DNA of 62,856 nucleotides from contig CAYHGA010000004.1 in assembly GCA_964356225.1 (NCBI GenBank), positions 1-62,856 of the forward strand. Direction: 5' to 3'. A program made the position numbers and the translations under genes. The stretch comes from an uncultured Gammaproteobacteria bacterium. Its GTDB lineage: Bacteria; Patescibacteriota; Microgenomatia; CAZETR01; Amesbacteraceae. Within the stretch, counting starts at the first letter, position 1. Each line of letters starts with the position of its first letter. The notes beneath the pieces were generated by a model. That model did no database searches. It was given only the letters and a program-made list of their open reading frames with translations, and was not told where the DNA came from. Below, piece after piece: positions 1 to 62,856 of this stretch.

Positions 1-16
1 CTAGCATAAATTATAT

Positions 17-511
17 ATGAGGAAAATGTGGGCGGCCCTGGCGGTTTGTTTGTTGATATTGGCCCCGGTAGTCAGCGCGGAGTGGATTGAAGATGAAAAT
101 GGCGATGACGATGTTAAATTGGCCACCGGAGAAGGAAAGATGGTGGAAATCCGGCACGGGGAGACCAGGGCCCAGACGGAGCTGCCGATTTCCGTAAATG
201 TGGCGACCAGAGCGCTGACGGTGACTACGCCGGCCGGGATAAAAACAGTGTCGGTGTTGCCGGATGCGGCAGTAACAAACATGAAGGCGGGAAAGTTCGC
301 CGGAAGTGTGGCCAGCGGATCAGGTAGTGTGCAGATTAAGATGGAGGGCGACCGTTTGATATACGAAATTGAGACTGAAAGCCGGCAAAAATTCCTGGGG
401 CTGTTGCCAGTGAAAATTACTGGAAAGGTGAAGGTTTCAGCTGAAAACGGGGCCACCTTGGGACAGACAGAAGATTTTTTCAATAGATTATTAGATTTAT
501 TATCATTGTAA
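17..511 (+). CDS. Secreted hypothetical protein
   Basis: 164-aa ORF with N-terminal signal peptide (MRKMWAALAVCLLILAPVVSA); no family recognised. Confidence 0.7.
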   Translation: MRKMWAALAVCLLILAPVVSAEWIEDENGDDDVKLATGEGKMVEIRHGETRAQTELPISVNVATRALTVTTPAGIKTVSVLPDAAVTNMKAGKFAGSVASGSGSVQIKMEGDRLIYEIETESRQKFLGLLPVKITGKVKVSAENGATLGQTEDFFNRLLDLLSL

Positions 512-515
512 AATT

Positions 516-1070
516 ATGCTCACGAAAAAAGATGAGGAGCCTAAGCCGATTTTGGAGCCGCAGGTGGAAGACGTGCCGGTAGTGATAGAACCGGTCAAGG
601 AGAATGTGCCTGAGAAAAAAGACAATGGTTGGGTGTGGATGTTGGTGGCGTTTGCATTGGGGGCGGTAGTGGGAACAGTGTCTGGCTACATGGTAGCCCA
701 AGTTCAAGAGTCAAAAGTCAAAACTCAAAACTTAACTACTGTGCAGACTAGTCCGGTGCCGTCTGCCAGCCCGGCAGCAGCCGAGGTTAAAAGAGCTGAT
801 TTGAAGGTCCAGGTGTTGAACGGAAGCGGGGTAGCGGGAGCGGCGGCTAAGGCCAAGACTTTTTTGGAGGGTTTGGGCTATCTGGATGTGGCGACAGGGA
901 ATGCGGATGGGGATTTTGCAGAGACGGAGGTGGACATAAAGGAGAGCATGAGCGCGGCTTCGGAAATGGTTAAGAAAGATCTTAAAGATGAATATACGTT
1001 GTCAGATACGGTTGGGGTGTTGGACAAGACTTCTGACTATGATGTGGTGATTACTCTGGGGAGCGAATAA
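516..1070 (+). CDS. Membrane-anchored LytR C-terminal (LytR_C) domain protein
   Basis: Single TM helix, then VQVLNGSGVAGAA...ATGNAD...DVVITLG, typical of LytR_C. Confidence 0.75.
   Translation: MLTKKDEEPKPILEPQVEDVPVVIEPVKENVPEKKDNGWVWMLVAFALGAVVGTVSGYMVAQVQESKVKTQNLTTVQTSPVPSASPAAAEVKRADLKVQVLNGSGVAGAAAKAKTFLEGLGYLDVATGNADGDFAETEVDIKESMSAASEMVKKDLKDEYTLSDTVGVLDKTSDYDVVITLGSE
704..731 (+). repeat. Heptamer tandem repeat (TCAAAAN x4) inside CDS
   Basis: tcaagag tcaaaag tcaaaac tcaaaac; encodes ESKVKTQNL. Confidence 0.8.
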
Positions 1071-1079
1071 AACAGTTTT

Positions 1080-2132
1080 TTAGGGAGCAAATTCCTGCCA
1101 GAGCAGGTTTTTTTCGTAGAGGCCGGCGGGCAGAGCGGAGGTGTACTCCGGGTGAAAGACAAACTTTTCCGCGGGGGTGGTGTCGCTGGCGAAAGTCCGG
1201 GCCAAAGTTACGCTGCCCAGACCGACAACGGTCCCGTCCACCTGTAAAGCCGTATTGCTGGCACCGGTGTTGAATATATTTTGGGCCAAATATATGCCTT
1301 GCAAGGCGCTGACCGTCCCGGCCAGGGTAATGTTGTTTTTGGCCAGGACCACCAGCAGTCCCCCGCCGGACAGGGAGATATTCCCTCCCACTTTTACGTT
1401 CCCGCTGTCGCCGTCTATCAGGAGCACGATCTTTTTGGATATTGTTTGGGCGGGAAGAGTGATGTCCACCGGACTGGAACTTATGAAGTAACAGGCCCCG
1501 TCGGCTTCCGGAGCGGTACAGGACCCGCTTAAATCACCCAGACCGTTTAAATCTTTGGGGACAATCCGGTTGGTGACCCTGATCTTGAACCTGGCGTAAG
1601 AGTTGTTCTGGACCACGGAGGGGGAAAGGGCGGAGTTAACCTGCCAGCCGTCCACCTGGGCGGAGGTAATGCCGGAAGAGTTGCCAGCATATATCATGGC
1701 GGCATCGGGAGAAGCCAAGAACTTCTGGCCGACGGGAACGCCGGGACCGGAGACCGAAATGTCTCCCGTGGCGGCCACCACGTCCCCGCCCACCACCTGG
1801 AACCAGGAAGAAGAAGGAGCCGTCAGGGTAAAGGAGCGGACGGGGGTTTCTGCACTGGTACCCCAGGCGTCATTGGTGGCGGCCACTTTCCAGTAATATG
1901 TGCTACCGGGGGTGCCGGTGGAATAAGTCGTGGAACGGATGTCTGGATTTATTATCGTACTCCATAGTGGGGGAGGGTTGGAACCCAGATACACTTTAAA
2001 TTGACGATTGGGGCTGGTGTAGCACCGGTTTCCCCAGTTGGTGAGCGACCAGCTTAATATTACCGGAGAGCCGACAGTGCTTCCATTGGCCGGGGAAGAA
2101 AGGGCCAGACCGGCAGGGAGGGAGTTGGCGCA
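1080..2132. repeat. Dispersed direct repeat, copy 1 (partner 60386..61438, offset 59306)
   Basis: Manual alignment: 1747..2132 matches 61053..61438 (one mismatch seen); about 1228..1427 matches 60534..60733; the intervening segment is diverged. Confidence 0.9.
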
Positions 2133-3104
2133 CGGAGTGGGGGAGGGAGCACACTGAATTACCGTAAAGTCATAGCCGCCTCCGCCAGCCTTCCAAAAAA
2201 GAAGTGGATATAGCGAGGTTTCACTACCCAGCCTTGCCAGAGTTACATAATTACCGGGAACGGTAGGAACAAAGTCCATGGGACCTATCTGCCAATTGTA
2301 GCAACCAGTACCAGCGGGAGTACCATGCCCCCATTCCCGAACAAGAGTACAATTTGTTTTGTTAAGTTGGTCGTCTATTACGCAACCAGGAAGATATACT
2401 CCTATAATAACCTGGCACGCTTTACTGGGATCATAATTAACAGTTCCTGTAATGCTTTGGGGGGATCTGCTACACAATGGGTTACGGTTGGTTAAGGTAA
2501 CCATGCCTCCGCCGGTACCTGTCCCACTGCCGACACAGGCAGTGCAACCACTATCACGGCAGGCCCATCCTGTAGATGTGCAGGTGGAATTAGGAATACA
2601 TTCCTTATTAGGATTATTCGCCTGGCAGCTGAAGGTGCAATTGAGACTGCCGCACCCGCCCCCGGAGGGAGGAGTGGGGGCGGGAGTGGGGGCGGGAGTG
2701 GCATCCGGTATTATCCAGCAGCCCAAATTCTGGCTGTCAAAAACGTCGCAGGAGCTTTTCCAATCAATTCCATCGGAACAACCTGACACCGGATCGACGG
2801 TTTGACACGAAGGGGCGCCGGTGCACGGAGCGTAGCGGTTATAGAGCACTTTACAAAATTGATTGGTTGTTATTGGGCAATCTCCATCGTTCAAGTCAAA
2901 ACATTTACCTTTATCCGGCGGACACTCATTCCAAAATGGTTTATCGCACATATTAAAGGTGGTGCTCTCACACCCCCACTGGTTAACGACGCGGGTAGGG
3001 GAGCATTCTTGAGCGGCCGCGGGCCGGGCTAAAAACAACCCCGCCAGTAAAACAACGGCCGCCAGCAACCAGACAAAAATAAGTTTTGAATTTTTTGATC
3101 TCAT
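1080..3104 (-). CDS. Large secreted Cys-rich surface protein, copy 1 (variable N-terminus, FN3-like domain, conserved C-terminal beta-rich domain)
   Basis: 674-aa ORF with signal peptide, Cys-rich region, Pro/Thr linkers and YYWKVAATN FN3-like strand; C-terminal half paralogous to 60386..62284. Confidence 0.85.
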   Translation of the reverse strand: MRSKNSKLIFVWLLAAVVLLAGLFLARPAAAQECSPTRVVNQWGCESTTFNMCDKPFWNECPPDKGKCFDLNDGDCPITTNQFCKVLYNRYAPCTGAPSCQTVDPVSGCSDGIDWKSSCDVFDSQNLGCWIIPDATPAPTPAPTPPSGGGCGSLNCTFSCQANNPNKECIPNSTCTSTGWACRDSGCTACVGSGTGTGGGMVTLTNRNPLCSRSPQSITGTVNYDPSKACQVIIGVYLPGCVIDDQLNKTNCTLVREWGHGTPAGTGCYNWQIGPMDFVPTVPGNYVTLARLGSETSLYPLLFWKAGGGGYDFTVIQCAPSPTPCANSLPAGLALSSPANGSTVGSPVILSWSLTNWGNRCYTSPNRQFKVYLGSNPPPLWSTIINPDIRSTTYSTGTPGSTYYWKVAATNDAWGTSAETPVRSFTLTAPSSSWFQVVGGDVVAATGDISVSGPGVPVGQKFLASPDAAMIYAGNSSGITSAQVDGWQVNSALSPSVVQNNSYARFKIRVTNRIVPKDLNGLGDLSGSCTAPEADGACYFISSSPVDITLPAQTISKKIVLLIDGDSGNVKVGGNISLSGGGLLVVLAKNNITLAGTVSALQGIYLAQNIFNTGASNTALQVDGTVVGLGSVTLARTFASDTTPAEKFVFHPEYTSALPAGLYEKNLLWQEFAP

Positions 3105-3754
3105 AGGGTAAGTTTCTTAGACAGACGTCGAAAATCTGTTAGCGACGGGACACGGTCAAACTGCTCGGAAAAGACGACCGCCCGTCCCAGCGTCAGATCA
3201 ACCGTCAACCCGAGGAAATTTTTTTCTTTGAGATGGGAAAGAAATACCGTTGATTGCGGGTCGTGTCGACGATAGAACTCCAGCCGGGAACGGCAGATCG
3301 GAATAGACTGGCAATTATCTTCGGGCCGCTGACTATACTGCTCCGTCAACGCCGCTTCCGACTTGATTTCTTCGGGCCGCAAGGCCAAAAACCGTCCCGG
3401 GACGACAAACTGGCGAAACACATGCATATTCTGCTTGACCCAGTGGAATACCGGTTGGCCCCGGTATTGGGCTTCCTCGCCGATGTCAACCAGCCCGGCA
3501 TTAGCCGGAGTCAGCACTTCGACAGCGGCAGCTCCGGTCAGACCGGAACCGCATAACCTCAACCGGGTCATAATCCAGCCGCCTTGCTCCCGGACGCGCT
3601 CCACCCGGCCAAACAGAATAACATTCCGGTCGGGACGATCAAAATTAATGTAGACGCAACTATTGTAAGCCGAGATAACGACGCTTAGGCCCGCCAGTCC
3701 GATAAGCAGGAGGGTGGACCCGGCAACGACCGCCGGAAAAAAAATTTGTCTCAC
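3101..3754 (-). CDS. Hypothetical membrane-anchored protein
   Basis: 217-aa ORF with N-terminal hydrophobic segment; its stop overlaps the start of the surface-protein gene. Confidence 0.55.
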   Translation of the reverse strand: MRQIFFPAVVAGSTLLLIGLAGLSVVISAYNSCVYINFDRPDRNVILFGRVERVREQGGWIMTRLRLCGSGLTGAAAVEVLTPANAGLVDIGEEAQYRGQPVFHWVKQNMHVFRQFVVPGRFLALRPEEIKSEAALTEQYSQRPEDNCQSIPICRSRLEFYRRHDPQSTVFLSHLKEKNFLGLTVDLTLGRAVVFSEQFDRVPSLTDFRRLSKKLTL

Positions 3755-3798
3755 GCTAACAATTTAGCATGTATCGAGTGAGAAATGCAAAGCACATC

Positions 3799-5577
3799 CT
3801 AATTGCCGCTGTCGGGGGCAAAAATCCACAACTTGGCAAAGCCGATCCTGACGCCGGATTCTACCGGTGAGTATCCTTGAAGTTGGTCGTCCAGCTCCTT
3901 GAGTTCAGGGCGGTCGAGGTTTCCGGAAATAATTGCCCGGGCCAATCCGCGGTGTTCGTCCCAGTATTTTTCTGTCAAAGTTGCTAGACGGTTTAAAGAA
4001 TCATAGCCGTATTTTAACAAATATACTGGGTCAGAAGCATGGAGATTACTACCGTCCCGTTCAGATTCTTTCCAAAATGACAGTTTCATTTCCACAAAGG
4101 CACTTGATTCCACGGCCTGGAGAATATCATCGTTCCGGTAAAACAATGAAGACGGGATAAAACTGCTGCGGTCATTTGATTGTCCGACAATTTGTACATT
4201 TTGGTGGACCCAGGGATTAGGATTGTTTGGAAACTCTGTGTCCGTAAAAAGGAGGGTTTCCAACGTTTTTTGCCCGTCTTTGTCGTAAGTAACGCTGGCC
4301 CAGGTCAACTCCACAAACCGCTTTTCAGCCGGATACCAGACTTTTTCGGTATAGACCCGCTTGATCCGGCCGGAAACAGTTAATCGGAATTCTTCTAGAG
4401 AATCCGCACTAAATGATGTTTCATACTTTTCAAACCCCAGGCTGTTCTCGATCCAGGAAATTTGCGGAAACTCCGGCCATGAATCGTGGACAAACAAAGT
4501 TTCGTAGCGCCTGGTCCACTGGCCGCCGGCGGCGTCATACCAAGCCATCTCTCCACCGCTTTGGTCAATAAAGGCAACTTTGAGAGGATACAACTTGACA
4601 GTTACTTTTCCTTCTCCCCCGGCAATCGGGATTCCGGCGCCGTCAATTACTTCCGGTCGCGGAATTTCAACCGCGTAGCTTTGACCTTCGACCGTAAAGT
4701 GGATCGTTCCGCCGCCCTGTGAGTCAGACTCAAACTCGGCATTTTGACTGTTAAGCGGCGGCAATGGTTGATTCATGTCCCACATTTCGGCGAAGGGGGA
4801 TGTTGGAGTGGCAGGCATTGAAGTAGCTGTGGCGGGGGGGGTGTCAATTTCGGCGGCTGCCGCAACTCCTCCCGGCTCCAATAACTTCCCTACCAACTCT
4901 TCAAAAGGGCCTTTGGCGGCCGGAAATTCAACTGTTCCGCCACCAGGGAAATGCCAGGTAGTTATCTTAGTAGCCGGATCATATGTAAACAGGATGCCTT
5001 TTTTGTCTGCCTTTCCATATTCTATATATATCATATCGGTCTTTCCGCTTTGATCCTGATGTTCTCGGGTAATCAAATCTTCATTTACCGTCTGTTGAAT
5101 ACCATCTCTTTCCCCGCGTACAACAACACTCTTAATAACATTATCTTTGGTACAAAAACCTGCAGTTTCTCCTCCGGCTTTACCACCTTCGACCATTATT
5201 GTGGCGGGGAAACAACCGGCCCCTTTGCCCGAGAGATTCTGCACTCCCGCCAACTGGCTTACTAAGACCGGATCCCCTTGAATCGTATCTCGGGTAAAAT
5301 AAGCAATCTGCGGTTGAGCAGCAACAGGAGCTTCTACGGGTCCATCCTGATTTTTAACAACCGTTCCACAGGCAGCAATGGCAATCAAAGCCGCCACCTC
5401 TGTCACAATAAGCCCTTTGTGATACAGTTTCCCAAAAGCCTCAAAAGGCTTTCCCCGAGAAATGCACTTCAAAATCTCTTGATCTGATGTCATAGCCCCA
5501 CTGGCCTTATCACCAAAAAGGAATCCGTAAAAACGCTCAATTCCGGGTCTAGAATTAGTATTTGGGATTGTTGCCAT
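3799..5577 (-). CDS. Large hypothetical exported/lipoprotein-like protein
   Basis: Long ORF; probable start ATG at 5577, downstream of the promoter in the 43-bp repeat; hydrophobic segment ending LIAIAAC; Pro/Thr linker. Confidence 0.7.
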   Translation of the reverse strand: MATIPNTNSRPGIERFYGFLFGDKASGAMTSDQEILKCISRGKPFEAFGKLYHKGLIVTEVAALIAIAACGTVVKNQDGPVEAPVAAQPQIAYFTRDTIQGDPVLVSQLAGVQNLSGKGAGCFPATIMVEGGKAGGETAGFCTKDNVIKSVVVRGERDGIQQTVNEDLITREHQDQSGKTDMIYIEYGKADKKGILFTYDPATKITTWHFPGGGTVEFPAAKGPFEELVGKLLEPGGVAAAAEIDTPPATATSMPATPTSPFAEMWDMNQPLPPLNSQNAEFESDSQGGGTIHFTVEGQSYAVEIPRPEVIDGAGIPIAGGEGKVTVKLYPLKVAFIDQSGGEMAWYDAAGGQWTRRYETLFVHDSWPEFPQISWIENSLGFEKYETSFSADSLEEFRLTVSGRIKRVYTEKVWYPAEKRFVELTWASVTYDKDGQKTLETLLFTDTEFPNNPNPWVHQNVQIVGQSNDRSSFIPSSLFYRNDDILQAVESSAFVEMKLSFWKESERDGSNLHASDPVYLLKYGYDSLNRLATLTEKYWDEHRGLARAIISGNLDRPELKELDDQLQGYSPVESGVRIGFAKLWIFAPDSGN

Positions 5578-5606
5578 AATGTTTTGTGATTGCCTACCAC
5601 CACCAT

Positions 5607-5649
5607 AGAGTATACCCTCCCCCGTCAACAATTGCAAACTATAGGATGG
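5607..5649 (-). repeat. 43-bp perfect direct repeat, copy 1, containing a sigma70 promoter on the minus strand
   Basis: agagtataccctcccccgtcaacaattgcaaactataggatgg is identical to 9836..9878; minus strand reads TTGCAA-N17-TATACT. Confidence 0.9.
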
Positions 5650-5663
5650 AGTATAATAAGAAT

Positions 5664-5770
5664 ATGGTTAGTGAAGAGGAGCTTTTTTGCCGAGTGAATA
5701 GAAACGATAAACTTATTGGATCTATACCCCGGTATTTAGTCCACTCTCACCCCAAATATATTTACAAGCG
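5664..5770 (+). pseudogene. N-terminal remnant of a Nudix/Idi-like hydrolase
   Basis: MVSEEELFCRVNRNDKLIGSIPRYLVHSHPKYI resembles the E-x-F-x-x-V-D-x-x-D-x-x-IG...H-x-x-P-x-x-IHR start of YfcD/Idi-like Nudix proteins; similarity is lost afterwards; end approximate. Confidence 0.5.
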
Positions 5771-5794
5771 GCTAGTTTGTTTCCTAAAATCCCA

Positions 5795-6352
5795 TTACCT
5801 CAGATGCTTTACTTGTACTTCGGACTTTAAAGTATCTTTGACGCCATACAACTTCTCTAGAATTATCCTAAACCAAGGTGTGTAAACTTCCGGATTTATT
5901 TTTACATCTTTTAGCAAGTTATCAACTTTCATCCACTTCCAATCGGCTGCTTCTTGTGGATCGGCTCTCACTTCACCGTCGTATTTCCCCTTAAATACCA
6001 CATCATATTCATGTTCGCCCCAAATTTGATTGTATTCAGCTTGATATATAAATTTGAATTTTTCTGTAAGCGGAGTTTTAAAACCCATTTCTCCTTCCAA
6101 CCTTCTTTTTGCACAAGTTATATATTCTTCATTTAGGAAAGGGTGGGTGCAACATGTATTTGACCAGTACAACGGCCAAGTGGGTTTATTTTTTGCCCTT
6201 TTTTGCAACATTATATTTTTACCCGAAGTGTCAAAAATCACTACCGAAACCGCCCTATGCAAAGGCACAGGATGTTTGTGGGTCGCAAACTTCTCTTTGT
6301 ATCCAACTACTTCGTCTTTTTCGTTTACCAGAGCCAATTTTATATTTTTCAT
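5795..6352 (-). CDS. idi: Isopentenyl-diphosphate delta-isomerase, type 1
   Basis: LHRAVSVVIFD, QKRA, WSNTCCTHP and EHEYDVVF motifs. Confidence 0.93.
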   Translation of the reverse strand: MKNIKLALVNEKDEVVGYKEKFATHKHPVPLHRAVSVVIFDTSGKNIMLQKRAKNKPTWPLYWSNTCCTHPFLNEEYITCAKRRLEGEMGFKTPLTEKFKFIYQAEYNQIWGEHEYDVVFKGKYDGEVRADPQEAADWKWMKVDNLLKDVKINPEVYTPWFRIILEKLYGVKDTLKSEVQVKHLR

Positions 6353-6524
6353 AACTCTTTAAGTATTAGTATTATAATACAACTATGTCTAAAATTAGAC
6401 CAGAACTTTTGGAACTCGATAGTCTTGTGGTCAACGAGATAGCACAACGAACAACGAGCACTAGTAGGTATTCGGAACAAGAACATCTCTGGTTGCAAAT
6501 AATGACAATCGATACGGATTCTTT

Positions 6525-7322
6525 TTAAGATCTTATTATTGTTCTATTTATTTTCAATCCTTTAATCTCCTTAACCAGAGAACCGTTTTTGATTCCACTC
6601 ATTATTACCACTTCGCACTTGGCTATTCTGGCAACTTTCATGGCCTCCTGAACCTTGTGCAACATTCCTCCAGTGACATCTGTAGCCGTTGATCCGCCTA
6701 TTTTACCCATTACTTTCTTATAAATCTTCGAATCAATCATCGGTATGGTAGATCCTTCGGGATCATACACACCCTCGGTATTTCCACAATATATTATATT
6801 CTCGATTTTAAATTGGGATTGAAGTTTCTTTGCTAGTTCGCTAATTACTTTTTCTGAAGAAAAAATTCCACATCCTTTTTCAATATCCATAACCACATCC
6901 CCATATACTACAGGTATCAAGCCTATTTTTAGAGCTTCCATCAGTGGTTGCTCAAGCACTTTTTTCGCCTCATTATTCTTGGCCAAAATAAAACTTTTAG
7001 GAGCAAAAGAAATCACAGGCAGTCTGACTTTTAAAAACTCTTCCATGACGATTCTGTTTATTCTGATTGCCGCATCGCTTACTTCACTTATTCCCCATAT
7101 ACTATCTTTATCTTTTATTCCCTCCTGGGTTTTATATTTAACAGCTACACTATGGCCAAATGATCCACTTCCGTGAGCTATTATCAATCCAACATTTCTG
7201 CCTTTAATAACTTGTTTAATTTCCAGTGCCAAACGCCGAATAACATCTTTTCTTGCCACAAAAGGTTTATACTTGTCAGTAATCAAACCTCCTCCTAATT
7301 TGATAAAAATAACCTTTTTCAT
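6525..7322 (-). CDS. Isopentenyl phosphate kinase (amino-acid kinase family)
   Basis: IKLGGGLITDK, HGSGSFGH, PVVYGDVV and DVTGGMLHKV motifs; probable ATG at 7322 overlaps the upstream stop (ATGA). Confidence 0.9.
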   Translation of the reverse strand: MKKVIFIKLGGGLITDKYKPFVARKDVIRRLALEIKQVIKGRNVGLIIAHGSGSFGHSVAVKYKTQEGIKDKDSIWGISEVSDAAIRINRIVMEEFLKVRLPVISFAPKSFILAKNNEAKKVLEQPLMEALKIGLIPVVYGDVVMDIEKGCGIFSSEKVISELAKKLQSQFKIENIIYCGNTEGVYDPEGSTIPMIDSKIYKKVMGKIGGSTATDVTGGMLHKVQEAMKVARIAKCEVVIMSGIKNGSLVKEIKGLKINRTIIRS

Positions 7323-7873
7323 TCTGTATCCACTGTGTGTAAACATGCTATTGATAACGGCCACAGATCGTCAGGATTATTCTCCTCCGAAACACTATAT
7401 TGACACTCGTTCCATACATTTCTTACTCCAGATCTTAAAGAATAACTTGTTAATCTAGCTGGAACTTCCCAACCTACAACTTTTACTTCTCCCAAGTCGG
7501 TCTCTGGAACAAATAAATCTGTTTGACCAATAAAATGAATAACTATCACCCTAGCCAGTACCCCTTCTACAAATATAGTCTCTCCTAGGTAACCATCTTT
7601 TTTACCAATGCTAAATAAAGTTGGCTGATAAATATAATCAACGCCTAATTCTTCCTTAATACCTCTTACAAGTGTTTCTCCCCAACCTTCTCCGTCTTCT
7701 GAAGTCTCACATAACACTGATATATCTCCACTATTTTTCCCAGTTTCTCTTTTAGTTTGCTTTTCTTGCAAGAGTAAAATTTGGCCATCAGGATTTTTAA
7801 TAAATGCGACAACTCCAATTTTCGCATACCTTTGCCGAACTTCAGAATCAGGGGTTAAAACTTTTTCAATCAT
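7319..7873 (-). CDS. Nudix-family hydrolase (degenerate Nudix box)
   Basis: GVVAFIKNPDGQILLLQEK...ETLVRGIKEELG. Confidence 0.7.
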   Translation of the reverse strand: MIEKVLTPDSEVRQRYAKIGVVAFIKNPDGQILLLQEKQTKRETGKNSGDISVLCETSEDGEGWGETLVRGIKEELGVDYIYQPTLFSIGKKDGYLGETIFVEGVLARVIVIHFIGQTDLFVPETDLGEVKVVGWEVPARLTSYSLRSGVRNVWNECQYSVSEENNPDDLWPLSIACLHTVDTE

Positions 7874-7877
7874 TTAG

Positions 7878-8672
7878 TTACTTCCCCATCCTTCTTTGAT
7901 AACTCAAGAAATCTTTTATGTTTTCTAACAATACCTCTGGCGTCAAATCTGGAAACAGTTCCGATGTAAATTTCCAACCTGAATATACAGTCTGCAGTGG
8001 CATAAAGCCGCTAGTTCTGGGAATCTCGTCTTCTGTCATGCCCGTTCTGATCACCAAATCTGGTGCAGGTTGACTGGTAGTATCCAAAAAACCCAATATT
8101 ACGCCAGGATTTGTGATGAGGTCAATCTTAGAAAGTTTGCCCACTTTCACCCACTCTAGAATTTTGGCAATACCGCGGGCCGCCTCGTCCAATCCTCCAT
8201 AATCTAAAGCTAAATTCACATACCACCTATCGAATCCTGACGTTCTCGATTCCAATTTATCTATAGACTCCTTTACTTTAAATGGAATTCTGTCTTTTCT
8301 GCCGATATGAGTGAATTTCACCTGATTTTCTACCAATTCCTGCATTGTTCTTTCGTCCTGTAAATATCTAGTTGCCAAATTCATTACAAAATCTACTTGC
8401 TCACTTTCTCTTTTCCAATTTTCCGTAGACCATGTCCAAAAAGTCAGATATTTAATTCCCCATTGCCTACCCGCTTCCATAATACCCTTAATAACTTCTA
8501 CGCCCACTCGATGTCCCATCCAAGGGTCTAATCTTCTCGATTTAGCTCCACGTCTATTGCCGTCACAAATTATTGCCAAATGACTAAAATCCTGCTGATC
8601 AACTCGAAAGTTCGGGATTACTTTCCAGGTGTTATCTACCTGCTTTAGCCATTCATGCACTTCAACTGCCAT
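7878..8672 (-). CDS. uppS: Cis-prenyltransferase / undecaprenyl diphosphate synthase
   Basis: HLAIICDGNRR, GHRVG, TFWTWSTENWKR, PDLVIRT and RTSGF motifs. Confidence 0.93.
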   Translation of the reverse strand: MAVEVHEWLKQVDNTWKVIPNFRVDQQDFSHLAIICDGNRRGAKSRRLDPWMGHRVGVEVIKGIMEAGRQWGIKYLTFWTWSTENWKRESEQVDFVMNLATRYLQDERTMQELVENQVKFTHIGRKDRIPFKVKESIDKLESRTSGFDRWYVNLALDYGGLDEAARGIAKILEWVKVGKLSKIDLITNPGVILGFLDTTSQPAPDLVIRTGMTEDEIPRTSGFMPLQTVYSGWKFTSELFPDLTPEVLLENIKDFLSYQRRMGK

Positions 8673-8674
8673 AC

Positions 8675-9778
8675 TTAATACTCCCTGGCTACTAGAAATT
8701 CTGATATACCCAGCAAAAATCTTCGTGCTTCATTATCAATCTTCACATCTTTCAATGCGGTAACCGCTTCCTCTGTTAATTTTTCTACTAACTGTTGACA
8801 ATAGTCCATCACTCCGGTATCTCGCATTAAATTTTGACACCATTTATAATCCTCCACCGTTAAATTTTGGTTTCCAAGGATAAATTTGAACCTTTCTAGG
8901 TCTTCTTTCCGATCGTCAGTCAATAATCTTTCAAAAGTTTTGGAAACTAATAAAGTCTTTTTTCCCTCTTTTAGATCAGAATCTATCGGTTTGCCTACTT
9001 TTTTTTCGCTCCCAAACATTCCTAAGATATCATCCTTAATTTGAAACGCTATACCTAATTTAATTCCATATTTAGACAAACCTTTTATCACCTCTTCAGA
9101 AGCTTCACCTAAAATTGCTCCTACCAGTAAAGGTTTTTCTACTGTATACCCCGCCGTTTTATATCTCATTACCTGCATAATCCATTCTTCACTCACTTCG
9201 GGCAACAAATTACCCAATACATCCAGGTGTTGACCATAGTTAATTTCTTCACACATTCTGTCAAAGCATTCTCTGGCTTCTTTATATCTACCTTCAAAAC
9301 TTGGGTACGCAGACATTGCTTCATCTGCCAACGCCAATATCATATCTCCCGCAACTATGGCCAAAGACCGACCCACTTCCTCTCCCCCCATTTCTTTCTC
9401 AAATATTTTATGTACAGTTGGATTACCCCGTCTTAAATCAGAATTGTCCATCACATCATCGTGCACCAAAGCGCCAGCGTGTACCAGCTCCATTGGTATC
9501 GCTGCCCGCAAAATAGTGTCTTCGTTTTCGGTTCCTCTAGCCGCTTTCCATCCAAAATACACAAAAGCAGGCCTGAGCCTTTTGCCACCCTCGATTACAA
9601 AATCCGAACAGACCTCCAACATCCTAGCCAGCTCTGGTCTAATTTTACCTGCCTCAGTAATCTTATTATCTAAAAAATTTCTTAAAACCAGGTCAAACCT
9701 TCCCTTAAAAGATGTTAACTGATCAACCGCCCACTCCGCATCTGTTTCTTTTATTCTGTCATCTTCCTCAATTGCCAT
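8675..9778 (-). CDS. Trans-polyprenyl diphosphate synthase (FPP/GGPP synthase family)
   Basis: GGKRLRP, HDDVMDNSDLRRG (first Asp-rich motif) and FQIKDDILG (second Asp-rich motif). Confidence 0.92.
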   Translation of the reverse strand: MAIEEDDRIKETDAEWAVDQLTSFKGRFDLVLRNFLDNKITEAGKIRPELARMLEVCSDFVIEGGKRLRPAFVYFGWKAARGTENEDTILRAAIPMELVHAGALVHDDVMDNSDLRRGNPTVHKIFEKEMGGEEVGRSLAIVAGDMILALADEAMSAYPSFEGRYKEARECFDRMCEEINYGQHLDVLGNLLPEVSEEWIMQVMRYKTAGYTVEKPLLVGAILGEASEEVIKGLSKYGIKLGIAFQIKDDILGMFGSEKKVGKPIDSDLKEGKKTLLVSKTFERLLTDDRKEDLERFKFILGNQNLTVEDYKWCQNLMRDTGVMDYCQQLVEKLTEEAVTALKDVKIDNEARRFLLGISEFLVAREY

Positions 9779-9835
9779 ATTTTTATAAAATTATTTACCA
9801 TATAACTTGGCAGGAATGTAAAAAAGGCCTACTTA

Positions 9836-9878
9836 AGAGTATACCCTCCCCCGTCAACAATTGCAAACTATAGGATGG
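9836..9878 (-). repeat. 43-bp perfect direct repeat, copy 2, containing the sigma70 promoter of the isoprenoid cassette
   Basis: Identical to 5607..5649; -35 TTGCAA at 9861..9866, -10 TATACT at 9838..9843. Confidence 0.9.
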
Positions 9879-9961
9879 GAGAAGTGGTTTGATCTTAAGT
9901 AAAGAGCATATCCTCGATCTGCTAATTTCTTTACATTGATGATTTTTTGAATAACATCACC

Positions 9962-10682
9962 ATGTACCGGCTGGTTTTGTGGGTTTTGATAATTCTGGCT
10001 GGAATTGGAGTTGTGATATTTGACCCGATTGACTACGTTTTCTCATGCACTTTTATATTGCTGGTTTCGTATTTGACTAATCTTCTCTTTGCTAAAATTT
10101 TTGAGGTCCCGACTAACGTGGAATCGGTGTGGATAAGCGGTCTAATTTTAGGTCTAATAATAACCCCTCCTAAAACTCTTCAAGAAGCATATTTTTAACC
10201 CTGCCGCAATTGCGGTGGCAATAACTGCCTATGTAATTAAGGGCTATGCCAGTTGGTGGGTAGGGACGGCGGCAATGCTTCCATTCGTGGCTGTGGGCGG
10301 ATTTTTAATCGTGAGAAAAATCAGACGCTGGGATTTGGTTTTGTCATTTTTGATAGCGGCCCTGGCGACAGTGGCCTTGAGAAATTGGGGCAGGTTGGTG
10401 ATGAGCACGAGTTTAATATTTTTTGCCGCAATTATGATTACCGAGCCGCTGACGGCCCCGCCCACCCGGAGATTAAGAATTATTTATATTGACACTGAAG
10501 TGCAGGGGCATGTGGACCAGGTGAGAATGGCCAGAGAAATTCCGGATTACAGGGAAAGAACATTTTATATTTCCGGAAGTCACGGAGTGATAACTGCTTT
10601 CGAGGATGTATTAAAGCAGCTGAAAATTCCCAAACGGCAAATAGTGTTGACTAATCGGTACTTGACATACATAAAGGTCTAG
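9962..10682 (+). pseudogene. Decayed RnfD/NqrB-like membrane oxidoreductase with ferredoxin-reductase-type C-terminus
   Basis: PTNVESVWISGLIL, then a frameshift to KHIFNPAAIAVA...ASWWVG...MITEPLTAP, fused abruptly to the C-terminal IPDYRERTFYISGSHG; central domain missing. Confidence 0.7.
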
Positions 10683-10690
10683 ACTATTAT
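10662..10690 (+). promoter_or_regulatory. sigma70 promoter
   Basis: TTGACA-N17-TATTAT, 8 nt before the ATG at 10699. Confidence 0.7.
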
Positions 10691-10698
10691 GTAGAAGT

Positions 10699-11871
10699 AT
10701 GCTGACTAGACACTTAGATCGAGCCCTGTCGGAGCATTTGGGAAAGTATAAGGAAGTGTTAGTTTTGTTGGGGGCCCGGCAGGTGGGGAAAACTACCATT
10801 ATCAAAAGGATTTTTCCAGAAGCGCAGTACTTGATTGCCGATAATGAGCCTATCAAAAACGCACTTGAACGCTATGACCCAGTTATTTATAAGCAGTTAT
10901 TAAATACCGGCGATAGTTTAGTGGTGATCGACGAAATTCAGAAGTTGAGCGACCCGGGAAGAGCGGCAAAAATATTTTTTGATCAATTGCCCGAATACAG
11001 ACTAATCATTACCGGTTCTTCCGCCTTTAATATCAAGAATAAAGCATCTGAAAGTTTGGCAGGTAGAAAGGTGGACTATCACCTTTATCCATTGTCGCTT
11101 TCTGAATATTTGGTTCAGAAAGGACTTGAGAGCGCGTTATCTTTGATTCCTCTGGAAAGACTAATCAGGGGAGAAAAAGCAAAAGAGGTGATTAGACCTT
11201 ATGACCATAAGGAAATATTAAATAATGTTTTAGTCTACGGATTATATCCGGCCATGCAGTCTCATCCCAGCGATTCGGCTTATCTGACCAATTTAATTGA
11301 TAGTGTGGTATTTAAAGATTTGGTTGAGCTGTCGTTATTGGAAAATAAGCCGGCTGCCCTATCACTTTTGAAATTACTAGCGCATCAAATTGGTTCCCTG
11401 GTTAATTATGCGGAATTGTCATCTAAATTGGGAGTAGGGGCCAGAACTGTAAAAAGATACATCGAGCTATTTGAGCAGAGTTTTATTATTTTTACCATCA
11501 GGCCTTATTCGTCAAGGAAACGGGATGAAATTGCAAAAATGCCAAAGGTCTTTTTCTATGATTTGGGATTAAGAAATGCGTTAATAAATAATTTTGAACA
11601 CATAAGCGCCCGGGGAGACGCGGGTCAGCTCTTTGAGAATTTTATTGTGACCGAGCTACTTAAATATAATTATTATGGAAATTTTGGCTATAGCCTTAAT
11701 TACTGGCGAACTAAGGGTGGTTCGGAAGTGGATTTGGTGTTGAGCAAGCCGGGTCACGATACTATAGCAGTAGAGATAAAAAGTAAGCAGCAAAGAATTA
11801 ATCGGTCTTTCCTTTCCCGATATCCTGGATCTAGAATGGCGATTATTTCCAGAGATAATTATTGGGTTTAA
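10699..11871 (+). CDS. AAA_14/DUF4143 ATP-binding protein
   Basis: GARQVGKT, IDEIQK, TGSS, KVFFYDLGLRN, GQLFENF and YWRTKGGSEVD motifs. Confidence 0.88.
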   Translation: MLTRHLDRALSEHLGKYKEVLVLLGARQVGKTTIIKRIFPEAQYLIADNEPIKNALERYDPVIYKQLLNTGDSLVVIDEIQKLSDPGRAAKIFFDQLPEYRLIITGSSAFNIKNKASESLAGRKVDYHLYPLSLSEYLVQKGLESALSLIPLERLIRGEKAKEVIRPYDHKEILNNVLVYGLYPAMQSHPSDSAYLTNLIDSVVFKDLVELSLLENKPAALSLLKLLAHQIGSLVNYAELSSKLGVGARTVKRYIELFEQSFIIFTIRPYSSRKRDEIAKMPKVFFYDLGLRNALINNFEHISARGDAGQLFENFIVTELLKYNYYGNFGYSLNYWRTKGGSEVDLVLSKPGHDTIAVEIKSKQQRINRSFLSRYPGSRMAIISRDNYWV

Positions 11872-11881
11872 TTTAATAAGA

Positions 11882-12754
11882 ATGGAGATAGGAATTGTGG
11901 GGTTGCCGAATGTGGGGAAGAGCACGCTGTTTAATGCGCTGTTGAAAAAACAGGTGGCGTATGTGGCTAATTTTCCCTTTGCTACTATTGAACCGAATGT
12001 GGGAGTAGTGCCGGTACCGGATGATCGGCTCGACAAGCTCGCCGAAGTACTCAGTACTCAGTACTCAGGAAAAAAAATACCCATAGTTAATGCCACGGTG
12101 AAGTTTGTGGATATTGCAGGTTTGGTCAAAGGAGCAAGCGAGGGAGAAGGGTTGGGGAATAAATTTCTGGCCCATATCCGCGAGGTGGACGCGGTGATGT
12201 ATGTGCTGCGGGATTTTTCCGATGAAAATATAATCCGGGCCGGATCTGTTGACCCTAAAAGCGATCATGAAATTTTGCAGCTGGAACTGGAACTGGCGGG
12301 TATAAATAAGCCGGAGATAGTGGTTTTGAATACCGACGAAGATAAACTTAATGGGGAGGGCCTGCGGATTTGTGCCAAACTGGAGGAAGAACTGGCGGGA
12401 CTTTCTGAAACAGAACAAAAAGAATATTTAAAATCGCTGGGACTGGAAAAATCGGGCCTGGAAAAAGTGATACAGAGGGCGTTTGAGATGCTGGGACTGA
12501 TGACATTTTTGACGGCGGGGGAGATAGAAGCCCGGGCCTGGACTATTAAAGCAGGGACGAAGGCCCCGCAGGCAGCCGGAGTAATTCACACTGATTTTGA
12601 AAAGAATTTCATTAAGGCCGATGTGGTGGGCTGGGAAGATTTTGTGAGAGCCGGAGGGTGGGTAGGGGCCAGGACGCTTGGAAAAGTGCGGCTGGAGGGC
12701 CGCGAATATGTGATGCAGGAAGGGGATGTGGTGGAATTTAAGGTGGGAGTATAG
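11882..12754 (+). CDS. ychF: Obg-family ATPase YchF (internally shortened, 290 aa)
   Basis: [29 protein letters not shown] and C-terminal TGS domain ([16 protein letters not shown]). Confidence 0.92.
12046..12066 (+). repeat. Heptamer tandem repeat (AGTACTC x3) inside ychF
   Basis: Three perfect units, 21 bp in frame, encoding VLSTQYS. Confidence 0.85.
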
Positions 12755-12769
12755 TAAAATTGGCGGACG

Positions 12770-13036
12770 ATGAATAAATATGATCTGACGGTTTTGGTGA
12801 AAAAGGCCGAGGGGGTGGAGGCCAAAATTGAGAAATTGGTCAAGGCGTTGGAGGGGAAATTGGGGAAATTTACAGAGATGGGCAAGAAACAGCTGGCTTA
12901 TCCGATAGCCAAAACCCGGGAGGCTGTGTTTTTGAATTGGATGGTTGAATTGCCGGGTGGGGGAGTGGTACAATTGGAGAAGAAGTTAACTATAGATAAG
13001 GATATTTTAAGGCACTTGTGTCTGCGCGTTCGCTAA
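12770..13036 (+). CDS. rpsF: 30S ribosomal protein S6
   Basis: MNKYDL...MGKKQLAYPI...ILRH; first gene of rpsF-ssb-rpsR. Confidence 0.9.
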   Translation: MNKYDLTVLVKKAEGVEAKIEKLVKALEGKLGKFTEMGKKQLAYPIAKTREAVFLNWMVELPGGGVVQLEKKLTIDKDILRHLCLRVR

Positions 13037-13446
13037 ATAAAGTTCAGCTAATTGGAAATTTAACCCGTGACCCGGAGTTACGGTATACGCCCCAAGGGAC
13101 GGCGGTGTGTACTATCGGGATGGCTACCAACCGGACGTGGGTAACGGAGTCGGGGGAAAAACGGGAAGAGACCGAGTTTCACCGGATTGTAGCTTGGAAT
13201 AAATTGGCAGAGCTGTGCAGCCAACTATTGTTTAAGGGGCGGAGAGTATATGTGGAGGGAAGATTGCAGACCAGGCAATGGACAGGGCAGGATGGCCAGC
13301 CGCGGCAGGCCACAGAAATTGTGATTGAAGATATGCTGGTGTTGGATAACAAAAGGCAGGATGGAGTTGAGGCGGCTACGGAGCAACCAACAGAGCAACC
13401 GGCCCCGGTTCCTGCGGCCGAAGTAGCGGAGGACATTCCTTTCTAA
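13018..13446 (+). CDS. ssb: Single-stranded DNA-binding protein
   Basis: LNKVQLIGNLTRDPELRYT; C-terminal DIPF. Confidence 0.96.
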   Translation: MSARSLNKVQLIGNLTRDPELRYTPQGTAVCTIGMATNRTWVTESGEKREETEFHRIVAWNKLAELCSQLLFKGRRVYVEGRLQTRQWTGQDGQPRQATEIVIEDMLVLDNKRQDGVEAATEQPTEQPAPVPAAEVAEDIPF

Positions 13447-13447
13447 T

Positions 13448-13678
13448 ATGCTGCAGAAGAAGAAAATCATCAGAGTGGCCAGGAATTGCCAGTTTTGTAA
13501 AGAGAAAAAGGAGCCGACGTTTAAGGATGTGGCCATGCTGTCCCGGTATATTTCGGAGAGAGGGCGGATCTTGAGTCACGACAGAACCGGGGTATGCTCC
13601 AGACATCAACGGGCGATGGCAACCGCTATTAAACAGGCCCGGCATTTGGCTATCTTGCCCTTTGTCTCCGGTTTGTAG
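13448..13678 (+). CDS. rpsR: 30S ribosomal protein S18
   Basis: CQFC...FKDV..LSRYISERGRI...QRAMATAIKQAR..AILPF. Confidence 0.95.
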   Translation: MLQKKKIIRVARNCQFCKEKKEPTFKDVAMLSRYISERGRILSHDRTGVCSRHQRAMATAIKQARHLAILPFVSGL

Positions 13679-13692
13679 TAGAGTGTTTTGAT

Positions 13693-14889
13693 ATGCGAAA
13701 AAATTTGTGGATTTTGGTGGTAGTGGTGCTGGCAGGCTATAGCGGGTTTTTGGTGGGGGAGCAGAAGCTCAAATTTGAGATCAGAAATTGGAAAGTGGAT
13801 GTAAGTAGCCGGCAGGTACCGAAAAGTACTACGGTTGATTTTGGATTATTTTGGACGGTGTGGGATAAGCTGAATCAGCAGTACGTAGATAAATCTAAGC
13901 TGAACCCGCAAAAGATGGTAGAGGGGGCGATTTCTGGGATGGTGGCAGCAGTCGGAGACCCGTATACGGTGTTTTTACCGGCAGTGCAGAATAAAGAAGC
14001 TAAGGACGAATTGGGAGGGGAGTTTGAGGGGGTGGGTATTCAGTTAGGATTTAAAGATTCCCAATTGGCGGTGGTGGCGCCACTGGAGGGAACGCCGGCT
14101 AAAAAAGCCGGAGTAAAGGCCGGAGATTTGATCGCGCATATTAAGGACGTTAAAAAAGAAGTGGATCGCTCAACCGACGGTATGACGTTGCCGGAGGCAG
14201 TAGATATTATCCGGGGGGCAAAGGGGACACAGGTAGAATTAACTTTGATACGCCAGGGAACGAGCGAGCCGATTATAGTAGACCTGGTTCGGGATACGAT
14301 TTTGGTTAAAAGCGTGACGCTAGAATTCAAGGATGATGCGGCGGTTTTGAAACTGAACCGCTTTGGAGACCGAACCCAAGATGAATGGAATGACGCTGTG
14401 GGACAAATAGTGGCTAAGGAAGCGAGTGGAATTGTATTAGACTTAAGAAACAATCCTGGGGGGTACTTGGACGGAGCGGTGTATGTGGCAGGCGAGTTTT
14501 TACCGGCGGGGGAAGTGGTGGTGGTCCAACAGTTTGGAGACGGAACAAAGGAAGACCGGAGAGTAGACCGGAACGGGAGATTGATGCAGACGAAATTGGT
14601 GGTGCTTATAAATGAAGGGTCGGCGTCGGCGGCAGAAATTTTGGCCGGAGCGCTGCGGGATTATAACCGGGCCAGGATTGTGGGGGTAAAATCATTCGGC
14701 AAGGGCAGTGTGCAGCAGCCGGAGGATTTTGCGGATGGGGCGGGATTGCATGTGACTATTGCCAAGTGGTTACGGCCTTCGGGAGAGTGGATTGATAAAG
14801 TGGGTATCAGGCCGGATGTGGAGGTAAAGATAGACGACAAAGACGAATCTGATGACCTGCAGCTGAAAAAAGCAATGGAGTTGCTGTAA
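13693..14889 (+). CDS. S41 C-terminal processing protease (CtpA/Prc family)
   Basis: GDPYT, PDZ domain GVGI, LDLRNNPGG, SASAAEI and KSFGKGSVQ motifs. Confidence 0.92.
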   Translation: MRKNLWILVVVVLAGYSGFLVGEQKLKFEIRNWKVDVSSRQVPKSTTVDFGLFWTVWDKLNQQYVDKSKLNPQKMVEGAISGMVAAVGDPYTVFLPAVQNKEAKDELGGEFEGVGIQLGFKDSQLAVVAPLEGTPAKKAGVKAGDLIAHIKDVKKEVDRSTDGMTLPEAVDIIRGAKGTQVELTLIRQGTSEPIIVDLVRDTILVKSVTLEFKDDAAVLKLNRFGDRTQDEWNDAVGQIVAKEASGIVLDLRNNPGGYLDGAVYVAGEFLPAGEVVVVQQFGDGTKEDRRVDRNGRLMQTKLVVLINEGSASAAEILAGALRDYNRARIVGVKSFGKGSVQQPEDFADGAGLHVTIAKWLRPSGEWIDKVGIRPDVEVKIDDKDESDDLQLKKAMELL

Positions 14890-14903
14890 TAGCGTAAGTT
14901 GAG

Positions 14904-14932
14904 TTGACAAAGTAACGGAAATAGCGTATATT
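14904..14932 (+). promoter_or_regulatory. sigma70 promoter
   Basis: TTGACA-N17-TATATT, 7 nt before the ATG at 14940. Confidence 0.7.
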
Positions 14933-14939
14933 GGGACAT

Positions 14940-16103
14940 ATGAAGATCATAAGAGTGCTTGAACAGCAAATTTCTCAACGGCTAGACCAGTCAAACAAGG
15001 GAATAGTGATTTATGGTCCACGGCAGGCGGGAAAGACGACTTTGGTGAATGATCTTCTCTTGCAAAAAAGCTGGAGGACGTTGGTCGTAAATGGAGACCG
15101 CAGGGGAGAGTGGTGGGACATGCTTGTGAGTCGGGATCTAGCACAGTTTAAGGTTTTATTGGGCGGATATCGGGCTATATTTGTAGATGAAGCACAAAGA
15201 ATTCCAGAGATAGGATTGATTTTGAAGATAATATTGGATGAATTCCCAAATATGAAAGTAATAGTTACGGGGTCATCGTCTTTGGATTTGGCCAGTAAAG
15301 TGAGTGAACCATTAACCGGAAGAGTGACTACCTATAGACTTTACCAGATTTCTATAGCAGAGCTGGCAGGGATTTATACCGGATACGAATTAAGAGAGAG
15401 TCTAAATGAGAGGTTGATTTTTGGATCTTATCCGGAAATTTTTTCGTTGCACGGAGCTGAAGCCAAAGCAGATTATTTGCGCAACTTGACAGACTCTTAT
15501 TTGTATAGGGATTTGCTAGAGTTTGGGGGAATAAGGAATTCCAGTAAAATTAGGGATTTGCTAAAGCTTTTGGCTTTCCAGATAGGGTCTCAGGTGTCTT
15601 TGACGGAACTGGCAAATACTTTGGAATTAAGCCGGATGACAGTAGAAAGATATATAGATTTATTGGAGAAATCGTTTGTAGTATTTAGATTGTCGGGATT
15701 AAGCCGTAATCTGCGCAAAGAAGTTTCCAAAATGGATAAAATTTATTTTTACGATGTGGGGGTGAGAAATACTGTAATCGGAAATCTGAATTCTTTGCAG
15801 AGCCGGGACGACGCGGGCCGGTTGTGGGAGAATTTTTTGATGATAGAGAGGAAAAAACGCTTGGAGTATGAAGGAACGTTGTACGCTCATTATTTTTGGC
15901 GGTTAACTACCGGGGCAGAACTTGATTTGGTAGAGGAGACGGGGGGTAAATTAACGGGGTTTGAATTCAAATACTCTCAAAAAATTGTTAAAGCACCTCA
16001 GTCTTGGGCAAAGATATATCCAGGGTCAGAGTTCAAAACTATCAACCGCCAAAATTATCTGGATTTTGTACAGTTGGAAAAAGCCATGGATATGTTAAAA
16101 TAG
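14940..16103 (+). CDS. AAA_14/DUF4143 ATP-binding protein (second copy)
   Basis: [32 protein letters not shown] and GRLWENF motifs. Confidence 0.88.
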
Positions 16104-16110
16104 CTTCATT

Positions 16111-16434
16111 ATGAAAGTAGCTGGACATCCGGTTTATTATCACGAGGCCAAGGTGACTTGTGCGTGCGGGAACACGTTCACTACGGGTTCGACGAAGCCG
16201 GAGATCAGGGTAGAAATTTGCGCCAAGTGCCATCCGTTCTTCACGGGAGAGATGCGGTTTGTAGATACTTTGGGACGGGTGGAGAGATTCCAGCAGAAAC
16301 AAGCGGGGACTTCGAGCAAGGTAGTGTCTAAGAAACAGAAGAAACTGCTCAAAAAACAGCAGGAAGAGGCGGAGGAGGCAGCCAGGCCGAAGACGATTCG
16401 GGAGATGCTTGAAAGAGTAAAAATAAAAGCATAG
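16111..16434 (+). CDS. rpmE: 50S ribosomal protein L31 (Zn-type, Lys/Glu-rich tail)
   Basis: HPVY...CACGN...[12 protein letters not shown]...GRVERF. Confidence 0.95.
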
Positions 16435-17205
16435 ATGGATTATTTTGAGTGGAAAAAATTGCAGGGGGACAAGCAGCCTGTAAACCAGGAATTTAAGGCT
16501 GTTATTTTGGAGGTCAGGCCGGGGGTAGGAGGGGATGAAGCCAAAATTTGGGCAGGGGATGTGGTCAGGATGTATTCCAGATATGCGGAAGCCAGAAGTT
16601 GGAAGTTAGAGATGTTGGATGACGGAGTGATCAAGATTAGAGGGAAAGGAGCATATGAGCGGATGAAATGGGAAACGGGAGTGCATCGGGTGCAGAGAGT
16701 GCCGGAAACAGAGGCCCAGGGGAGGATCCATACCTCGACGGCTTCGGTAGTGGCCCTGCCGGAAGTGACGGAGAAAGAAATAGAAGTGAGAGAAGACGAT
16801 TTGGGTTGGGAATTTACGCGGGGGGGCGGGCATGGCGGACAGAATGTAAACAAAGTGGCGACTGCCGTGCGTTTGACGCACAAACCGACGGGAATAGTGG
16901 TGCAGTCGCGGCAAGAGAGGTTTCAGGAGCAAAATAGGAAAATTGCTTTGGAGCTGCTGCGGGCGCAGTTGTGGGAAAGAGAGGATGAGAGGAAGCGTCT
17001 AGAGACCAGTAATCAGCGTTTAGCGATTGGGAGGTCGATGAGATCGGAGAAAATTAGGACTTATAATTACCCGCAGAACCGGGTGACGGACCACAGGCTG
17101 AAGAAAAGTTGGTATAAACTGGACAAAATAATAGAGGGAGACCTATTTGATCTCACTGACAATAACACCGGCAGCGATGATGCCGGCGCCGATGACGAAG
17201 GGTAG
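16435..17205 (+). CDS. prfA: Peptide chain release factor 1 lacking N-terminal domain 1
   Basis: GGDEA, GVHRVQRVPETEAQGRIHTS (PxT motif), GGQNVNK and RTYNYPQNRVTDHR; only about 22 aa precede the domain 2 start. Confidence 0.9.
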   Translation: MDYFEWKKLQGDKQPVNQEFKAVILEVRPGVGGDEAKIWAGDVVRMYSRYAEARSWKLEMLDDGVIKIRGKGAYERMKWETGVHRVQRVPETEAQGRIHTSTASVVALPEVTEKEIEVREDDLGWEFTRGGGHGGQNVNKVATAVRLTHKPTGIVVQSRQERFQEQNRKIALELLRAQLWEREDERKRLETSNQRLAIGRSMRSEKIRTYNYPQNRVTDHRLKKSWYKLDKIIEGDLFDLTDNNTGSDDAGADDEG

Positions 17206-18039
17206 AGTGAGGGGTTCGCGGAGCCAAAAGTAGGCCAGGGGAGTGGCAAAAAGGGGCATCAAATAAGTGAAAACATTGGCTTCAGATGTTTCAATGGATT
17301 TTTGCGCCTGCTGGAATAGAAAATAGGCTAAGGCCCCGGAGAAAACGGCCATATAAATTACGCCGAGATGAGCGTAATAGTTATTGGTTATTGGTTCATG
17401 GTTCATAGTAAGTAGTGAAATTATGGACATGGAGAGAAAGCCGATGAAGAAATTCGAGGTGGTGATAAGCAGAGGGCTAAGTTCGTGGCGCAACAAATTT
17501 TTGGAAAGAATAAGATACACAACCCAAACGATATCGGCCGTTACTATCAGTAAGTTGCCGATTAGTGATCCGGAAAGGGGCTGAAAGACTATAACGACGG
17601 AACCGATGAAGGCGATGGCGATACCGATTTTTTCCCGGCGGGTGACGTGGTCTTTGAGAAACCACCAGCCGGCTAAAGTGGAGAGGATAGGGGAGGCGGA
17701 GGAAAGAAGGGAAGCGTCGATAGAGGTGGTGAGGCTGAAACCCCAAAAAAGTAACAGCAATTGTAAGCTGGTACCGGTTAATCCGCAGACGACGAGATAA
17801 AACCAGTCGCGGGGAGTAAAGCGGGCAAGTTTGAACCAAAACCGGGGTTCGAAGACAAAGAGCAAGGGAATAAGAATTAAGGACGTAAGAAAGAAACGAT
17901 AGGTGAGAAAAACGATGGGGTCAAAATAGCCGAGGGTAAATTTGATGACCGGGCCGGCAAATCCCCAGATGGCGACGGCGATTAAAAGAAGGATATAAGC
18001 TCTGATGCGGGCAGACATACGCAAATTTTCAATTTTCAA
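17143..18039 (-). CDS. EamA/DMT family transporter
   Basis: About ten TM helices in two repeats; AIWG, YRF and GVIYMAVFSGALAYFLF motifs. Confidence 0.88.
   Translation of the reverse strand: MKIENLRMSARIRAYILLLIAVAIWGFAGPVIKFTLGYFDPIVFLTYRFFLTSLILIPLLFVFEPRFWFKLARFTPRDWFYLVVCGLTGTSLQLLLLFWGFSLTTSIDASLLSSASPILSTLAGWWFLKDHVTRREKIGIAIAFIGSVVIVFQPLSGSLIGNLLIVTADIVWVVYLILSKNLLRHELSPLLITTSNFFIGFLSMSIISLLTMNHEPITNNYYAHLGVIYMAVFSGALAYFLFQQAQKSIETSEANVFTYLMPLFATPLAYFWLREPLTLPFVIGAGIIAAGVIVSEIK
17378..17405 (+). repeat. Heptamer tandem repeat inside the EamA gene
   Basis: tagttat tggttat tggttca tggttca; encodes TMNHEPITNNY. Confidence 0.75.
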
Positions 18040-18044
18040 TTTTT
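18024..18044 (+). repeat. Heptamer tandem repeat at the hisS/EamA junction
   Basis: aattttc aattttc aattttt. Confidence 0.7.
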
Positions 18045-19249
18045 AAATAATTAAGTAATTCTTCAATTTTCAAATCTTCCTGTTCGCCAGTCTTCATGTC
18101 TTTAAATTTTATTGTGTCTTTTGCCGCCTCTTCCGGTCCTAAAATCGCTACAAAGGGGATCCCTTTTACGTTGGCATATTTTAATTGCTTTTCGAGTTTT
18201 GTTCGGTCGTCGGGGTAGAGCTCGGTGGCAATATTCGCCTGACGAAGTTTTGTACTCAATTCTATTGATTTATTAAGTAGTTCTGGAGAGAATATAGTAA
18301 CTAAGACGCGGGTGGAAGTGGGGGAAATGTTTGACCAAAGGTTGAGTTCCTCGATAACGTCACAGATGCGGTCGAGGCCTAAAGTTGTACCGACAGCCGG
18401 GAGGTCCGGTCCGCCCAGAGACTTGATGAGATTGTCATAACGGCCGCCGCCGGTAATTGAGCCGATTTTGGGTTCGGTGACCACTGTTTCAAAAATGGCG
18501 CCAGTATAGTAGTCCAAACCGCGGACGAGACGGGGGTCAAAGACAACGTTTTTGGCCCCCAGTTTTTGGGCTATGCCTATGATTTGTTGTAAGTTTTCGT
18601 CGGGTCGGACTGACTTTAAGCCGGTAAAGATGTTTTGAATTTCATTTGCAGATATGCCTTTTTGGGATAACTCTTGTTTAACTTCGTCTATAGATTTTTT
18701 ATCCAGTTTGTCTATGGTTTGCAGGACTGATAAATCTTTGGTGATGCTAAACAATATCCGGCGGGAATTGATGCGAATCTGGAAGTCTTTAAAGTCGAGA
18801 GCGGTGAGAGAATCGGAGATGATGGCCAGAATTTCGGCGTCGACCAATGGCGAGACACTTCCGACGGTGTCAATATCACATTGATAAAATTCGCGATAAC
18901 GGCTTTTTTGAGTGTTTTCGGCCCGGAAGGCGGACTGAATTTGGTAGCGCTTAAATGGTTTAGGCAGATTGGGATATTGGGCCATGACCCGGGCTAAGGG
19001 GACGGTGAGATCATACTTGAGTCCCACATCGCGACCCCCCGGATCTTTAAACAGATACATCAATTTTTCTGCTTCCTGACCGTATTTTCCAGTTAGGACT
19101 TCAGTGTATTCGAGGGTGGGGGTTTGCAGCTCGGAAAAGCCATATTTTTCAAATACTCCCTTCAATATGTTTATGACACGCGAACGGATGGCCATAGTCT
19201 GCGGCAAAAAATCCCGGAAGCCTTTAAGGGTTTGAATAGTGTTTGACAT
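18029..19249 (-). CDS. hisS: Histidine--tRNA ligase
   Basis: KGFRDFLP, LKYDLTVPLAR, RYREFYQCDID, LVRGLDYYTG and GGGRYD motifs; anticodon-binding domain present. Confidence 0.97.
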   Translation of the reverse strand: MSNTIQTLKGFRDFLPQTMAIRSRVINILKGVFEKYGFSELQTPTLEYTEVLTGKYGQEAEKLMYLFKDPGGRDVGLKYDLTVPLARVMAQYPNLPKPFKRYQIQSAFRAENTQKSRYREFYQCDIDTVGSVSPLVDAEILAIISDSLTALDFKDFQIRINSRRILFSITKDLSVLQTIDKLDKKSIDEVKQELSQKGISANEIQNIFTGLKSVRPDENLQQIIGIAQKLGAKNVVFDPRLVRGLDYYTGAIFETVVTEPKIGSITGGGRYDNLIKSLGGPDLPAVGTTLGLDRICDVIEELNLWSNISPTSTRVLVTIFSPELLNKSIELSTKLRQANIATELYPDDRTKLEKQLKYANVKGIPFVAILGPEEAAKDTIKFKDMKTGEQEDLKIEELLNYLKIEN

Positions 19250-19324
19250 AATTGTAATTTTAAGGTATTATAAAGCTTGAGAAGTCGGTATATGTGCGGA
19301 TAGCCATGGCCGGCTTTTCTGCTT

Positions 19325-20035
19325 TTATACTAGACTCTCCAAATGACTTGGATTTTGTTTATCCAACAGCTTTCTTTTTATAAGTTTGGCCTTTATTTTT
19401 TCAATTCTACTCTTTGCGATCACTCCTGAAAAGATCATTCCTGCAATAGGGGCTAGCGCGTCGGCTATTTGAACATCGGGGTCTAAATTAGTTTTTTTGA
19501 CAAAACTGATAGAAGTAACACTATTTCTGTAATTTTGATTCTGCGACTGTAGACCGGCGTGGGCTTCCATAAGGAAAAGATCTTGAGACGGGTCGGATTC
19601 GGCAACAATTTTTCCTTTTGATTGGTCCTTCGTCAAATTGGTTAAGAAAAGTTCTGCGAGTCTAAAATACGATTTTTTAAGAATTGTTTTAGGCAGCCAC
19701 CCTTGTTTCTTGGCCTTTTGCTTATCAGCAATAACAAAAATCAATGAGATTTCAGTGTTGTTTAAAATGCTTATAAATTCAGACCAAAATAGAGTTTCCT
19801 TTTTGGGATCACGTAATAACGAAAACTGTCCCTTTTTCCTGAACATGTCCCTACTGTGAAATACTATATCTTCGTCTTTAAAAAACTTCATTTTTAGTTT
19901 TCTAATCTTTATATCAAGCTTAGGTTTAAACTTTTCAGTGATTAAGACAGCCGAAAGGACAAACAGTTTTGAAGCATGATCAAAAGAAGCTTTTCCACTT
20001 TCGTCAATTGAAAGAACCTTATATTTATTTAGCAT
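19325..20035 (-). CDS. DUF3800 domain protein (RNase H-like fold)
   Basis: IDESG, FVLSAV, VFHSRD and VQIADALA motifs. Confidence 0.8.
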   Translation of the reverse strand: MLNKYKVLSIDESGKASFDHASKLFVLSAVLITEKFKPKLDIKIRKLKMKFFKDEDIVFHSRDMFRKKGQFSLLRDPKKETLFWSEFISILNNTEISLIFVIADKQKAKKQGWLPKTILKKSYFRLAELFLTNLTKDQSKGKIVAESDPSQDLFLMEAHAGLQSQNQNYRNSVTSISFVKKTNLDPDVQIADALAPIAGMIFSGVIAKSRIEKIKAKLIKRKLLDKQNPSHLESLV

Positions 20036-20036
20036 A

Positions 20037-20093
20037 TTAAAGTTTCTGGGGCAAAAAATCCCGAAAGCCCTTGAGAGTCTGAATTTTATTCAT
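20037..20093 (-). pseudogene. Duplicated hisS 5' fragment (MNKIQTLKGFRDFLPQKL*)
   Basis: 18-codon ORF matching the hisS N-terminus MSNTIQTLKGFRDFLPQT; its ATG overlaps the HAD stop codon (ATGA). Confidence 0.85.
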
Positions 20094-20461
20094 ATGATAT
20101 TTAATAAATCACGAATATTAATAAAGTTAATTCCAGCATCCTTAGCCATTCTAGCATCATTTACTGTATCCCCGATATAAACAATTATTTCTTTACAGTT
20201 TAAAATTCTGAACAATCTTGGATCAGGTTTCCTCAACCGGGTGTCATCTTTAGTCACAACCATATCTACGGGAAATAATTTTATTACCCCAATCTTTTTG
20301 AGTATATTTAACGTTTCTGTTCGTTTAGCTCCGGTAATAATTGCAAAACAATAAACTTTAGATAATTTTAAAAGTATTTTTTTAGACAATAATAGTCTAG
20401 CCGGTCTCATGCTAGCTAAAGTTCCGGATAGATCAAAAACTATGTATTTATTATTTTTCAT
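20090..20461 (-). CDS. Small HAD-family hydrolase (motif I DLSGT, no cap domain)
   Basis: IVFDLSGT, IITG, KPDP and YIGDTVND motifs. Confidence 0.75.
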   Translation of the reverse strand: MKNNKYIVFDLSGTLASMRPARLLLSKKILLKLSKVYCFAIITGAKRTETLNILKKIGVIKLFPVDMVVTKDDTRLRKPDPRLFRILNCKEIIVYIGDTVNDARMAKDAGINFINIRDLLNII

Positions 20462-21677
20462 ACAGCAATAGGAACACAGTTGTAATCTTTATCACTAATA
20501 ATTATCTCCTCAGATAGTGAAGCCATTGTTCCTGCGATTTTACCTCCTACAATCCAGACGTTAAATTTACATTTTGGTGATTTGAGTAATTTTGGTTTGT
20601 TTGACGAAGTGTCAAAAGCCCATATCGAAGGAAGACCCAATCCGCGGAGTTGGCTAAAGCGACTTTTTTTGATGAAAAACTATCACCCTTGAGAAGAAAA
20701 TCTTGCGGGGGAGAACCTCTTGTGAATGGGTAGGTTACGGCAAAAAGGTTTGGTTGTTGTGCATAGGCAGAAACTAATAAAGATTTCTCTTCATATTTCG
20801 GACACCAAGTAGGGAAAACAGACCCCGGTGATCTTTGTCTTAATAAGGTTATTAAATCTGTTATACCAGGATTTATCATTCGCGGATCTCCGTCAACATA
20901 TAGAAGCGGAAAAGTTTTTATGTAATCAGGGCGATATTTTTGTGGATCTAAGAGTTCAACATAATTAAACAATTTTCTTTGAACCAGAACTTTAGCCATA
21001 AATTCCAAAGAAGCTCTCTCCCCAGTTTCCTTTGAGCCTCTGGCCGAGTTTATGAAGATTATCCCAAGTTTGGAATATTTCCCAGTATCAAAAAATTTAG
21101 CTAAAGTTTCAAGCGGTTTGTATGTTCCGCCATTTATTGTATTGAGACTGTCTAGTATTCCAAAGGCGTCGACCCATTGCGTATTTACCTCTATAATTTT
21201 TGGTCCATCTCTTCCTATGACGATATCAACTCGTGCGCCATTTGGTTTTTGAATTTCTGAGGTTGGAATATTTTTTAATACTTCAAAACCATCAAGTGCC
21301 GTCCTCTCAATTTGTTTTAGTTGTTCTCGCTTTAGTTTTAAAGGATCTAATATAAAGTTGACCGCTTTTTCTCCGTATGTACCCCCGGTTTGTTCAAGTT
21401 GCAATTGCATTCTCAGAGATTTTGCAGCCAAGTTGGCTGCTTCTGTTGTCGTTGCTCCAAACTTTTTAAACAGCTGCGATCTTCTTTGAAATTCATTTTT
21501 TGTATCAGATCTTATTTCTCTCACCAATGATGTTGATCTTGCTAATCCTCTTTGAGATTTTTCAAGTTCTGAAGGTTTTTTAATAAAGCTAGTTGCTTCG
21601 CCTAAAGCAGCACGATAAATCATGCCCAATTGTTGAGCACTCGTAGACTGTTCAATTAGTAAGTCTAATTCTTTCAT
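20458..21677 (-). pseudogene. ATP-grasp-like protein with apparent frameshift near 20640
   Basis: 376-aa ORF (RVDIVIGRDGPKIIEVNTQW) whose plausible C-terminus (KCKFNVWIVGGKIAG...ISD) continues in another frame, 20640..20458, coupled to the HAD start. Confidence 0.5.
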
Positions 21678-21679
21678 AG

Positions 21680-21751
21680 GGTGGGTGAGGGGAGTTGAAC
21701 CCCCGTTTTCAGCTCCACAAGCTGACGTGCTGCCGTTGCACTACACCCACC
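21680..21751 (-). tRNA. tRNA-His(GUG), with genomic G-1 and discriminator C73; CCA not encoded
   Basis: Acceptor stem GTGGGTG/CACCCAC, D stem GTGC/GCAC, anticodon arm TCAGC-TTGTGGA-GCTGA, T loop TTCAACT. Confidence 0.95.
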
Positions 21752-21761
21752 ATGGGTAAAC

Positions 21762-21814
21762 AAAAAACCTCCCGTTCATTAGCCACGAAATGATCATGAC
21801 TAAGGAACGAGAGG
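21762..21814 (-). terminator. Intrinsic terminator of the T-box leader
   Basis: CCUCUCGUUC-CUUAGUCAUG...CGUGGCUAA-UGAACGGGAGG followed by UUUUUUGUUU, about 10 nt upstream of tRNA-His. Confidence 0.85.
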
Positions 21815-21996
21815 CGACTAAAAAAGGACCTCCCGCGGTCCCATCCTTTATTTCCCGATAAATTACTTATCGGGACTCTTTGGCTGGCTCGACCTTGCGG
21901 TGATTTCAGCTGGCTGATTTTTACAGTTTGCCTTCTGTACAGTATTTGGCTGTCTCCTCTCCAGGCGTGACTTGGATACAAACGGATTTATGAATT
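21762..21996 (-). ncRNA. T-box riboswitch (His-specific) upstream of tRNA-His and hisS
   Basis: AAGGA-UGGGACC-GCGGGAGG pairs with CCUCUCGU-UCCUU (antiterminator, overlapping the terminator); stem III UCCCGAUAA/UUAUCGGGA directly upstream; CAC triplets at 21967..21969 and 21900..21902. Confidence 0.85.
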
Positions 21997-22002
21997 GCTT
22001 AT

Positions 22003-22031
22003 ATGGTAACTTATAGTCTTATGTTTGTCAA
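22003..22031 (-). promoter_or_regulatory. sigma70 promoter for the T-box/tRNA-His transcript
   Basis: TTGACA (22031..22026)-N17-TACCAT (22008..22003). Confidence 0.7.
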
Positions 22032-22309
22032 ATTTCAAAGCGGGTGACGAGATTTGCGTTCAGCGCTAGAGCTATTTTGCGAAGCAAGGAGAGGGAAGGC
22101 CTGGAGCTGGCCCATTCCAGGCGGGAAATACTGGCTTGATTAGTTTTGGCTTTTTTGGCCAGTTGGGCTTGGGTTAACCCACTTTTGACACGGGCTGCAA
22201 TGAGGCTGTTGGCTAGTTGATATTCTGGTTCCAAACGTTTTATCTCCTTGGCTGTCTCAGGATCAGCAAGAAGCTCTTTTCTGAAATTTTTCCAAGTTAT
22301 ATTTTTCAT
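22028..22309 (-). CDS. XRE-family HTH protein (HigA-like antitoxin)
   Basis: LIAARVKSGLTQAQLAKKAKTNQASISRLE...PSLSLLRKIA.AL. Confidence 0.88.
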   Translation of the reverse strand: MKNITWKNFRKELLADPETAKEIKRLEPEYQLANSLIAARVKSGLTQAQLAKKAKTNQASISRLEWASSRPSLSLLRKIALALNANLVTRFEI

Positions 22310-22344
22310 ATGTCAAATATGACATAATAAACCATTTTTGTCAA

Positions 22345-22455
22345 CTAACTAATTCTGTTTAGAGCGATCTTAATTTCTTTTTTTTGTAAATCACGAATAA
22401 AATCAACAACTGGAGATTTACCAGAAGAAAGAGTATAAAACTCGGTTTGCCACAT
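22345..22455 (-). pseudogene. RelE/HigB (Gp49-like) toxin with internal deletion
   Basis: 36-aa ORF absent from the track: MWQTEFYTLSSGKSPVVDFIRDLQ-KKEIKIALNRIS*, i.e. typical N- and C-termini with the core missing. Confidence 0.7.
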
Positions 22456-22479
22456 TGAATTTAGTGTAACAGATTGCCG

Positions 22480-23058
22480 TCAAGGGGTGGGGGAGGATTG
22501 GGGAGAGGAGAGGGGAACGACAAGTTTAGCGGTGAGATTGTTGGCAGAAGGGGACGTGCCGACGACGGCGACAAGGTTACCGACTTTAAGATCTTTGACT
22601 TTAGAGTATTTGACGGTCCAGGTTTCCTTTTTAGAATTTTCCAGAGTAAAGGAGGTGGTGGTGGTATCGGTGACGCGGCCGGAGATGACGAGTCTTTTAT
22701 CCGGAGCGGGTTTGGCAATTACCAGGAGGCGTTTGACGGCCAATGTGCCCTGACTATCCATATCGCCCATGGCAATGACAAAATTGCCCACTTTCAGATC
22801 AGCAAAAGTGCCTTCTTTGCCTGCGATAAGTTTGATAGTAGCGTCGCCGGCGACTACGGCAGTCCGGGTCTGATTGCTAAGATTGGTAATAGTAATAGAC
22901 GCTTCGGATTTGGCGGAAATGGGACCGACGTAGGCTTTTCTGGCGACAGCAGTTTTGATGGCGGCGACCTGGTCTTTGACGGCTTGACGGATAGCGCTAT
23001 CGGTAGCCGTGGGCGTTTGAGCCAAAAGTGTGGCCGTAAGAAGAAGTGTGAGTATCAT
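22480..23058 (-). CDS. Secreted hypothetical protein (repeated small beta domains)
   Basis: Signal peptide; two repeats ending DLKVGN.V...G. Confidence 0.7.
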   Translation of the reverse strand: MILTLLLTATLLAQTPTATDSAIRQAVKDQVAAIKTAVARKAYVGPISAKSEASITITNLSNQTRTAVVAGDATIKLIAGKEGTFADLKVGNFVIAMGDMDSQGTLAVKRLLVIAKPAPDKRLVISGRVTDTTTTSFTLENSKKETWTVKYSKVKDLKVGNLVAVVGTSPSANNLTAKLVVPLSSPQSSPTP

Positions 23059-23483
23059 ATTTTGGCGGTGGAATAAGTAATAGTTAAAGACTTGGAAGAT
23101 TCTTGGCCATCGGCGGAATATGAGTAGACGGTGATGGAATTAAAACCGGTGATAAGATCTACGTCGAAAGAAAAATTGCCGGAGGCGTCGGCTACGGCTG
23201 TCTGTTCACCGTTTTCGGAGATAATTAATAGTTTGGCAGTTGGAGTAGTGGAGCCGGATATAGTGATGCTGTCGGAGGTAACCAGGGCTTCGTCGTCGGG
23301 GGTATTAATGGTTAGTTGGTTATTAGTTAGAAGGTTCGTTGGTGTGGGCGAAGGAAGAACGGTGGCTTTGGGAGAGGGTTGAGGGAGATTTTTGAGACTT
23401 TGGTTAGCGGTCCAGATACCGAAAGTAATGATTAGGCCGAGGGCAAACCCGATAGAGATGGCGAGGACAACTTCTTTCTTCAT
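23055..23483 (-). CDS. Membrane-anchored protein with Ig-like domain
   Basis: N-terminal TM helix; LTINTP.D...ITISGSTTP...GNFSFDVDL..GFNSITV. Confidence 0.75.
   Translation of the reverse strand: MKKEVVLAISIGFALGLIITFGIWTANQSLKNLPQPSPKATVLPSPTPTNLLTNNQLTINTPDDEALVTSDSITISGSTTPTAKLLIISENGEQTAVADASGNFSFDVDLITGFNSITVYSYSADGQESSKSLTITYSTAKI
23310..23330 (+). repeat. Heptamer tandem repeat inside CDS
   Basis: ggttagt tggttat tagttag; encodes LLTNNQLT. Confidence 0.55.
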
Positions 23484-23529
23484 GTCTCGGGTGGAGAATA
23501 TCTTAGAAGTATGGTATTGTCAAGTCGCT

Positions 23530-23907
23530 GTGGATATTACCTTTAATAAAGGTGTGTTTAAAATAAAAGGCAAAACAGGAGTGGTGGCGGTGGGGGAGAA
23601 GATTGTAATTAACGACAATTTTACAATTGACGGTCCGGGAGAATACGAAGTGGGGGGAGTTTCGGTGATCGGGCTGGTGGGGGGAGGGTATGTAGTCGAA
23701 ATGGATGGCTTGAGATTGTGTACGGCTGGAAAATCGGCCGAAGCCGGGGCAATTGACATACTGTTACTTTTGGAAGAGGATGCGGAAATGGTGAAACAAA
23801 TAGATCCCTGGGTAGTAGTGGCAACAGGAAAAGAAGGAGTGGCCAAATATTCAATTAGCCGTGATAAACTGCCCACAGAACTTACTACAGTATGGCTGAC
23901 AAGCTGA
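23530..23907 (+). CDS. Minimal MBL-fold-derived protein lacking the metal motif
   Basis: Probable GTG start at 23530; FKIKGK...IDGPGEYEVGGVSVIG matches a Zn-hydrolase-like family, but no HxHxDH. Confidence 0.6.
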   Translation: MDITFNKGVFKIKGKTGVVAVGEKIVINDNFTIDGPGEYEVGGVSVIGLVGGGYVVEMDGLRLCTAGKSAEAGAIDILLLLEEDAEMVKQIDPWVVVATGKEGVAKYSISRDKLPTELTTVWLTS

Positions 23908-25214
23908 GGGTCCCTCCACATTCGATAGAGACGGAAGAATCGGTATTGGGATCGCTCTTAATGGATAGGGATGCGGTGGTGGCGGTAGTGGAATTTTTAC
24001 GGCCGGAGCATTTTTATGAAGAAAAACACGGGCAAATATTTTCGGCCGTTATGGAGCTGTATCAGGAACGGGATCCGGTAGATATCGTGACGGTGGCCGA
24101 AAAACTTAAAAGCGCTAAAACTTTGTCAGAAATTGGGGGGAAGGAATATCTGGCGGAGTTGGTAAATAAAGTGCCGACAGCGGCCCATGCGGAAAGCTAT
24201 GCCCGGGTGGTGCGGGACATGTTTACCAAAAGACAACTGATTTCGGCGGCCCAGAGAATAATGGAAATGGGTTTTGATGAGGGAATAGATACCCGGGAGA
24301 TGCTGGATACAGCAGAGCAAAAAGTATTTTCGCTGGCCCAGCAACATCTGAAACAGGTGTTTACGCCAGTAAAAGATATATTGGCCGAGTCGTTTGACCG
24401 GCTGGACGAACTGCACAAAACGGCGGGGAGTTTGCGGGGGGCACCCACGGGATTCCAAGATTTGGATGACACGCTGGCGGGGATGCAGGACAGTAACTTG
24501 CTGATTTTGGCAGCCAGGCCTGGAGTTGGTAAAACCGCTTTAGCCCTGAATATAGCCCAAAATATGTCGTTTAAACATAAGCTGCCGGTGGGATTTTTCT
24601 CACTGGAAATGAGCCGGGAGGAACTGATGGACCGGCTGCTGGTGGCCCAGGCGGAAATTGACGCCTGGAAACTGAAAACCGGGCGGCTGGATGAAGGGGA
24701 GTTTACCAAGCTGTCTGACGCTATGGGAGAATTGTATGAAACTCCACTATATATAGACGACACGCCCGGGGCCAGTATTTTGGAAATGCGGACCAAGGCC
24801 AGAAGATTGCAGGCGGAACACGGATTGAGACTGATTATTGTAGATTATTTGCAGTTGGCCAGACCGGTGAGAAATCTGGACAACCGGGTACAGGAAGTGA
24901 GCGAAATTTCCCAGGGGCTGAAGAATCTGGCCCGGGAACTGAAAATACCGGTGCTGGCATTGTCCCAGCTGTCGAGACAAGTGGAGTCCAGGGGGATTAA
25001 GAAGCCGCAGCTGGCGGATTTGCGGGAGTCGGGAGCTATCGAACAAGACGCGGACGTGGTGATGTTTATGTGGCGGGAAAATGATGAAAACCTGGAAGAT
25101 ATGAATTTGGATATTGCCAAGCACAGAAACGGGCCATTAAAAAGCCTGAAGTTGCGCTTTAAAGGCGACCGGCTGAAATTTTATTCGGTAGATACAAAAA
25201 GAAAGGCAGGTTAA
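23892..25214 (+). CDS. dnaB: Replicative DNA helicase
   Basis: PPHSIE.E.SVLG, AARPGVGKT, FSLEM, VDYLQL, LSQLSR, DLRESGAIEQDAD and KHRNGP motifs. Confidence 0.97.
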   Translation: MADKLRVPPHSIETEESVLGSLLMDRDAVVAVVEFLRPEHFYEEKHGQIFSAVMELYQERDPVDIVTVAEKLKSAKTLSEIGGKEYLAELVNKVPTAAHAESYARVVRDMFTKRQLISAAQRIMEMGFDEGIDTREMLDTAEQKVFSLAQQHLKQVFTPVKDILAESFDRLDELHKTAGSLRGAPTGFQDLDDTLAGMQDSNLLILAARPGVGKTALALNIAQNMSFKHKLPVGFFSLEMSREELMDRLLVAQAEIDAWKLKTGRLDEGEFTKLSDAMGELYETPLYIDDTPGASILEMRTKARRLQAEHGLRLIIVDYLQLARPVRNLDNRVQEVSEISQGLKNLARELKIPVLALSQLSRQVESRGIKKPQLADLRESGAIEQDADVVMFMWRENDENLEDMNLDIAKHRNGPLKSLKLRFKGDRLKFYSVDTKRKAG

Positions 25215-25220
25215 CATATG

Positions 25221-25305
25221 TGCCGAAGGACGGATTCGAACCGTCACGAGCTTTAAGGCTCACAGGTTTTTGAGACCTGCGTGTCTGCCGTTCCACCACT
25301 TCGGC
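25221..25305 (-). tRNA. tRNA-Leu(CAA)
   Basis: Acceptor stem GCCGAAG/CTTCGGC, anticodon arm CAGGT-CTCAAAA-ACCTG, long variable arm, T loop TTCGAAT. Confidence 0.95.
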
Positions 25306-25350
25306 TACAGCTTCCAATTTTAAGCGTTTGGCGGTAAAATTGCCATTGTT

Positions 25351-25911
25351 ATGATGGTGGTGCAGGATTTGAGGAACGGGGTGACGTTTTTGCTGGACGG
25401 GGTTCCTTACGTGTGCCTGAAGTATGAACATGTGAAGATGGGGCGGGGATCGGCCACAATTAGGATTAAGGCCAGAAATTTACTGACGGGGGCGACTACC
25501 GAAAAGAGTTTTATCAATTCGGCCAGAGTAGAGGAAATTAGCACGGTGCGCAGATCGATGCAATATTTATATAAAGACGGGAAGAATTTTGTGTTTATGG
25601 ATCCCGGCGATTTCGGACAGGTGGAAGTAGCAGAAGACGTGGCGGCAGAATCCAGGAAATATTTAAAAGAAGGCACAATGGTGAATGTGATGTTTTGGGA
25701 TGAGCGGCCACTATGGATTGAACTGCCGCCCAAAATGGAATTTACGGTCAAAGAAACGGATCCGGGGGTGAAAGGGAATAGTGTGTCTAATTTATATAAA
25801 GACGCGGTTTTGGATAACGGGATAAAAACCCGGGTGCCGCTGTTTATTCAAGAAGGGGATAAAATATTGATTGATAGCAGAGACGGGACTTACGCGGAAA
25901 GAGTGAAGTAG
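25351..25911 (+). CDS. efp: Elongation factor P
   Basis: HVKMGRG loop, QYLYKDG, ETDPGVKG and VPLFI..GD motifs. Confidence 0.95.
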   Translation: MMVVQDLRNGVTFLLDGVPYVCLKYEHVKMGRGSATIRIKARNLLTGATTEKSFINSARVEEISTVRRSMQYLYKDGKNFVFMDPGDFGQVEVAEDVAAESRKYLKEGTMVNVMFWDERPLWIELPPKMEFTVKETDPGVKGNSVSNLYKDAVLDNGIKTRVPLFIQEGDKILIDSRDGTYAERVK

Positions 25912-26345
25912 AGGGCGATTATGCAAACTATTATTTGGGAGAGAAGGCCCCAGAAGGCGGGGACGTTCCATTGGTGGGCGCGCTGGTAGTCGATGAGTTT
26001 TTTGATCCAGGGAATGTCTTTTAGGCCCAGGAAATAATAGGGGATTTCGGCCACATCCGGGGCGACAGCCAGAAAGCAGGCCAGTATGACGACTACAAAA
26101 TGACCACTGCGGGTAGCCAGATAGGTACCAACCATTAAGGCCAGACCGGCGTCGGCCATGACGATAATTTTGGAACGGGTGGAGACTTTACCGGTGGTTT
26201 TGAGCTCGGTATTGAGATGAGGATTCCAGTGAGGAACGTAGTCGGTAATAAAGTGTGAAGCCAGAGCCAGAGGCAGAGAAATACGGGGATCGGGAATGGC
26301 GGTAGCGATGGCTGCGCCGACGAGGACGTGGGGAAATTCAAGCAT
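25890..26345 (-). CDS. Membrane protein (putative metal-binding hydrolase-like)
   Basis: PHVLVG, ASHFITDYVPHWN and APD motifs; hydrophobic. Confidence 0.7.
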   Translation of the reverse strand: MLEFPHVLVGAAIATAIPDPRISLPLALASHFITDYVPHWNPHLNTELKTTGKVSTRSKIIVMADAGLALMVGTYLATRSGHFVVVILACFLAVAPDVAEIPYYFLGLKDIPWIKKLIDYQRAHQWNVPAFWGLLSQIIVCIIALYFTLSA

Positions 26346-26913
26346 GTGTTATGATTTTAGCATGCTGGGAATAGCATTTCTAATTGCCGGCTTTTGGGTG
26401 TGGAGAACAATGCGGGCCGATTATGACGAAGAAGATATTTTGACCCTGTGTCTAGTCTTGGCGGGGGCAGCTTGGGGTTTGAGTTGGGGGATGAAGTGGT
26501 GGGGGTTGGGGGGAATACTGGCGGGAGTGGTATTGACGCTGGTTGGGTGGTGCAAATATAAAAAATGGAACGTTTGGGAGTGGGGTGATGTAGTGGCCAG
26601 AGCCAGTTTGATGGTGGGGGCGGTGGAGACAGTGATGAAGAGACAGTGGCTGGCGGCGGCGATATTGGCGATGGGGGTGGTGGCGGTGTGGGGGCTGGCT
26701 AAAACTTACCGGAGGTTTAGGTGGTATAAAAGCGGGAAAAGTGGATTAGTGGGTCTGGCGGGCTTGGCCTGGTGGATGGGAGCGTGGATGGCTCTTGCGC
26801 CCTGGCAGATATACAAGGTATACTTGGCTGCCTGGGTTTTTGTGGGGTTGGCAGTCGCCATTTATTTACGCTCGGGCCACAAATTTTCTGAGATATGGCC
26901 AAGAAAACGATAA
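26344..26913 (+). CDS. Membrane protein, weakly Lgt-like
   Basis: Multi-pass hydrophobic ORF; GFWVWR...EEDILTL and WEWGD. Confidence 0.6.
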   Translation: MCYDFSMLGIAFLIAGFWVWRTMRADYDEEDILTLCLVLAGAAWGLSWGMKWWGLGGILAGVVLTLVGWCKYKKWNVWEWGDVVARASLMVGAVETVMKRQWLAAAILAMGVVAVWGLAKTYRRFRWYKSGKSGLVGLAGLAWWMGAWMALAPWQIYKVYLAAWVFVGLAVAIYLRSGHKFSEIWPRKR

Positions 26914-27269
26914 GTTATCCTAAAGAGGTGATAGAACCAGTGGCTAAACACCTGGAGGAAAAATTATCGGTATTGGAGAAAAAGAAGAAAGAAGTGCATG
27001 GGGAAGATCCGTTTTTAGATGAGTCCAGGCTAGATGATAACGCGGCAGCGGACTCGGACGCAGCGGAACAGATCGGACATATGCGGGTATCGGCGGTAAA
27101 GAAAACTTACGAGCGGACGATTATCCAGATTAGGAAAGCTTTGTCGAGAATAAAAATCGGCAAGTATGGAATATGCGAAAGATGCGGCAAGTTTATCGAT
27201 ACCGACAGGTTGATAGTTTTACCGGAAACGACGTTGTGCGTGGAGTGCGAGAAGAAGCGTGAGAAGTGA
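26895..27269 (+). CDS. DksA/TraR C4 zinc-finger protein
   Basis: AL.RIKIGKYGICERCGK.I...RL...P...LCVECE. Confidence 0.88.
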   Translation: MAKKTISYPKEVIEPVAKHLEEKLSVLEKKKKEVHGEDPFLDESRLDDNAAADSDAAEQIGHMRVSAVKKTYERTIIQIRKALSRIKIGKYGICERCGKFIDTDRLIVLPETTLCVECEKKREK

Positions 27270-27939
27270 GCCGAGAATAATTTTTGAAGATGAGAGTTTG
27301 ATGGTTATTGATAAGCCAGCGGGGTGGGTGGTTAACCGGGCGGAAAGCGTAAAGGAACAAACGATACAGGATTGGTTTGGAATAGGCCAAGGACAAGGAG
27401 AATTTTATGATAAAGGGGGAGTGGTGCACCGGCTGGATAAAGATACCAGCGGGGTGATGGTGCTGGCCAAGACTCCTGAAGCTTACGAAAAATTGAAACA
27501 ACAGTTTCTAGAAAGGAAAACGGTGAAGAAATATGCGGCTTTAGTGCATGGGAAATTTAAAGAGAATGAGGGAATAATAAACACTCCGATAGAAAGAATT
27601 GGCAAGAAATTTTATGTAGGAAAAGATTTAAGTAGAACTGCGGTGACTGAATGGAAAGTTTTACAAGTACTCAGTGCTCAGAAGCAAGCACTCAGTTTTT
27701 TGGAATTGACGCCGCATACGGGGAGGACACACCAATTGCGGGTGCACATGCGGCATTTGGGGCATCCGATCGTGTCTGATCCTATATATGGAGACCGGAA
27801 AACCTGGAGGAAGGATTTGCAACTGTGCCCGCGCCTATTTTTGCACGCTAAATCTTTGGAGATAACTCATCCGCTAACCGGGAAAAGAATGGTTTTTGAA
27901 TCTCAGCTCCCGGAAGAATTGGAAAAAGTGTTACACTAA
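27259..27939 (+). CDS. RluA-family pseudouridine synthase
   Basis: DKPAG, VHRLDKDTSG, TGRTHQLRVH and LFLHA motifs. Confidence 0.93.
   Translation: MRSEPRIIFEDESLMVIDKPAGWVVNRAESVKEQTIQDWFGIGQGQGEFYDKGGVVHRLDKDTSGVMVLAKTPEAYEKLKQQFLERKTVKKYAALVHGKFKENEGIINTPIERIGKKFYVGKDLSRTAVTEWKVLQVLSAQKQALSFLELTPHTGRTHQLRVHMRHLGHPIVSDPIYGDRKTWRKDLQLCPRLFLHAKSLEITHPLTGKRMVFESQLPEELEKVLH
27666..27693 (+). repeat. Heptamer tandem repeat inside the RluA gene
   Basis: agtactc agtgctc agaagca agcactc; same unit as in ychF. Confidence 0.7.
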
Positions 27940-27943
27940 AATC

Positions 27944-29590
27944 ATGAACCAGTGGGTGGTGGCCTTAGCGGGAGTGATGGGGCTGGCGGCAGTTGCGGGG
28001 GTGGTAGCTAAATTGTTGCGCCAGCCGGTAATTTTGGGTTATATCGCGGCGGGGATGGTACTGGCTGCCGTGGGGAGAAATTTAGAGGTAGTTTCGGCGA
28101 TGGGGCAGGTGGGGGTGACACTTTTGCTGTTTTTGGTGGGATTGGAATTGCCTTTAGCAGACCTAAAAAAAACCGGCAAGACCTCGGTAATTACGGGATT
28201 ATGGCAAGTGGCGGTGACCAGTATATTAGGGTATTTTTTAGCCAGGGTTTTGGGGTTCGGAGTGGTGCCGGCAGTATATCTGGGAGTGGCCATGACGTTC
28301 GGGAGTACAGTAATGGCAGTCAAACTACTGTCTGAAAAACGGGATTTACAGAGTTTATACGGCAAAATTGCTACCGGATATCTGCTGGTTCAGGATTTTG
28401 TGGCCATCGGTATACTGACCGTACTTTCGGGATTGGCAGGCGGGACAGCGATCAATTGGCTGAATTTAGGAATAGTAATGGTTAAAGGGGTGGTGATGGT
28501 GGGAGTGGCGATTTGGTTGTCTGACCGGATGCTGCCAAAGATACTGGACTGGCTGGGGAGATCGACGGAAGTATTGTTTGTAGTGAGCGTGGGGTGGTGT
28601 CTGGTAGTAGCGGCGACCGTGAGTTCCAAATGGGTGGGATTTGGACCGGAGATCGGAGGCTTTTTGGCGGGATTGGCCCTGGCCAACGCAGCCCAGAATT
28701 TACAAATAGTGTCCCGGGTGCGGCCCCTGCGGGATTTTTTTCTGACGCTGTTTTTTGTAGGATTAGGAGCCAATATTGGATGGGTAGGTTTGGGCAGAAT
28801 GTGGCTGCCGGCTATAGTTTTGGCCGTGTTTGTGTTGGTAGGGAATCCCTTAATTGTGATGATAATTTTGGGATTCCAGGGTTACAGCCGGCGGATCGCT
28901 TTTCTGGCTAGCACGACAGTGGCCCAAGTATCGGAGTTTTCTTTGATTGTACTGGCGCTGGCAGTGCGGGTAGGACATGTGGATAAAAGTATCTTGGGCC
29001 TGGTGGGGCTAGTGGCCATGATCACCATGACGGGATCGACATACCTGATCCTGCATGCCGAAAAGATATATAAATTGATCGGCAGGTGGCTGGTGATATT
29101 TGAATTTAAGAAAACAAGAACGCAGGTAATGGGTAAAGGGGATTTGACCAACCATATAATTTTGTTTGGCCATAACCGGACGGGGAGAGTGGTGCGGCCG
29201 GTTTTGGAAAAGTTGGGGAGGGAAGTGGTGGTGGTGGATTTTGACCCCCGGATTGTAGAAGAAATAGGCGGGGTGTACGGGGATATCGCCGATTATGAGC
29301 TATATGAGGAGATAAATTTGGATCAGGCAGAAATGATAGTGTCTACGGTCACAGACGTGGAAGATAATTTGCAACTATTGTCGGCATTAAAAAAGAAGAG
29401 GCCGATTACTATAATTTTGGCTGCTGACTCGGCCGATGCGGCCAGGCTGTACAAGGCGGGGGCGGACTTGGTGCTAGTTCCGCACACTATCGGAGGCGAA
29501 TATTTGTCTCATCTCATTTCTTCACATGGGTTGGATAAAAAATATTTACAGGAGAAAGGCCGGGAACTAAAAGAGCGGTTGGTTATTTGA
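27944..29590 (+). CDS. CPA2 cation:proton antiporter with C-terminal TrkA-N (Kef-like)
   Basis: QPVILGYI, LLFLVGLE, LLVQDF, LRDFFLTLFF and QVSEFS motifs; TrkA-N domain. Confidence 0.9.
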   Translation: MNQWVVALAGVMGLAAVAGVVAKLLRQPVILGYIAAGMVLAAVGRNLEVVSAMGQVGVTLLLFLVGLELPLADLKKTGKTSVITGLWQVAVTSILGYFLARVLGFGVVPAVYLGVAMTFGSTVMAVKLLSEKRDLQSLYGKIATGYLLVQDFVAIGILTVLSGLAGGTAINWLNLGIVMVKGVVMVGVAIWLSDRMLPKILDWLGRSTEVLFVVSVGWCLVVAATVSSKWVGFGPEIGGFLAGLALANAAQNLQIVSRVRPLRDFFLTLFFVGLGANIGWVGLGRMWLPAIVLAVFVLVGNPLIVMIILGFQGYSRRIAFLASTTVAQVSEFSLIVLALAVRVGHVDKSILGLVGLVAMITMTGSTYLILHAEKIYKLIGRWLVIFEFKKTRTQVMGKGDLTNHIILFGHNRTGRVVRPVLEKLGREVVVVDFDPRIVEEIGGVYGDIADYELYEEINLDQAEMIVSTVTDVEDNLQLLSALKKKRPITIILAADSADAARLYKAGADLVLVPHTIGGEYLSHLISSHGLDKKYLQEKGRELKERLVI

Positions 29591-29987
29591 TTTTTTTGTC
29601 TAGGTCGGAGAGGGTGGTGAGGATGGTTTCGATGTCCCGGTGGATAGTTTTGGTGGTTTGATATTCTTCTTCGGCACGCAATTCGGCGTGACGGGACTGG
29701 ATATTTTGGCTGACCATAATGAGAGGCATGAGAAAGAGCTGGACGATATTGGTGACAAAGATCAGGAAAACAAAAGGGAAGGGATCTATGGGGTGATCGG
29801 CTATGGCTTGTAAAAGCATCCAGCCGAAAACAAAAATCATAAAAAAGTAGACAGCGTACATGGACCCGATGGCCCGAGTGACGGTGACGGCGACTTTATC
29901 GTGAAGTTTGAGACGGCTTTTGTGCTGGAGATTAACGTCAACGGGGGCGCGGCGGGATTTAAGATATTCGTGTAGATCGTTGGGCAT
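29583..29987 (-). CDS. DUF1003 family membrane protein
   Basis: DPFPFVFL...QLFLMPLIMVSQN. Confidence 0.85.
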   Translation of the reverse strand: MPNDLHEYLKSRRAPVDVNLQHKSRLKLHDKVAVTVTRAIGSMYAVYFFMIFVFGWMLLQAIADHPIDPFPFVFLIFVTNIVQLFLMPLIMVSQNIQSRHAELRAEEEYQTTKTIHRDIETILTTLSDLDKKIK

Positions 29988-30007
29988 AATCTATACTATA
30001 GTAGCTT

Positions 30008-30718
30008 ATGAAATTACTTGCAATATTGGCGATGGTGTTCTCCCTGTTTGGGGGGAGATGGGACGGACAAAGCCGGTTTACGGTGATTTATGTGGATAAG
30101 GAAGTGCGGGTAGCAAGTTTTGACCCGCAGACGGGGGAGGGAATTAAGATAAACTTTCCGCAAAACTGGGTGATTGTGGGATCCGGCGGAAGAGGGGAGT
30201 GGCTGGCTGAGAAGGCGGGAAGAGCAGACCTGGTGGCGGAAAACTTGGGGATTTTGTATACAGCAGAAGCAACCAAGATGAGCTGGGGAGACAGGTTAGT
30301 GTGGTGGTGGTGGGGAAGAAAAATTAAATGGCGGGAGGTGGATGGCGGACAGTGGATGAAAAAGGAACAAACCGTAGATGGGGTAGAGGTTTGGAAATTA
30401 GATGAAAGATGGGATATTACAGCAGGGCAAATGCTGGCCAGCTCGGTGGTGCAAAAAGAACGCCTGGAGGTGACTGTGGTGAATATGACATCTACTCTGG
30501 GGCTAGCGGCCGAGGTAGCTCGAATGCTGGAAAGTTCGGGGTTGAGGGTAGTGGCAACACAAACTGGTGAGGCGGAGATCAAAGGCTGCCAGGTTAGAAG
30601 TAGTAAACAGTCTAAGTCTAAGGTTGGAGTGAGGTTGATGGTGAAGTCGCTGGGATGCAATTGGAGTGAGGCAAAGTTGGGAGAAAACGAAGTGGAGTTA
30701 TTCTTCGGCCAGAGGTGA
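30008..30718 (+). CDS. LytR_C domain protein
   Basis: EVTVVNMTSTLGLAAEVARMLESSGLRVV. Confidence 0.65.
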   Translation: MKLLAILAMVFSLFGGRWDGQSRFTVIYVDKEVRVASFDPQTGEGIKINFPQNWVIVGSGGRGEWLAEKAGRADLVAENLGILYTAEATKMSWGDRLVWWWWGRKIKWREVDGGQWMKKEQTVDGVEVWKLDERWDITAGQMLASSVVQKERLEVTVVNMTSTLGLAAEVARMLESSGLRVVATQTGEAEIKGCQVRSSKQSKSKVGVRLMVKSLGCNWSEAKLGENEVELFFGQR

Positions 30719-31438
30719 GGAGGGCGGTTGGTCTACGAAAGTGTTTTCTTCCTGCTCTTCGGTGGTGGAAATATCCGGTTTTTCATCGTGAATGAGCTCG
30801 GGAGGGGTAAAGGCGGCATAGGAGAGTTTTTCGGTGAGGGGAAAAGAGGGGGTGTGGCGGTATTTAGCGGCGCGGCGGGTTTCCCGGACAAAAATCTTTA
30901 AGGGGTCGATAGAGCAAATATTGGCTGAGTAGGTGTTGCCGGCCTGGATGAGAGTGCGCAGGCGGGAAGCCAAATCATCAGGGAAACGGGCGAGATATTC
31001 TTTGGTGGAGGTGAGAATGACGACGTTGTGCTGACGGACGGCGATGGTGACCGGTTCTCCCGGGTGAAGGCGGGAAACAATTTTGGTGTCTCCGGGACGG
31101 ATGGGCAGGACTGTTTTGGTAACTCCGGGCTCTTCAAGGAACATAGGCAAGGAATGGCTGAAATTGCTGACTGCCTGGTGATTAACACGGGAAGTTTTGA
31201 GTTGGGATAAGTTACGGTGAGCAATGGTATTGAATTTATCCAGGCGGAGGACTTTTTTGTAGGCGTTTTCAGCTTTGGATTTGAGACCGATCTCCATAAA
31301 GGCCCGGCCCAGACGGTTGAGGGCTTCGATATCACGGGCGTCCTGTTTTAATATGGAAAGATTGATTTTTATAGCCTCTTTCCAGTTTCCGGAGAGAGCG
31401 GCGTCGATGGCCTGTTTGGCCAGTTGGGGAGGGTTCAT
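30698..31438 (-). CDS. TPR-containing protein
   Basis: AIDAALSGNWKEA..N...ALNRLGRA..E.G....A...YKKVL.LD.FN.IA; probable start 31438. Confidence 0.8.
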   Translation of the reverse strand: MNPPQLAKQAIDAALSGNWKEAIKINLSILKQDARDIEALNRLGRAFMEIGLKSKAENAYKKVLRLDKFNTIAHRNLSQLKTSRVNHQAVSNFSHSLPMFLEEPGVTKTVLPIRPGDTKIVSRLHPGEPVTIAVRQHNVVILTSTKEYLARFPDDLASRLRTLIQAGNTYSANICSIDPLKIFVRETRRAAKYRHTPSFPLTEKLSYAAFTPPELIHDEKPDISTTEEQEENTFVDQPPSSPLAEE

Positions 31439-31472
31439 CGCAAAAAGTATAAGGGATGATAAAATAAAGTCA

Positions 31473-32129
31473 ATGAGCGGACACAGTAAGTGGGCAACCA
31501 TTCACAGGCAAAAAGGGATAAATGATGCCAAGAAAGGAGCAATTTTTACGAAGCTGGGGAGAGCGATCACAATTGCGGTCAAAGAAGGCCGGGGTTTACA
31601 GCTGGCTTTGGAAAAGGCCAAACAATTTAATATGCCTAAAGAGAATATCCAACGGGCCCTTAATCCAACTCAGGGCGAGTTACATGAAGTAATGTTTGAG
31701 GGATTTGCTCCTGGAGGAGTGGCGGTGATGATATCTGCAGTCACGGACAATAAATTACGGACGGCAGCTGCGGTGCGGGCGTTATTGGGTAAAGCTGAGG
31801 TGAGTTATTTATTTTCCCAAGTGGGCGAGATAATTGCACAACCTCCTAAACCACTGGAAGAGGCGGAGTTGGAAGTGATGGATTTGGGAGTGGAGGATGT
31901 GGAGGCAGAGGAGGGGAAGGTTCTTATTTATTGTGACAAGGATAAAACTTTTGAAATCAAGGGCCAACTGGAACAGATGGGATATGTGGTGGAGGTAGCG
32001 GAGCTGGCCATGAGGCCGATGGCGCAGGTAGTGGTGGAGGATGCGGCAATAAGAACTAGAATAGAAACAATTTTAGAAAAGTTATCTGATCTGGACGACG
32101 TGCAGAAAGTGTGGACGAATTATGCGTAA
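31473..32129 (+). CDS. yebC: YebC/PmpR family protein
   Basis: MSGHSKWATI, NMPKENIQRA, EGFAPGGVA, TDNK.RT and DLDDVQKVWTN motifs. Confidence 0.92.
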   Translation: MSGHSKWATIHRQKGINDAKKGAIFTKLGRAITIAVKEGRGLQLALEKAKQFNMPKENIQRALNPTQGELHEVMFEGFAPGGVAVMISAVTDNKLRTAAAVRALLGKAEVSYLFSQVGEIIAQPPKPLEEAELEVMDLGVEDVEAEEGKVLIYCDKDKTFEIKGQLEQMGYVVEVAELAMRPMAQVVVEDAAIRTRIETILEKLSDLDDVQKVWTNYA

Positions 32130-32895
32130 ACGTCAGAAATTTGTACTGACGGCCCTGACTTTGGCGGCGGGGTTGTGGGGGATTCATGCCCTGCCGGTGG
32201 CCCTGGAGTGGCGGTATTGGCTGATCGCGCTTTTGGTAGGAGTGGCGGCGGTGGGGTCCGGGTGGGCTTTGCGGGAAGGGTTGTCCGGAATAGAATGGCT
32301 GACGGTAGTACTACCGCCGACGCTGTTTACGGCCGGGGTGGGGTTGTTTTATATATTATTGCCGACGCACTGGCTGGCCAGGCTGGCAGTAGTAGTCATG
32401 TTTGGAGTGGGACAATATGCTCTGCTACTGACAGCGAATATTTTTTCGGTGGCGGCCATTAGGACGATCGCGTTATTCCGGGCGGCGGGAGCGGTGGGGT
32501 TTGTAATGACCATGCTGACGGGATTTTTGCTGTACGATGCTATTCTGTCCTTCCGGGAAGCCTGGTGGTGGTCGGCACCACTAATTATGATTGTTTCAAT
32601 GTTGCTGTTGTTGCCGGCCTTGTGGTCGGTGGAGGTGGAAGAGAGATTGAGTTTAAAGGTGATTAAATACACGATTTGGCTGGCGGTTTTGCAAGGGTTG
32701 ATGGCGGTGGCCATTTCTTTTTGGCCGGTGTCATTAATTGTGGCTTCACTTTTTTTGACAACCATGTTATATATTTACTTAGGCATTTCCCAACACCACT
32801 TTTCCCAGAGATTATTTAGCCGGACAGTGTGGGAATATTTAACGGTTGGGATGGTGGTTTTAGCAACAATGTTACTTACAGCCGGATTTGCTTAA
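32122..32895 (+). CDS. Multi-pass membrane protein
   Basis: 257-aa hydrophobic ORF coupled to yebC; LLTANIFSVAAIRTIAL.RAA. Confidence 0.75.
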   Translation: MRKRQKFVLTALTLAAGLWGIHALPVALEWRYWLIALLVGVAAVGSGWALREGLSGIEWLTVVLPPTLFTAGVGLFYILLPTHWLARLAVVVMFGVGQYALLLTANIFSVAAIRTIALFRAAGAVGFVMTMLTGFLLYDAILSFREAWWWSAPLIMIVSMLLLLPALWSVEVEERLSLKVIKYTIWLAVLQGLMAVAISFWPVSLIVASLFLTTMLYIYLGISQHHFSQRLFSRTVWEYLTVGMVVLATMLLTAGFA

Positions 32896-33133
32896 GAATA
32901 TGACTTGGATAGATAAGATTACTGGTCGTAATCCGGACACAGGTAAACTATATTTTCGGAGGGTGAGAGTTCCAAAAGCGCCGGCGGTTCCTGAGCCCCC
33001 GCCAAGTTTTGAGGAGAGTACGACTTTTACTTTAGAGAGACCGCCAGGAGTGGAACCAAAGACTACATGGATAGGAATAGTGGGTGAGAAAATAGACGAA
33101 AAGGAGAGCAAGGGGGAAGGGGAGGCTGAATAG
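32888..33133 (+). CDS. Small hypothetical protein
   Basis: 81-aa ORF overlapping the upstream stop. Confidence 0.4.
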   Translation: MLKNMTWIDKITGRNPDTGKLYFRRVRVPKAPAVPEPPPSFEESTTFTLERPPGVEPKTTWIGIVGEKIDEKESKGEGEAE

Positions 33134-33255
33134 GTTTGTGGACAAGTTTCACGGGGAGGGGGGGGAGTTTTCACAGGGATGATATAGTTTGATACTATAG
33201 GATTATACGTCAGGGTTGGACCCCGGCGGGGATGATTGAGAGAAATGAAGCATTG

Positions 33256-33283
33256 GAGTTGGTAGTTATGAGTTGAAAGTTAG
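33256..33283 (+). repeat. Intergenic heptamer tandem repeat
   Basis: gagttgg tagttat gagttga aagttag. Confidence 0.55.
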
Positions 33284-33319
33284 TAATGGGAGGAGAGGCT
33301 GCCCCCTTTTGGATGGGGG

Positions 33320-33349
33320 TTGACAAAGAAATTGTTCAATCTGTATAAT
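33320..33349 (+). promoter_or_regulatory. sigma70 promoter of the recombinase gene
   Basis: TTGACA-N18-TATAAT. Confidence 0.65.
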
Positions 33350-33434
33350 CGAGGGTAAGAGATATTATGCTCGCTTATTTAAACCAGAGAAGTGACGCTA
33401 GTTTTATCCCTTAAGTTACACTAGACTTTTAATC

Positions 33435-34394
33435 ATGGACCACATCCCTACTTCTCAAAATGCCAGGTTACCCTATTTGGATGATTTCCTGTTGTTTTTG
33501 AAGACCCAAAATTATTCCGAAGAAACTATTGAAAGTTATCAGCGGGACCTGCGGCAACTGGAAAATTTTCTAGTAAGTGAAAATGCCGACTTTAAGGGCT
33601 TATCCAAACAAATGGTTAACCAGTATAAGGCATATTTGGTCAGCCGGGAGCGGAAACAGCCGTTTACGGGGCTTACAGCGCCGCGCAAACTCGAGGCCAG
33701 ATCGTTAAACCGGAACCTGTCTGCGCTGAGAAGTTATTTACGGTATTTGATAGATATGGACCGGGAGGTTCCGGTGGCCCCCGATGTGATTAAGATGGTT
33801 AAAACTGATAAGAAACATCCGCAAGTGGCGGAATTGACGGAACTTATAAAACTCATCGAGTCTCCGGAAAAATTTGAAAAGGAAGAGTTAGTGGGATTGC
33901 GCAACCGGGCCATGTTGGAAGTGTTGTTGGCAACCGGGATGCGCATTTCGGAATTGGTGAGTCTGAACAAATCTCAATTAGACGGGACGGGCCGACTTTT
34001 CATACGTGGAAAAGGAAAAAAGGAACGCTTTGCTTATTTAACGGGCCGGGCTACCCGGCAACTGGAATTGTATTTGGGTAAACGTAAAGATGTGGCCCCG
34101 GCCATGTTTGTGCCCCGGAGAGGCCGGAATGCCGGAAAGTCGGACCGTCGGATTTCCACTAATTACTTACAGGGAAAAATTAAGGAGTATAGGGAAAAAT
34201 TGCGGATTAACGTGCCTACGTCTGCGCATTCATTACGGCATGGATTTGCAACATATCTGGCTGAAAACGGGGCGAATCCGGCGGCCATCCAAGTTCTTTT
34301 AGGCCATGAATCATTAGATACAACTACGCGTTACGTGCACGCCTCCGATAAATTTGCCGAAGAAACGCATCATAAATACCACCCAGTAAAGTGA
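33435..34394 (+). CDS. Tyrosine recombinase, XerC/XerD-like
   Basis: SAM-like N-terminal domain (YSEETIESYQRDL); RNRAMLEVLLATGMRISE, GKGKKER, HSLRHGFAT, LGH and TTRY catalytic set. Confidence 0.93.
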   Translation: MDHIPTSQNARLPYLDDFLLFLKTQNYSEETIESYQRDLRQLENFLVSENADFKGLSKQMVNQYKAYLVSRERKQPFTGLTAPRKLEARSLNRNLSALRSYLRYLIDMDREVPVAPDVIKMVKTDKKHPQVAELTELIKLIESPEKFEKEELVGLRNRAMLEVLLATGMRISELVSLNKSQLDGTGRLFIRGKGKKERFAYLTGRATRQLELYLGKRKDVAPAMFVPRRGRNAGKSDRRISTNYLQGKIKEYREKLRINVPTSAHSLRHGFATYLAENGANPAAIQVLLGHESLDTTTRYVHASDKFAEETHHKYHPVK

Positions 34395-34452
34395 CTCCCC
34401 TCCCCTATCAAATTTTGCGTGAAAACTAAATGGTGGTATACTGTGAGGCTAA

Positions 34453-34809
34453 ATGGCATATTCTGAACACACTGCATGCCGATACTGTTCCTCTACGGAC
34501 TGTCTTATTCAAAAACCACAATCGTCCAATGGTCGCTATACAGTGTTTTGGGAACTCTGCATAAACAGGGCATGTTTTGATGGGTTAAAAGCCGCAAGAG
34601 AGGCAGTCCGTTCCCGACGATTCGAGGACTTATATCTTCCTGACGGAACTACCGTAAAGGCGGCTCGATTTGGAACATCAGACAAGCCAACTCACGAAGG
34701 ATTTCCTGCCCGGTATTGTGATGTTGGGGGAAACATTTATATAGGAGACCTAGAGTGTGTAAGACCGACAGGACAAGTAGTTAGGGCGCTAAAATTTAAG
34801 AAATCGTAA
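34453..34809 (+). CDS. Small Cys-rich hypothetical protein
   Basis: 118 aa; CRYC and CINRAC motifs; TGnTATACT 10 nt upstream of the ATG. Confidence 0.55.
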   Translation: MAYSEHTACRYCSSTDCLIQKPQSSNGRYTVFWELCINRACFDGLKAAREAVRSRRFEDLYLPDGTTVKAARFGTSDKPTHEGFPARYCDVGGNIYIGDLECVRPTGQVVRALKFKKS

Positions 34810-34824
34810 GAAGAAGTGTTTATG

Positions 34825-34841
34825 AGAGGTCCTCTTGCAAA
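34825..34841. repeat. Partial copy of the REP-like palindrome, 3' of the RAYT gene
   Basis: agaggtcctcttgcaaa, identical to 35594..35610. Confidence 0.8.
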
Positions 34842-34866
34842 GGGCGGTACACAGGTCTTTTAACAG

Positions 34867-35559
34867 TTATTCATCATCCATATCGATTGCGGCTTCATAG
34901 ATAAATTGGGCGTCTATGGACATCCCCAGAAAATTAAAGTAAGAATTTTGGGGCTTATTTTTTGAAAAATAGCTAAGAATATAATCCTTTTTTATCCAGT
35001 CTGTATTTCGGTTTCCTAGATATTCAGGAAGAGAAGAAGGGAAGACAGATTCTTTCCAGCGACCCGGTGAAAGATGGAGAGCCTTAGTGGGATTAAGGTG
35101 AATGTAACGAGAGAGATGTAGCAGTTGTTCGTCTGATTCTATTAGAACGGCCTTGTAAACATCTTGGAATAAAACTCCCTTGCGTTTATATTTGCGATTA
35201 AAATACATGGCATATCTCGTACCTAGAGAGTTTGTAAAATTATTTATGACAATACCCTTTTGTCTTATGAGAAGATGGAAATGATTTGGTAATAAAGCAT
35301 AACAAAGTAACTCCAAATCATTGGAATAATTTTTCAATCTTAGCAGTTTGAGGGCTTTATCTTTTGGAGATGACTCATCAGAATTAAGAATTATTTGGAG
35401 TGCTTTTTCATCCTTGGGTGTAAGATAGGTTTGTAAGTAAGAAAGAAACACCGAGTAGTCTTGCTCATCTTGAAAAATTATTCTCTTTTCAACTCCACGG
35501 TTGTAAATATGGTAGTAAGAATTGGGGACGTATATTTTAGTTGAGTTTTTGGAGGCCAT
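34867..35559 (-). mobile_element. REP-associated tyrosine transposase (RAYT / IS200-like Y1 HUH)
   Basis: YYHIYNRG, YALLPNHFHLL (HUH), LFQDVYK and SRYIHLNP (catalytic Tyr); probable ATG at 35559. Confidence 0.88.
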
Positions 35560-35587
35560 TATTAAACGATATATGGTTTGATGTAAC

Positions 35588-35610
35588 TTTGCAAGAGGTC
35601 CTCTTGCAAA
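35588..35610. repeat. REP-like perfect palindrome, 5' of the RAYT gene
   Basis: TTTGCAAGAG-GTC-CTCTTGCAAA (10-bp stem, 3-nt loop). Confidence 0.85.
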
Positions 35611-35630
35611 TGGCGAAGTAGCGAGATCTA

Positions 35631-36275
35631 TTATAAAGTGCCGAGAAAGGTTGTGATTTCGTCGGCGACGGAGGTGGTGAAATGACGGTGGACCTGGGTG
35701 GTGGGAATCCACTTAAGTTGTTTGAAATCTCTACCGGGTTTTTGGACACCGTTAAGTAATTTGCAATGATAATAAAGAGCTACAATTCTGATTTTTTTCT
35801 CCGGAGAATCCGGGATAAGGCGGGCGTGAATCAGTCGGACAGGCTTAATATTCAGTCCTGTTTCCTCTTTTACTGTTTTCACCAAGGTGTTTTCAAAGTC
35901 TAGAGTATCTGCTTTTCCAGAGGGAAACGTCCAATGTAAATCTTCGACGTTTTGATCAGGAGACTTACGTAATCCGATAATTACACTATTTTTTTTGCTA
36001 ACAATTCCTATTACAACCACGATAGTGGGTTTGGATTTGGTTTGGGATAGAAGAGAATAATAAAGTTTAAGAATTTTATTGGCATCAGAATCATCAATTA
36101 TTTCAGTCTCCCCCACTTTTTTGGCTGAAGGTTTTTGAGAATTAATAAAAAATTCGATCATTTCTCGGAGCATTTCCGAGCGAGATCGGTGAAACTTGAG
36201 TTGCAAGTTATTAAGTATCTTTAGAGTTTCGCTTGGCAGAGAAAAGGCTGTAATCTGGCTTTTTCGTTTTGACAT
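35631..36275 (-). CDS. Ribbon-helix-helix + Nudix fusion protein
   Basis: ITAFSLPSETLKILNNL....RSRSEMLREMI (RHH); WTFPSGK...VKEETGL (degenerate Nudix box). Confidence 0.75.
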   Translation of the reverse strand: MSKRKSQITAFSLPSETLKILNNLQLKFHRSRSEMLREMIEFFINSQKPSAKKVGETEIIDDSDANKILKLYYSLLSQTKSKPTIVVVIGIVSKKNSVIIGLRKSPDQNVEDLHWTFPSGKADTLDFENTLVKTVKEETGLNIKPVRLIHARLIPDSPEKKIRIVALYYHCKLLNGVQKPGRDFKQLKWIPTTQVHRHFTTSVADEITTFLGTL

Positions 36276-36283
36276 TTATACAA

Positions 36284-36311
36284 ATTATAACAATTTTATA
36301 ACTTTCGTCAA
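36284..36311 (-). promoter_or_regulatory. sigma70 promoter with GTTATAA direct repeat (possible RHH operator)
   Basis: TTGACG-N16-TATAAT, 8 nt before the ATG; GTTATAA-AATT-GTTATAA overlaps the spacer and -10. Confidence 0.55.
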
Positions 36312-36431
36312 GTTATTGTTGAAAAATTTAGATTTTTTATTTGATAAGCACGAAATTAGGTAAATGAGGCTCTAACTCGGAATTAAATACTATTGACATG
36401 GATTTATATATTCTGCATGCTTTTGTTAGTA

Positions 36432-37385
36432 ATGAAAACAATTTGCGTTTTATTCAATAAACCGGAAAATATTTTTGACGAATCTGACTTGGACACGCAA
36501 AAATCTGCGGTGAGCATCGGAAGAGAATTAAGCGGAGTTGGTTATGATGTGCAGATTTTAGGAATTTCTCTTGATGAAATTGAAGAAGTGCGAAAAATTA
36601 AAGCGGATATCGTTTTTAATTTGGTGGAATGGACGGGAAAAAATATTGTCCAGGGAGTGAAAGTCATAAAGACGTTGGAAAAAATGCGGATACCTTTTGT
36701 GGGATCAGGAAGTTCCGGATTTTTATTGTCGTCAAATAAAGTGCTGATGAAAAAAGAGATGAAGAAAAATAATATCCGCACTCCCGAATTAAAATTCCCG
36801 GCAATTGTAAAACCTGCTTATGAACATTGTGGAATTGGCATTACGCAGAAGAGCATTGTTTATGACAGCAAAGAGTTGAGAGTTATGAGTTATGAGTTAA
36901 GAAAGAAATATAATCAACCCGTAATAGCTGAAGAGTTTATTGATGGGCGGGAATTGCAGGTGACAATTTTGGAGAAAAACGGCCGGCCGTGGGTGTTGCC
37001 GGCGGCGGAAGTGGTTTTCGACAAACCAAGAGCTGTTTTGTCTTATGAAATGAAGTGGGTGGAAAAATCGCCGGAGTATAGTGAGTCTCACATGGAAGCG
37101 GCTGACTTAAGTTCAAAACTCAAAACTCAAATTTCAAAACTGGCCCAAAAATGCTATTTAAAATTAGGAGGGAGGGATTATCCCCGACTGGATTTGCGGG
37201 TACGGGGCGGGGAAATATATGTGCTGGAGATTAACAATAATCCTGGGTTGGACTGGGATTTGGATTCGGGCATGGGAGTGTCGGCGCGGCTGGCCGGATT
37301 TAAAACTTACGGAGAATTGCTCACACATATAGTGGAAAACGCTTATTCCCGATTTGTAAGTAAACATGACGCCAGTTTCCTTTGA
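36432..37385 (+). CDS. D-Ala-D-Ala ligase-like ATP-grasp protein A
   Basis: VFNLVE, IVKPAYEHCGIGI, EEFIDGRE, RLDLR and LEINNNPGL motifs. Confidence 0.85.
   Translation: MKTICVLFNKPENIFDESDLDTQKSAVSIGRELSGVGYDVQILGISLDEIEEVRKIKADIVFNLVEWTGKNIVQGVKVIKTLEKMRIPFVGSGSSGFLLSSNKVLMKKEMKKNNIRTPELKFPAIVKPAYEHCGIGITQKSIVYDSKELRVMSYELRKKYNQPVIAEEFIDGRELQVTILEKNGRPWVLPAAEVVFDKPRAVLSYEMKWVEKSPEYSESHMEAADLSSKLKTQISKLAQKCYLKLGGRDYPRLDLRVRGGEIYVLEINNNPGLDWDLDSGMGVSARLAGFKTYGELLTHIVENAYSRFVSKHDASFL
36873..36900 (+). repeat. Heptamer tandem repeat inside ATP-grasp A
   Basis: gagttga gagttat gagttat gagttaa; encodes ELRVMSYELR. Confidence 0.8.
37113..37140 (+). repeat. Heptamer tandem repeat inside ATP-grasp A
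   Basis: tcaaaac tcaaaac tcaaatt tcaaaac; same unit as 704..731. Confidence 0.8.
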
Positions 37386-38424
37386 TTACCCGATCAGCGT
37401 TGCCATTTTGTATTATGGAGGCGAAGCCGAGGATTTGAAGGACGCAGAGAATGCGGCCCGGGGGCTGGCGGAAGCTTTGGAAGAGCGGGGGCACATGGTA
37501 AGGCTGATGCAGGTAACGAAAAAGAATTGGCGCAAGGCAGTGAGACTGCCCGGACAGGTAGTATTTAATTTCGTGGAGGATGAAACATGGGAACTGTACA
37601 CCAAAGTGGGATTGCGGCTGGAAGCACTGGGGCGGGCGCAAATGGGCCATGATATGCGCTGTTTTAAATATATAACTAAAAAAGCCCGAGTGAAAAGAAA
37701 GATGAGACGCTGGGGAATTGCGACGGCGGATTTCAGAATTTTTAACCGCCGGTCAAAAATTTCTCAGGTGCGGGGATTGGAATATCCGTTGATGGTGAAG
37801 CCTTCGGGGCAACATGCCGGAATCGGTATTTCCCAGGATTCGGTGGTAATTGATCAGGACGAGCTCAAAGAGCGAGTCAAATTCTTGTTTAAACATTTTC
37901 CGGGCGAAGTGATAGCTGAAGAATTTATAGAGGGTCGGGAGATTCATGTGACGGTTATCGGTAATGGGAGAAAAGCGGTAGTACTCCCCTATTGCGAAAT
38001 CTTCTTTGGCGGAGAGTTTGCGGATAATTGGGATGTATATACATATGAAGCCAAGTGGGATGAAAAATCATGGGAATATTGGGGGGCGCGGGCGCATGCA
38101 CCGGCCAAGATGGACCGGAAATTGAACAGGCGGATTGAGAGGCTAACCCTGGCGGCTTACCGGGTTTTTGGCTGCCGGGATGTAGCCCGGATGGATATGC
38201 GGGTGGATACGCGGGGACGGGCTTATATTGTGGATATAAATATGAATCCTAGCCTGAATTATTACGACACCCAGGACGCGACTGTAAAGTCGGTGGAAGC
38301 ACAAGGATGGACGTACGGCGAGTTTATAGAGACACTAGTAGCCATTACTTATAAGAGAGTGTACGGACGATTGCCAGACCGGGTGCGGGAAAGGCAGTTT
38401 TTGCTGGCAGCGCCGCAGATTTAA
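37366..38424 (+). CDS. D-Ala-D-Ala ligase-like ATP-grasp protein B
   Basis: VFNFVE, MVKPSGQHAGIGI, EEFIEGRE, YTYEAKW, RMDMR and DINMNPSL motifs. Confidence 0.85.
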   Translation: MTPVSFDYPISVAILYYGGEAEDLKDAENAARGLAEALEERGHMVRLMQVTKKNWRKAVRLPGQVVFNFVEDETWELYTKVGLRLEALGRAQMGHDMRCFKYITKKARVKRKMRRWGIATADFRIFNRRSKISQVRGLEYPLMVKPSGQHAGIGISQDSVVIDQDELKERVKFLFKHFPGEVIAEEFIEGREIHVTVIGNGRKAVVLPYCEIFFGGEFADNWDVYTYEAKWDEKSWEYWGARAHAPAKMDRKLNRRIERLTLAAYRVFGCRDVARMDMRVDTRGRAYIVDINMNPSLNYYDTQDATVKSVEAQGWTYGEFIETLVAITYKRVYGRLPDRVRERQFLLAAPQI

Positions 38425-38993
38425 GCTAAGAAGAGCTTAGCGGTGGAGATTTTGAATTGGGGCAGGTGTTTAGGGTCTTTGGCCAAGACAAACATCAGGC
38501 GGTTGTTCCAGCTTTTGATGAGTTTACCGCTGCGTCTTTTGAATTCAAAATCACACCAGCGGCAGAGAAAATCTTTCCAGTCATATGATTTTTTAGTGCC
38601 GGTAGAGGAGTCAAAGAGAACGATGCGCCGGTTGCTGGCTGAATAGGAGGCTACGGCTGCGTAGTGGCCGGATTCTTCATGGGGACTGAAATCGGCTTTG
38701 AGGTCGTAGAGGTAGTCGACGATAACGGCCCGGGGCTTGAGAGATTGGTGTTTGAGGGCGTTTTGGAGGTGAGTGAGAGTGGTCCATTCGACTGCCAAAA
38801 CTGAAACGCCCAAGCTATTGGCAGCGCGAATTAGTTTTGCGGGAGAGGTGCCGTTGCGGTTGGTTTTGCACAACTTGATCAAATCCCCTAGTGATTTGCG
38901 CATACCCAAAATTTCCAGAGCGGTTTTGAGAGAGGTTGGACCACAAGTGCGGTCGTCGGGTTGGAGGTGTGTTTTAGCCTTGCTTCTGCCCAT
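38421..38993 (-). CDS. Stand-alone C39-family cysteine peptidase
   Basis: Q...TCGPTSL, GHY and FDSS catalytic set. Confidence 0.8.
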   Translation of the reverse strand: MGRSKAKTHLQPDDRTCGPTSLKTALEILGMRKSLGDLIKLCKTNRNGTSPAKLIRAANSLGVSVLAVEWTTLTHLQNALKHQSLKPRAVIVDYLYDLKADFSPHEESGHYAAVASYSASNRRIVLFDSSTGTKKSYDWKDFLCRWCDFEFKRRSGKLIKSWNNRLMFVLAKDPKHLPQFKISTAKLFLA

Positions 38994-39023
38994 AGGAGGC
39001 TATTTTACTCCTAAAACCGGCTT

Positions 39024-39731
39024 TTATCTAGTTTCGTAGAAGAGGGTGACGGAGGTGGAAATGTCGGTGGAGCCGGGCTGGATATTGGTTTTGGGGGCGC
39101 TATCGACGACGGCCATCATACCGATCATGGGTCGGGGAAAATTATTGGCGTTTTCCTGAATATTTACAATTTTACCTAAGGTGATGCCGGCGGCATTGGC
39201 CAGTGACTCGGCTTTGGTTTTGGCGTCTTTGACTGCCAGCTCGCGGGCTTGTTGTAACAATTGTTTTTGCTTGGTATCGTCGACTGTTAATTGAATTCCG
39301 CCTATGGTGTTGGCACCTTTGGCGGTGGCGATATCGATAACCTGATTTACTTTGTCAAGCTCCCGGACGGTGACGGTGAGACTGGCATTAACTTGGTAAC
39401 CGGTGATGCGATCGTTGTATTGAGGATATATAGAGTAATTGCTAGTTTGGATGTCTTTGGCGTCAATGCCCAGGGTTTTGAGAGATTTGGTGATTTCGGA
39501 GATGACAGAATTGACTTGGTCCTGAGCGGCTTTGACAGTAGGCTTATTCAAAGTAATGCCTAAGGAGACGATGGCGGTATCCGGTACGACGGTAACTTTC
39601 CCCTCTCCTGTTACTGTGAAGAAGTCATTTTTTTGGGATACTACGGAAGAAATGGGGATACTGGGGCCCCATTTGGCGAAAGCAAAAACCGCCACAAAAA
39701 TCAAAAATATTTTAACCCACCACGAATTCAT
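39024..39731 (-). CDS. SIMPL (DUF541) domain protein
   Basis: VTGEGKVTVVPDTA, DIQTSNYSIYP and A.KDAKTKA..LA...GITLGKI motifs. Confidence 0.88.
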   Translation of the reverse strand: MNSWWVKIFLIFVAVFAFAKWGPSIPISSVVSQKNDFFTVTGEGKVTVVPDTAIVSLGITLNKPTVKAAQDQVNSVISEITKSLKTLGIDAKDIQTSNYSIYPQYNDRITGYQVNASLTVTVRELDKVNQVIDIATAKGANTIGGIQLTVDDTKQKQLLQQARELAVKDAKTKAESLANAAGITLGKIVNIQENANNFPRPMIGMMAVVDSAPKTNIQPGSTDISTSVTLFYETR

Positions 39732-39735
39732 GCAT

Positions 39736-39990
39736 CTATGATACCACAGCCCGGATTGGTTTCTCTAGTCTGGTGACTCTCACATTGAGAGTGTCAAACT
39801 TTTTATCTTGCTGATCAAAACGTTTATTGAGAGTCTTGAATTCTACTTTTATGAGTTTGAACTGATCATCATGTGATCGTTGCTTGGATTTAATAACACT
39901 GAAATCCCATTCCATTTTATCTACACTATCGCGGAGAAGTTTTAGCTGATCATTTGTTGGAAGTTTGGCAGAATCTTTGTGCGGGGGCAT
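39736..39990 (-). CDS. Small coiled-coil hypothetical protein
   Basis: 84-aa ORF co-directional between gyrA and the SIMPL gene. Confidence 0.5.
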   Translation of the reverse strand: MPPHKDSAKLPTNDQLKLLRDSVDKMEWDFSVIKSKQRSHDDQFKLIKVEFKTLNKRFDQQDKKFDTLNVRVTRLEKPIRAVVS

Positions 39991-40034
39991 ACGGAGATAG
40001 TAACATGAAGTTTACAGGGGATGTTCAACATGGG

Positions 40035-42518
40035 TTACTTGTCAATATTTGTCTCTTTTTCAATACAGGTGACGGAGGCCACGGAGTCGCCTTTGTGGGC
40101 AAAGCGCATTAAAATTACGCCTTGAGTGGCCCGGCCTAAACGGGGGATGTTTCGTAGAGGCAGCTTAATAACTTGGGCGGATTTGGAGGTCAAAATAATT
40201 TGTTCGACAGATTCGTCGATAGAAATGCAGGAAACGATTTTGCCGGTTTTGATCGTCACTTCGGCGGCTTTGACGCCTTGACCGCCGCGTTTTTGCAGGG
40301 GCCACTCTTTGACGCCGGTTCTTTTTCCTAGACCATGTTCCATGACAATTAACACATCTTCAAAAGTTTTGCGGCGTTTGTCGGTGGGGGCGGATTTGGT
40401 GGAAGGGAATACTTCCATGCCGACCACATAATCTCCGGATTTAAGCTCGATCCCCCTAACCCCCATAGTGTCGCGGGCAGTGGCGCGGACGTCAACTTCA
40501 TTGAATCTAATAGATTTACTTTCGTATGAAACGAGAAGAACATGGTCGGATCCGGTAGTGGGTTTGACCCATTTGAGGGAATCGCCCTTGTCTAATTTGA
40601 TGGCGATTTTGCCGGATTGGCGGATAGATTCAAATTCGGAAATTTTGGTTTTTTTGATGGTGCCTTGATTGGTAACCATGAGCAGGAACTTGGCCCCGTC
40701 GTCTTTGCCTAGGGGCAAAACCGTTTCCAACATTTCGTCCTGCTCGATATTGATGAGATTGACGACGGCCTGGCCTTTGGCTTGGCGGGAGCTTTCGGGG
40801 ATGTCATAGGCTTTAATACGAAAAATCCGGCCGCGGTTGGTAAAGAAATAGACGCTGTCGTGAGTATTGGCAGTGAGAATTTGGGCTACTTCGTCTTCTT
40901 CTTTGGTGGTCATGCCGGTAACGCCTTTGCCGCCGCGGTGTTGGGCCCGGAAGGCCGACGGAGCCTGACGTTTGATATATCCGGTAGCAGTAATGGTAAT
41001 CACTGTGTCTTCGGAAGGGATAAGATCTTCTTCTGAAAATTCCCCTATCCCCTGCTTGTAAACCCGGGTGCGGCGGGCATCCCCGAATTTTTCTTCCAAC
41101 TCGGAGAGCTCTTTTTTAATGACGGTGAGAATTTTGGCGGGATGAGCCAAGAGATCTTCAAGAAAGGAGATAAGTTCTTTGACGGCCTTGTATTCATCTT
41201 CGATTTTTTTGCGTTCAAGAGCCGCCAGGCGGCGGAGTTGCATATCCAGAATAGCTACCGCCTGGAGTTCGGAGAGCTTAAACCTGTCTATAAGATTTTT
41301 CTTGGCCTGGTCGGAATCTTTGGACTCACGGATGGTTTTGATGACGGCATCCAGGTGGTTCAGGGCGATGACTAAGCCTTCTAAAATATGGGCCCGGGCG
41401 CGGGCGACCTTGAGATCATATTGGGTGCGGCGGGTAATGACGGTTTGACGGTGGCGGATGTATTCGGCCAAAATTTGCTTGAGGGATAAAGTTTGAGGAG
41501 TACCGTCGACTAATGCCACAAAATTAGCGGGGAAAGAAGTTTGCAGAGCGGTGTGTTTGTAGAGATTATTGAGCAGGGATTTGGGCTTGGCATCGCGCTT
41601 AAGTTCAATAACCACACGCATACCGGTGCGGTCGGATTCGTCTCTCAGATCAGAAATGCCGTCTATCTTTTTTTGGTGCACCAGATCGGCGATGCGGGCT
41701 ACCATTTCGGCTTTGTTGACTTGGTAAGGGATTTCGGTAATGACAATCTGGGACTTGCCGGACCTGCTTTCTTCAATTTCGGCTTTACCGCGGACGATAA
41801 TTTTTCCCCGGCCGGTGGTGTACATTTCGGCAATGGCCCGGGCGTCGTAAATAGCGCCGTAGGTGGGGAAATCCGGGCCTTTGACAAACTGCATCAAGTC
41901 GGCGACTTCGGCTTCGGGGTGATCGATAAGATAGGAAATAGCGTCAACGATTTCCGACAAATTATGGGGGGGGATTTTGGTGGCCATACCTACAGCGATC
42001 CCGTCCGAACCCATGAGCAATAAATTAGGAAGTTTGGCGGGCAAAAAGTCTGGTTCTTTGAGAGTGGCGTCGAAATTGTCGGTCATGGAGACGGTTTCTT
42101 TTTCGATATCGAACATCAGCTCCTCGGAAATTTTGGAAAGTTTGGCTTCGGTATAACGCATGGCAGCCGGAGAGTCGCCGTCGACGGAACCGAAGTTGCC
42201 CTGACCGTCGACAAGTGGGTAACGCATGGAGAAATCCTGGGCCAGGCGGACCAGGGCGTCGTAAACCGGCATATCTCCGTGAGGATGATATTTGCCTAAA
42301 ACTTCTCCGACTATTTTGGCACTCTTGGTGTGTTTGGAAGAGGCCTTGAGGCCCATGTCCCACATGGCGTACAAAATACGTCTGTGGACAGGTTTTAAGC
42401 CGTCGCGGACGTCGGGAAGGGCCCGGGCGACGATGACGGACATAGCGTAATCCAGAAAGTTTTTCTGCATTTCCGTGGTGATTTCCACGAGCTGAATTTT
42501 GCCAATATTTGCGTCCAT
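40035..42518 (-). CDS. gyrA: DNA gyrase subunit A
   Basis: [29 protein letters not shown] and GyrA-box QHRGGKG. Confidence 0.97.
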
Positions 42519-42574
42519 TTTAGTGTCCTAATCTTAACCTTTCATAGCCTTGGAAGCAAGGGGAAACGAGGCAA

Positions 42575-44599
<2,025 letters not shown>

Positions 44600-44656
44600 A
44601 GTAACAAAAAGTTGCCGAGTTTCAAGCAACTGGGCTTATTTTATATCAGCTCCTGC

Positions 44657-46588
<1,932 letters not shown>

Positions 46589-46763
46589 TTACCAACTTGT
46601 GAGCTTCACATCAAGGCCAAAAACGTACTCCTCTCCTGTATCCCCTCCCCTAAATACAATGGCTACGCTGGAGGGAAGGGGAACGAAAAAAGGTGAAAGA
46701 CTGCATGATCGTCGAACCTTAACTAATTATATTTAATCAGTACTTTGTGGCTACAGGTTATAA

Positions 46764-47657
46764 TTGATACAAATGCTAGATTTCGATAACATAAGCGTTG
46801 TTTTTATAACCCTTGACTCTTGCACTCTTGAGACTGCCCTAAAAGCTCAGACTACTAATCTAAATAAAATATCGCCCACCCTTGAGGGGGAAGCAAACTC
46901 TACATTTACTTATCCGGCTCATTATGCATTTTTTGCTGGCCATCTACCTAGACTCGTAAGCGAACGATATTATTTTGAGAGTTACACAAATATCTGGCGA
47001 TCAACTTTGGCTAGTGAACATAGTAATGAAACAATGTTAACTTTTGATACTAAAAACATAATAGATTATTATACAAATCTTGGTTTTAACGTTCGAGGTT
47101 ACGGCGGGGTGAGTTTCTTTGATACTTATAAGCGGAACAACAGTTTGCCTACTCTGTTTAGCAACTTTAGGTACTTTGGCTTGGAAAAAAATCCTCCTAT
47201 TAATGAAAGAGTACCAAGATTAGCATCATCTTTTCCGTTGAACAATATCAATGAAATACTTAATGACATCAACATTAATAAACCATTTTTTATTTTTATT
47301 AATTCTATTGCTACTCATATCCCATACGACACACCAGATTCTGTTTTACCAAAAGATTACTCAAACCTTGTTTCACGATTATACAAGGAGCACTATTCAA
47401 AACAAAGGCATCAATCGAACAAAATTCCCTTTTCTAAAGTTGAAGTGGAAATTTTTAAGAAACGTCAGGTGGAAGCACTAGAATGGGCGGACACTAAAAT
47501 TGGACTACTAATAAATGGGCTTCCTAAAAATAGACCAGTGCTTTTTCTGGCGTGTTCAGATCACGGCGAAGAGTTCGGCGAGGGTGGCCGGTTCGGTCAT
47601 GCACACTACCACCCAACAGTTATGAAAGTTCCACTTTGGTGTGGTTTAGTTAAATAA
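46764..47657 (+). CDS. Alkaline phosphatase/sulfatase-superfamily hydrolase (STM4013-like)
   Basis: FITLDS, TFTYPAHYAFFAG, GGVSFF, THIPY and SDHGEEFGEGGRFGH motifs. Confidence 0.8.
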   Translation: MIQMLDFDNISVVFITLDSCTLETALKAQTTNLNKISPTLEGEANSTFTYPAHYAFFAGHLPRLVSERYYFESYTNIWRSTLASEHSNETMLTFDTKNIIDYYTNLGFNVRGYGGVSFFDTYKRNNSLPTLFSNFRYFGLEKNPPINERVPRLASSFPLNNINEILNDININKPFFIFINSIATHIPYDTPDSVLPKDYSNLVSRLYKEHYSKQRHQSNKIPFSKVEVEIFKKRQVEALEWADTKIGLLINGLPKNRPVLFLACSDHGEEFGEGGRFGHAHYHPTVMKVPLWCGLVK

Positions 47658-47791
47658 CCTTTCCTTCGAAATATGACTATAGGACTATGTTATAATAATG
47701 TACATATATGAACGCACCTATAGCAAAATTGGTTGATCGTACTTTAAGATCGATTATGTTTCAACACTGAACGTGATATAAAACAAGCAAT

Positions 47792-49039
47792 ATGAGTACT
47801 AAAATTAAATTAATACAAACAATAAAGTCTCCTGATAATGACCCCATTGAGATTGTGGAAAGAAAAGGGTTAGGCCACCCAGATACGTTAGCTGATGGAA
47901 TTGCAGAATCTATTTCCATAGAATTTTCTAAGTTCACTCTAAAAAAATATGGCGCAATTCTCAATCATTGGGTAGATAAGGTTTTAATTACAGGTGCGCA
48001 AGGAGAAATCGATTTTGGTAAGGGAGTCCTAAGGAGTAAAATTCAGATTTACATATTCGGAAAAATGTCTAAGTCGTTCGCTGGAGAAAATATAGATATT
48101 AAACCTATTTGCAAAAAAGCAATAATAAATTTCCTTAGCGAAGCATTACCAACTCTAAACCTCGAACGAGACGTTCAAATAAATTTCACACAAAATGACT
48201 ATTCCAAAAACCCATATTGGATGAATCCGAGAAACCTAGGCGACCTGCCTAATAGAACAGATCCTAGATCAAATGATAGTTCCGTCTCGATCGCATATTG
48301 GCCCCTATCAAAAATGGAGCGGTTAGTTCTTGAAATCGAAAAATATTTTTACGATTTTAAACTAAGACCGAGATTTAGATATATAGGACAAGATATAAAA
48401 ATTCTACTCGTTAGGAATGATTGGAAAGTTGACATCACCTTATGTGTACCGTTTATTGCAAATGACTGTCCGAGTGAAGCCTTTTATTTAAGAAAAATGT
48501 CTGAAATAAAATTTGGTTTAATAAATAAAACCGAATCCTTTTTAGGAAGTAAGTACAAAACGCATATTGATATAAACAACGCGGATAAAATGCCTAAATT
48601 AAAGAGAACAAAAAGAAAGGGATACTATATGTTAGTGTCGGGAAGTTCTTTAGACGATGGAGAAGTGGGAGTTGTAGGGAGAGGTAATCCTGCAACAGGG
48701 GTAATCTCATCATATCGAATCCATAGCGTTGAAGCGCCTTATGGGAAAAATCCCGTGTACCACGCTGGTAAGGTCTATCACTATTTATCACAAAAAATTG
48801 CACGAAAAGTATCCAATTTATATAACGCTAATACCACAGTGATAATTGCAAGCAAGATGGGAGACAAAATTATAAACCCTGCAAATATAATAATCGAGAT
48901 CAACAAGAAGTTTGATAAACAAAAGGTTAAAGAATTGGTCTTAGATGTGTTAAGAGGTTCTGACTGGGCACGCGAGATTATTACAAGTAGATATTTTATT
49001 CCTAAACCTGGTGGTGCAGATAATTATGGAGGGACTTGA
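47792..49039 (+). CDS. Archaeal-type S-adenosylmethionine synthetase
   Basis: IEIVERKGLGHPDTLAD, NDSS, GQDIK, VGRGN and EAPYGKNPVYHAGK motifs. Confidence 0.88.
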   Translation: MSTKIKLIQTIKSPDNDPIEIVERKGLGHPDTLADGIAESISIEFSKFTLKKYGAILNHWVDKVLITGAQGEIDFGKGVLRSKIQIYIFGKMSKSFAGENIDIKPICKKAIINFLSEALPTLNLERDVQINFTQNDYSKNPYWMNPRNLGDLPNRTDPRSNDSSVSIAYWPLSKMERLVLEIEKYFYDFKLRPRFRYIGQDIKILLVRNDWKVDITLCVPFIANDCPSEAFYLRKMSEIKFGLINKTESFLGSKYKTHIDINNADKMPKLKRTKRKGYYMLVSGSSLDDGEVGVVGRGNPATGVISSYRIHSVEAPYGKNPVYHAGKVYHYLSQKIARKVSNLYNANTTVIIASKMGDKIINPANIIIEINKKFDKQKVKELVLDVLRGSDWAREIITSRYFIPKPGGADNYGGT

Positions 49040-50453
49040 AAAAGAAGCCAGAATCGCAACAAGAGTCGCTGTGTCGCCAACTAATAAAGACATGAAACTA
49101 GGCGCATACAGAACGTGCGCTTACTCTTATTTAATCGCTTTAGCAAGTAAAAATAAAGGAGAAGACTCATTTTGCGTTTTACGTTGTGATGATTCTGACC
49201 CAGTAAAACATAAAAAAGAAAACTTTGTGTCTTTACAAAATGTTTTTACTAACGAAATGGGTATGGCTTTTGAAGCCACTCCTCAAGATGAGCAAGTAGG
49301 ATTGGTTAAATTTATTCAAGCAAAAAAGCTTCCAACGAATGAATTTTTATCGACTTCGCGCGCGACGTCTCTCTACCAATCTGAAAGAACATTAATTTAC
49401 CAACATTTTGTGGAGAAACTTTTGTCGAATGGGCTTGCATTAAAAGGAGGCGACGGGTCGATCCTTTTCGATGTAAGACAATATATAGAGTTATTTGGAT
49501 CACAAATTGTCCTATCAGATCTTGTTTGGGGTAAAAGAGCTATAGATTTAATCAAGTTAACAGATTTTGGTTCTATTAGCAGGAAAAATGACAACTCCAA
49601 ATTTTATTTAATTTTTCCGAATGGACGTGTGCTTTTCCATCTTGCAGCTGTTGTCGATGACCACACGTGGGGAATTACACACATTGTTAGAGGAGTCGAT
49701 TTAAAGCCTGCACAATTATACCAGGACATGTTAAGAAGGGCGTTAGGTTTTGGTGATGTAGATTATATATATACTCCAATGCTAAAAGGTGACACCTCAA
49801 CTAGATATTTTGAATTAATTAAACACGGTTTTCCTGCCGGAGCTCTTATTTCATATATGATTTCTTCAGGTTATGATGATCCGGATAGGTTATATTCTGG
49901 GCTTGATGAAGCGGCCAATGGTTTTGATCTAACCAAAATCCATCGTTCAAATTCTGATTTTAGTATAGGAAAATTAGAATCAATAACCAAAAAACTCGCA
50001 AATAAAGACTCGGTTGATCCAAAGCGCACTCGAAGTTCTTTAGTTAGATACTTCAAGATTTTGGGTGAGGATCAGTTAGCCGAAGAAATATCAAACAATA
50101 TTCCTTTCTGGAATTTAATACATAATGAAAGAAGAACTCTTGCTGAACTTGCAGATTATGTAAAACGAACGGTGTCGCCTAATTATACAACTGAAAATGG
50201 CATTATCTTAGCAAGAATTAGGGAATTGTGTAAAACCCTAGTTATCAAAGCTGAAAACTTGACTACTGACAACCCAGGGAATTTTGTCACCGAGTTAAAT
50301 TTGCCCAAGGAAGACATTTCTTTTATCAGGTGGATACTTCTTGGCAGAATGAGTGGTATTAATCCAATTTATGCATTACAATACTTGGTTGAGAAGGGGT
50401 TGTTGAAGACAAGGGTGGATGCTTGTGTTAATTATATAGATAGTGTAAAATGA
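49011..50453 (+). CDS. Divergent glutamyl-tRNA synthetase-like protein (HIGH and KMSKS motifs degenerate)
   Basis: TRVAVSPT, LRCDDSD, YQSER, HLAAVVDD..WGITHIVRG; HIGH position reads MKLG; no KLSKR. Confidence 0.8.
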   Translation: MVQIIMEGLEKEARIATRVAVSPTNKDMKLGAYRTCAYSYLIALASKNKGEDSFCVLRCDDSDPVKHKKENFVSLQNVFTNEMGMAFEATPQDEQVGLVKFIQAKKLPTNEFLSTSRATSLYQSERTLIYQHFVEKLLSNGLALKGGDGSILFDVRQYIELFGSQIVLSDLVWGKRAIDLIKLTDFGSISRKNDNSKFYLIFPNGRVLFHLAAVVDDHTWGITHIVRGVDLKPAQLYQDMLRRALGFGDVDYIYTPMLKGDTSTRYFELIKHGFPAGALISYMISSGYDDPDRLYSGLDEAANGFDLTKIHRSNSDFSIGKLESITKKLANKDSVDPKRTRSSLVRYFKILGEDQLAEEISNNIPFWNLIHNERRTLAELADYVKRTVSPNYTTENGIILARIRELCKTLVIKAENLTTDNPGNFVTELNLPKEDISFIRWILLGRMSGINPIYALQYLVEKGLLKTRVDACVNYIDSVK

Positions 50454-51064
50454 TATCTAAATTATTTAATAAAAATAAGAATAGGTGTATGGAAAGGGCA
50501 AAGTATTTTTTACATGGTGGAGCAACAGGAAAAGATACGGAAAGAAATCACGTTTTTTTTCGTGAGATAATAGATAGTGTTGGAAATAAACCGATAAATA
50601 TTTTGCTTATCTACTTTGCGAGAGCAGAGGGTGTTTGGAGATCTCTTTTTGAAGAAGACATGAAAAAGTTCACAGAAGCCTCGTTTCGAAGAGGCTTACA
50701 CAATATCGAGGTAGGCGATATTAACGTCGGTATTCTTTCTGATCAGATTAAAGAGGCAAACATTATTTTTATAAGAGGAGGAGATACTGACAAATTACGT
50801 AGAAAAATGGACGAAGTTGCCAATCTTGAAGATCTTTTACAGGGCAAAGTGATAGCAGGTTCATCTGCAGGAGCTTACATATTAAGCAGCTACTATTATG
50901 CAAATAGCAAGAACGAAATTAAACAGGGGATGGGGATACTTCCCATTAAAATCTTCGCACATTATTCAGATGATCAAATAGATAATTTCAGAAAGTTGGA
51001 AATGTTTGGACCTGACATGCCGGTTTTGAAAATTGAAGAAGCCGACTTTGAAGTTTATACATAA
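50450..51064 (+). CDS. Peptidase S51 (dipeptidase E / cyanophycinase-like)
   Basis: LHGG, IRGGDT, IAGSSAGA and FAHY motifs. Confidence 0.85.
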   Translation: MISKLFNKNKNRCMERAKYFLHGGATGKDTERNHVFFREIIDSVGNKPINILLIYFARAEGVWRSLFEEDMKKFTEASFRRGLHNIEVGDINVGILSDQIKEANIIFIRGGDTDKLRRKMDEVANLEDLLQGKVIAGSSAGAYILSSYYYANSKNEIKQGMGILPIKIFAHYSDDQIDNFRKLEMFGPDMPVLKIEEADFEVYT

Positions 51065-51109
51065 AATGAATTATTTGTGGAAGGGGGCAAGCCAAGGTGG
51101 GTAACGGAA

Positions 51110-51706
51110 TTACAGGTTTGTGGCTAAGTGAGAGAGGCAGAGTTTGAGGTTGCAGTTGGCTTTAAGATACCTGCGGGTATCGGTTATGAGTTCATAGTTG
51201 ATAGTTGGTGGTAGACCGGATGAGATTTGCTGATGCAACAGATATTCCAGATTGTCGAGGAAGGCGAGGGCGGATTCACGGGTGAATTCTTGGTCTTCGA
51301 GAATTTTTAACCTGTCCCCTACCCCGGCGGGCTGGAGTTTTTTAAGAAGATTGGTCGCGTGGGACAAATCTTGGGTGCTAGGTGCTAGGTGCTGGGGGCT
51401 AGGTACAATTTGGACCCGGGATAAAATGGTGGGGAGGAGAGAGTAAGGAGACGAAGTGACTAAGTAGATTAAGGAGCCCCCGGGCGGTTCTTCGAGAGTT
51501 TTGAGGAGGGCGTGCTGGGCAGGTAAAGTAAGTAAGTGGGCCTGGTGAATAATTACGGTGTTGTGGTCAGATTGGATGGGTTTTCTGGAGAGAAAGAATT
51601 GGATCTGACGGACTGCGTCGATGCCAATGGAGGGGTCGGGCACGATATGAAGTGTGTCAGGCCCTTCGGCAAGCTCAGGGTTAACTGTTGTTAAGAATGC
51701 ATGCAT
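51110..51706 (-). CDS. holB: DNA polymerase III delta' subunit-like
   Basis: IGIDAVR, IHQAHLLT..AQHALLKTLEEPP and LLPTILSR motifs. Confidence 0.82.
   Translation of the reverse strand: MHAFLTTVNPELAEGPDTLHIVPDPSIGIDAVRQIQFFLSRKPIQSDHNTVIIHQAHLLTLPAQHALLKTLEEPPGGSLIYLVTSSPYSLLPTILSRVQIVPSPQHLAPSTQDLSHATNLLKKLQPAGVGDRLKILEDQEFTRESALAFLDNLEYLLHQQISSGLPPTINYELITDTRRYLKANCNLKLCLSHLATNL
51182..51209 (+). repeat. Heptamer tandem repeat inside holB
   Basis: ggttatg agttcat agttgat agttggt; encodes PTINYELIT. Confidence 0.65.
51373..51400 (+). repeat. Heptamer tandem repeat inside holB
   Basis: gggtgct aggtgct aggtgct gggggct; encodes PQHLAPSTQ. Confidence 0.75.
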
Positions 51707-51722
51707 GTAATACTATTATAGT

Positions 51723-53447
51723 ATGCCTGCCCAGAATTCCGACGATGCGGGAGTGGTGGATGTCCTGCTAAAAGAAAAAAAAGTAACGGCCGAGGAGGCT
51801 AAAAGCGCCCAAATGGCGTTTGTGGCTACCGGGAAAAAAGCTACGGAATGGCTGATGGAGCAAGGCAAAACCACGGAGGAAGACGTGATTGTGGCCCGGG
51901 CGGCTTTTTACAATGTGCCGTTTATAAAATTGTCCGAGCAGGCGATTTCCCCGATTGCTTTGTCCTATATCGATCAGCCGGTGGCGCAGAGATTTATGGC
52001 TATGCCTTTTGATTACAAACCAGAAGCCCACGAGCTGTGGGTGGCTATGGCCAACCCGGTAGACTTGGCGGCCATTGAATTTCTGGAAAAAAGGTCGAAG
52101 CTGCGGGTTAAACCGTATGCGGCGATGCCAGCAGAGGTAGCGAAAGCCATAGATACCCGGTATGAACAGAGCTTGTCCGGCGAAGTGACGGCGGCGTTGA
52201 AGGAAGCCGGTGGAAATACGGCGACGGCGGAAGTGAAAACGGTAGATGTGCGGCGGATGGGAGAACTAATCAAGGAGGCTCCGATTGCCAAGATTGTGAC
52301 TACGATTTTGGAGTTTGCCATGAAATCCAGGTCCAGCGATGTGCACATTGAGCCGATGGAAGGGCGGACGAGAGTAAGATACCGGATTGATGGTATTTTG
52401 CACGAAAAATTGGTGCTGCCGCGGCGAATTCACGAGGCGCTGATTTCCCGGATCAAAATTTTGTCGGATATGAAGATTGATGAGAAAAGAATTCCCCAGG
52501 ATGGCAGATTTAACTTCCGGACTGAAGTCGAAGAGGTGGATTTGCGGGTATCTACACTGCCCACGGCTTTTGGGGAAAAAGTAGTGATGCGGCTTCTGAA
52601 AAAATCGGGGGGGGTGCCGACGTTGCAGGAATTGGGTTTACGGGGACGGGCGCTGAAGAACCTGGAAGAAGCGATACTGCGGCCGCATGGAATAATTTTG
52701 GTGACCGGGCCGACCGGATCGGGAAAAACTACGACTCTGTATTCGGTGCTGTCACGGATCAGTACCGTAAAAGTGAATGTGGTGACGATTGAAGATCCGG
52801 TGGAATACCAGATTCCGGGAGTGAACCAGGTACAAATTAATCCCCAGGCGGGGCTGACTTTTGCCTCGGGACTGCGGGCGTTTTTGCGGCAGGACCCGAA
52901 CGTAATTATGGTGGGAGAAATCCGGGATCAGGAGACGACGGATTTGGCTACCCAAGCGGCCCTGACCGGGCATCTGGTGTTTTCCACTTTGCATACCAGT
53001 TCCGCGGCGGGAGCGTTGCCGAGACTTTTGGACATGAAAGCAGAGCCTTATTTGCTGGCATCGACAATGACCTGCATTGTGGCCCAGCGGGTGGCCAGAA
53101 AGATTTGCCAGACGTGCAGAAAACCATATGAACCGGTGCCGGAAGTGGTGAAAGATATCAAGGATATTTTAGGTAAGTTATGGGCGCCTGAAGAGAAAGT
53201 AATGTTATACAAAGGCGAGGGCTGTGAGGAGTGCGGGCGGGCCGGATACCGGGGAAGGACGGGCATATTTGAGGTGTTGCCGGTTTCGGAAAAAATCGGG
53301 AGGTTAATTTTAGAGCGGGCGCCGGCGGTAGACATTGAGAAACAAGCGGAAGAAGAAGGTATGATTACTATGAAGCAGGACGGTTATTTGAAAGTTGTCG
53401 AAGGGCTAACGACAATTGATGAAGTTCTGCGGGTGGCCCAGGAATAA
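51723..53447 (+). CDS. pilB: Type IV pilus assembly ATPase (PilB/GspE)
   Basis: SDVHIEP, PQDGR, GPTGSGKTTT, LRQDPNVIMVGEIRD, TGHLVFSTLH and Cys4 motif. Confidence 0.95.
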   Translation: MPAQNSDDAGVVDVLLKEKKVTAEEAKSAQMAFVATGKKATEWLMEQGKTTEEDVIVARAAFYNVPFIKLSEQAISPIALSYIDQPVAQRFMAMPFDYKPEAHELWVAMANPVDLAAIEFLEKRSKLRVKPYAAMPAEVAKAIDTRYEQSLSGEVTAALKEAGGNTATAEVKTVDVRRMGELIKEAPIAKIVTTILEFAMKSRSSDVHIEPMEGRTRVRYRIDGILHEKLVLPRRIHEALISRIKILSDMKIDEKRIPQDGRFNFRTEVEEVDLRVSTLPTAFGEKVVMRLLKKSGGVPTLQELGLRGRALKNLEEAILRPHGIILVTGPTGSGKTTTLYSVLSRISTVKVNVVTIEDPVEYQIPGVNQVQINPQAGLTFASGLRAFLRQDPNVIMVGEIRDQETTDLATQAALTGHLVFSTLHTSSAAGALPRLLDMKAEPYLLASTMTCIVAQRVARKICQTCRKPYEPVPEVVKDIKDILGKLWAPEEKVMLYKGEGCEECGRAGYRGRTGIFEVLPVSEKIGRLILERAPAVDIEKQAEEEGMITMKQDGYLKVVEGLTTIDEVLRVAQE

Positions 53448-54484
53448 TGAGGACAATACAGGAATTATTGCAATATGTAATTGATAATAAGGGGTCGGAT
53501 TTGCATGTGGTGGTGGGGGCGGCGCCGACGATACGGTTGGATGGAGTACTGGTGCCGGTAGCCGGCGAAGCAGTACTGACCCCCCTGTCGGCGGGACAAC
53601 TGGTAAGCGGTGTGTTGTCGGTTGAACAAAAGGAGGTGCTGACGGTAAACCGGGAATTGGATTTTTCTTTTACACTGGCGGAAAAAGCCAGATTCCGGGT
53701 GAACGCGTATCAGCAAAAAGGATCGATGGCGGCGGCTTTCCGGTTAGTGCCGGCGGTAATTCCGGGAATTGAGGAGTTAGGGTTGCCGAAGATTTGTCAT
53801 CAGTTTGCGGCCCTGAAACAGGGGTTTATTTTAGTGACAGGGCCAACCGGACACGGGAAATCGACAACCTTGGCTGCCATTTTGCAAGAAATTAACCGGA
53901 CCCGGCCGGTGCATATCGTGACCATTGAAGACCCGGTGGAATATGTGTATACGCCGGAAAGAGCATTGGTGTCCCAGAGAGAAATCCGCCAGGATACGCA
54001 TTCCTGGGAAATAGCCTTGCGTTCGGTGTTACGGGAAGACCCGGACGTGGTGCTGATCGGGGAAATGCGGGATTTCGAAACTATCGCGGCGGCGTTGACG
54101 ATTGCGGAAACGGGGCATTTGGTGTTTGCCACACTGCACACTAATTCGGCGGCCCAAACAGTAGACCGGATTGTGGATGTATTCCCGGAATCTCAACAAG
54201 CTCAGGCCAGATTGCAACTGTCGGCGAATTTGGAAGCGGTGTTGTCGCAAAGACTGATCCCTAAAATAACCGGCGGGCGGACAGTGGCCTATGAAATTAT
54301 GCTGGGGAGCGGGGCGGTAAAGACGGCTATCCGCGAAGGACGGACGCACACTTTGGACAACATTATCACGACTTCGGCGGAAGTGGGGATGGTGAGTCTG
54401 GAATCTAACTTGGAGGCGCTGGTGAAAGCGGGAACTATTACTTTGGAAACGGCTCAAGCTTATGGGCTGAAAAGGAACGTATGA
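53447..54484 (+). CDS. pilT: Type IV pilus retraction ATPase
   Basis: RFRVNAY, GPTGHGKSTT, LREDPDVVLIGEMRD and AETGHLVFATLHT motifs. Confidence 0.95.
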   Translation: MRTIQELLQYVIDNKGSDLHVVVGAAPTIRLDGVLVPVAGEAVLTPLSAGQLVSGVLSVEQKEVLTVNRELDFSFTLAEKARFRVNAYQQKGSMAAAFRLVPAVIPGIEELGLPKICHQFAALKQGFILVTGPTGHGKSTTLAAILQEINRTRPVHIVTIEDPVEYVYTPERALVSQREIRQDTHSWEIALRSVLREDPDVVLIGEMRDFETIAAALTIAETGHLVFATLHTNSAAQTVDRIVDVFPESQQAQARLQLSANLEAVLSQRLIPKITGGRTVAYEIMLGSGAVKTAIREGRTHTLDNIITTSAEVGMVSLESNLEALVKAGTITLETAQAYGLKRNV

Positions 54485-55671
54485 GGTTTCGATATAAAGC
54501 CCGGGACGCGCATGGAGCAGAAGTGAAGGGAGTATTGGACGCGCAGGATGCCAAGAACGCGGCGGGAATATTGCGGGAGAAAAAACTGACAGTGATTTCC
54601 GTTTCCAAGGAACTGGAGAGTTTAAATTGGGGAGGATGGGGACGGGTTAATCCGTCCGAAGTGACTAACTTTACCCGGCAGCTGGCAACAATGATCAATG
54701 CCGGATTGCCGATTATAGACGCATTGAATTTGTTGCGACTGCAATCCGGACCCCACATGAGCGGGGCAGTGGGACAAATCATGGCGGATGTACAATCCGG
54801 TGTGTCTTTAAGTGAAGCGATGAGCAAGCACCCGGCGCTGTTTTCAAAAGTATATGTGGCCCTTGTTAAGGCTGGAGAAGCGGCGGGGGTAGTGGAAACA
54901 ATTCTGATTAGGCTGTCAGATACTCTGGAAAAAGGGCGGGTGTTCCGGGGTAAAGTAGTATCTGCCATGATTTATCCGGCCATAATTCTCATCGGAATGG
55001 TGGGGGTGATGATTCTGATGATGGTAGTAGTGATACCCAAGCTGACCGAAGTATATAAACAGTTTGATACTCAATTGCCGCTGGCGACCCGGATAGTGGT
55101 GGGAACGTCTGACGCCTTCATGAAATATTGGTGGCTGATTGCCATCGGGGTAGTCGGGGTAGCCGGGGTAGTCGGGGGATATATGAAGACGCCGGCGGGA
55201 CGGAGATGGTGGGATTCTCTGGCATACAAGTTTCCGGTAATGGGAGCGTTGGCCCGGGAGGCGATGCTGGCAGAACTAACGCGCACACTAGCCTTGTTGG
55301 TCGGATCCGGAGTGGCGATTGTGGAGGCGATTAATATAGTGGCCGGAGCGGTGGGAAATGTAATAGTGGAGGCAGAAATGAAATTGATTGCCAAGCGGGT
55401 GGAGAAAGGGTTTTCTCTGGCAGTGAGCTTTGGGGAATCGCCCAGTTTCCCGCCCATTGTGGGGCAAATGGTGGCCGTAGGGGAAGAGACGGGCAAACTG
55501 GATGACGTTTTGTCTAAGCTGTCTACCTTTTTTGAGGAAGAGAGTGAACAGAAAGTGAAAAACTTGACAACAGCCTTGGAACCCATCATATTAATAGTTA
55601 TGGCATTGGGAGTGGGATTTTTGATGTACGCGATAATTATGCCGATTTACGGAATTACTAATCAGATATGA
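54481..55671 (+). CDS. pilC: Type IV pilus platform protein (PilC/GspF)
   Basis: FTRQLATMINAGLP, AMIYPA, VGEETGKLD and LEPII motifs. Confidence 0.94.
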   Translation: MRFRYKARDAHGAEVKGVLDAQDAKNAAGILREKKLTVISVSKELESLNWGGWGRVNPSEVTNFTRQLATMINAGLPIIDALNLLRLQSGPHMSGAVGQIMADVQSGVSLSEAMSKHPALFSKVYVALVKAGEAAGVVETILIRLSDTLEKGRVFRGKVVSAMIYPAIILIGMVGVMILMMVVVIPKLTEVYKQFDTQLPLATRIVVGTSDAFMKYWWLIAIGVVGVAGVVGGYMKTPAGRRWWDSLAYKFPVMGALAREAMLAELTRTLALLVGSGVAIVEAINIVAGAVGNVIVEAEMKLIAKRVEKGFSLAVSFGESPSFPPIVGQMVAVGEETGKLDDVLSKLSTFFEEESEQKVKNLTTALEPIILIVMALGVGFLMYAIIMPIYGITNQI

Positions 55672-55694
55672 TTATGATTGGGGGTGACAGATAA

Positions 55695-56129
55695 GTGATT
55701 AAAAAAGGTTTTACACTAGTAGAGCTTTTGGTAGTTATGGCGGTGTTGGCAGTTTTGGCTTCCGGGTTAATTGTTGCGATAAACCCAGCCGATAAAATTG
55801 CGGCAGCAAATGACACTAAAGTACAAAACGATATTTCGCAGATAGCTGCGGCGCTGGTAGCGTATTCTGCTGCGAATAGCGGAGATTTTCCAACAAATCT
55901 AGATGCTTTGAATGCTGCAGGAAGTGGAGATTTAACAGTGGTTCCTTCTGCTCCAACTAACTATACTGCTTACGCTTATTCTTATAATAACACTGCAATT
56001 CCGCCAACCGCCCAGGTTGGAGGACAATTAAAGGCGAAGAAGTATACGAACGCAAGCACTCCCGCGTGGGTTTGGTGTTCGAGTGTGGCTAAAGCGGGGC
56101 CTACAGCAACAACGGCTACGTGTCCTTGA
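55695..56129 (+). CDS. Type IV pilin (probable major pilin)
   Basis: KKG/FTLVELLVV class III signal; C-terminal Cys pair. Confidence 0.9.
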   Translation: MIKKGFTLVELLVVMAVLAVLASGLIVAINPADKIAAANDTKVQNDISQIAAALVAYSAANSGDFPTNLDALNAAGSGDLTVVPSAPTNYTAYAYSYNNTAIPPTAQVGGQLKAKKYTNASTPAWVWCSSVAKAGPTATTATCP

Positions 56130-56836
56130 TGTGGTTTGTTTTAGGTTTAATTGCGGGGAGCGTGGCGAATGCGATGGTTGATCGGCTCCCCCGGCGGGAG
56201 TCGTGGTTTGCCGGCCGGTCGCATTGTGATAAATGCGGACATGTGTTGGGAGTCGCGGATTTGGTGCCGGTAGTTTCGTATTTGAGTTTGGGGGGGAAGT
56301 GCAGGTATTGCCGGTCCCCTATTGGGAGGAGAAACCTGGTTGTTGAGTTGTTTCTTGGCCTGTCATTCATAGTCATAAATGGTCATTCATGGTCATACAA
56401 TAGTTTGATTTTGAGCGCGATACTGTGGGTGACGGTGATGATTGCGGTGATGGATTGGGAAACACAGTTGGTTAGTGATTGGCTGGTGGGGGTGTGGTTT
56501 GTTTTGATAATATTCAATGTTCAATATTCAATATTCAATATATACGGGTTGTTAGTTGGAGCAGGAGTTATTGGGGGTTTGTGGCTGGTGACAAAAAAAA
56601 GAGGGATGGGAGAGGGAGATATCGGGATTGCGGCGGTAATGGGGTATTGGCTAGGGTGGCCGAGAATTGCTCCAGCTTTGTGGATTGCGTTTGTAGCTGG
56701 AGCGGCTTATGGTCTTTGGCTATTAGTCTTTGGCAAGATGACGATGAAGAGCAAGATAGCTTTTGGGCCGTGGTTGATGTTGGGGGCGTGGGTGGGATTT
56801 TATTGGGGACAATCTCTAATTGACCTAATTACCTAA
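56120..56836 (+). CDS. pilD: Prepilin peptidase
   Basis: RSHCDKC...D.VP..SY..LGGKCRYC, MDWE, GMGEGD and FGPWL motifs. Confidence 0.92.
   Translation: MSLMWFVLGLIAGSVANAMVDRLPRRESWFAGRSHCDKCGHVLGVADLVPVVSYLSLGGKCRYCRSPIGRRNLVVELFLGLSFIVINGHSWSYNSLILSAILWVTVMIAVMDWETQLVSDWLVGVWFVLIIFNVQYSIFNIYGLLVGAGVIGGLWLVTKKRGMGEGDIGIAAVMGYWLGWPRIAPALWIAFVAGAAYGLWLLVFGKMTMKSKIAFGPWLMLGAWVGFYWGQSLIDLIT
56361..56400 (+). repeat. 10-bp tandem repeat inside pilD
   Basis: tgtcattcat agtcataaat ggtcattcat ggtcatacaa. Confidence 0.6.
56513..56540 (+). repeat. Heptamer tandem repeat inside pilD
   Basis: ttcaatg ttcaata ttcaata ttcaata; encodes FNVQYSIFNI. Confidence 0.85.
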
Positions 56837-56854
56837 TTGGTCTAAATTTATCTA

Positions 56855-57313
56855 GTGGATGGTTTTTCAATTTTAGATTGGAAGAAGGGCGAGATGGGGT
56901 TTGTGGTGGCGGTATTGTTGGTTATTGTGGGCATCTCTGGATTGCAGTTAAGAGTAAGCCAGATGAAGACGCGGGATGCGCAAAGGAAGGCTGATGTGGA
57001 GCTGGTGGGGCGGGCGCTCTCCGTTTATCTGGAGGATCATAAGATTTTGCCGGCGGCGGATGAGGGGAAAATTGTGGGTTGTGGATATCTGGGGGGTGAG
57101 GTGTGTGAATGGGGAGGAGGGCCGATGATTGATGCCGAAGGAGTTACATATCTCAAAAAATTACCGGGAGATCCTTGGTCCGCTAAAGGTTGGAAGTATA
57201 TGTACAGCACGAATGCAGAGAGGACCAGATATAAAATATGCATTAGTCTGGAATATAAAGCTGACAAAGAGTTTAAAAAGGATATACAATGTAATTGGTA
57301 TGCGAAAAACTAG
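56855..57313 (+). CDS. GspG-like pseudopilin with degenerate cleavage motif
   Basis: RDAQRKADV...AL..Y..D...LP and YLKKLPGDP motifs; N-terminus KKGEMGFVV lacks G/F-x3-E. Confidence 0.7.
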   Translation: MDGFSILDWKKGEMGFVVAVLLVIVGISGLQLRVSQMKTRDAQRKADVELVGRALSVYLEDHKILPAADEGKIVGCGYLGGEVCEWGGGPMIDAEGVTYLKKLPGDPWSAKGWKYMYSTNAERTRYKICISLEYKADKEFKKDIQCNWYAKN

Positions 57314-57668
57314 AAAGGCGTTTACATTAGTTGAGCTGATTATTGTGATGTCGATCATCGCGATTTTCGGGGGAATGGTGATGGCTACTTCTGTGACGGG
57401 AAATCTGCAAAAAGGTCGGGATGGAAGGCGGCAGACTGATCTGGAGGCGATTAGATCGGCGCTGGAAATATACAGGAGTGATAAGGGAGAGTACCCGGCG
57501 ACAGGCTCTTTGAATTTATTGGCCCTGGATTACATATCTGTGATACCTAAGGACCCTCAAGATCCGGCTAGAACTTATACATATACTTCCGGGGGGACTA
57601 CGTACCAACTGTGCGCAGACTTGGAAAAGGTGGCAGGAGTGAACGATTATTGTGTGACCAATCCATGA
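57300..57668 (+). CDS. Type IV pilin / GspG-like
   Basis: KA/FTLVELIIV, RDGRRQTDL..IRSALE.Y and IPKDP motifs. Confidence 0.88.
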   Translation: MRKTRKAFTLVELIIVMSIIAIFGGMVMATSVTGNLQKGRDGRRQTDLEAIRSALEIYRSDKGEYPATGSLNLLALDYISVIPKDPQDPARTYTYTSGGTTYQLCADLEKVAGVNDYCVTNP

Positions 57669-58108
57669 GGAAAGCGTTTACAATAGTAGAATTGCTGGTG
57701 GTGATGGCTTTGATTGCGCTGATGGCCGGTTCGGGGGCGGCGATTTCCTTGTCTGCTGGGCGGAAGAAAGCGGTGGAGGAAGCGGCAGAAAATTTGGCTT
57801 CGGCCATGCGGCAGGCTCGGGATTATGTACAGGCCGGGAAGAAAGATGCAGGTTGTGCAGCATCTCTGGACGGATGGCAAGTGAAGGTAGATGTTGATGG
57901 CTATACAGTGCAAGGTAAGTGTGGGGGAACATATTTTGGAAGTCCAAAGAAGAACTTCCAAAACGGAGTGACGTCGAATAGCGGAACAGTGTTCTTTTAT
58001 CCGCTATCTTTGGGAGCAACTTTAACTGGTGCACCCTTTACTTTGACCTCGAATAATCATACAAAAACTGTGACTGTGACTGAGAATGGGGAGGTAAGCG
58101 TACCATGA
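57665..58108 (+). CDS. Minor pilin (FimT/FimU-like)
   Basis: KA/FTIVELLVV; LASAMRQARD. Confidence 0.82.
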   Translation: MRKAFTIVELLVVMALIALMAGSGAAISLSAGRKKAVEEAAENLASAMRQARDYVQAGKKDAGCAASLDGWQVKVDVDGYTVQGKCGGTYFGSPKKNFQNGVTSNSGTVFFYPLSLGATLTGAPFTLTSNNHTKTVTVTENGEVSVP

Positions 58109-58488
58109 GGAAGGGGCAGATGCTTTTGGAGGTAGTGCTGGCGCTGGCGATAGTGACAGTAGTCATGGTGGCGCTGGTGCAGTTGTCCACGCGGTCGGTT
58201 AAAAATTCAGATTATTCCCGAAGTCAGGCGGAAGCGACCTCTTATGCCAGCGAAGCTATGGAATGGATAAGGTCTGATAGGAATACTAAAGGATGGGGAG
58301 CTTGGTGGAATGATCATCCATGTGGACCTACTTGTGATGTAGTTATTGGGAATGGGTACACCGTACATGCAGATATTAATCAGGTACCCGGGATGCCGCA
58401 GCAGATGACGGTATCAGTTACAGTTAGTTGGGATCAAGGCGGGGTAAGCCACTCTGCCAAACAGGATGCGATATTTACACAGTACTAA
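58105..58488 (+). CDS. Minor pilin (PilV-like)
   Basis: KG/QMLLEVVLAL; A.EAMEWIRS. Confidence 0.8.
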   Translation: MRKGQMLLEVVLALAIVTVVMVALVQLSTRSVKNSDYSRSQAEATSYASEAMEWIRSDRNTKGWGAWWNDHPCGPTCDVVIGNGYTVHADINQVPGMPQQMTVSVTVSWDQGGVSHSAKQDAIFTQY

Positions 58489-58969
58489 GGGATTTACTCT
58501 AATTGAAATGCTGATAGCCCTGGCAGTATTCAGCATGCTGGGGGTGATGACGACGGTAATATTGGTAGGAGCATTGCAGGGGGCGAAGAAAGCGGCGGCG
58601 GTGGCTTTGGTGAAAAACGAAGGCAGCCGGGTGATAAACACCATGACCCAAATGCTGAAATATTCCCCCAGTGTTACAGCTTGTGCGCTAAATTCAATAA
58701 CGTTTCAGCCACGGACAGATGCTAGTGATCCGGCTGTTTTTGCCTGTCTGGGGGCAGGGCCATATTATATAGCTTCGAATAGCGCCAGTTTGATAAATAA
58801 TAATAAGGTGGAGATGACGAGCTGTACTATCAGTTGCGATGTTCCCGACACTCAGGCTAAACAGGTTAATATAGATTTTATATTGCGGATGAAAAATGCG
58901 ACTTTCGCTACGGAAAATGCGGATACTATGTTTAAAACACAGATAGAGTTGCGAAACCAGGAGCAATAG
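58466..58969 (+). CDS. Minor pilin (PilW-like)
   Basis: KG/FTLIEMLIAL. Confidence 0.82.
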   Translation: MRYLHSTKGFTLIEMLIALAVFSMLGVMTTVILVGALQGAKKAAAVALVKNEGSRVINTMTQMLKYSPSVTACALNSITFQPRTDASDPAVFACLGAGPYYIASNSASLINNNKVEMTSCTISCDVPDTQAKQVNIDFILRMKNATFATENADTMFKTQIELRNQEQ

Positions 58970-58981
58970 GTTTTAATAGAG

Positions 58982-59686
58982 TTGATGAAACCGGGACAAG
59001 CATTGATAGCGGTGTTGCTGATTTTGGCGGTGATTATGACGGTGTCGTTGTCGATTGCCTCCAGGTCAGCCACAGAAGTAAGCGTATCAACGGCGCAGGA
59101 GGAAGCGGCGCGGGCGCTGGCCGCGGCGGAAGCCGGAGTGGAGGCGAAATTGGGAGGAATAACTACCGGGAGTGGGCAGGTGGGGACCAGTGGTTCGACT
59201 TATACGGTGGAGTTGACAGATTTCGGGGCAGTGAGTACCTCGTTTGTCCTGCCCCAACTGTTGGCGTCCGGCGAATCGGTGAGTGTGAATTTGACAGGGT
59301 ATGGAGCGAATAGTATTGGAGTATGTTGGAACGGGGGAGGAGATTTGGAGACTGCCTTTTATTATGGAAATCCTGTGGCGGTGACGAGAGATTATTTTAC
59401 TACTCCCGCTGGAAATTGTCTCGGGTATAGTGGTTACAATTTCCGGACGGTAGTCTTGGGTGGATCACCGGAACTGTTTTTAAGGTTAAAATTGTTGAAA
59501 AATGCTACAAATGGTCAATTGGTTATTATACCTGCTCCCAATTCTGGTTTACCGAAACAAGGAGATACGATTACGGCTGTGGGGCAGGCGGGAGAATCGG
59601 TGCGCAAGGTAGAAGTTAATAAACAGGACGAGATACCGGATATATTTGAAGCGGCTTTATTTTCCGGAGGAAGTTTAAGCAAGTAA
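58982..59686 (+). CDS. Minor pilin (PilX-like)
   Basis: PG/QALIAVLLIL (no E5); A.AAAEAGVE. Confidence 0.8.
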   Translation: MMKPGQALIAVLLILAVIMTVSLSIASRSATEVSVSTAQEEAARALAAAEAGVEAKLGGITTGSGQVGTSGSTYTVELTDFGAVSTSFVLPQLLASGESVSVNLTGYGANSIGVCWNGGGDLETAFYYGNPVAVTRDYFTTPAGNCLGYSGYNFRTVVLGGSPELFLRLKLLKNATNGQLVIIPAPNSGLPKQGDTITAVGQAGESVRKVEVNKQDEIPDIFEAALFSGGSLSK

Positions 59687-59983
59687 TTGGCCGAAACGGC
59701 GGATTTCGGCAGCCAGTGGATCGTAGGGATTGTCGATATCATTTATTCCGAAGGGGAGGGCTTCGATACGATCATCTACGCGTCGAGATATTTGACGCAA
59801 TTTAACCATTTCGTCAATTAAGTCTTTTCCGAAGTTAGGAGAAACTACACAAATATCTATGTCGCTATATGATTTAGCCTTTCCTTTGGCGTATGATCCA
59901 TATAAATAGGCTTTACTAACCGGAATTCCCACAATGACCAATTCGTCAATGAACTTTTTGCCGATAGAAATAGGGTCAGTCAT
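59675..59983 (-). CDS. Minimal nucleotidyltransferase (MNT) antitoxin
   Basis: YLYGSYAKG...SDIDICVVS. Confidence 0.9.
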   Translation of the reverse strand: MTDPISIGKKFIDELVIVGIPVSKAYLYGSYAKGKAKSYSDIDICVVSPNFGKDLIDEMVKLRQISRRVDDRIEALPFGINDIDNPYDPLAAEIRRFGQLLA

Positions 59984-60369
59984 GGTAATAATCCCAGATA
60001 CTTATCAAATAATTTTTCCCCGGATTCCATCCAGGTTTTGGTGTATTTCGGCGTGGCCTTTTGATGAAGTTTTAATTTAAAGATGTCGTATCTGGCCGCT
60101 ATATTGAATGTAGAAATTTCATCCAGCTCGAGTTTTTCTGATTCAGATGCCTCAATTCCTGCCTTGGTGGCCAATTTGTACAGATCATGAATAAATAACG
60201 AAGGTTCATGCTTAAGATGTTGGTGGACTCCTTTGATAATTTTTTCTATGGCTAAATGGAGAAAAAACAGGGCATGGGCATATTTACCTTGTTTGAATAG
60301 ATCTTCGCCGAGTTTTATATCTTCAATTGCACTTGATTTCCATGCCTGCACGGCGTCCAGTTCTGTCAT
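59980..60369 (-). CDS. HEPN domain protein
   Basis: ALFFLHLAIEKIIKG, HDLYKL and ARY motifs; ATG at 60369; coupled to the MNT gene. Confidence 0.88.
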   Translation of the reverse strand: MTELDAVQAWKSSAIEDIKLGEDLFKQGKYAHALFFLHLAIEKIIKGVHQHLKHEPSLFIHDLYKLATKAGIEASESEKLELDEISTFNIAARYDIFKLKLHQKATPKYTKTWMESGEKLFDKYLGLLP

Positions 60370-60385
60370 AAGTATAGTATACCAT

Positions 60386-61438
60386 TTAGGGAGCAAATTC
60401 CTGCCAGCGGCGGTGTTGTTCCCAAAGTGTTGTCGGCAGGGCGGTAATGTACTCCGGATGGTATATGAATTTCTCGGCCGGCTGGGTAGCACTGGCCAAA
60501 GTCCGGGCCAGAGTTACGCTGCCCAGACCGACCACGGTCCCGTCCACCTGTAAAGCCGTATTGCTGGCACCGGTGTTGAATATATTTTGGGCCAAATATA
60601 TGCCTTGCAAGGCGCTGACCGTCCCGGCCAGGGTAATGTTGTTTTTGGCCAGGACCACCAGCAGTCCCCCGCCGGACAGGGAGATATTCCCTCCCACTTT
60701 TACGTTCCCGCTGTCGCCGTCTATCAGGAGCACAATCTTTTTGGATATGGTCTGGGTAGGGAGGGTGATTTCTAAGGCACTGGAACTTGTGAAGTAACAG
60801 GCCCCGTCGGCTTCTGGAGCCGAACAAGAAAAGTCCAGATTGTCCAGAAAAGAGATGTTTTTGGGTACGACCCTGTTGGTGATGCGGATTTTGAATTTGG
60901 CGTAGCTGTTTTTCTGGATCACGGAGGGGGACAGGGCGGAGTTAACCTGCCAGCCGTCCACCTGAGAAGCGGTGATGCCGGAGGAGTTGCCGGCATATAT
61001 CATGGCGGCGTCGGGAGAAGCCAGGAACTTGCTTCCAGCGGGCACACCCGGGCCGGAGACCGAAATGTCTCCCGTGGCGGCCACCACGTCCCCGCCTACC
61101 ACCTGGAACCAGGAAGAAGAAGGAGCCGTCAGGGTAAAGGAGCGGACGGGGGTTTCTGCACTGGTACCCCAGGCGTCATTGGTGGCGGCCACTTTCCAGT
61201 AATATGTGCTACCGGGGGTGCCGGTGGAATAAGTCGTGGAACGGATGTCTGGATTTATTATCGTACTCCATAGTGGGGGAGGGTTGGAACCCAGATACAC
61301 TTTAAATTGACGATTGGGGCTGGTGTAGCACCGGTTTCCCCAGTTGGTGAGCGACCAGCTTAATATTACCGGAGAGCCGACAGTGCTTCCATTGGCCGGG
61401 GAAGAAAGGGCCAGACCGGCAGGGAGGGAGTTGGCGCA
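60386..61438. repeat. Dispersed direct repeat, copy 2 (partner 1080..2132)
   Basis: See copy 1. Confidence 0.9.
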
Positions 61439-62284
61439 GAGAGTGAAAGTCCGGAAGGGACGGGCCCGGGGTGAAACGACGGTGGCGGATTTTCTGGCCA
61501 CGACGGTCCAGCAATATGAACCGCCGCTGCCGGTAAAATTGTATGCGGTGCCGGCGGTGTTGGTTTGAACGGTGTTGGGAAACGAGGAAAAGGTACAGGC
61601 CCCGGGGTCCACAAAGACCCGGAAACTTTTGAGCGTGCCGGGGCAAGTCCCCCAGTCAGCCAGGGTTTCCCTCCAACTCAGAGAAGCCGTCAGGCCGGAG
61701 ATGTTGGCATTGTCAGACGGAGTCAACAATGTGGGGGCTGCCGGCAGGGTACATGACGGGGGTGTGGGTGTGGGGCCGGGGCCGCCGCAGTTTTTGGATC
61801 CCCAGGCGCAGTCGGCTCCTCCGTTGCTGCATCTGCCGCAGGCCGTCCCGGAACAGGTATTGGTGCAATTATTCGGAGACGCAAACTCATTACACGTCCC
61901 GCACCCGGGAGGAGGGGTAGGAGTAGGCGTGGGAGTGGGTGTGGGGCCTAGTATGTTACATGGAGCATTGCTTTGGGAACAACCACAAAAACCCCCGACT
62001 GGATTGCAAGTATCGTTCGAGGAACAAAAATTTACCGACTTACATTGTCCTTCTTGAATAGAGCAACTTACCACTTCACCTGCCCCTCCAGGTGCAATAT
62101 GGGGGGCGCCACAATCTCCATTAATGTCGGGTGGATCGCACATATAGCGGTCAATGCGTATTGAACCACATGATTGGGCAGAAACTTTTGATACTCCCAA
62201 GAATCCTCCCAACAAGGTAGCAATCAAAAGAAAAAACCACAACCGACTCATAGAATACATGATAGACGCAACTACCACCAACAA
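60386..62284 (-). CDS. Large secreted Cys-rich surface protein, copy 2
   Basis: 632 aa; signal peptide, Cys-rich N-terminus, two FN3-like domains; C-terminal about 350 aa paralogous to 1080..3104. Confidence 0.85.
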   Translation of the reverse strand: MLVVVASIMYSMSRLWFFLLIATLLGGFLGVSKVSAQSCGSIRIDRYMCDPPDINGDCGAPHIAPGGAGEVVSCSIQEGQCKSVNFCSSNDTCNPVGGFCGCSQSNAPCNILGPTPTPTPTPTPPPGCGTCNEFASPNNCTNTCSGTACGRCSNGGADCAWGSKNCGGPGPTPTPPSCTLPAAPTLLTPSDNANISGLTASLSWRETLADWGTCPGTLKSFRVFVDPGACTFSSFPNTVQTNTAGTAYNFTGSGGSYCWTVVARKSATVVSPRARPFRTFTLCANSLPAGLALSSPANGSTVGSPVILSWSLTNWGNRCYTSPNRQFKVYLGSNPPPLWSTIINPDIRSTTYSTGTPGSTYYWKVAATNDAWGTSAETPVRSFTLTAPSSSWFQVVGGDVVAATGDISVSGPGVPAGSKFLASPDAAMIYAGNSSGITASQVDGWQVNSALSPSVIQKNSYAKFKIRITNRVVPKNISFLDNLDFSCSAPEADGACYFTSSSALEITLPTQTISKKIVLLIDGDSGNVKVGGNISLSGGGLLVVLAKNNITLAGTVSALQGIYLAQNIFNTGASNTALQVDGTVVGLGSVTLARTLASATQPAEKFIYHPEYITALPTTLWEQHRRWQEFAP

Positions 62285-62293
62285 TCAACTACT

Positions 62294-62856
62294 CTAGTTA
62301 ATTTGGTAGGCAATCACTTCACCATCCAGATCAACGAAATTACCAGAATTGGATACAACCTCTTGTTTTAGTGTCTCTACCTTAATTGGGGTCAACTCAG
62401 CATATTGTTGGCATGCCTCACCACCACCAATTGTATCTGCTACCAACGGAGCATCGACTCTATTGGCAGACAACAAAGCCAACGAATATTCTTGGCCTAT
62501 TTTCAAAGGTAACCTATGAATGTAGGATCCATTAATCTTATCTGGTTTGCAGGCATTATAAGTAACATGCAGAAAATTGGTTTTGCCTGCATAAGAATAA
62601 GTGAAGACCAAGTCCATTTTTCCAAGAGGGTCTGCATTTGCATCGTAGTCAATAAGTTTTAATCCTGCAATTGTAGACAAATCAAGATTCAAACCATTGA
62701 TAATATCTGTCGAATTTTTACCAACTTGCAAATACCCATCTAACCTACCACTCCAGTTTACGGGGATTATTTTGTTAGATTTCAGTATCTGGTTGTACTC
62801 AGCTGCAGTTTTTACATGCCAGGGTTCTGGTGTTGGTTCGGACTGTTTGGTTTCAG
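62294..62856 (-). CDS. Hypothetical protein, 5' end beyond the window
   Basis: Frame of the 62294..62731 ORF stays open to the window end (ETKQSEPTPEPWHVK...). Confidence 0.55.
   Translation of the reverse strand, partial: ETKQSEPTPEPWHVKTAAEYNQILKSNKIIPVNWSGRLDGYLQVGKNSTDIINGLNLDLSTIAGLKLIDYDANADPLGKMDLVFTYSYAGKTNFLHVTYNACKPDKINGSYIHRLPLKIGQEYSLALLSANRVDAPLVADTIGGGEACQQYAELTPIKVETLKQEVVSNSGNFVDLDGEVIAYQIN

Follow-up and report, generated by a model that had tools for sequence, protein, structure and literature searches.

In the window (the whole stretch of 62,856 nucleotides that was analysed), a tRNA-His gene is preceded by a non-coding stretch of 277 nt, which the initial annotation had read as a T-box riboswitch controlling the gene for its own ligand. 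T-boxes are the textbook example of an RNA that senses another RNA, and the genes known to be under their control encode synthetases, biosynthetic enzymes and transporters. The locus raises the question of whether the leader is a genuine T-box and whether its first regulated product can be the very tRNA that it senses. The genes follow each other on the minus strand in the order XRE gene, non-coding stretch, tRNA-His(GTG), 376-aa ORF, HAD-hydrolase fragment, DUF3800 gene, hisS and EamA, with the following features.

22028 to 22309, minus strand: XRE-type HTH gene, upstream of the leader
21762 to 22031, minus strand: promoter, putative His-specific T-box leader and strong terminator
22003 to 22031, minus strand: sigma-70-type promoter TTGACA-17-TACCAT (10/12 consensus matches)
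21680 to 21751, minus strand: tRNA-His(GUG), 66.2 bits, with G-1 encoded at 21751 and C73 at 21680
20547 to 21677, minus strand: 376-aa ORF without family match (Pfam, NCBIfam), its ATG 2 nt past C73
19325 to 20461, minus strand: variable cassette between tRNA and hisS, with an insertion footprint and low G+C
20090 to 20461, minus strand: HAD-hydrolase fragment
20045 to 20084: 40-nt copy of the hisS 5' end
19325 to 20035, minus strand: DUF3800 gene
18029 to 19249, minus strand: hisS (TIGR00442, 395 bits, 2.8e-118), 2.4 kb downstream of the leader and tRNA

From the position of the promoter, transcription is predicted to start near 21996. The last position of the XRE reading frame, 22028, falls within the -35 box of this promoter, and the pattern TTGACA-N17-TAnnnT occupies the same position in the relatives L004, L005, L014, L016, L084, L086, L088 and L089. 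Nearly all the elements listed in the initial annotation, including the promoter and the hisS gene further downstream on the same strand, were found where it had placed them, and two of its pairings or motifs were corrected (see below). The arrangement of the predicted leader elements is far beyond chance.

Relatives of the leader were collected by exact-protein look-ups of HisRS homologues, by a HisRS-anchored genome scan and by one metagenome scan with the pattern GTAAAAA-N60-90-AAGGATGGNACCGCG, in which neither the specifier nor the tRNA was included. The HisRS-anchored scan was dominated by Bacteroidota and Chloroflexota, and the leader was detected solely in L004, L005, L014 and L016. The metagenome scan gave 126 matches and 91 distinct leaders, of which 84 were evaluable after removal of five that were too short and two chance matches of the pattern within coding sequence (L193 and L200). 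The AAGGA and GCG segments were set by the search pattern, and conservation at these positions is imposed, while their pairing partners were left free. The leaders form a large conserved family in contigs of uncultured Microgenomates (CPR). The window itself belongs to a contig of an ultra-small bacterium, Candidatus Amesbacteria (Microgenomates, CPR/Patescibacteria), from the 0.1-µm filter fraction of Hainich groundwater, and its HisRS protein recurs on ENA contigs of this site. When other amino-acid specificities were looked for by leaving the N of UGGN free in the metagenome pattern, UGGG and His alone were obtained; a Pro leader was noted in L013.

The predicted elements of the leader itself, in the order of transcription, are as follows.

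21955 to 21986, minus strand: short Stem I, both helices covarying (for instance UCC/GGA versus AGC/GCU)
21939 to 21953, minus strand: Stem II hairpin ACAG-CCAAAUA-CUGU, changed on both sides in 4/4 pairs
21912 to 21938, minus strand: Stem IIA, F-box-like CUGUAAAAA and pseudoknot IIB, with covariation in helices 4 and 5
21883 to 21910, minus strand: variable hairpin between the pseudoknot and Stem III (minimum-free-energy fold)
21851 to 21880, minus strand: AAGAG (RRRxG), 10-bp Stem III UCCCGAUAAG/UUUAUCGGGA and AA (hairpin analysis of relatives)
21829 to 21848, minus strand: antiterminator 5' half, composed of AAGGA (helix A1), the bulge UGGGACC and GCGGGAGG (helix A2)
21820 to 21842, minus strand: terminator-like proximal hairpin GGGACC-GCGGGA-GGUCCU followed by U6 (-10.8 kcal/mol)
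21802 to 21814, minus strand: antiterminator 3' half, composed of CCUCUCGU (A2) and UCCUU (A1), doubling as the 5' strand of the terminator
21762 to 21815, minus strand: main intrinsic terminator, a 48-nt hairpin (21815-21768) plus U6 (21767-21762), -31.8 kcal/mol, z = -8.9

Stem I is 32 nt long (21986-21955) and is without the distal double T-loop platform of the canonical transcriptional class. Its base helix consists of 3 bp, UCC/GGA (21986-21984 with 21957-21955), with an internal loop above. The specifier hairpin UCCA-AGUCACGCC-UGGA was confirmed at 21976..21960, and its loop AGUCACGCC holds the His codon CAC at 21969-21967, followed by the purine G21966, in agreement with the anticodon of the downstream tRNA-His(GUG) and with the genes hisS, hisG and hisD. 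Across the family this apical hairpin has 4-5 bp and presents AGUCACG(A/C); the GUCACG segment is shared without change by all 43 aligned leaders and is present in nearly all the remaining ones. The specifier also complies with the 'C rule' of T-boxes, namely C at the third specifier position (PMC7583486). A second CAC at 21902-21900, once considered a weaker specifier candidate, lies in the variable hairpin, where the sequence differs among relatives, and is unconserved.

Stem II is paired in 100% of the cells of the 43-leader alignment and carries an A-rich loop with an invariant AAA. Stem IIA is formed by ACAG-AAGGCAAA-CUGU (21938-21923), and its loop GGC (21932-21930) pairs with GCC (21914-21912) to give pseudoknot IIB. 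The same pairing of the IIA loop with the sequence 3' of the conserved GUAAAAA recurs across the family, with at least 5 standard pair types at each of the alignment pairs 68-86 and 69-85, and the conserved C(C/U)GUAAAAA resembles the F-box CCGUCA. Covariation favours this set of helices, leaving unsupported the stem II-like pairing CC..CUG-UA-CAG..GG of the initial annotation. In the 43-sequence alignment the five helices of the decoding domain are paired in 90.5% of cells, compared with 62% in shuffles, and the covariation score of 0.692 compares with 0.169 for shuffled alignments (0 of 500 reach 0.692) and 0.04-0.14 with the pairing partners slid. All five helices of the predicted decoding domain, pseudoknot included, are supported. 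A covariance model of the 5' domain gave 98.2 bits for the window, the top of all matches but partly circular since the window is a seed member, and 82 bits (E = 9e-23) for an independent relative outside the seed alignment. Inspection of the 43-leader alignment by eye revealed no convincing K-turn or S-turn; the internal loop of Stem I fits a tandem G.A consensus inconsistently, and Stem II has just 4-5 bp.

The 3' half of the leader carries the discriminator signature RRRxG-Stem III-AA that has been described for T-boxes (PMC7583486). Stem III itself spans 21875..21853, as initially claimed; among 53 leaders there were 45 distinct stems with a median of 8 bp, and AAGAG precedes the stem in 40 of these leaders and AA follows it in 51. 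Helices A1 and A2 are separated by the 7-nt T-box bulge UGGGACC (21843-21837), and UGGG was found in 126/126 pattern matches even with its N unconstrained in the search. The antiterminator is paired in 97% of cells, with compensatory changes in 3 pairs, and the basal pair of helix A2 is G.U in 38/38 leaders. The terminator, paired in 97.6% of cells with covariation, reuses the 3' strand of A1/A2, and this common strand (21814-21802) makes the two folds mutually exclusive. The calculated folding energy was -43.3 kcal/mol for the terminated state versus -14.1 for the antiterminator, and this modelled combination of a weak antiterminator with a strong terminator is the usual energy relation of T-boxes.

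One element of this region, the proximal hairpin with its U6, had been overlooked in the first description of the locus. A hairpin of 5-6 bp followed by U5-8 is present inside the A2 loop of 81 among 85 family members (median -8.1 kcal/mol), in which it occurs in two alternative registers, GGGACC/GGUCC and GACCGC/GCGGUC. It takes up the last Gs of UGGG, the ACC and the 5' strand of A2, and thereby excludes both the pairing of the tRNA acceptor end and the formation of helix A2. We infer that the proximal hairpin with its U-run is a weak terminator or pause, which may buy the platform-less leader time for tRNA capture. This element has no counterpart in described T-boxes.

No Rfam T-box was detected in the window, neither at the gathering threshold nor at E <= 10, when 1 kb was searched. 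The proposed cmsearch with a T-box model was more successful with the relatives, where RF00230 gave significant matches for 4/10 (44.3 bits with E = 4.5e-7, 27, 26 and 24 bits), all below the gathering score of 93 bits. Because Rfam is silent on the window, the identity of the leader rests on comparative evidence, namely the CAC in the apical loop, the covarying pseudoknot, AAGAG-Stem III-AA, the G.U pair of A2, the UGGG/C73 match, the mutually exclusive folds and the sub-threshold Rfam matches of relatives. Taken together, these predicted features identify the leader as a genuine T-box with a short Stem I, as first proposed.

This leader shares much with the canonical T-boxes of Firmicutes (RF00230; B. 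subtilis tyrS and glyQS; His leaders of hisS, his and hisXYZ), including a specifier read by the anticodon, the UGGNACC 7-nt bulge between A1 and A2 for the NCCA end (PMC7583486, PMC9413887), RRRxG-Stem III-AA, the G.U pair at the base of A2, a weak antiterminator opposed to a strong terminator with a U-tract, and the histidine-related targets hisS and hisG. In contrast to these T-boxes, it is without a long Stem I, an interdigitated T-loop platform and an evident K-turn, scores far below the Rfam gathering threshold, carries an extra hairpin and U-run in the A2 loop, resides in CPR/Patescibacteria and has as its first downstream gene the cognate tRNA instead of a protein gene. Transcriptional T-boxes normally require the Stem I platform for quick capture of the tRNA (PMC7583486).

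The comparison drawn at the outset with the ultrashort-Stem-I T-boxes of actinobacterial ileS genes (Mycobacterium, Nocardia) is a fitting one, although the mode of action differs. These T-boxes likewise present the specifier at the tip of a short Stem I, in its apical loop, and rely on the Stem II domain with its Stem IIA/B pseudoknot, and insertions in helix A2, of which the present leader also has one, are common among them (PMC7583486). They are Ile-specific, sequester the Shine-Dalgarno sequence and act on translation, whereas the leader described here is His-specific, has a Stem II of 4-5 bp whose loop is A-rich and in which no S-turn could be recognised, and carries two terminator-like hairpins with U-tracts. 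With a terminator platform and an untranslated tRNA gene next to it, the leader would have to act on transcription; no translated gene directly follows the leader in 58/84 loci. Stem Sa of the staphylococcal glyS T-box is likewise a lineage-specific extra element in the antiterminator/terminator region (PMC9177973). The insertion found here differs from it as a short hairpin with U5-8 over the acceptor-binding bases, and for this reason it looks like a terminator or pause rather than an additional tRNA contact. Two features of the predicted leader are unusual, the combination of an ultrashort Stem I with intrinsic terminators, and the small hairpin with a U-run over the acceptor-binding site.

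The tRNA-His body extends from 21750 to 21680, CCA is not encoded, and the gene starts 10 nt past the U-tract of the terminator, in accordance with the distance first estimated. To survey this adjacency in relatives, tRNA genes were called by ARAGORN on the sequence downstream of each of the 84 leaders. An intact tRNA-His(GTG) on the same strand was found in 56 of them and a tRNA-His with an insertion of about 32 nt in the anticodon loop in 2; a 5' or 3' remnant of tRNA-His follows 6 leaders, and no tRNA follows the other 20. Thus, tRNA-His is located directly downstream of 58/84 leaders (about 70%), even though the tRNA was not a search criterion. After clustering of the leaders at 80% identity, tRNA-linked members were present in 27/41 clusters. 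The gap between U-tract and tRNA has a median of 14 nt and is only 0-2 nt in 15/56 loci, where UUUUUU runs straight into G-1, leaving no room for a separate promoter. In the window, nothing promoter-like was detected from the leader promoter down to the tRNA, including the 10-nt spacer and the terminator. The downstream tRNA-His carries C73 in 51/52 cases, with a G-1 able to pair, and CCA is encoded in 10/51. The match between the bulge N=G and C73 agrees with the original claim, but with the caveat that G-1 also pairs with C73 within tRNA-His and competes with the UGGG-C73 pair. According to the TBDB paper, discriminator matching is unused for His T-boxes because of this G-1:C73 pair.

Downstream of the tRNA, the G+C content is low (0.36-0.39 in the region of the 376-aa ORF). 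A search for a second, directly repeated copy of the tRNA 3' end, as the footprint of an integrative island would show, was negative; the duplicated 5' end of hisS was found instead. Between tRNA and hisS in the window, neither a promoter with at least 10/12 matches nor a convincing terminator was detected on the minus strand, and the only promoter candidates were weak 9/12 matches inside ORFs. Co-transcription from the leader to hisS is plausible, and hisS is the probable last gene regulated by the leader. Two types of operon recur in the family, either leader, tRNA-His, poorly conserved ORFs and hisS, as in the window, or leader, tRNA-His, hisG, hisD and further his genes. T-boxes classically control hisS and hisG/hisD (PMC9413887), and with these targets downstream the module behaves as an ordinary His T-box with a tRNA gene inserted at its head.

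Based on these observations, the leader is interpreted as a compact, His-specific, transcription-terminating T-box whose first regulated product is tRNA-His itself, and we assign this reading a probability of roughly 0.7. The riboswitch would then probably govern the production of its own ligand. One difficulty is that a T-box is off without bound tRNA and cannot report the scarcity of its own ligand; if the sole tRNA-His gene were under its control, the supply would hang on leaky read-through. The T-box might instead govern only the protein genes (cassette, hisS), the tRNA-His being an independently transcribed or redundant passenger, perhaps brought in together with the variable cassette, with a constitutive copy elsewhere. 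The remnants in six lineages indicate that the leader-linked copy can be lost and that another copy must exist there, and together with the 20 leaders lacking a tRNA they mark this copy as dispensable; L088 and L089 have identical HisRS and yet differ in the presence of the tRNA. The low G+C and insertion footprint between tRNA and hisS point the same way, as do the other Microgenomates L007, L008 and L019, which lack the leader and have tRNA-His either ahead of hisS or among clustered tRNA genes. Such a passenger is nevertheless unlikely in view of the short spacers (0-2 nt in 15/56 loci, 10 nt in the window), the lack of a promoter-like site in the spacer and terminator of the window, and the intact tRNA with its identity elements in 27/41 leader clusters. 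Redundancy of the gene would alter its physiological meaning, leaving co-transcription untouched.

Loss of switching, with the leader persisting as a relic that terminates constitutively or leaks and sets tRNA and hisS at a fixed level, is improbable. Decay of this kind is seen in L005 and L014, two other Microgenomates in which the decoding domain is kept (82 and 46 bits) directly upstream of tRNA-His while UGGN and Stem III are lost. The window, on the other hand, keeps CAC, the pseudoknot, AAGAG-Stem III-AA, UGGGACC, the G.U pair and the A1/A2 partners intact, besides its top, though partly circular, score with the family model, and compensatory changes across the family make purifying selection visible. 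An even more distant alternative, that the structured region serves to terminate the XRE gene at its 3' end or is an independent small RNA, without cis-regulation of downstream genes, draws on the end of the XRE frame within the -35 box and on the two terminators within 270 nt. We regard it as highly improbable, because the leader is served by a conserved promoter of its own, carries a complete T-box discriminator signature, stands behind unrelated upstream genes in relatives, and is invariably followed on its strand by tRNA-His, hisS or hisG.

Under the preferred reading of a T-box that controls its own ligand, tRNA binding, switching, processing and co-transcription to hisS are the parts of the mechanism that we infer. 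After transcription begins near 21996, the decoding module (short Stem I with CAC, Stem II and the Stem IIA/B pseudoknot) would read the GUG anticodon of tRNA-His, and the discriminator module would pair UGGG with the free 3' C73-C-C-A of the uncharged tRNA. This pairing would stabilise the weak antiterminator (-14 kcal/mol) enough to beat the proximal hairpin and the distal terminator (together -43). Charged His-tRNA would fail to do so, and RNA polymerase would halt at 21820-21825 or 21762-21767, before the tRNA gene. In the read-through RNA, the riboswitch leader would at the same time be the 5' leader of pre-tRNA-His, to be removed by RNase P cleavage before G-1, while cleavage on the 3' side of C73 would leave hardly any leader on the following ORF; transcription would proceed across the variable cassette as far as hisS. 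In sum, uncharged tRNA-His would increase the levels of tRNA-His and of HisRS alike.

On balance, we also lean toward a wider formulation, in which a family extending across Microgenomates would unite a riboswitch, the gene of its own ligand, and a charging or supply enzyme or pathway. In this family uncharged tRNA-His would induce tRNA-His, the leader would double as the pre-tRNA 5' leader, the 3' processing of the tRNA would yield a near-leaderless mRNA, and the missing platform would be compensated by the pause or proximal-terminator hairpin.

Co-transcription of tRNAs with genes for proteins of the translation apparatus is known from E. coli thrU-tyrU-glyT-thrT-tufB, in which the tRNAs are released by RNase P and 3' processing. 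We know of no riboswitch sensing the encoded tRNA in mixed tRNA-mRNA operons of this kind, whereas here sensor, ligand gene and charging enzyme would be joined in one unit. A full-text literature search revealed no prior report of T-boxes in CPR/Patescibacteria or before tRNA genes, although an earlier mention in older reviews is possible. The TBDB paper lists no tRNA gene among T-box targets, the survey of T-box targets by Wels (2008) leaves tRNA genes unmentioned, and the phrase 'tRNA gene' is absent from the 2020 T-box review (PMC7583486). What appears to be new is a family of compact His T-boxes in CPR that are built on terminators and mostly stand directly before the gene of the tRNA they sense.

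If this reading is true, it adds to the known T-boxes a set in CPR/Patescibacteria that the standard model misses and that is undescribed in the literature searched. The leader would also be a natural exception to the rule that T-boxes acting on transcription need a long Stem I platform, with the proximal hairpin and U-run as a candidate for the compensating feature. A riboswitch over the gene of its own ligand would combine a positive loop on tRNA-His with a negative loop via HisRS or histidine synthesis. With an RNA of roughly 240 nt, both the control of tRNA/synthetase stoichiometry and the kinetics of the T-box are directly testable, and the family offers about 90 natural variants for structural work. 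As to the host, the nearest named relatives of the HisRS encoded in the window are those of Amesbacteria.

The interval between tRNA-His and hisS in the window (19150-21700) shows a G+C content of 0.31-0.39, against about 0.48 in the surroundings. Within this interval a direct repeat of 40 nt was detected, the two copies being 85% identical.

20045-20084, repeat copy 1, just upstream of the DUF3800 gene
19198-19237, repeat copy 2, within the first codons of hisS (IQTLKGFRDFLPQ)

The repeat resembles the trace that a cassette would leave on insertion at the 5' end of hisS. Among strains with identical HisRS (loci L088 and L089 of relatives), the ORFs located between tRNA-His and hisS differ, and so does the presence or absence of tRNA-His itself. 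The tRNA-His-hisS interval is a hypervariable cassette site within the operon that the riboswitch is predicted to control.

At the upstream end of this interval, tRNA-His and the next ORF are nearly contiguous. In 27 of the 56 related loci, 0-2 nt separate the annotated tRNA 3' end from the ATG of this ORF, and the junction in the window (21675-21680) reads CACCCACC-CU-AUG, with no Shine-Dalgarno sequence visible before the ORF at the tRNA/ORF junction. With the ATG at such a short distance, the mRNA of the next ORF would be almost leaderless after 3' processing of the tRNA. The first ORF past the leader or the tRNA belongs in six loci (L084, L088, L123, L158, L169 and L198) to a recurrent family of about 370-460 aa, which carries the N-terminal motif YYV(I/V)SxTGFGG, gave no match in Pfam, and is accompanied after the His leader by a partner of about 230 aa. 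This family may have an uncharacterised function related to histidine or tRNA-His.

The His leader is itself subject to variation among the relatives. In two loci, L005 (8457-8646) and L014 (9701-9881), the decoding domain is kept directly upstream of tRNA-His, but the leaders lack the T-box bulge, Stem III and both the A1 and A2 partners, and only terminator-like hairpins are left. The switch may have decayed in these leaders, or its expression platform may be of a different kind. A structured element about 72 nt long, CAAYCC...GAGCCG..ACGAAUAGU..AAGGCGAA...GGGAU, recurs as an insertion at two positions.

Inside the A2 loop: L084 (2655-2725), and also L155, L116, L187 and L204
Between the terminator and the tRNA: L110, L115, L117 and L159

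Comparison of eight copies indicated compensatory changes in 12 of the 16 predicted pairs, and a search of Rfam gave no match for this insertion. A small palindromic element (..CCUCCGAAGCCUUGGCGAAGGAGG..) is also scattered through the spacers of L084, L096 and L158. An insertion of about 32 nt resembling this element is present in the anticodon loop of tRNA-His at two loci, L086 (about 4290-4322) and L125, where ARAGORN labels it as an intron. This insertion may inactivate the tRNA or represent a short intron of an unusual kind.

A second compact T-box was identified in another Microgenomates genome (L013, 16966-17140, minus strand), upstream of an ORF assigned by eye as proS-like. Its short apical loop carries CCC (Pro), its bulge reads UGGU, and the Rfam T-box model, skipping Stem I, matches it at 43 bits (E = 2.3e-8). 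The short-Stem-I T-boxes of CPR are thus not confined to His.

Upstream of the His leader, the XRE/HipB-like HTH gene of the window (22028-22309) stands alone. In the relative L086 a Gp49/HigB-like toxin gene lies ahead of its counterpart, so the window copy may be an orphan antitoxin. Elsewhere in the window, the GC skew is unusually strong between 4000 and 12000, reaching up to 0.4, and its sign flips near 10 kb, which could reflect a strand-switch boundary or the origin or terminus of replication.

Follow-up and report, generated by a model that had tools for sequence, protein, structure and literature searches.

The block at 46.7–51.06 kb of the window (the whole 62.9-kb stretch of DNA that was analysed) is a horizontally transferred cassette recurring in unrelated bacteria, as judged from its GC contrast and from the integrases that flank one related locus (L007) and adjoin another (L015). 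At its core, a methionine adenosyltransferase (MAT) paralogue and a GluRS paralogue form a translationally coupled pair, accompanied by an alkaline-phosphatase (AP)-superfamily phosphoesterase and an S51 peptidase. We tentatively propose, with a probability of about 0.45, that the cassette serves to build a glutamyl-adenosine antimetabolite, a predicted product, by means of a Glu-tRNA-dependent transferase.

The four ORFs lie on the same strand between gyrB and holB (Table 1) and have a GC content of 35.7%, compared with 47.0% in the remainder of the window, in agreement with the AT-rich four-gene cluster described in the original prediction. GC steps were sharp at ~46.6 kb and ~51.1 kb (from ~0.55 to ~0.40 over 46.4–46.8 kb on the left side), so that the block is compositionally distinct as had been claimed, but it is not unique, further low-GC islands being present at ~5–12, 19–22 and 35–37 kb. 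As also predicted, no mobility gene was found inside the block, nor was a flanking repeat. The divergent intergenic region next to gyrB presumably contains the cassette promoter; promoter-like matches in it were no commoner than in shuffled sequence, and a promoter was not assigned. The MAT and GluRS-like genes overlap by 14 nt from the ATG at 49026, or by 29 nt from the GTG at 49011, to which the ORF reaches upstream. Between the GluRS-like and S51 genes there is a 4-nt overlap, which becomes a 35-nt gap with the likely alternative S51 start, an internal ATG at 50489; the overlap stated for the last three genes thus holds at the first junction and depends on the start codon at the second. All NCBIfam equivalog scores of the block proteins were under cutoff, and the labels "SAM synthetase", "GluRS-like" and "peptidase E" are therefore valid at the family level only.

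Table 1. Features of the cassette and its flanks in the window
Feature	Position	Strand	Match or remark
gyrB	44657-46576	minus	left flank of block
Intergenic region, gyrB/first cassette gene (divergent)	46577..46763	.	GC drop starts here
AP-superfamily hydrolase/transferase, sulfatase-like/STM4013-like	46764..47657	+	Pfam Sulfatase PF00884, 4.8e-10
Archaeal-type MAT paralogue, probably neofunctionalised	47792..49039	+	PF01941 archaeal-type AdoMet synthase, 279.9 bits, 4.1e-83
GluRS paralogue without HIGH or KMSKS	49026..50453	+	PF00749 tRNA-synt_1c, 51.2 bits, 1.1e-13
S51-family serine peptidase, PepE/cyanophycinase-like	50450..51064	+	PF03575 Peptidase_S51, 48.5 bits, 1.1e-12
holB-like DNA_pol3_delta2	51110-51706	minus	right flank of block

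The original prediction was to be given up if the genes never co-occurred elsewhere, and this refutation failed. Besides the window, three distantly related loci (L009, L017/L018 and L019) contained all four genes, and partial sets were found in five further loci (L007, L008, L015, L016 and L020), the cassette proteins being 21–60% identical between loci. The MAT and GluRS-like genes also occurred together in L007, L008, L015 and L020/21; MAT was the most constant partner: in 7 of the 9 informative related loci, as in the window, its gene lies next to that of the GluRS paralogue. Start/stop overlaps between the two genes were present in the window, L009, L019 and L020, and the similarities of the two proteins co-varied across loci (rho 0.63). 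L016 and L022 lack MAT, which suggests that the GluRS paralogue is able to function with different partners. In L022, it is accompanied by an MccF-like S66 peptidase, two MFS pumps, an AsnA-like ligase and an ATP-grasp enzyme. A canonical GluRS gene is adjacent to the paralogue in L015 and L022, i.e. in only two of the nine informative related loci, and its status as a second copy is putative. The gene content of L020 and L022 (carrier protein, PPTase, AsnA-like ligase, ATP-grasp enzyme and methyltransferase) has a biosynthetic appearance. P-loop kinases, PHP 3′,5′-bisphosphate-phosphatase-like proteins and glycosyltransferases are variable accessories in other loci, and they are heterogeneous, the PHP proteins being 25% identical and the kinases having no mutual similarity. 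A keyword search of the literature found no description of the cassette.

The MAT paralogue belongs to the same fold family as the archaeal-type MATs (TkMAT 4L4Q and PfMAT 6S81), with which it aligned end to end (E 4e-51) and shares the catalytic His, the ribose-binding Asp, the adenine-stacking Tyr and the GRGN motif; it scored 365.5 bits against NF003362 (cutoff 481). With residue roles taken from PMC3853416, the catalytic His29 (equivalent to TkMAT His33), D201, K203, Y279 and R297 are kept, whereas N58, W60 and V292 are present in place of TkMAT His62, Asn64 and Asp284. The methionine-carboxylate ligands His62 and Asn64 of archaeal-type MATs, and also the acidic residue after Asp283, are replaced in all nine cluster-linked copies: His62 by Asn (His kept in 111 of 114 stand-alone homologues), Asn64 by W, S or Y (N or H in 113/114), and the Asp284-equivalent Glu is lost (kept in 114/114). 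The ATP, adenosine and catalytic residues are thus retained and the ligands of the methionine alpha-carboxylate lost, as would befit an adenosyl transferase whose amino-acid site has been remodelled. Since the replacement extends to every cluster-linked copy, the protein is probably not the "dedicated SAM synthetase" of the original prediction, in which case there may be no missing SAM consumer to explain. Lone NHW-type MAT-like genes, with no GluRS-like partner, also occur (L010).

The GluRS paralogue scored 92.9 bits against TIGR00464 (cutoff 289.95) and has MKLGA at the HIGH position and GDTSTRY at the KMSKS position. Its family comprises about 50 representatives, among whose 39 full-length members none had the HIGH histidine or KMSKS. 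The arginines of the glutamate pocket, which bacterial GluRS and GluQRS (YadB) have in common with the paralogue along with the Rossmann catalytic domain, are mostly retained (Arg5 as R in 32 and K in 4 members; Arg205 in 37). Unlike GluRS and GluQRS, the family has Asp in place of Glu41 (39/39) and a new Lys in place of Trp209 (33/39). The AF2 model (pLDDT 90.7) matched full-length bacterial GluRS at TM 0.65–0.77 and predicts a complete GluRS fold, including the tRNA-binding and anticodon-binding domains; the entire architecture of bacterial GluRS is shared, down to the C-terminal R-W-x-L-x-G motif, whereas GluQRS is shorter (~300 aa) and keeps the ATP motifs. The name "GluRS-like protein" therefore stands for family and fold, but because HIGH and KMSKS are absent, activation of glutamate with ATP is unlikely, and we propose the protein as a candidate Glu-tRNA-dependent transferase.

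For the sulfatase-like gene, which has an alternative ATG start at 46773, the nearest NCBIfam model was STM4013 (NF038075; 108.7 bits, cutoff 250), and neither a radical-SAM nor an ATP-grasp gene was found beside it in the window. Its product shares the AP-superfamily core, the N-terminal metal-binding Asp and the C-terminal DHG...H with the STM4013/SEN3800 family and type I sulfatases, and D18-S-C, T49-x-P51-x-H53 and D266-H-G...H279-A-H281 were invariant in five orthologues. The T-x-P-x-H motif aligned with the sulfatase C-x-P-x-R motif (C/S-x-P-x-R in type I sulfatases). The AlkP-type assignment was thus upheld at the superfamily level, a true sulfatase was rejected for want of the formylglycine motif, and the putative Thr nucleophile points to a phosphoesterase type. 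The S51 protein scored 23.8 bits against the PepE model (cutoff 156); the Ser (in G-x-S-A-G), His (HY) and C-terminal Glu of its triad were conserved across five orthologues, and its Ser region aligned with that of Lmo0363 (3L4E). It is proposed as a candidate hydrolase of an acidic aminoacyl-X bond.

In the antimetabolite reading, the MAT paralogue would use ATP to attach 5′-deoxyadenosyl to some nucleophile that is not free L-methionine, giving a 5′-modified adenosine. The GluRS paralogue would be unable to form Glu-AMP and would instead bind the adenosine derivative in its AMP site, onto which it would move glutamate from Glu-tRNA(Glu) in the manner of AcmF. The product would be a phosphate-free mimic of glutamyl-adenylate targeting GluRS. 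The S51 peptidase may take the acidic aminoacyl group off again, for self-protection or maturation, as does AcmE, or MccF in microcin C, and the AP-type enzyme may install or remove a protecting group, phosphate (or sugar), at the ribose, a role that in other loci would be divided among the variable kinases, PHP-like proteins and glycosyltransferases. By analogy, the canonical GluRS beside the paralogue in L015 and L022, and in L022 the S66 gene in the S51 position with the MFS pumps, suggest a tRNA-synthetase target and self-protection. Against this, the window cassette has neither an exporter nor an adjacent canonical GluRS, and a producer role would be unusual in a presumed small-genome groundwater bacterium.

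The complete GluRS fold with its anticodon-binding domain, and the kinases and PHP (RNase RNM-like) or AP phosphoesterases recurrent nearby, would also suit a system acting on tRNA, in which the paralogue would bind tRNA(Glu/Gln/Asp) and modify or repair it, drawing on the MAT product (SAM or an analogue) as the donor; RNA ends would be healed by the phosphoesterase and kinases, and deacylation would fall to the S51 enzyme. GluQRS is a precedent for a tRNA-modifying GluRS paralogue, but it keeps the ATP motifs lost here; neither an RNA ligase nor a methyltransferase belongs to the core, the kinases of different loci are not homologous, and the peptidases, pumps and extra GluRS of L022 and L015 suggest a small molecule, so we consider this unlikely. 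That the MAT paralogue still makes SAM, with a non-catalytic GluRS paralogue as its regulatory partner or as a decoy soaking up a Glu-AMP-like inhibitor, is distinctly unlikely: it is favoured by the loss of HIGH and KMSKS, as is usual in pseudo-enzymes, by the translational coupling, which hints at a complex, and by the existence of partnerless NHW-type genes, but the substitutions hit precisely the methionine ligands, and the Asp at 41, the Lys at 209 and the retained arginines are new invariant or kept active-site features rather than decay.

Resistance alone is quite improbable. In such a cassette, the peptidase would cleave an external aminoacyl-adenylate mimic, the phosphoesterase degrade it and the GluRS paralogue sequester it, which would accord with the equivalent positions of S51 and S66, the immunity conferred by stand-alone MccF-type genes, the lack of an exporter in the window and the cassette's mobility. 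The mimic theme of the original prediction is supported by L022 and L015, but pure detoxification is less likely because the core contains a biosynthetic-type, ATP-dependent adenosyl transferase with no obvious detoxifying role, and L020 and L022 look biosynthetic. We hold an anti-phage or inter-genome conflict system, making a nucleotide-derived signal or toxin upon infection, to be just as improbable; the low GC, the integrase neighbourhoods, an adenosine-modifying chemistry akin to nucleotide-based defence and the weak resemblance of the L017 kinase to the MADS6 kinase favour it, but none of the four proteins had a credible match in PADLOC, the cassette was absent from IMG/VR at pattern sensitivity, and no sensor or effector (nuclease, TIR or pore protein) is present. 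Chance assembly of ordinary housekeeping genes (SAM synthetase, GluRS, dipeptidase and phosphatase) is scarcely credible and already contradicted: PF01941 MATs are common in Patescibacteria-like bacteria and the window has no other MAT or GluRS gene, but synteny is conserved at the divergence given above, the defining motifs are lost, all equivalog scores fall short, and the composition looks foreign. Overall, the first interpretation was partly supported, with its MAT, GluRS-like and detoxification readings, and the sulfatase label, in need of correction.

The glutamyl-adenosine reading has its closest parallel in ascamycin. There AcmF, an AlaRS-like protein, is devoid of the residues needed to bind ATP and activate an amino acid but retains the tRNA-recognition parts; it takes the amino acid of an aminoacyl-tRNA and places it on an adenosine derivative, so that a mimic of an aminoacyl-adenylate results. 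The tRNA is charged by a canonical synthetase encoded in the cluster, a copy that withstands the product, and the aminoacyl group is stripped by a hydrolase (PMC12945691). MccF immunity and additional tRNA-synthetase copies are on record in producers (PMC8323819). MccF (S66, microcin C self-immunity), PepE and cyanophycinase (S51) are Ser-His-Glu hydrolases acting on an acidic aminoacyl-X amide, and the MccF-like gene of L022 occupies the exact position of the window S51 gene, although the S51 and S66 folds are unrelated and the cassette protein scores far under the PepE and cyanophycinase cutoffs. The parallel lies in the logic alone, all four proteins being non-homologous to the acm, nuc and mcc enzymes: AcmF is class II, AlaRS-like and truncated, whereas the cassette paralogue is class I, GluRS-like and full length, and the ascamycin nucleoside core arises by sulfotransferase/PAPS chemistry, in place of which the genes here specify a MAT paralogue and an AP-type enzyme. 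By analogy, the counterparts of AcmF, AcmD and AcmE of Streptomyces sp. 80H647 would be the GluRS paralogue, the canonical GluRS of L015 and L022, and the S51 or S66 peptidase, respectively, and the layout of the related loci, with S66 for S51 and an adjacent canonical GluRS plus MFS pumps, appears to match that trio.

The four plus-strand ORFs at 46.7-51.06 kb of the window (listed below) encode an alkaline-phosphatase-superfamily protein (AP), an archaeal-type SAM-synthetase paralogue (MAT), a GluRS paralogue (GLX) and a Peptidase_S51 protein (S51); for all four, the NCBIfam families agreed with Pfam, every score being below the curated cutoff. The cassette is flanked by gyrB on one side and a holB-like gene on the other, MAT overlaps GLX and GLX overlaps S51, and the GC content is 35.7% versus 47.0% for the remaining window, with sharp edges at approximately 46.6 and 51.1 kb. 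No mobility gene was seen within the cassette and no convincing flanking repeats or att sites were found around it, a promoter/terminator scan gave no enrichment relative to shuffled sequence, and neither an exporter nor an adjacent canonical GluRS is present. Analysis of ORFs, GC and flanks thus bore out the original prediction of a low-GC four-gene block between gyrB and holB with overlapping genes and no mobility gene. All identical copies came from groundwater assemblies of Hainich H52 (0.1 and 0.2 µm size fractions). An apparent 739-bp deletion in the AP gene of contig L004, an assembly of the same population with low coverage, proved to be a scaffold gap (a run of 100 N at 4600-4699) and not a variant.

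Coordinates and gene content of the cassette, related loci and other features of the window
Location	Feature	Position	Strand	Content
Window	AP ORF	46764-47657	+	297 aa; Pfam Sulfatase
Window	MAT ORF	47792-49039	+	415 aa; Pfam archaeal-type AdoMet_Synthase PF01941
Window	GLX ORF	49011/49026-50453	+	480 or 475 aa; Pfam tRNA-synt_1c
Window	S51 ORF	50450-51064	+	204 aa, or 191 aa from internal ATG 50489; Pfam Peptidase_S51
Window	Cassette order			AP-MAT-GLX-S51
L007	Cassette locus			APS-kinase-like, AP, MAT, GLX (frameshifted); integrases on both flanks
L008	Cassette locus			MAT-GLX-GT2-S51
L009	Cassette locus			AlaRS-MAT-GLX-S51-AP; AP cut by contig end
L009	AlaRS gene	191-2176		Short (661 aa), directly upstream of cassette; contig AT-rich
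L015	Cassette locus			P-loop, MAT, GLX, AP; then canonical GluRS and two integrases
L016	Cassette locus			P-loop, GT1, S51, GLX
L017/L018 (GCA_021779255.1)	Cassette locus			MAT-GLX-AP-S51-PHP-kinase
L019	Cassette locus			MAT-GLX-AP-S51
L020/21	Cassette locus			Catalase/peroxidase fragment, HprK-like, MAT, GLX, dTMP-kinase-like; carrier protein and PPTase close by
L022	Cassette locus	7279-18249		AsnA-like class II ligase, GLX, S66 MccF-like peptidase, methyltransferase, 403-aa protein; facing MFS, canonical GluRS, MFS, dapdiamide-synthase-like ATP-grasp
L010 (Bdellovibrionales MAG)	MAT-like gene	7914-9239		Without partners
L011 (Kofleriaceae MAG)	MAT-like gene			Without partners
L013	Stand-alone MAT	1242-3694		Canonical-type bacterial PF01941 (HHH motif), right after a sugar C-methyltransferase-like gene
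Window	Isoprenoid set	5795-9778	-	36-40% GC; NUDIX, amino-acid-kinase-family protein, second NUDIX, undecaprenyl-diphosphate synthase, polyprenyl synthetase
Window	AAA_14/DUF4143 ATPase gene pair	10699-11871 and 14931-16103		Paralogous, <5 kb apart
Window	Low-GC stretch	19325-21750		34-38% GC; DUF3800 protein, 376-aa ORF without family match
Window	tRNA-His	21679-21750		Adjoins the stretch 19325-21750
Window	Low-GC stretch	34867-38993		IS200-like Y1 transposase, ribbon-helix-helix/NUDIX fusion, two tandem D-Ala-D-Ala-ligase-like ATP-grasp genes, C39 peptidase
Window	Nucleotidyltransferase/HEPN pair	~59675-60369 (from L001 20650-21344)	-	NTP_transf_2 gene next to HEPN gene

Low-GC islands besides the cassette are also present in the window. 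The amino-acid-kinase-family protein of the isoprenoid set is possibly an isopentenyl-phosphate kinase, and the stretch adjoining tRNA-His resembles an island integrated at a tRNA gene. The NTP_transf_2 and HEPN genes lie in the usual arrangement of HEPN/MNT toxin-antitoxin pairs.

Word-indexed protein searches with GLX and its family profile returned only itself, one further family member (P0185) and canonical GluRS, so that GLX looked like an orphan. Exhaustive HMMER searching, by comparison, gave 28 representatives at E<1e-30, with approximately 50 ranking before the first canonical GluRS, so the family would comprise some 50 representatives (at 50% identity). Contigs were traced for the nearest relatives of MAT (55-60% identity) as well as for several GLX family members, and all four families were mapped over every locus with local HMMs. 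Co-occurrence of the four genes, the check proposed with the original prediction, was thereby examined: the genes recur together elsewhere in varying order, with only 21-60% protein identity between loci and with MAT and GLX similarities that co-vary over the loci (Spearman 0.63), which argues against genes that never meet or are of unrelated origin. The cassette is genuine, and it is both old and mobile. We are highly confident that it is a horizontally acquired, conserved and uncharacterised cassette, of which the two main enzymes are neofunctionalised paralogues.

Among GTDB representative genomes, the GLX pattern gave no match and the MAT pattern gave just two distant, isolated MAT-like genes of putative NHW type, in L010 and L011, without the cassette; they are 30-33% identical to the cassette MAT, and the one in L010 bears the NHW signature, with Cys in the place of Asp284. 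A scan of JGI metagenomes gave one partial match. In IMG/VR viral contigs, 30 matches were obtained, all scoring in the range of canonical GluRS; the five checked, highest-scoring or otherwise representative, keep a HIGH-type motif and KMSKS, none of the matches had MAT, AP or S51 as a partner, an NHW MAT was absent, and the cassette was not found. Literature searches on PF01941, on STM4013 and on combined MAT/GluRS clusters returned nothing relevant to the cassette.

The window MAT matches PF01941 over its full length (279.9 bits, residues 13-381) and aligns end to end with the archaeal MAT structures 6S81, 4L4Q and 7P82 (E ~1e-50), whereas the best NCBIfam model, NF003362, gave 365.5 bits, which is below its cutoff (481). 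In TkMAT, the loop residues His62 and Asn64 hold the alpha-carboxylate of methionine, His33 is catalytic, Asp201 binds ribose and Tyr271 stacks on adenine (PMC3853416). The equivalents of the last three (H29, D201 and Y279) are kept in all nine cluster-linked copies, as are Asn161 and the GRGN motif in the paralogue, while in the window MAT Asn58 and Trp60 stand in place of His62 and Asn64, and Val292 replaces the acidic residue after Asp283. Comparison of the nine with 114 other bacterial PF01941 proteins revealed that 1) the His62 position is Asn in 9/9 versus His in 111/114, 2) the Asn64 position is Trp, Ser or Tyr in 9/9 versus Asn or His in 113/114, and 3) the Asp284 equivalent is Val, Ile, Tyr or Ser in 9/9 versus Glu in all 114; the two sets do not differ at any catalytic position, and the NHW motif itself, in place of HHN, occurs in six of the nine. 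Since the ligands are replaced while the catalytic residues are intact, even in copies merely 28-36% identical to the window MAT, the pattern indicates a probable change of substrate and not decay. Transfer of the adenosyl group from ATP has very likely been retained by the paralogue, and we infer that the acceptor would be something other than free L-methionine. The stand-alone MAT of L013 offers a contrast, being an example of dedicated SAM supply.

In GLX, as aligned by HMMER with solved GluRS, 'MKLGA' falls on HIGH ('LHLGG') and 'KGDTSTRY' on KMSKS ('KGKLSKRD'). Among the 39 full-length family members, none has the HIGH His, the position being mostly Arg or Lys, and the KMSKS columns are gapped or unrelated throughout. 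The glutamate pocket of T. thermophilus GluRS we take to be formed by Arg5, Ser9, Glu41 and Arg205; at these positions, the family has Arg in 32 and Lys in four, mostly Ser or Thr, Asp in 39/39, and Arg in 37/39, respectively, with Ser, Thr or Ala at Asn191 and Lys at Trp209 in 33/39. An AlphaFold (AF2) model built from the family alignment (pLDDT 90.7) gave full-length bacterial GluRS, anticodon-binding domain included, as all of its top 42 PDB matches (TM 0.65-0.77), with much lower scores against GluQRS and other class I enzymes. GLX is not GluQRS (YadB, ~300 aa without an anticodon domain), as it is 475-480 aa long with a C-terminal domain and scores 53.8 against a TIGR03838 cutoff of 276.7; its score for TIGR00464 (gltX) is likewise low (92.9 bits versus 289.95). 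Judged from the motif statistics and the model match, GLX keeps the predicted tRNA-binding architecture and a putative acidic-side-chain pocket, and the motifs by which the phosphates of ATP are held in amino-acid activation are gone.

The AP protein has the invariant motifs D-S-C, T-x-P-x-H and D-H-G-x-E-F-G-E-G-G-R-x-G-H-A-H, the second of these being found in five orthologues, and scores 108.7 bits against a cutoff of 250 for the STM4013/SEN3800 model NF038075. Its T49-Y-P-A-H53 aligns with C-A-P-A-R of choline sulfatase, i.e. the formylglycine motif C/S-x-P-x-R of sulfatases, so that the nucleophile would be Thr, the nucleophile of phosphoryl-transfer members of the AP superfamily; with the formylglycine motif missing, a type I sulfatase was rejected. 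Sulfamoyl-adenosine chemistry as in ascamycin and nucleocidin, considered because of the 'sulfatase' label and APS-kinase-like neighbours, was likewise discarded, the sulfatase motif being absent and no sulfotransferase or sulfate-adenylyltransferase being present. S51 (PF03575, 48.5 bits) retains the triad of Ser (in G-x-S-A-G), His and Glu in five orthologues, and its Ser region aligns with 3L4E, but the equivalog scores are low for both PepE (23.8, cutoff 156) and cyanophycinase (18.6, cutoff 126.6).

Neighbouring genes gave further clues. In L022, which looks biosynthetic, an S66 MccF-like peptidase overlaps the GLX stop codon just as S51 does in the window, and is a non-homologous replacement of S51 at the same position. 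The canonical GluRS of this locus is intact, with both HIGH and KLSKR. Such a GluRS adjoins the cassette in L015 and L022 only, the two being 32% identical; given a rough estimate that any one housekeeping gene would be this close to a locus (a few genes away at most) ~0.2% of the time, its presence at two of ten loci is unlikely to be due to chance. Accessory genes that recur include P-loop nucleoside/nucleotide kinases (APS-kinase-like, dTMP-kinase-like and others), glycosyltransferases, and PHP proteins resembling 3',5'-nucleoside-bisphosphate phosphatases; the kinases and PHP proteins were ruled out as core parts because they are not homologous between loci.

By analogy with known pathways, and from sequence and model, it is possible (probability roughly 0.45) that the cassette makes a glutamylated derivative of adenosine, mimicking glutamyl-adenylate, and controls it, in three steps: the MAT paralogue would adenosylate a non-methionine acceptor, GLX would add glutamate in a Glu-tRNA-dependent manner, and S51 would reverse the glutamyl addition. 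The more specific version is speculative and we consider it rather unlikely: a small mobile cassette would encode a hitherto unknown route of two enzymes, in which a non-SAM product of MAT is passed directly to a coupled, ATP-independent GLX and glutamylated from Glu-tRNA to give a phosphate-free mimic, and this cassette would have reached even a groundwater bacterium of presumably small genome, probably a member of the Patescibacteria.

Other readings draw on the same features. A tRNA-directed modification or repair system, to be set beside the predicted tRNA-binding architecture of GLX, appears improbable, and slightly more so does a GLX that has become a non-catalytic partner of a MAT still making SAM, a reading to be set beside the loss of the activation motifs in the one and the replaced methionine ligands in the other. 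A cassette for resistance only, with S51 or S66 at the same position, is very unlikely. The same low probability is assigned to a defence system, for which no PADLOC v2 model matched credibly: three of the cassette proteins had no match and S51 had chance-level matches only (E >= 0.001). A chance or housekeeping gene set is essentially excluded, the equivalog scores of the proteins as housekeeping MAT or GluRS all being below cutoff.

Should the glutamyl-adenylate-mimic reading be true, it would add a new substrate class to MAT enzymes, which, to our knowledge, are so far known almost only as SAM synthetases, and the whole GLX family would be tRNA-dependent transferases, extending the AcmF/SbzA principle to class I GluRS. 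On the more specific version, the MAT superfamily would gain a new reaction, and GLX would be the first 'reverse synthetase' that depends on tRNA and is both class I and full-length. Under the mimic reading, the cassette could yield new antimetabolites directed at GluRS, as well as enzymes with which to make aminoacyl-nucleosides, and very small groundwater bacteria, among which we presume the small-genome host, would gain compact modules for chemical warfare or self-protection by horizontal transfer. Even without the mechanism, Asn instead of the leading His in the HHN motif of MAT, together with a GluRS lacking HIGH and KMSKS, provides an annotation signature for genes whose current annotation reads 'methionine adenosyltransferase' or 'glutamyl-tRNA synthetase'.

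The closest logic to that of the cassette is found in ascamycin, in which AcmF, which resembles AlaRS but has no residues for ATP binding or activation, moves alanine from Ala-tRNA onto a sulfamoyl-adenosine core, AcmD, a resistant AlaRS encoded in the cluster, charges the tRNA, and AcmE hydrolyses the alanyl group (PMC12945691). On sequence and model, GLX fits the definition of an AcmF-type protein, i.e. a synthetase fold with activation residues lost and tRNA-recognition parts kept. The counterpart of the reversing hydrolase would be S51 in the window, whereas a cognate canonical GluRS adjoins only in L015 and L022. Similarly, MccF (S66) confers self-immunity to microcin C through cleavage of the aspartyl-nucleotide amide, and an extra synthetase copy is common in producers of synthetase inhibitors (PMC8323819). 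The cassette can thus be mapped onto the acm and mcc roles, yet its proteins share no homology with acm, nuc or mcc enzymes. The nucleoside step of nucleocidin and ascamycin uses PAPS and sulfotransferases, whereas for the nucleoside-forming part of the cassette, i.e. the MAT paralogue and the AP-type enzyme, no counterpart is known to have been described.

Follow-up and report, generated by a model that had tools for sequence, protein, structure and literature searches.

A clade of glutamyl-tRNA synthetase paralogs without the ATP-binding motifs, usually encoded beside a Peptidase_S51 hydrolase and SAM enzymes, in metagenomes of Patescibacteria-like organisms

Aminoacyl-tRNA synthetase paralogs that dropped amino-acid activation have repeatedly become new enzymes or regulators, as in the cyclodipeptide synthases, GluQRS, HisZ and EpmA. 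GluQRS is a protein of about 300 aa that lacks the anticodon-binding domain and keeps the ATP motifs. HisZ, a HisRS-like regulatory subunit of ATP phosphoribosyltransferase, has lost aminoacylation, retains ligand binding and is encoded together with its metabolic partner. The LanB dehydratases and the PEARLs are Glu-tRNA(Glu)-dependent glutamylation enzymes encoded in biosynthetic clusters, often with a peptidase. The cyclodipeptide synthases are class I synthetase-like proteins without HIGH or KMSKS, and use aminoacyl-tRNA rather than ATP (PMC3105412).

We analyzed a 62,856-nucleotide stretch of a metagenomic contig (CAYHGA010000004.1), referred to here as the window, which carries a GluRS-like gene within a four-gene cassette (46764-51064). 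The cassette forms an island of 36% GC between flanks of 50% GC. Other low-GC patches in the window hold housekeeping genes, so low GC alone is no proof of an accessory cassette. The features of the cassette are as follows.

46764..47657, + strand: first cassette gene, a sulfatase/alkaline-phosphatase-superfamily hydrolase, STM4013/SEN3800-like (Pfam Sulfatase, 4.8e-10; NCBIfam NF038075, 3.4e-31, below cutoff)
47792..49039, + strand: archaeal-type methionine adenosyltransferase (MAT, SAM synthetase; PF01941, 4.1e-83; NF003362, 365 bits against a cutoff of 481)
49026..50453, + strand: GluRS-like paralog (Pfam, TIGR00464, PDB, alignments, predicted structure, tree)
49092..49106, + strand: HIGH-equivalent M23-K24-L25-G26-A27 (alignments; in the model, beginning of helix 25-43, which follows strand 10-16)
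49635..49700, + strand: active-site core FHLAAVVDDHTWGITHIVRGVD, the most conserved block of the family (mean column conservation 0.61; invariant columns)
49776..49805, + strand: shortened loop PMLKGDTSTR replacing the KMSKS (KLSKR) loop (gap of 9-10 residues against canonical GluRS)
50013..50450, + strand: all-helical domain at the C-terminus, counterpart of the anticodon-binding domain in bacterial GluRS (model, Foldseek; motif IRWILLGR, canonical PLRxALTG)
50450..51064, + strand: Peptidase_S51, a PepE/cyanophycinase-type Ser-His hydrolase (PF03575, 1.1e-12)

The MAT aligns over its full length with the P. furiosus MAT (6S81) and contains the GHPD, GDDG-VGRGN and GKNPV-H-GK motifs. Its stop overlaps the start of the GluRS-like gene, and the ATG of the S51 gene overlaps the GluRS-like stop (ATGA, read directly from the DNA); these overlaps indicate one operon. 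Promoter and terminator scans of the cassette stayed at chance level, the GluRS-like gene was matched in none of the RNA-seq runs searched for expression, and the PADLOC defence models gave no meaningful match for any of the four cassette proteins. The only tRNAs in the window, tRNA-His and tRNA-Leu, lie far from the cassette. A low-coverage variant contig (L004) lacks window positions 46622-47360.

The first-pass annotation had placed a full-length GluRS paralog at 49011-50453. An intact ORF is indeed present there, but gene callers in four independent assemblies chose the ATG at 49026 as its start, giving 475 aa (49026-50453, + strand); 49011 is an in-frame upstream GTG, an alternative start that would give 480 aa. 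The protein matched Pfam PF00749 (E 1.1e-13), 24 GluRS/GluQRS chains in the PDB, and TIGR00464 (gltX_bact; E 2.1e-26), in the last case with 92.9 bits and thus below the curated equivalog cutoff of 289.95. Its similarity to GluRS is well above chance. Contigs of several samples, and also runs from four studies (2019 to 2025), carry the ORF at no less than 99.8% nucleotide identity.

Structure prediction and superposition on GluRS gave a full-length bacterial GluRS fold. The AF2 model (pLDDT 91.6) has two parts, a Rossmann catalytic domain and a helical anticodon-binding domain, and Foldseek aligned it with full-length GluRS structures over about 500 columns (E 1e-19, TM 0.66-0.72). The C-terminal region had been described as being of anticodon-domain length, and a helical domain is kept there, with a TMq of about 0.7 to full-length GluRS; residues 332-474 are helical in the model (pLDDT about 90), and the family conserves the residues that correspond to R435, G440 and K441. 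This domain is the least conserved part of the family (column conservation 0.15-0.31) and the protein has no match to the Pfam anticodon-domain model PF19269, so tRNA binding is suggested by the fold only.

The motifs were compared in an alignment with canonical GluRS and in a 71-sequence alignment with 12 canonical sequences, in which the denominators for the family are the scorable members. The canonical "SPTGxLHIGGART" aligns with SPTNKDMKLGAYRT in the window protein, with H-I-G-G replaced by K24-L-G-A. The reading of HIGH as MKLG thus stood; in the predicted model, strand 1 is followed by a helix whose N-terminus carries the motif (nt 49092-49103). Across homologs, the HIGH histidine (His15) is found in 0/49 family members vs 12/12 canonical sequences; its position is taken by R in 22, by K in 10 (together 32/49, 65%) and by other residues in the rest. 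The replacement of the KLSKR loop by LKGDTSTR was likewise borne out, with PMLKGDTSTR being 9-10 residues shorter than its canonical counterpart. The Ser of KLSKR is kept in 1/58 and its second Lys in 2/58 family members, both being present in 12/12 canonical sequences. In the family the KMSKS-equivalent loop is variable (GKRLKG, GKRFVSD, RLSTR) or deleted, as in the subclade of the window protein; a few members keep an RLSTR or RLSSR loop. Alignments and fold thus agree with the first-pass view of a full-length GluRS paralog that has lost both ATP-binding signatures. As to its further claim that the Zn loop is absent, the connective insertion, which carries the Zn site in some GluRS, is about 45-60 residues shorter than in canonical GluRS; this is not diagnostic because many GluRS lack a Zn site.

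The GluRS-like elements that had been listed as kept, R-x-x-x-SP, RCDDSD, YQSER and HLAAVVDD...ITHIVRG, are all seen in the aligned window protein. The family retains R5, S9/P10, D41/D42, QSER, Y/F187, D194/D195, R205, G206 and D208; the Glu-pocket and ribose-binding residues are kept by all members, and both amino-acid-pocket Arg are conserved. We take the core FHLAAVVDDHTWGITHIVRGVD to hold the equivalents of Tyr187, Asp194/195, Arg205, Gly206 and Asp208 in T. thermophilus GluRS numbering. The family also has features of its own: E41 is D in 53/53 members, a Lys stands at the W209/H position (K209) in 49/58, and an Arg at window residue 237 (R237) is near-invariant. The window protein has L at the Lys position, and its subclade lacks this Lys. 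The family motifs are R-x-G-[IV]-SP...[IL]G-x-x-R[TS], R-C-D-D-T-[ND], SSGYGDPD and LRW-x-L-x-GK; the versions in the window protein, RVAVSP...LGAYRT, RCDDSD, SSGYDDPD and IRWILLGR, were counted as fitting.

A full HMMER scan found relatives of 24-42% identity in about 60 clusters; 28 clusters passed E<1e-30 and 108 passed E<1e-10, and the motif dichotomy separates the family matches from those to canonical GluRS. Protein searches with the single protein or with the family profile returned mostly canonical GluRS, with at least two to three family members among the matches listed. A genome scan with the family profile likewise matched mainly patterns that canonical GluRS shares, with at least two true family loci among the matches listed; the metagenome loci were found with the family-specific C-terminal block. 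In a neighbor-joining (distance-method) tree of 24 family sequences, 16 canonical GluRS, 5 co-resident CPR GluRS and 1 GluQRS, the family is monophyletic apart from canonical GluRS and GluQRS (bootstrap 200/200). Since the motif loss is family-wide and the clade is conserved, the gene is not the isolated decaying copy without conserved homologs that would have spoken against the first-pass reading. A canonical GluRS gene is present in the same loci as the paralog in four lineages (L007/L113, L087, L116 and L119), which fits a paralog dependent on Glu-tRNA supply. So far, the clade has been found only in metagenomes of Patescibacteria/CPR-like organisms, ultra-small groundwater bacteria, and a search of IMG/VR with the family pattern, made to check for phage origin, returned no member. 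The family is apparently undescribed: full-text literature searches gave no description of the family, of the cassette or of an STM4013 function. JGI pipelines label its members glutamyl/glutaminyl-tRNA synthetase, so that in public annotation they appear as ordinary GluRS, the GluRS copy number is inflated and the family is hidden.

The neighborhood was surveyed in about 36 loci, with 13 lineages having flank for S51 and 14 lineages counted for the SAM enzymes. Peptidase_S51 is the most constant partner, lying at most 1 kb from the paralog in 11 of the 13 lineages, and both the Ser of its G-x-S-A-G motif and the His are shared by 80% or more of the 21 partner proteins compared. An S66 peptidase takes its place in L116, and L087 has no S51 within 8 kb of the paralog. 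In 10/14 lineages the paralog has a SAM enzyme, either an archaeal-type MAT or a DUF62 SAM hydrolase, no more than 3 kb away. The MAT is found at this distance in most lineages, usually as the direct neighbor, and the MAT and DUF62 modules swap between paralogs 77% identical to each other. The link with the adjacent SAM synthetase raised in the first-pass annotation therefore extends beyond the window, since MAT or DUF62 adjoins the paralog in most lineages. Four of the 14 lineages have no MAT or DUF62 near the paralog; two of these (L116 and L119) have methyltransferases or a radical SAM protein nearby. The sulfatase-like family of the first cassette gene also adjoins the paralog in L087, L091/L092 and L117, and the variable neighbors comprise a methyltransferase, glycosyltransferases, a kinase-like P-loop protein, sulfatase-like and PHP phosphoesterases and other aaRS-like domains. 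The window fits the family pattern: the paralog gene is directly flanked by the MAT on its upstream side and by S51 on its downstream side, and overlaps both. A dedicated tRNA was considered and rejected, as no tRNA was consistently linked in 25 loci. The conserved family and its adjacency to S51 and SAM enzymes suggest a new synthetase-derived chemistry. The first-pass interpretation is partly supported, with a Glu-tRNA-dependent transferase, a deacylase and a SAM-binding enzyme as its candidate activities.

Our leading interpretation, which we hold tentatively and with somewhat less than even confidence, is a joint one: the gene would be functional and belong to an old, separate clade of bacterial-type GluRS paralogs, and its product would be a transferase that binds tRNA, does not adenylate and works on a SAM-linked adenosyl substrate, S51 serving as the hydrolytic partner, a chemistry that we infer. 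The paralog keeps the GluRS Rossmann core without the phosphate-handling HIGH histidine and KMSKS loop, and would no longer activate glutamate with ATP. Instead, it would bind tRNA and an already activated glutamyl moiety, in the simplest case the Glu-tRNA(Glu) that the canonical GluRS produces, and pass this moiety on to an acceptor that contains adenosine and occupies the former ATP pocket. We guess that the acceptor could be SAM itself or a nucleoside derived from it, and that the neighboring MAT or DUF62 would supply or trim it. PepE-type enzymes remove N-terminal acidic residues, and the S51 hydrolase might process or reverse the product, which the variable neighbor genes would tailor. 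Speaking against this interpretation are the low conservation of the C-terminal domain, the absence of a consistently linked tRNA gene, and the lineages that lack S51 or both MAT and DUF62.

Several other readings were weighed against this one. That the gene is a divergent but ordinary GluRS or a pseudogene in decay, in line with the JGI naming of the members as glutamyl/glutaminyl-tRNA synthetase, is highly improbable and was rejected: the ORF is intact and recurs in several samples and in the runs of four studies, the clade is separate from canonical GluRS, the score falls far under the NCBIfam cutoff, a canonical GluRS is present in the same loci, and the structure model is confident. A SAM-dependent tRNA- or RNA-modifying enzyme has a modest chance of being correct. 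Such an enzyme would hold SAM in the Glu-AMP site, the adenosine filling the ATP pocket and the methionine part the amino-acid pocket, and would modify the tRNA 3' end or another nucleotide with a methyl or a 3-amino-3-carboxypropyl group; the loss of the cationic phosphate-binding motifs would accommodate the sulfonium. The conserved SAM-making or -cleaving neighbor of two interchangeable types agrees with this, as do the conservation of the ribose-binding G206/D208 and of both amino-acid-pocket Arg beside lost phosphate-binding motifs, and the kept anticodon-binding-domain fold. However, the constant S51 hydrolase would have no obvious role, an R or K, as 65% of members have at the HIGH position, would be surprising beside a sulfonium, DUF62 hydrolase destroys SAM rather than supplying it, and on geometric grounds the carboxylate of SAM would not reach as far as the Glu gamma-carboxylate does.

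An ATP-dependent ligase with a non-canonical site would use substitute basic residues to adenylate glutamate or a related acid and join it to tRNA or a small molecule, like GluQRS or MshC. Judged from the alignment, the R/K at HIGH (32/49), the family Lys (49/58) and the near-invariant R237 may form such a non-canonical ATP site, which would speak against the glutamyl transfer proposed above; a few members retain the RLSTR or RLSSR loop, and some ArgRS work without a canonical KMSKS. We nevertheless consider a ligase rather unlikely, as the KMSKS loop is unconserved in sequence and length and deleted in the subclade of the window protein, the window protein has L instead of the family Lys, and no member has the HIGH-position His (0/49). 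Similarly doubtful is an inactive ligand-sensing or scaffolding pseudo-synthetase that, as HisZ does with HisG, would regulate S51 or the SAM enzyme, perhaps sensing glutamate, SAM or uncharged tRNA. Ligand-pocket residues kept after loss of the catalytic ATP motifs, the tight gene coupling to S51 and MAT with often overlapping frames, and the established existence of aaRS-derived regulatory subunits all accord with it. Yet the active-site core is the most conserved block of the family, the partners vary (MAT, DUF62 or neither), and the neighborhood of glycosyltransferases, methyltransferases, kinase-like proteins and phosphoesterases resembles a tailoring pathway rather than a two-protein regulatory pair. 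Slightly less probable still is an adenosyl- rather than adenylyl-based chemistry, in which a phosphate-free amino-acid-adenosine conjugate would replace Glu-AMP and modify tRNA or another acceptor. MAT and DUF62 enzymes both carry out substitutions at the adenosine C5', and here would make the conjugate, either SAM itself or a 5'-aminoacyl or 5'-aminoalkyl adenosine. It would be bound in the place of Glu-AMP by a site with its amino-acid and ribose pockets kept and its phosphate motifs discarded, and S51 would be the reversing esterase or peptidase.

The family combines a full GluRS architecture and a conserved ligand pocket with the absence of ATP motifs and a genetic link to a serine hydrolase and SAM metabolism, in CPR/Patescibacteria hosts with largely obscure biochemistry. 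If it uses Glu-tRNA or SAM, it would carry out a new tRNA-dependent or SAM-dependent reaction, and MAT or DUF62, the paralog and S51 would make a tractable three-protein system. A regulatory role would make it a class I counterpart of HisZ, and the adenosyl chemistry would amount to a new aaRS-derived tRNA-linked reaction and a novel SAM-linked pathway specific to ultra-small bacteria.

Among the known systems, the bacterial-type GluRS (GluRS-B/GlxRS-B; PDB 2CFO, 8JPV, 1J09) have the same architecture as the paralog (TM 0.66-0.72) and share R-x-x-x-SP, DD, QSER, HL-x-VVDD, THV-RG-D and the C-terminal LR-x-L-x-G with the family. The family differs from them in lacking the HIGH His and the KMSKS loop, in its shortened connective insertion and E41-to-D change, in its own K209, R237 and SSGYGDPD motifs, and in its operon link to S51 and SAM enzymes and coexistence with a canonical GluRS. 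GluQRS/YadB (tRNA glutamyl-Q34 synthetase) is, like the family, a GluRS-derived paralog without a direct role in translation and has the catalytic core in common with the window protein (NF004314, E 1.6e-14; Foldseek matches 1NZJ and 4A91). The first-pass annotation had considered its pattern the opposite one, and this agrees with the fold-search coverage and the low model scores: the paralog, with 475 aa, a helical C-terminal domain and lost ATP motifs, reaches 54 bits against GluQRS NCBIfam cutoffs of 256-277, and since its C-terminal half has no counterpart in 1NZJ and 4A91, the TMq to these two is no higher than 0.41-0.43.

HisZ is a class II protein with a defined partner, HisG, whereas the partners of the paralog family vary and its active-site core is most conserved. 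LanB and the PEARLs offer a functional analogy only, the use of Glu-tRNA from the housekeeping GluRS as acyl donor; their folds are unrelated to that of the paralog, and no precursor-peptide gene was identified for the paralog loci. No sequence relationship was detected between the paralog and the cyclodipeptide synthases, and none of these was among its 50 best-ranked Foldseek matches, in which GluRS was closest. They are TyrRS/TrpRS-like (class Ic) single-domain Rossmann proteins, whereas the paralog family is GluRS-derived and keeps the helical C-terminal domain. With the absence of HIGH and KMSKS in common with the family, the cyclodipeptide synthases (AlbC family) provide its best mechanistic precedent.

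The GluRS-like paralog occupies an intact open reading frame on the + strand, with its stop codon at 50451-50453. Gene calls in four independent assemblies (one groundwater well; records Hain_H52, 0.1 and 0.2 um fractions) place its start at ATG 49026, which gives a protein of 475 aa; the start at 49011 taken in the first-pass annotation is an in-frame GTG 15 nt upstream. The paralog lies within the following four-gene cassette:

46764-47657, +, STM4013-like hydrolase of the sulfatase superfamily
47792-49039, +, archaeal-type methionine adenosyltransferase (MAT)
49026-50453, +, GluRS-like paralog
50450-51064, +, Peptidase_S51 (S51)

The MAT stop and the paralog start overlap, and the S51 start overlaps the paralog stop in an ATGA. 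The alignment with P. furiosus MAT covers the full length of the MAT protein, and its hallmark motifs are retained.

The likeness of the paralog to GluRS is significant (PF00749, E 1.1e-13; TIGR00464, E 2.1e-26), yet well under the family thresholds: TIGR00464 gave 93 bits against a cutoff of 290, and GluQRS models gave ~54 bits against cutoffs of 256-277. A PDB sequence search returned 24 chains, of GluRS and GluQRS. When aligned with canonical GluRS, SPTNKDMKLGAYRT is the counterpart of SPTGxLHIGGART, so that H-I-G-G has become K-L-G-A, while the place of the KLSKR loop is occupied by PMLKGDTSTR, which is 9-10 residues shorter. The connective insertion is ~45-60 residues shorter, and ~25 additional residues precede YQSER. 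A terminator-like hairpin with a T-rich tail lies over the HIGH-equivalent codons (49099-49123), and is regarded as a chance match because such sites occur in this region at chance-level number.

An AlphaFold2 model of the paralog, built from an alignment of 27 family sequences, was confident (pLDDT 91.6, pTM 0.88). In class I synthetases HIGH sits at the N-terminus of the first helix following strand 1, and K24-L-G-A takes this place in the model. The top Foldseek matches in the PDB were at least 40 bacterial GluRS chains (E 1e-19 to 1e-14), with TMq of 0.66-0.72 over ~500 columns, as against only 0.41-0.43 for GluQRS, which has no C-terminal domain. The first-pass description of a full-length GluRS-like protein that has lost HIGH, carries a replaced KLSKR loop and differs from GluQ-RS was thus borne out by alignment and model.

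A word-indexed protein search with the paralog found nothing beyond itself and distant canonical GluRS. When 1.84 billion cluster representatives were scanned exhaustively with HMMER, 1285 matches reached E<=1e-3, of which 108 reached E<=1e-10 and 28 reached E<=1e-30, and motif extraction split these cleanly. Roughly the first 60 matches (identity 24-42%) form the family, with the N-terminal motif R-x-G-[IV]-SP-x5-[KR]-[IL]-G-x-x-R-[TS] and with GKRLKG, GKRFVSD, RLSTR or a deletion in place of KLSKR; from about E 1e-17 down the matches are of the canonical type (RFAPSPTGxLHIGGART and KLSKR). No model specific to the family was found in Pfam or NCBIfam, and JGI labels its members “glutamyl/glutaminyl-tRNA synthetase”.

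Residues were compared across 58 family members and 12 canonical GluRS, aligned with T. thermophilus GluRS, which serves only as a numbering ruler:

HIGH His (H15): family 0/49 (R in 22, K in 10, others); canonical 12/12
KLSKR Ser: family 1/58; canonical 12/12
KLSKR second Lys: family 2/58; canonical 12/12

The loss of the HIGH histidine is therefore common to the homologues. The family retains R5, S9/P10, D42, Q82-S-E-R85, Y/F187, D194, D195, T201, H202, R205, G206 and D208. E41 is replaced by D in 53/53 members, giving R-C-D-D-T-[ND], which resembles the RFDDTNP seen in GlnRS and archaeal GluRS. The W209/H position is Lys in 49/58 members and Leu in the window paralog, the Arg at window residue 237 is nearly invariant, and SSGYGDPD stands where canonical GluRS has LLGWS. 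We assume from T. thermophilus GluRS structures that glutamate is bound by R5, S9, E41, Y187, N191, R205 and W209 and that E208 contacts the ribose. Column conservation peaks at the active-site core (0.52-0.61) and is lowest in the C-terminal domain (0.15-0.31), where the counterparts of R435, G440 and K441 nonetheless remain conserved.

In a neighbour-joining tree, a distance method in which the root is not resolved, the family formed a clade in 200/200 bootstraps, apart from canonical GluRS including the CPR GluRS of the same loci. Mean identity was 0.29 within the family, 0.22 to canonical GluRS and 0.20 to co-resident GluRS. With this clade and its roughly 60 relatives, the gene is not an isolated decaying copy, and the reading of an ordinary GluRS or a pseudogene is very improbable. 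The window sequence was seen again in groundwater metagenomes of four studies (2019-2025), and one locus with a family member comes from a named genome, titled “Patescibacteria group bacterium”. Six members (P0048, P0051, P0056, P0059, P0067 and P0081) have W where all others have G, e.g., RVWISPVKWNLWIWALRS. We read these as coming from code 25 organisms (UGA=Gly) whose sequences were translated in the source collections as if UGA=Trp, which would place the family also in Gracilibacteria or Absconditabacteria.

The gene neighbourhoods of ~36 loci were then compared. Genes of 33 loci were labelled by iterative profile searches seeded with the window, L007, L008 and L091, those of L118-L120 by Pfam annotation, and Pfam and NCBIfam searches served to verify the domain assignments. 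The arrangements are as follows (DUF62, SAM hydrolase):

Type A (L094, L101-103, L105, L106): MAT, S51, paralog
Type B (L007, L097-100, L107; L095 cut upstream; L104 and L118 without DUF62): DUF62, HprK-like P-loop protein, glycosyltransferase, S51, paralog
Type C (L008, L108-109; L110 without MAT): MAT, AlaRS-like 391-aa protein, S51, methyltransferase, paralog
Type D (L091/92, L117; L087 without S51; window with the sulfatase-like gene first): MAT, paralog, sulfatase-like, S51 (PHP phosphoesterase in some)
L114: MAT, paralog, GT2, S51
L116 (4184-9591): GluRS, Peptidase_S66, paralog, 379-aa class II (Asp/Lys/Asn-type) aaRS catalytic domain; two methyltransferases and an aminotransferase upstream
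L119: GT, Asn-synthase-like, unknown, radical SAM, paralog, GluRS
L120: MAT divergent from paralog

Grouped at 70% identity, the first 33 loci fall into 15 lineages. In 11 of the 13 lineages with flanking sequence, S51 is found no more than 1 kb from the paralog; of the other two, one has S66 and one neither. The S66 of L116, of the LD-carboxypeptidase/MccF family, appears to stand in for S51. The G-x-S-A-G serine and the histidine are kept in at least 80% of 21 distinct S51 partners. In 10/14 lineages there is a MAT or DUF62 gene at most 3 kb away. Paralogs of L097 (type B) and L102 (type A) share 77% identity, more than the 68% between L007 and L097 (both type B), so close relatives have swapped their MAT and DUF62 modules. 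Four lineages (L007/L113, L087, L116, L119) also carry a canonical GluRS at the locus. No tRNA gene was consistently present at family loci, a defence-system search of the cassette gave no matches, and a search of viral contigs gave no family members.

The 391-aa protein of type C (L008 5334-6509; L108/L109 3690-4880; L110 4540-4872) had no Pfam match; its sole, weak matches were to AlaRS (TIGR00344, E 5e-4; PDB 3WQY). Locally, in IADGCFGMERFSW and REGVVPSHKDPGYRLRQ, it resembles AlaRS motifs, and it may be a second aaRS-derived component, of class II. A PHP-family phosphoesterase accompanies the cassette in two lineages (L091 11153-12870; L087 3140-4069), its best NCBIfam match being 3′,5′-nucleoside bisphosphate phosphatase, below cutoff; in L091 a Ser/Thr-kinase-like gene follows it.

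In the window, the cassette has 36% GC against ~50% in its surroundings, with sharp borders, and is flanked by gyrB on one side and a holB-like gene on the other; its GC is lower than both flanks in 11/13 loci. Further low-GC patches (5795-9778, 18029-21677 and 34867-37385; 36-41% vs ~50%) carry an isoprenoid set (two NUDIX proteins, an amino-acid-kinase-family protein, UPP synthase and polyprenyl synthase), HisRS, a DUF3800 protein, a Y1 (IS200-like) transposase-like ORF and a D-Ala-D-Ala-ligase-like ATP-grasp protein. Base composition in this genome is a mosaic in which housekeeping genes, too, lie in low-GC parts, and for this reason we call the cassette only a likely mobile accessory one. 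The low-coverage contig L004 (0.2 um fraction) has 100 unrelated bases (4600-4699) in place of 739 bp of the window (46622-47360), inside the sulfatase-like gene. The rest of the contig is 99.8-100% identical, and the difference reflects either a strain variant without an intact sulfatase-like gene or an assembly artefact. Directly 3′ of the cassette lies a type IV pilus/type II secretion-like cluster (51723-58100, +) with two T2SSE ATPases, a T2SSF platform protein, a prepilin peptidase (A24) and several N-methyl-motif pilin-like ORFs. At 59675-60369 (-), annotation mapped from L001/L002 gives a nucleotidyltransferase (NTP_transf_2/Polbeta) gene and a HEPN gene overlapping by 4 nt, the usual layout of HEPN-MNT toxin-antitoxin systems.

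The family is conserved, and has lost the ATP motifs while retaining amino-acid- and ribose-pocket residues in a full-length GluRS fold; the paralog co-exists with canonical GluRS, and its operon links it to SAM enzymes and to an S51 hydrolase that appears to be active. Glu-AMP is probably not formed, since no member has the HIGH histidine and the KMSKS loop is either free to vary or gone. A non-canonical ATP-dependent ligase working through the substitute R/K residues is quite unlikely, and we give the same low credence to a HisZ-like pseudo-enzyme that senses a ligand with the retained pockets. Cyclodipeptide synthases (CDPS) offer a precedent, being class I aaRS-like proteins without HIGH and KMSKS that use aa-tRNA as substrate (PMC3105412).

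The paralog keeps the tRNA-binding architecture and the glutamate pocket, and it often has gltX as a neighbour; on the simplest model it would therefore act as a transferase that accepts the glutamyl group of Glu-tRNA(Glu). An adenosine-containing partner ligand, which may sit in the old ATP pocket, is suggested by the conserved ribose-binding G206/D208 and by the constant SAM-making or -cleaving enzyme. The same features would accommodate SAM in the place of Glu-AMP, as a mimic, and a transfer to tRNA, which we consider unlikely; a phosphate-free “adenosyl” intermediate, supplied by MAT or DUF62 and consumed by the paralog, is more doubtful still. S51 enzymes (PepE, cyanophycinase) cleave after N-terminal acidic residues, and S51 could therefore plausibly process or reverse a glutamyl adduct. 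The composite of Glu-tRNA transferase, adenosine-type ligand and S51 processing is put forward tentatively, at somewhat under an even chance. The first-pass reading of a non-adenylating tRNA-binding enzyme is a hypothesis that points in the right direction. The present analysis adds that the gene belongs to a family of considerable size, conserved but mis-annotated, and that it forms the centre of a cassette that recurs with S51 and SAM enzymes.

Searches of full-text literature, Pfam, NCBIfam and PADLOC turned up no account of either the family or the cassette. We rate it as a probable group of aaRS-derived non-translational paralogs rather than an already-known family, and do not yet call it categorically new because its chemistry is inferred. 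Among known systems, GluQRS was rejected as an identity, its domain and motif pattern being the opposite of the paralog's, and so was CDPS, which belongs to another subclass and lacks the C-terminal domain. Bacterial GluRS shares its fold with the paralog, which departs from it in three defining features: HIGH, KMSKS and the curated score.
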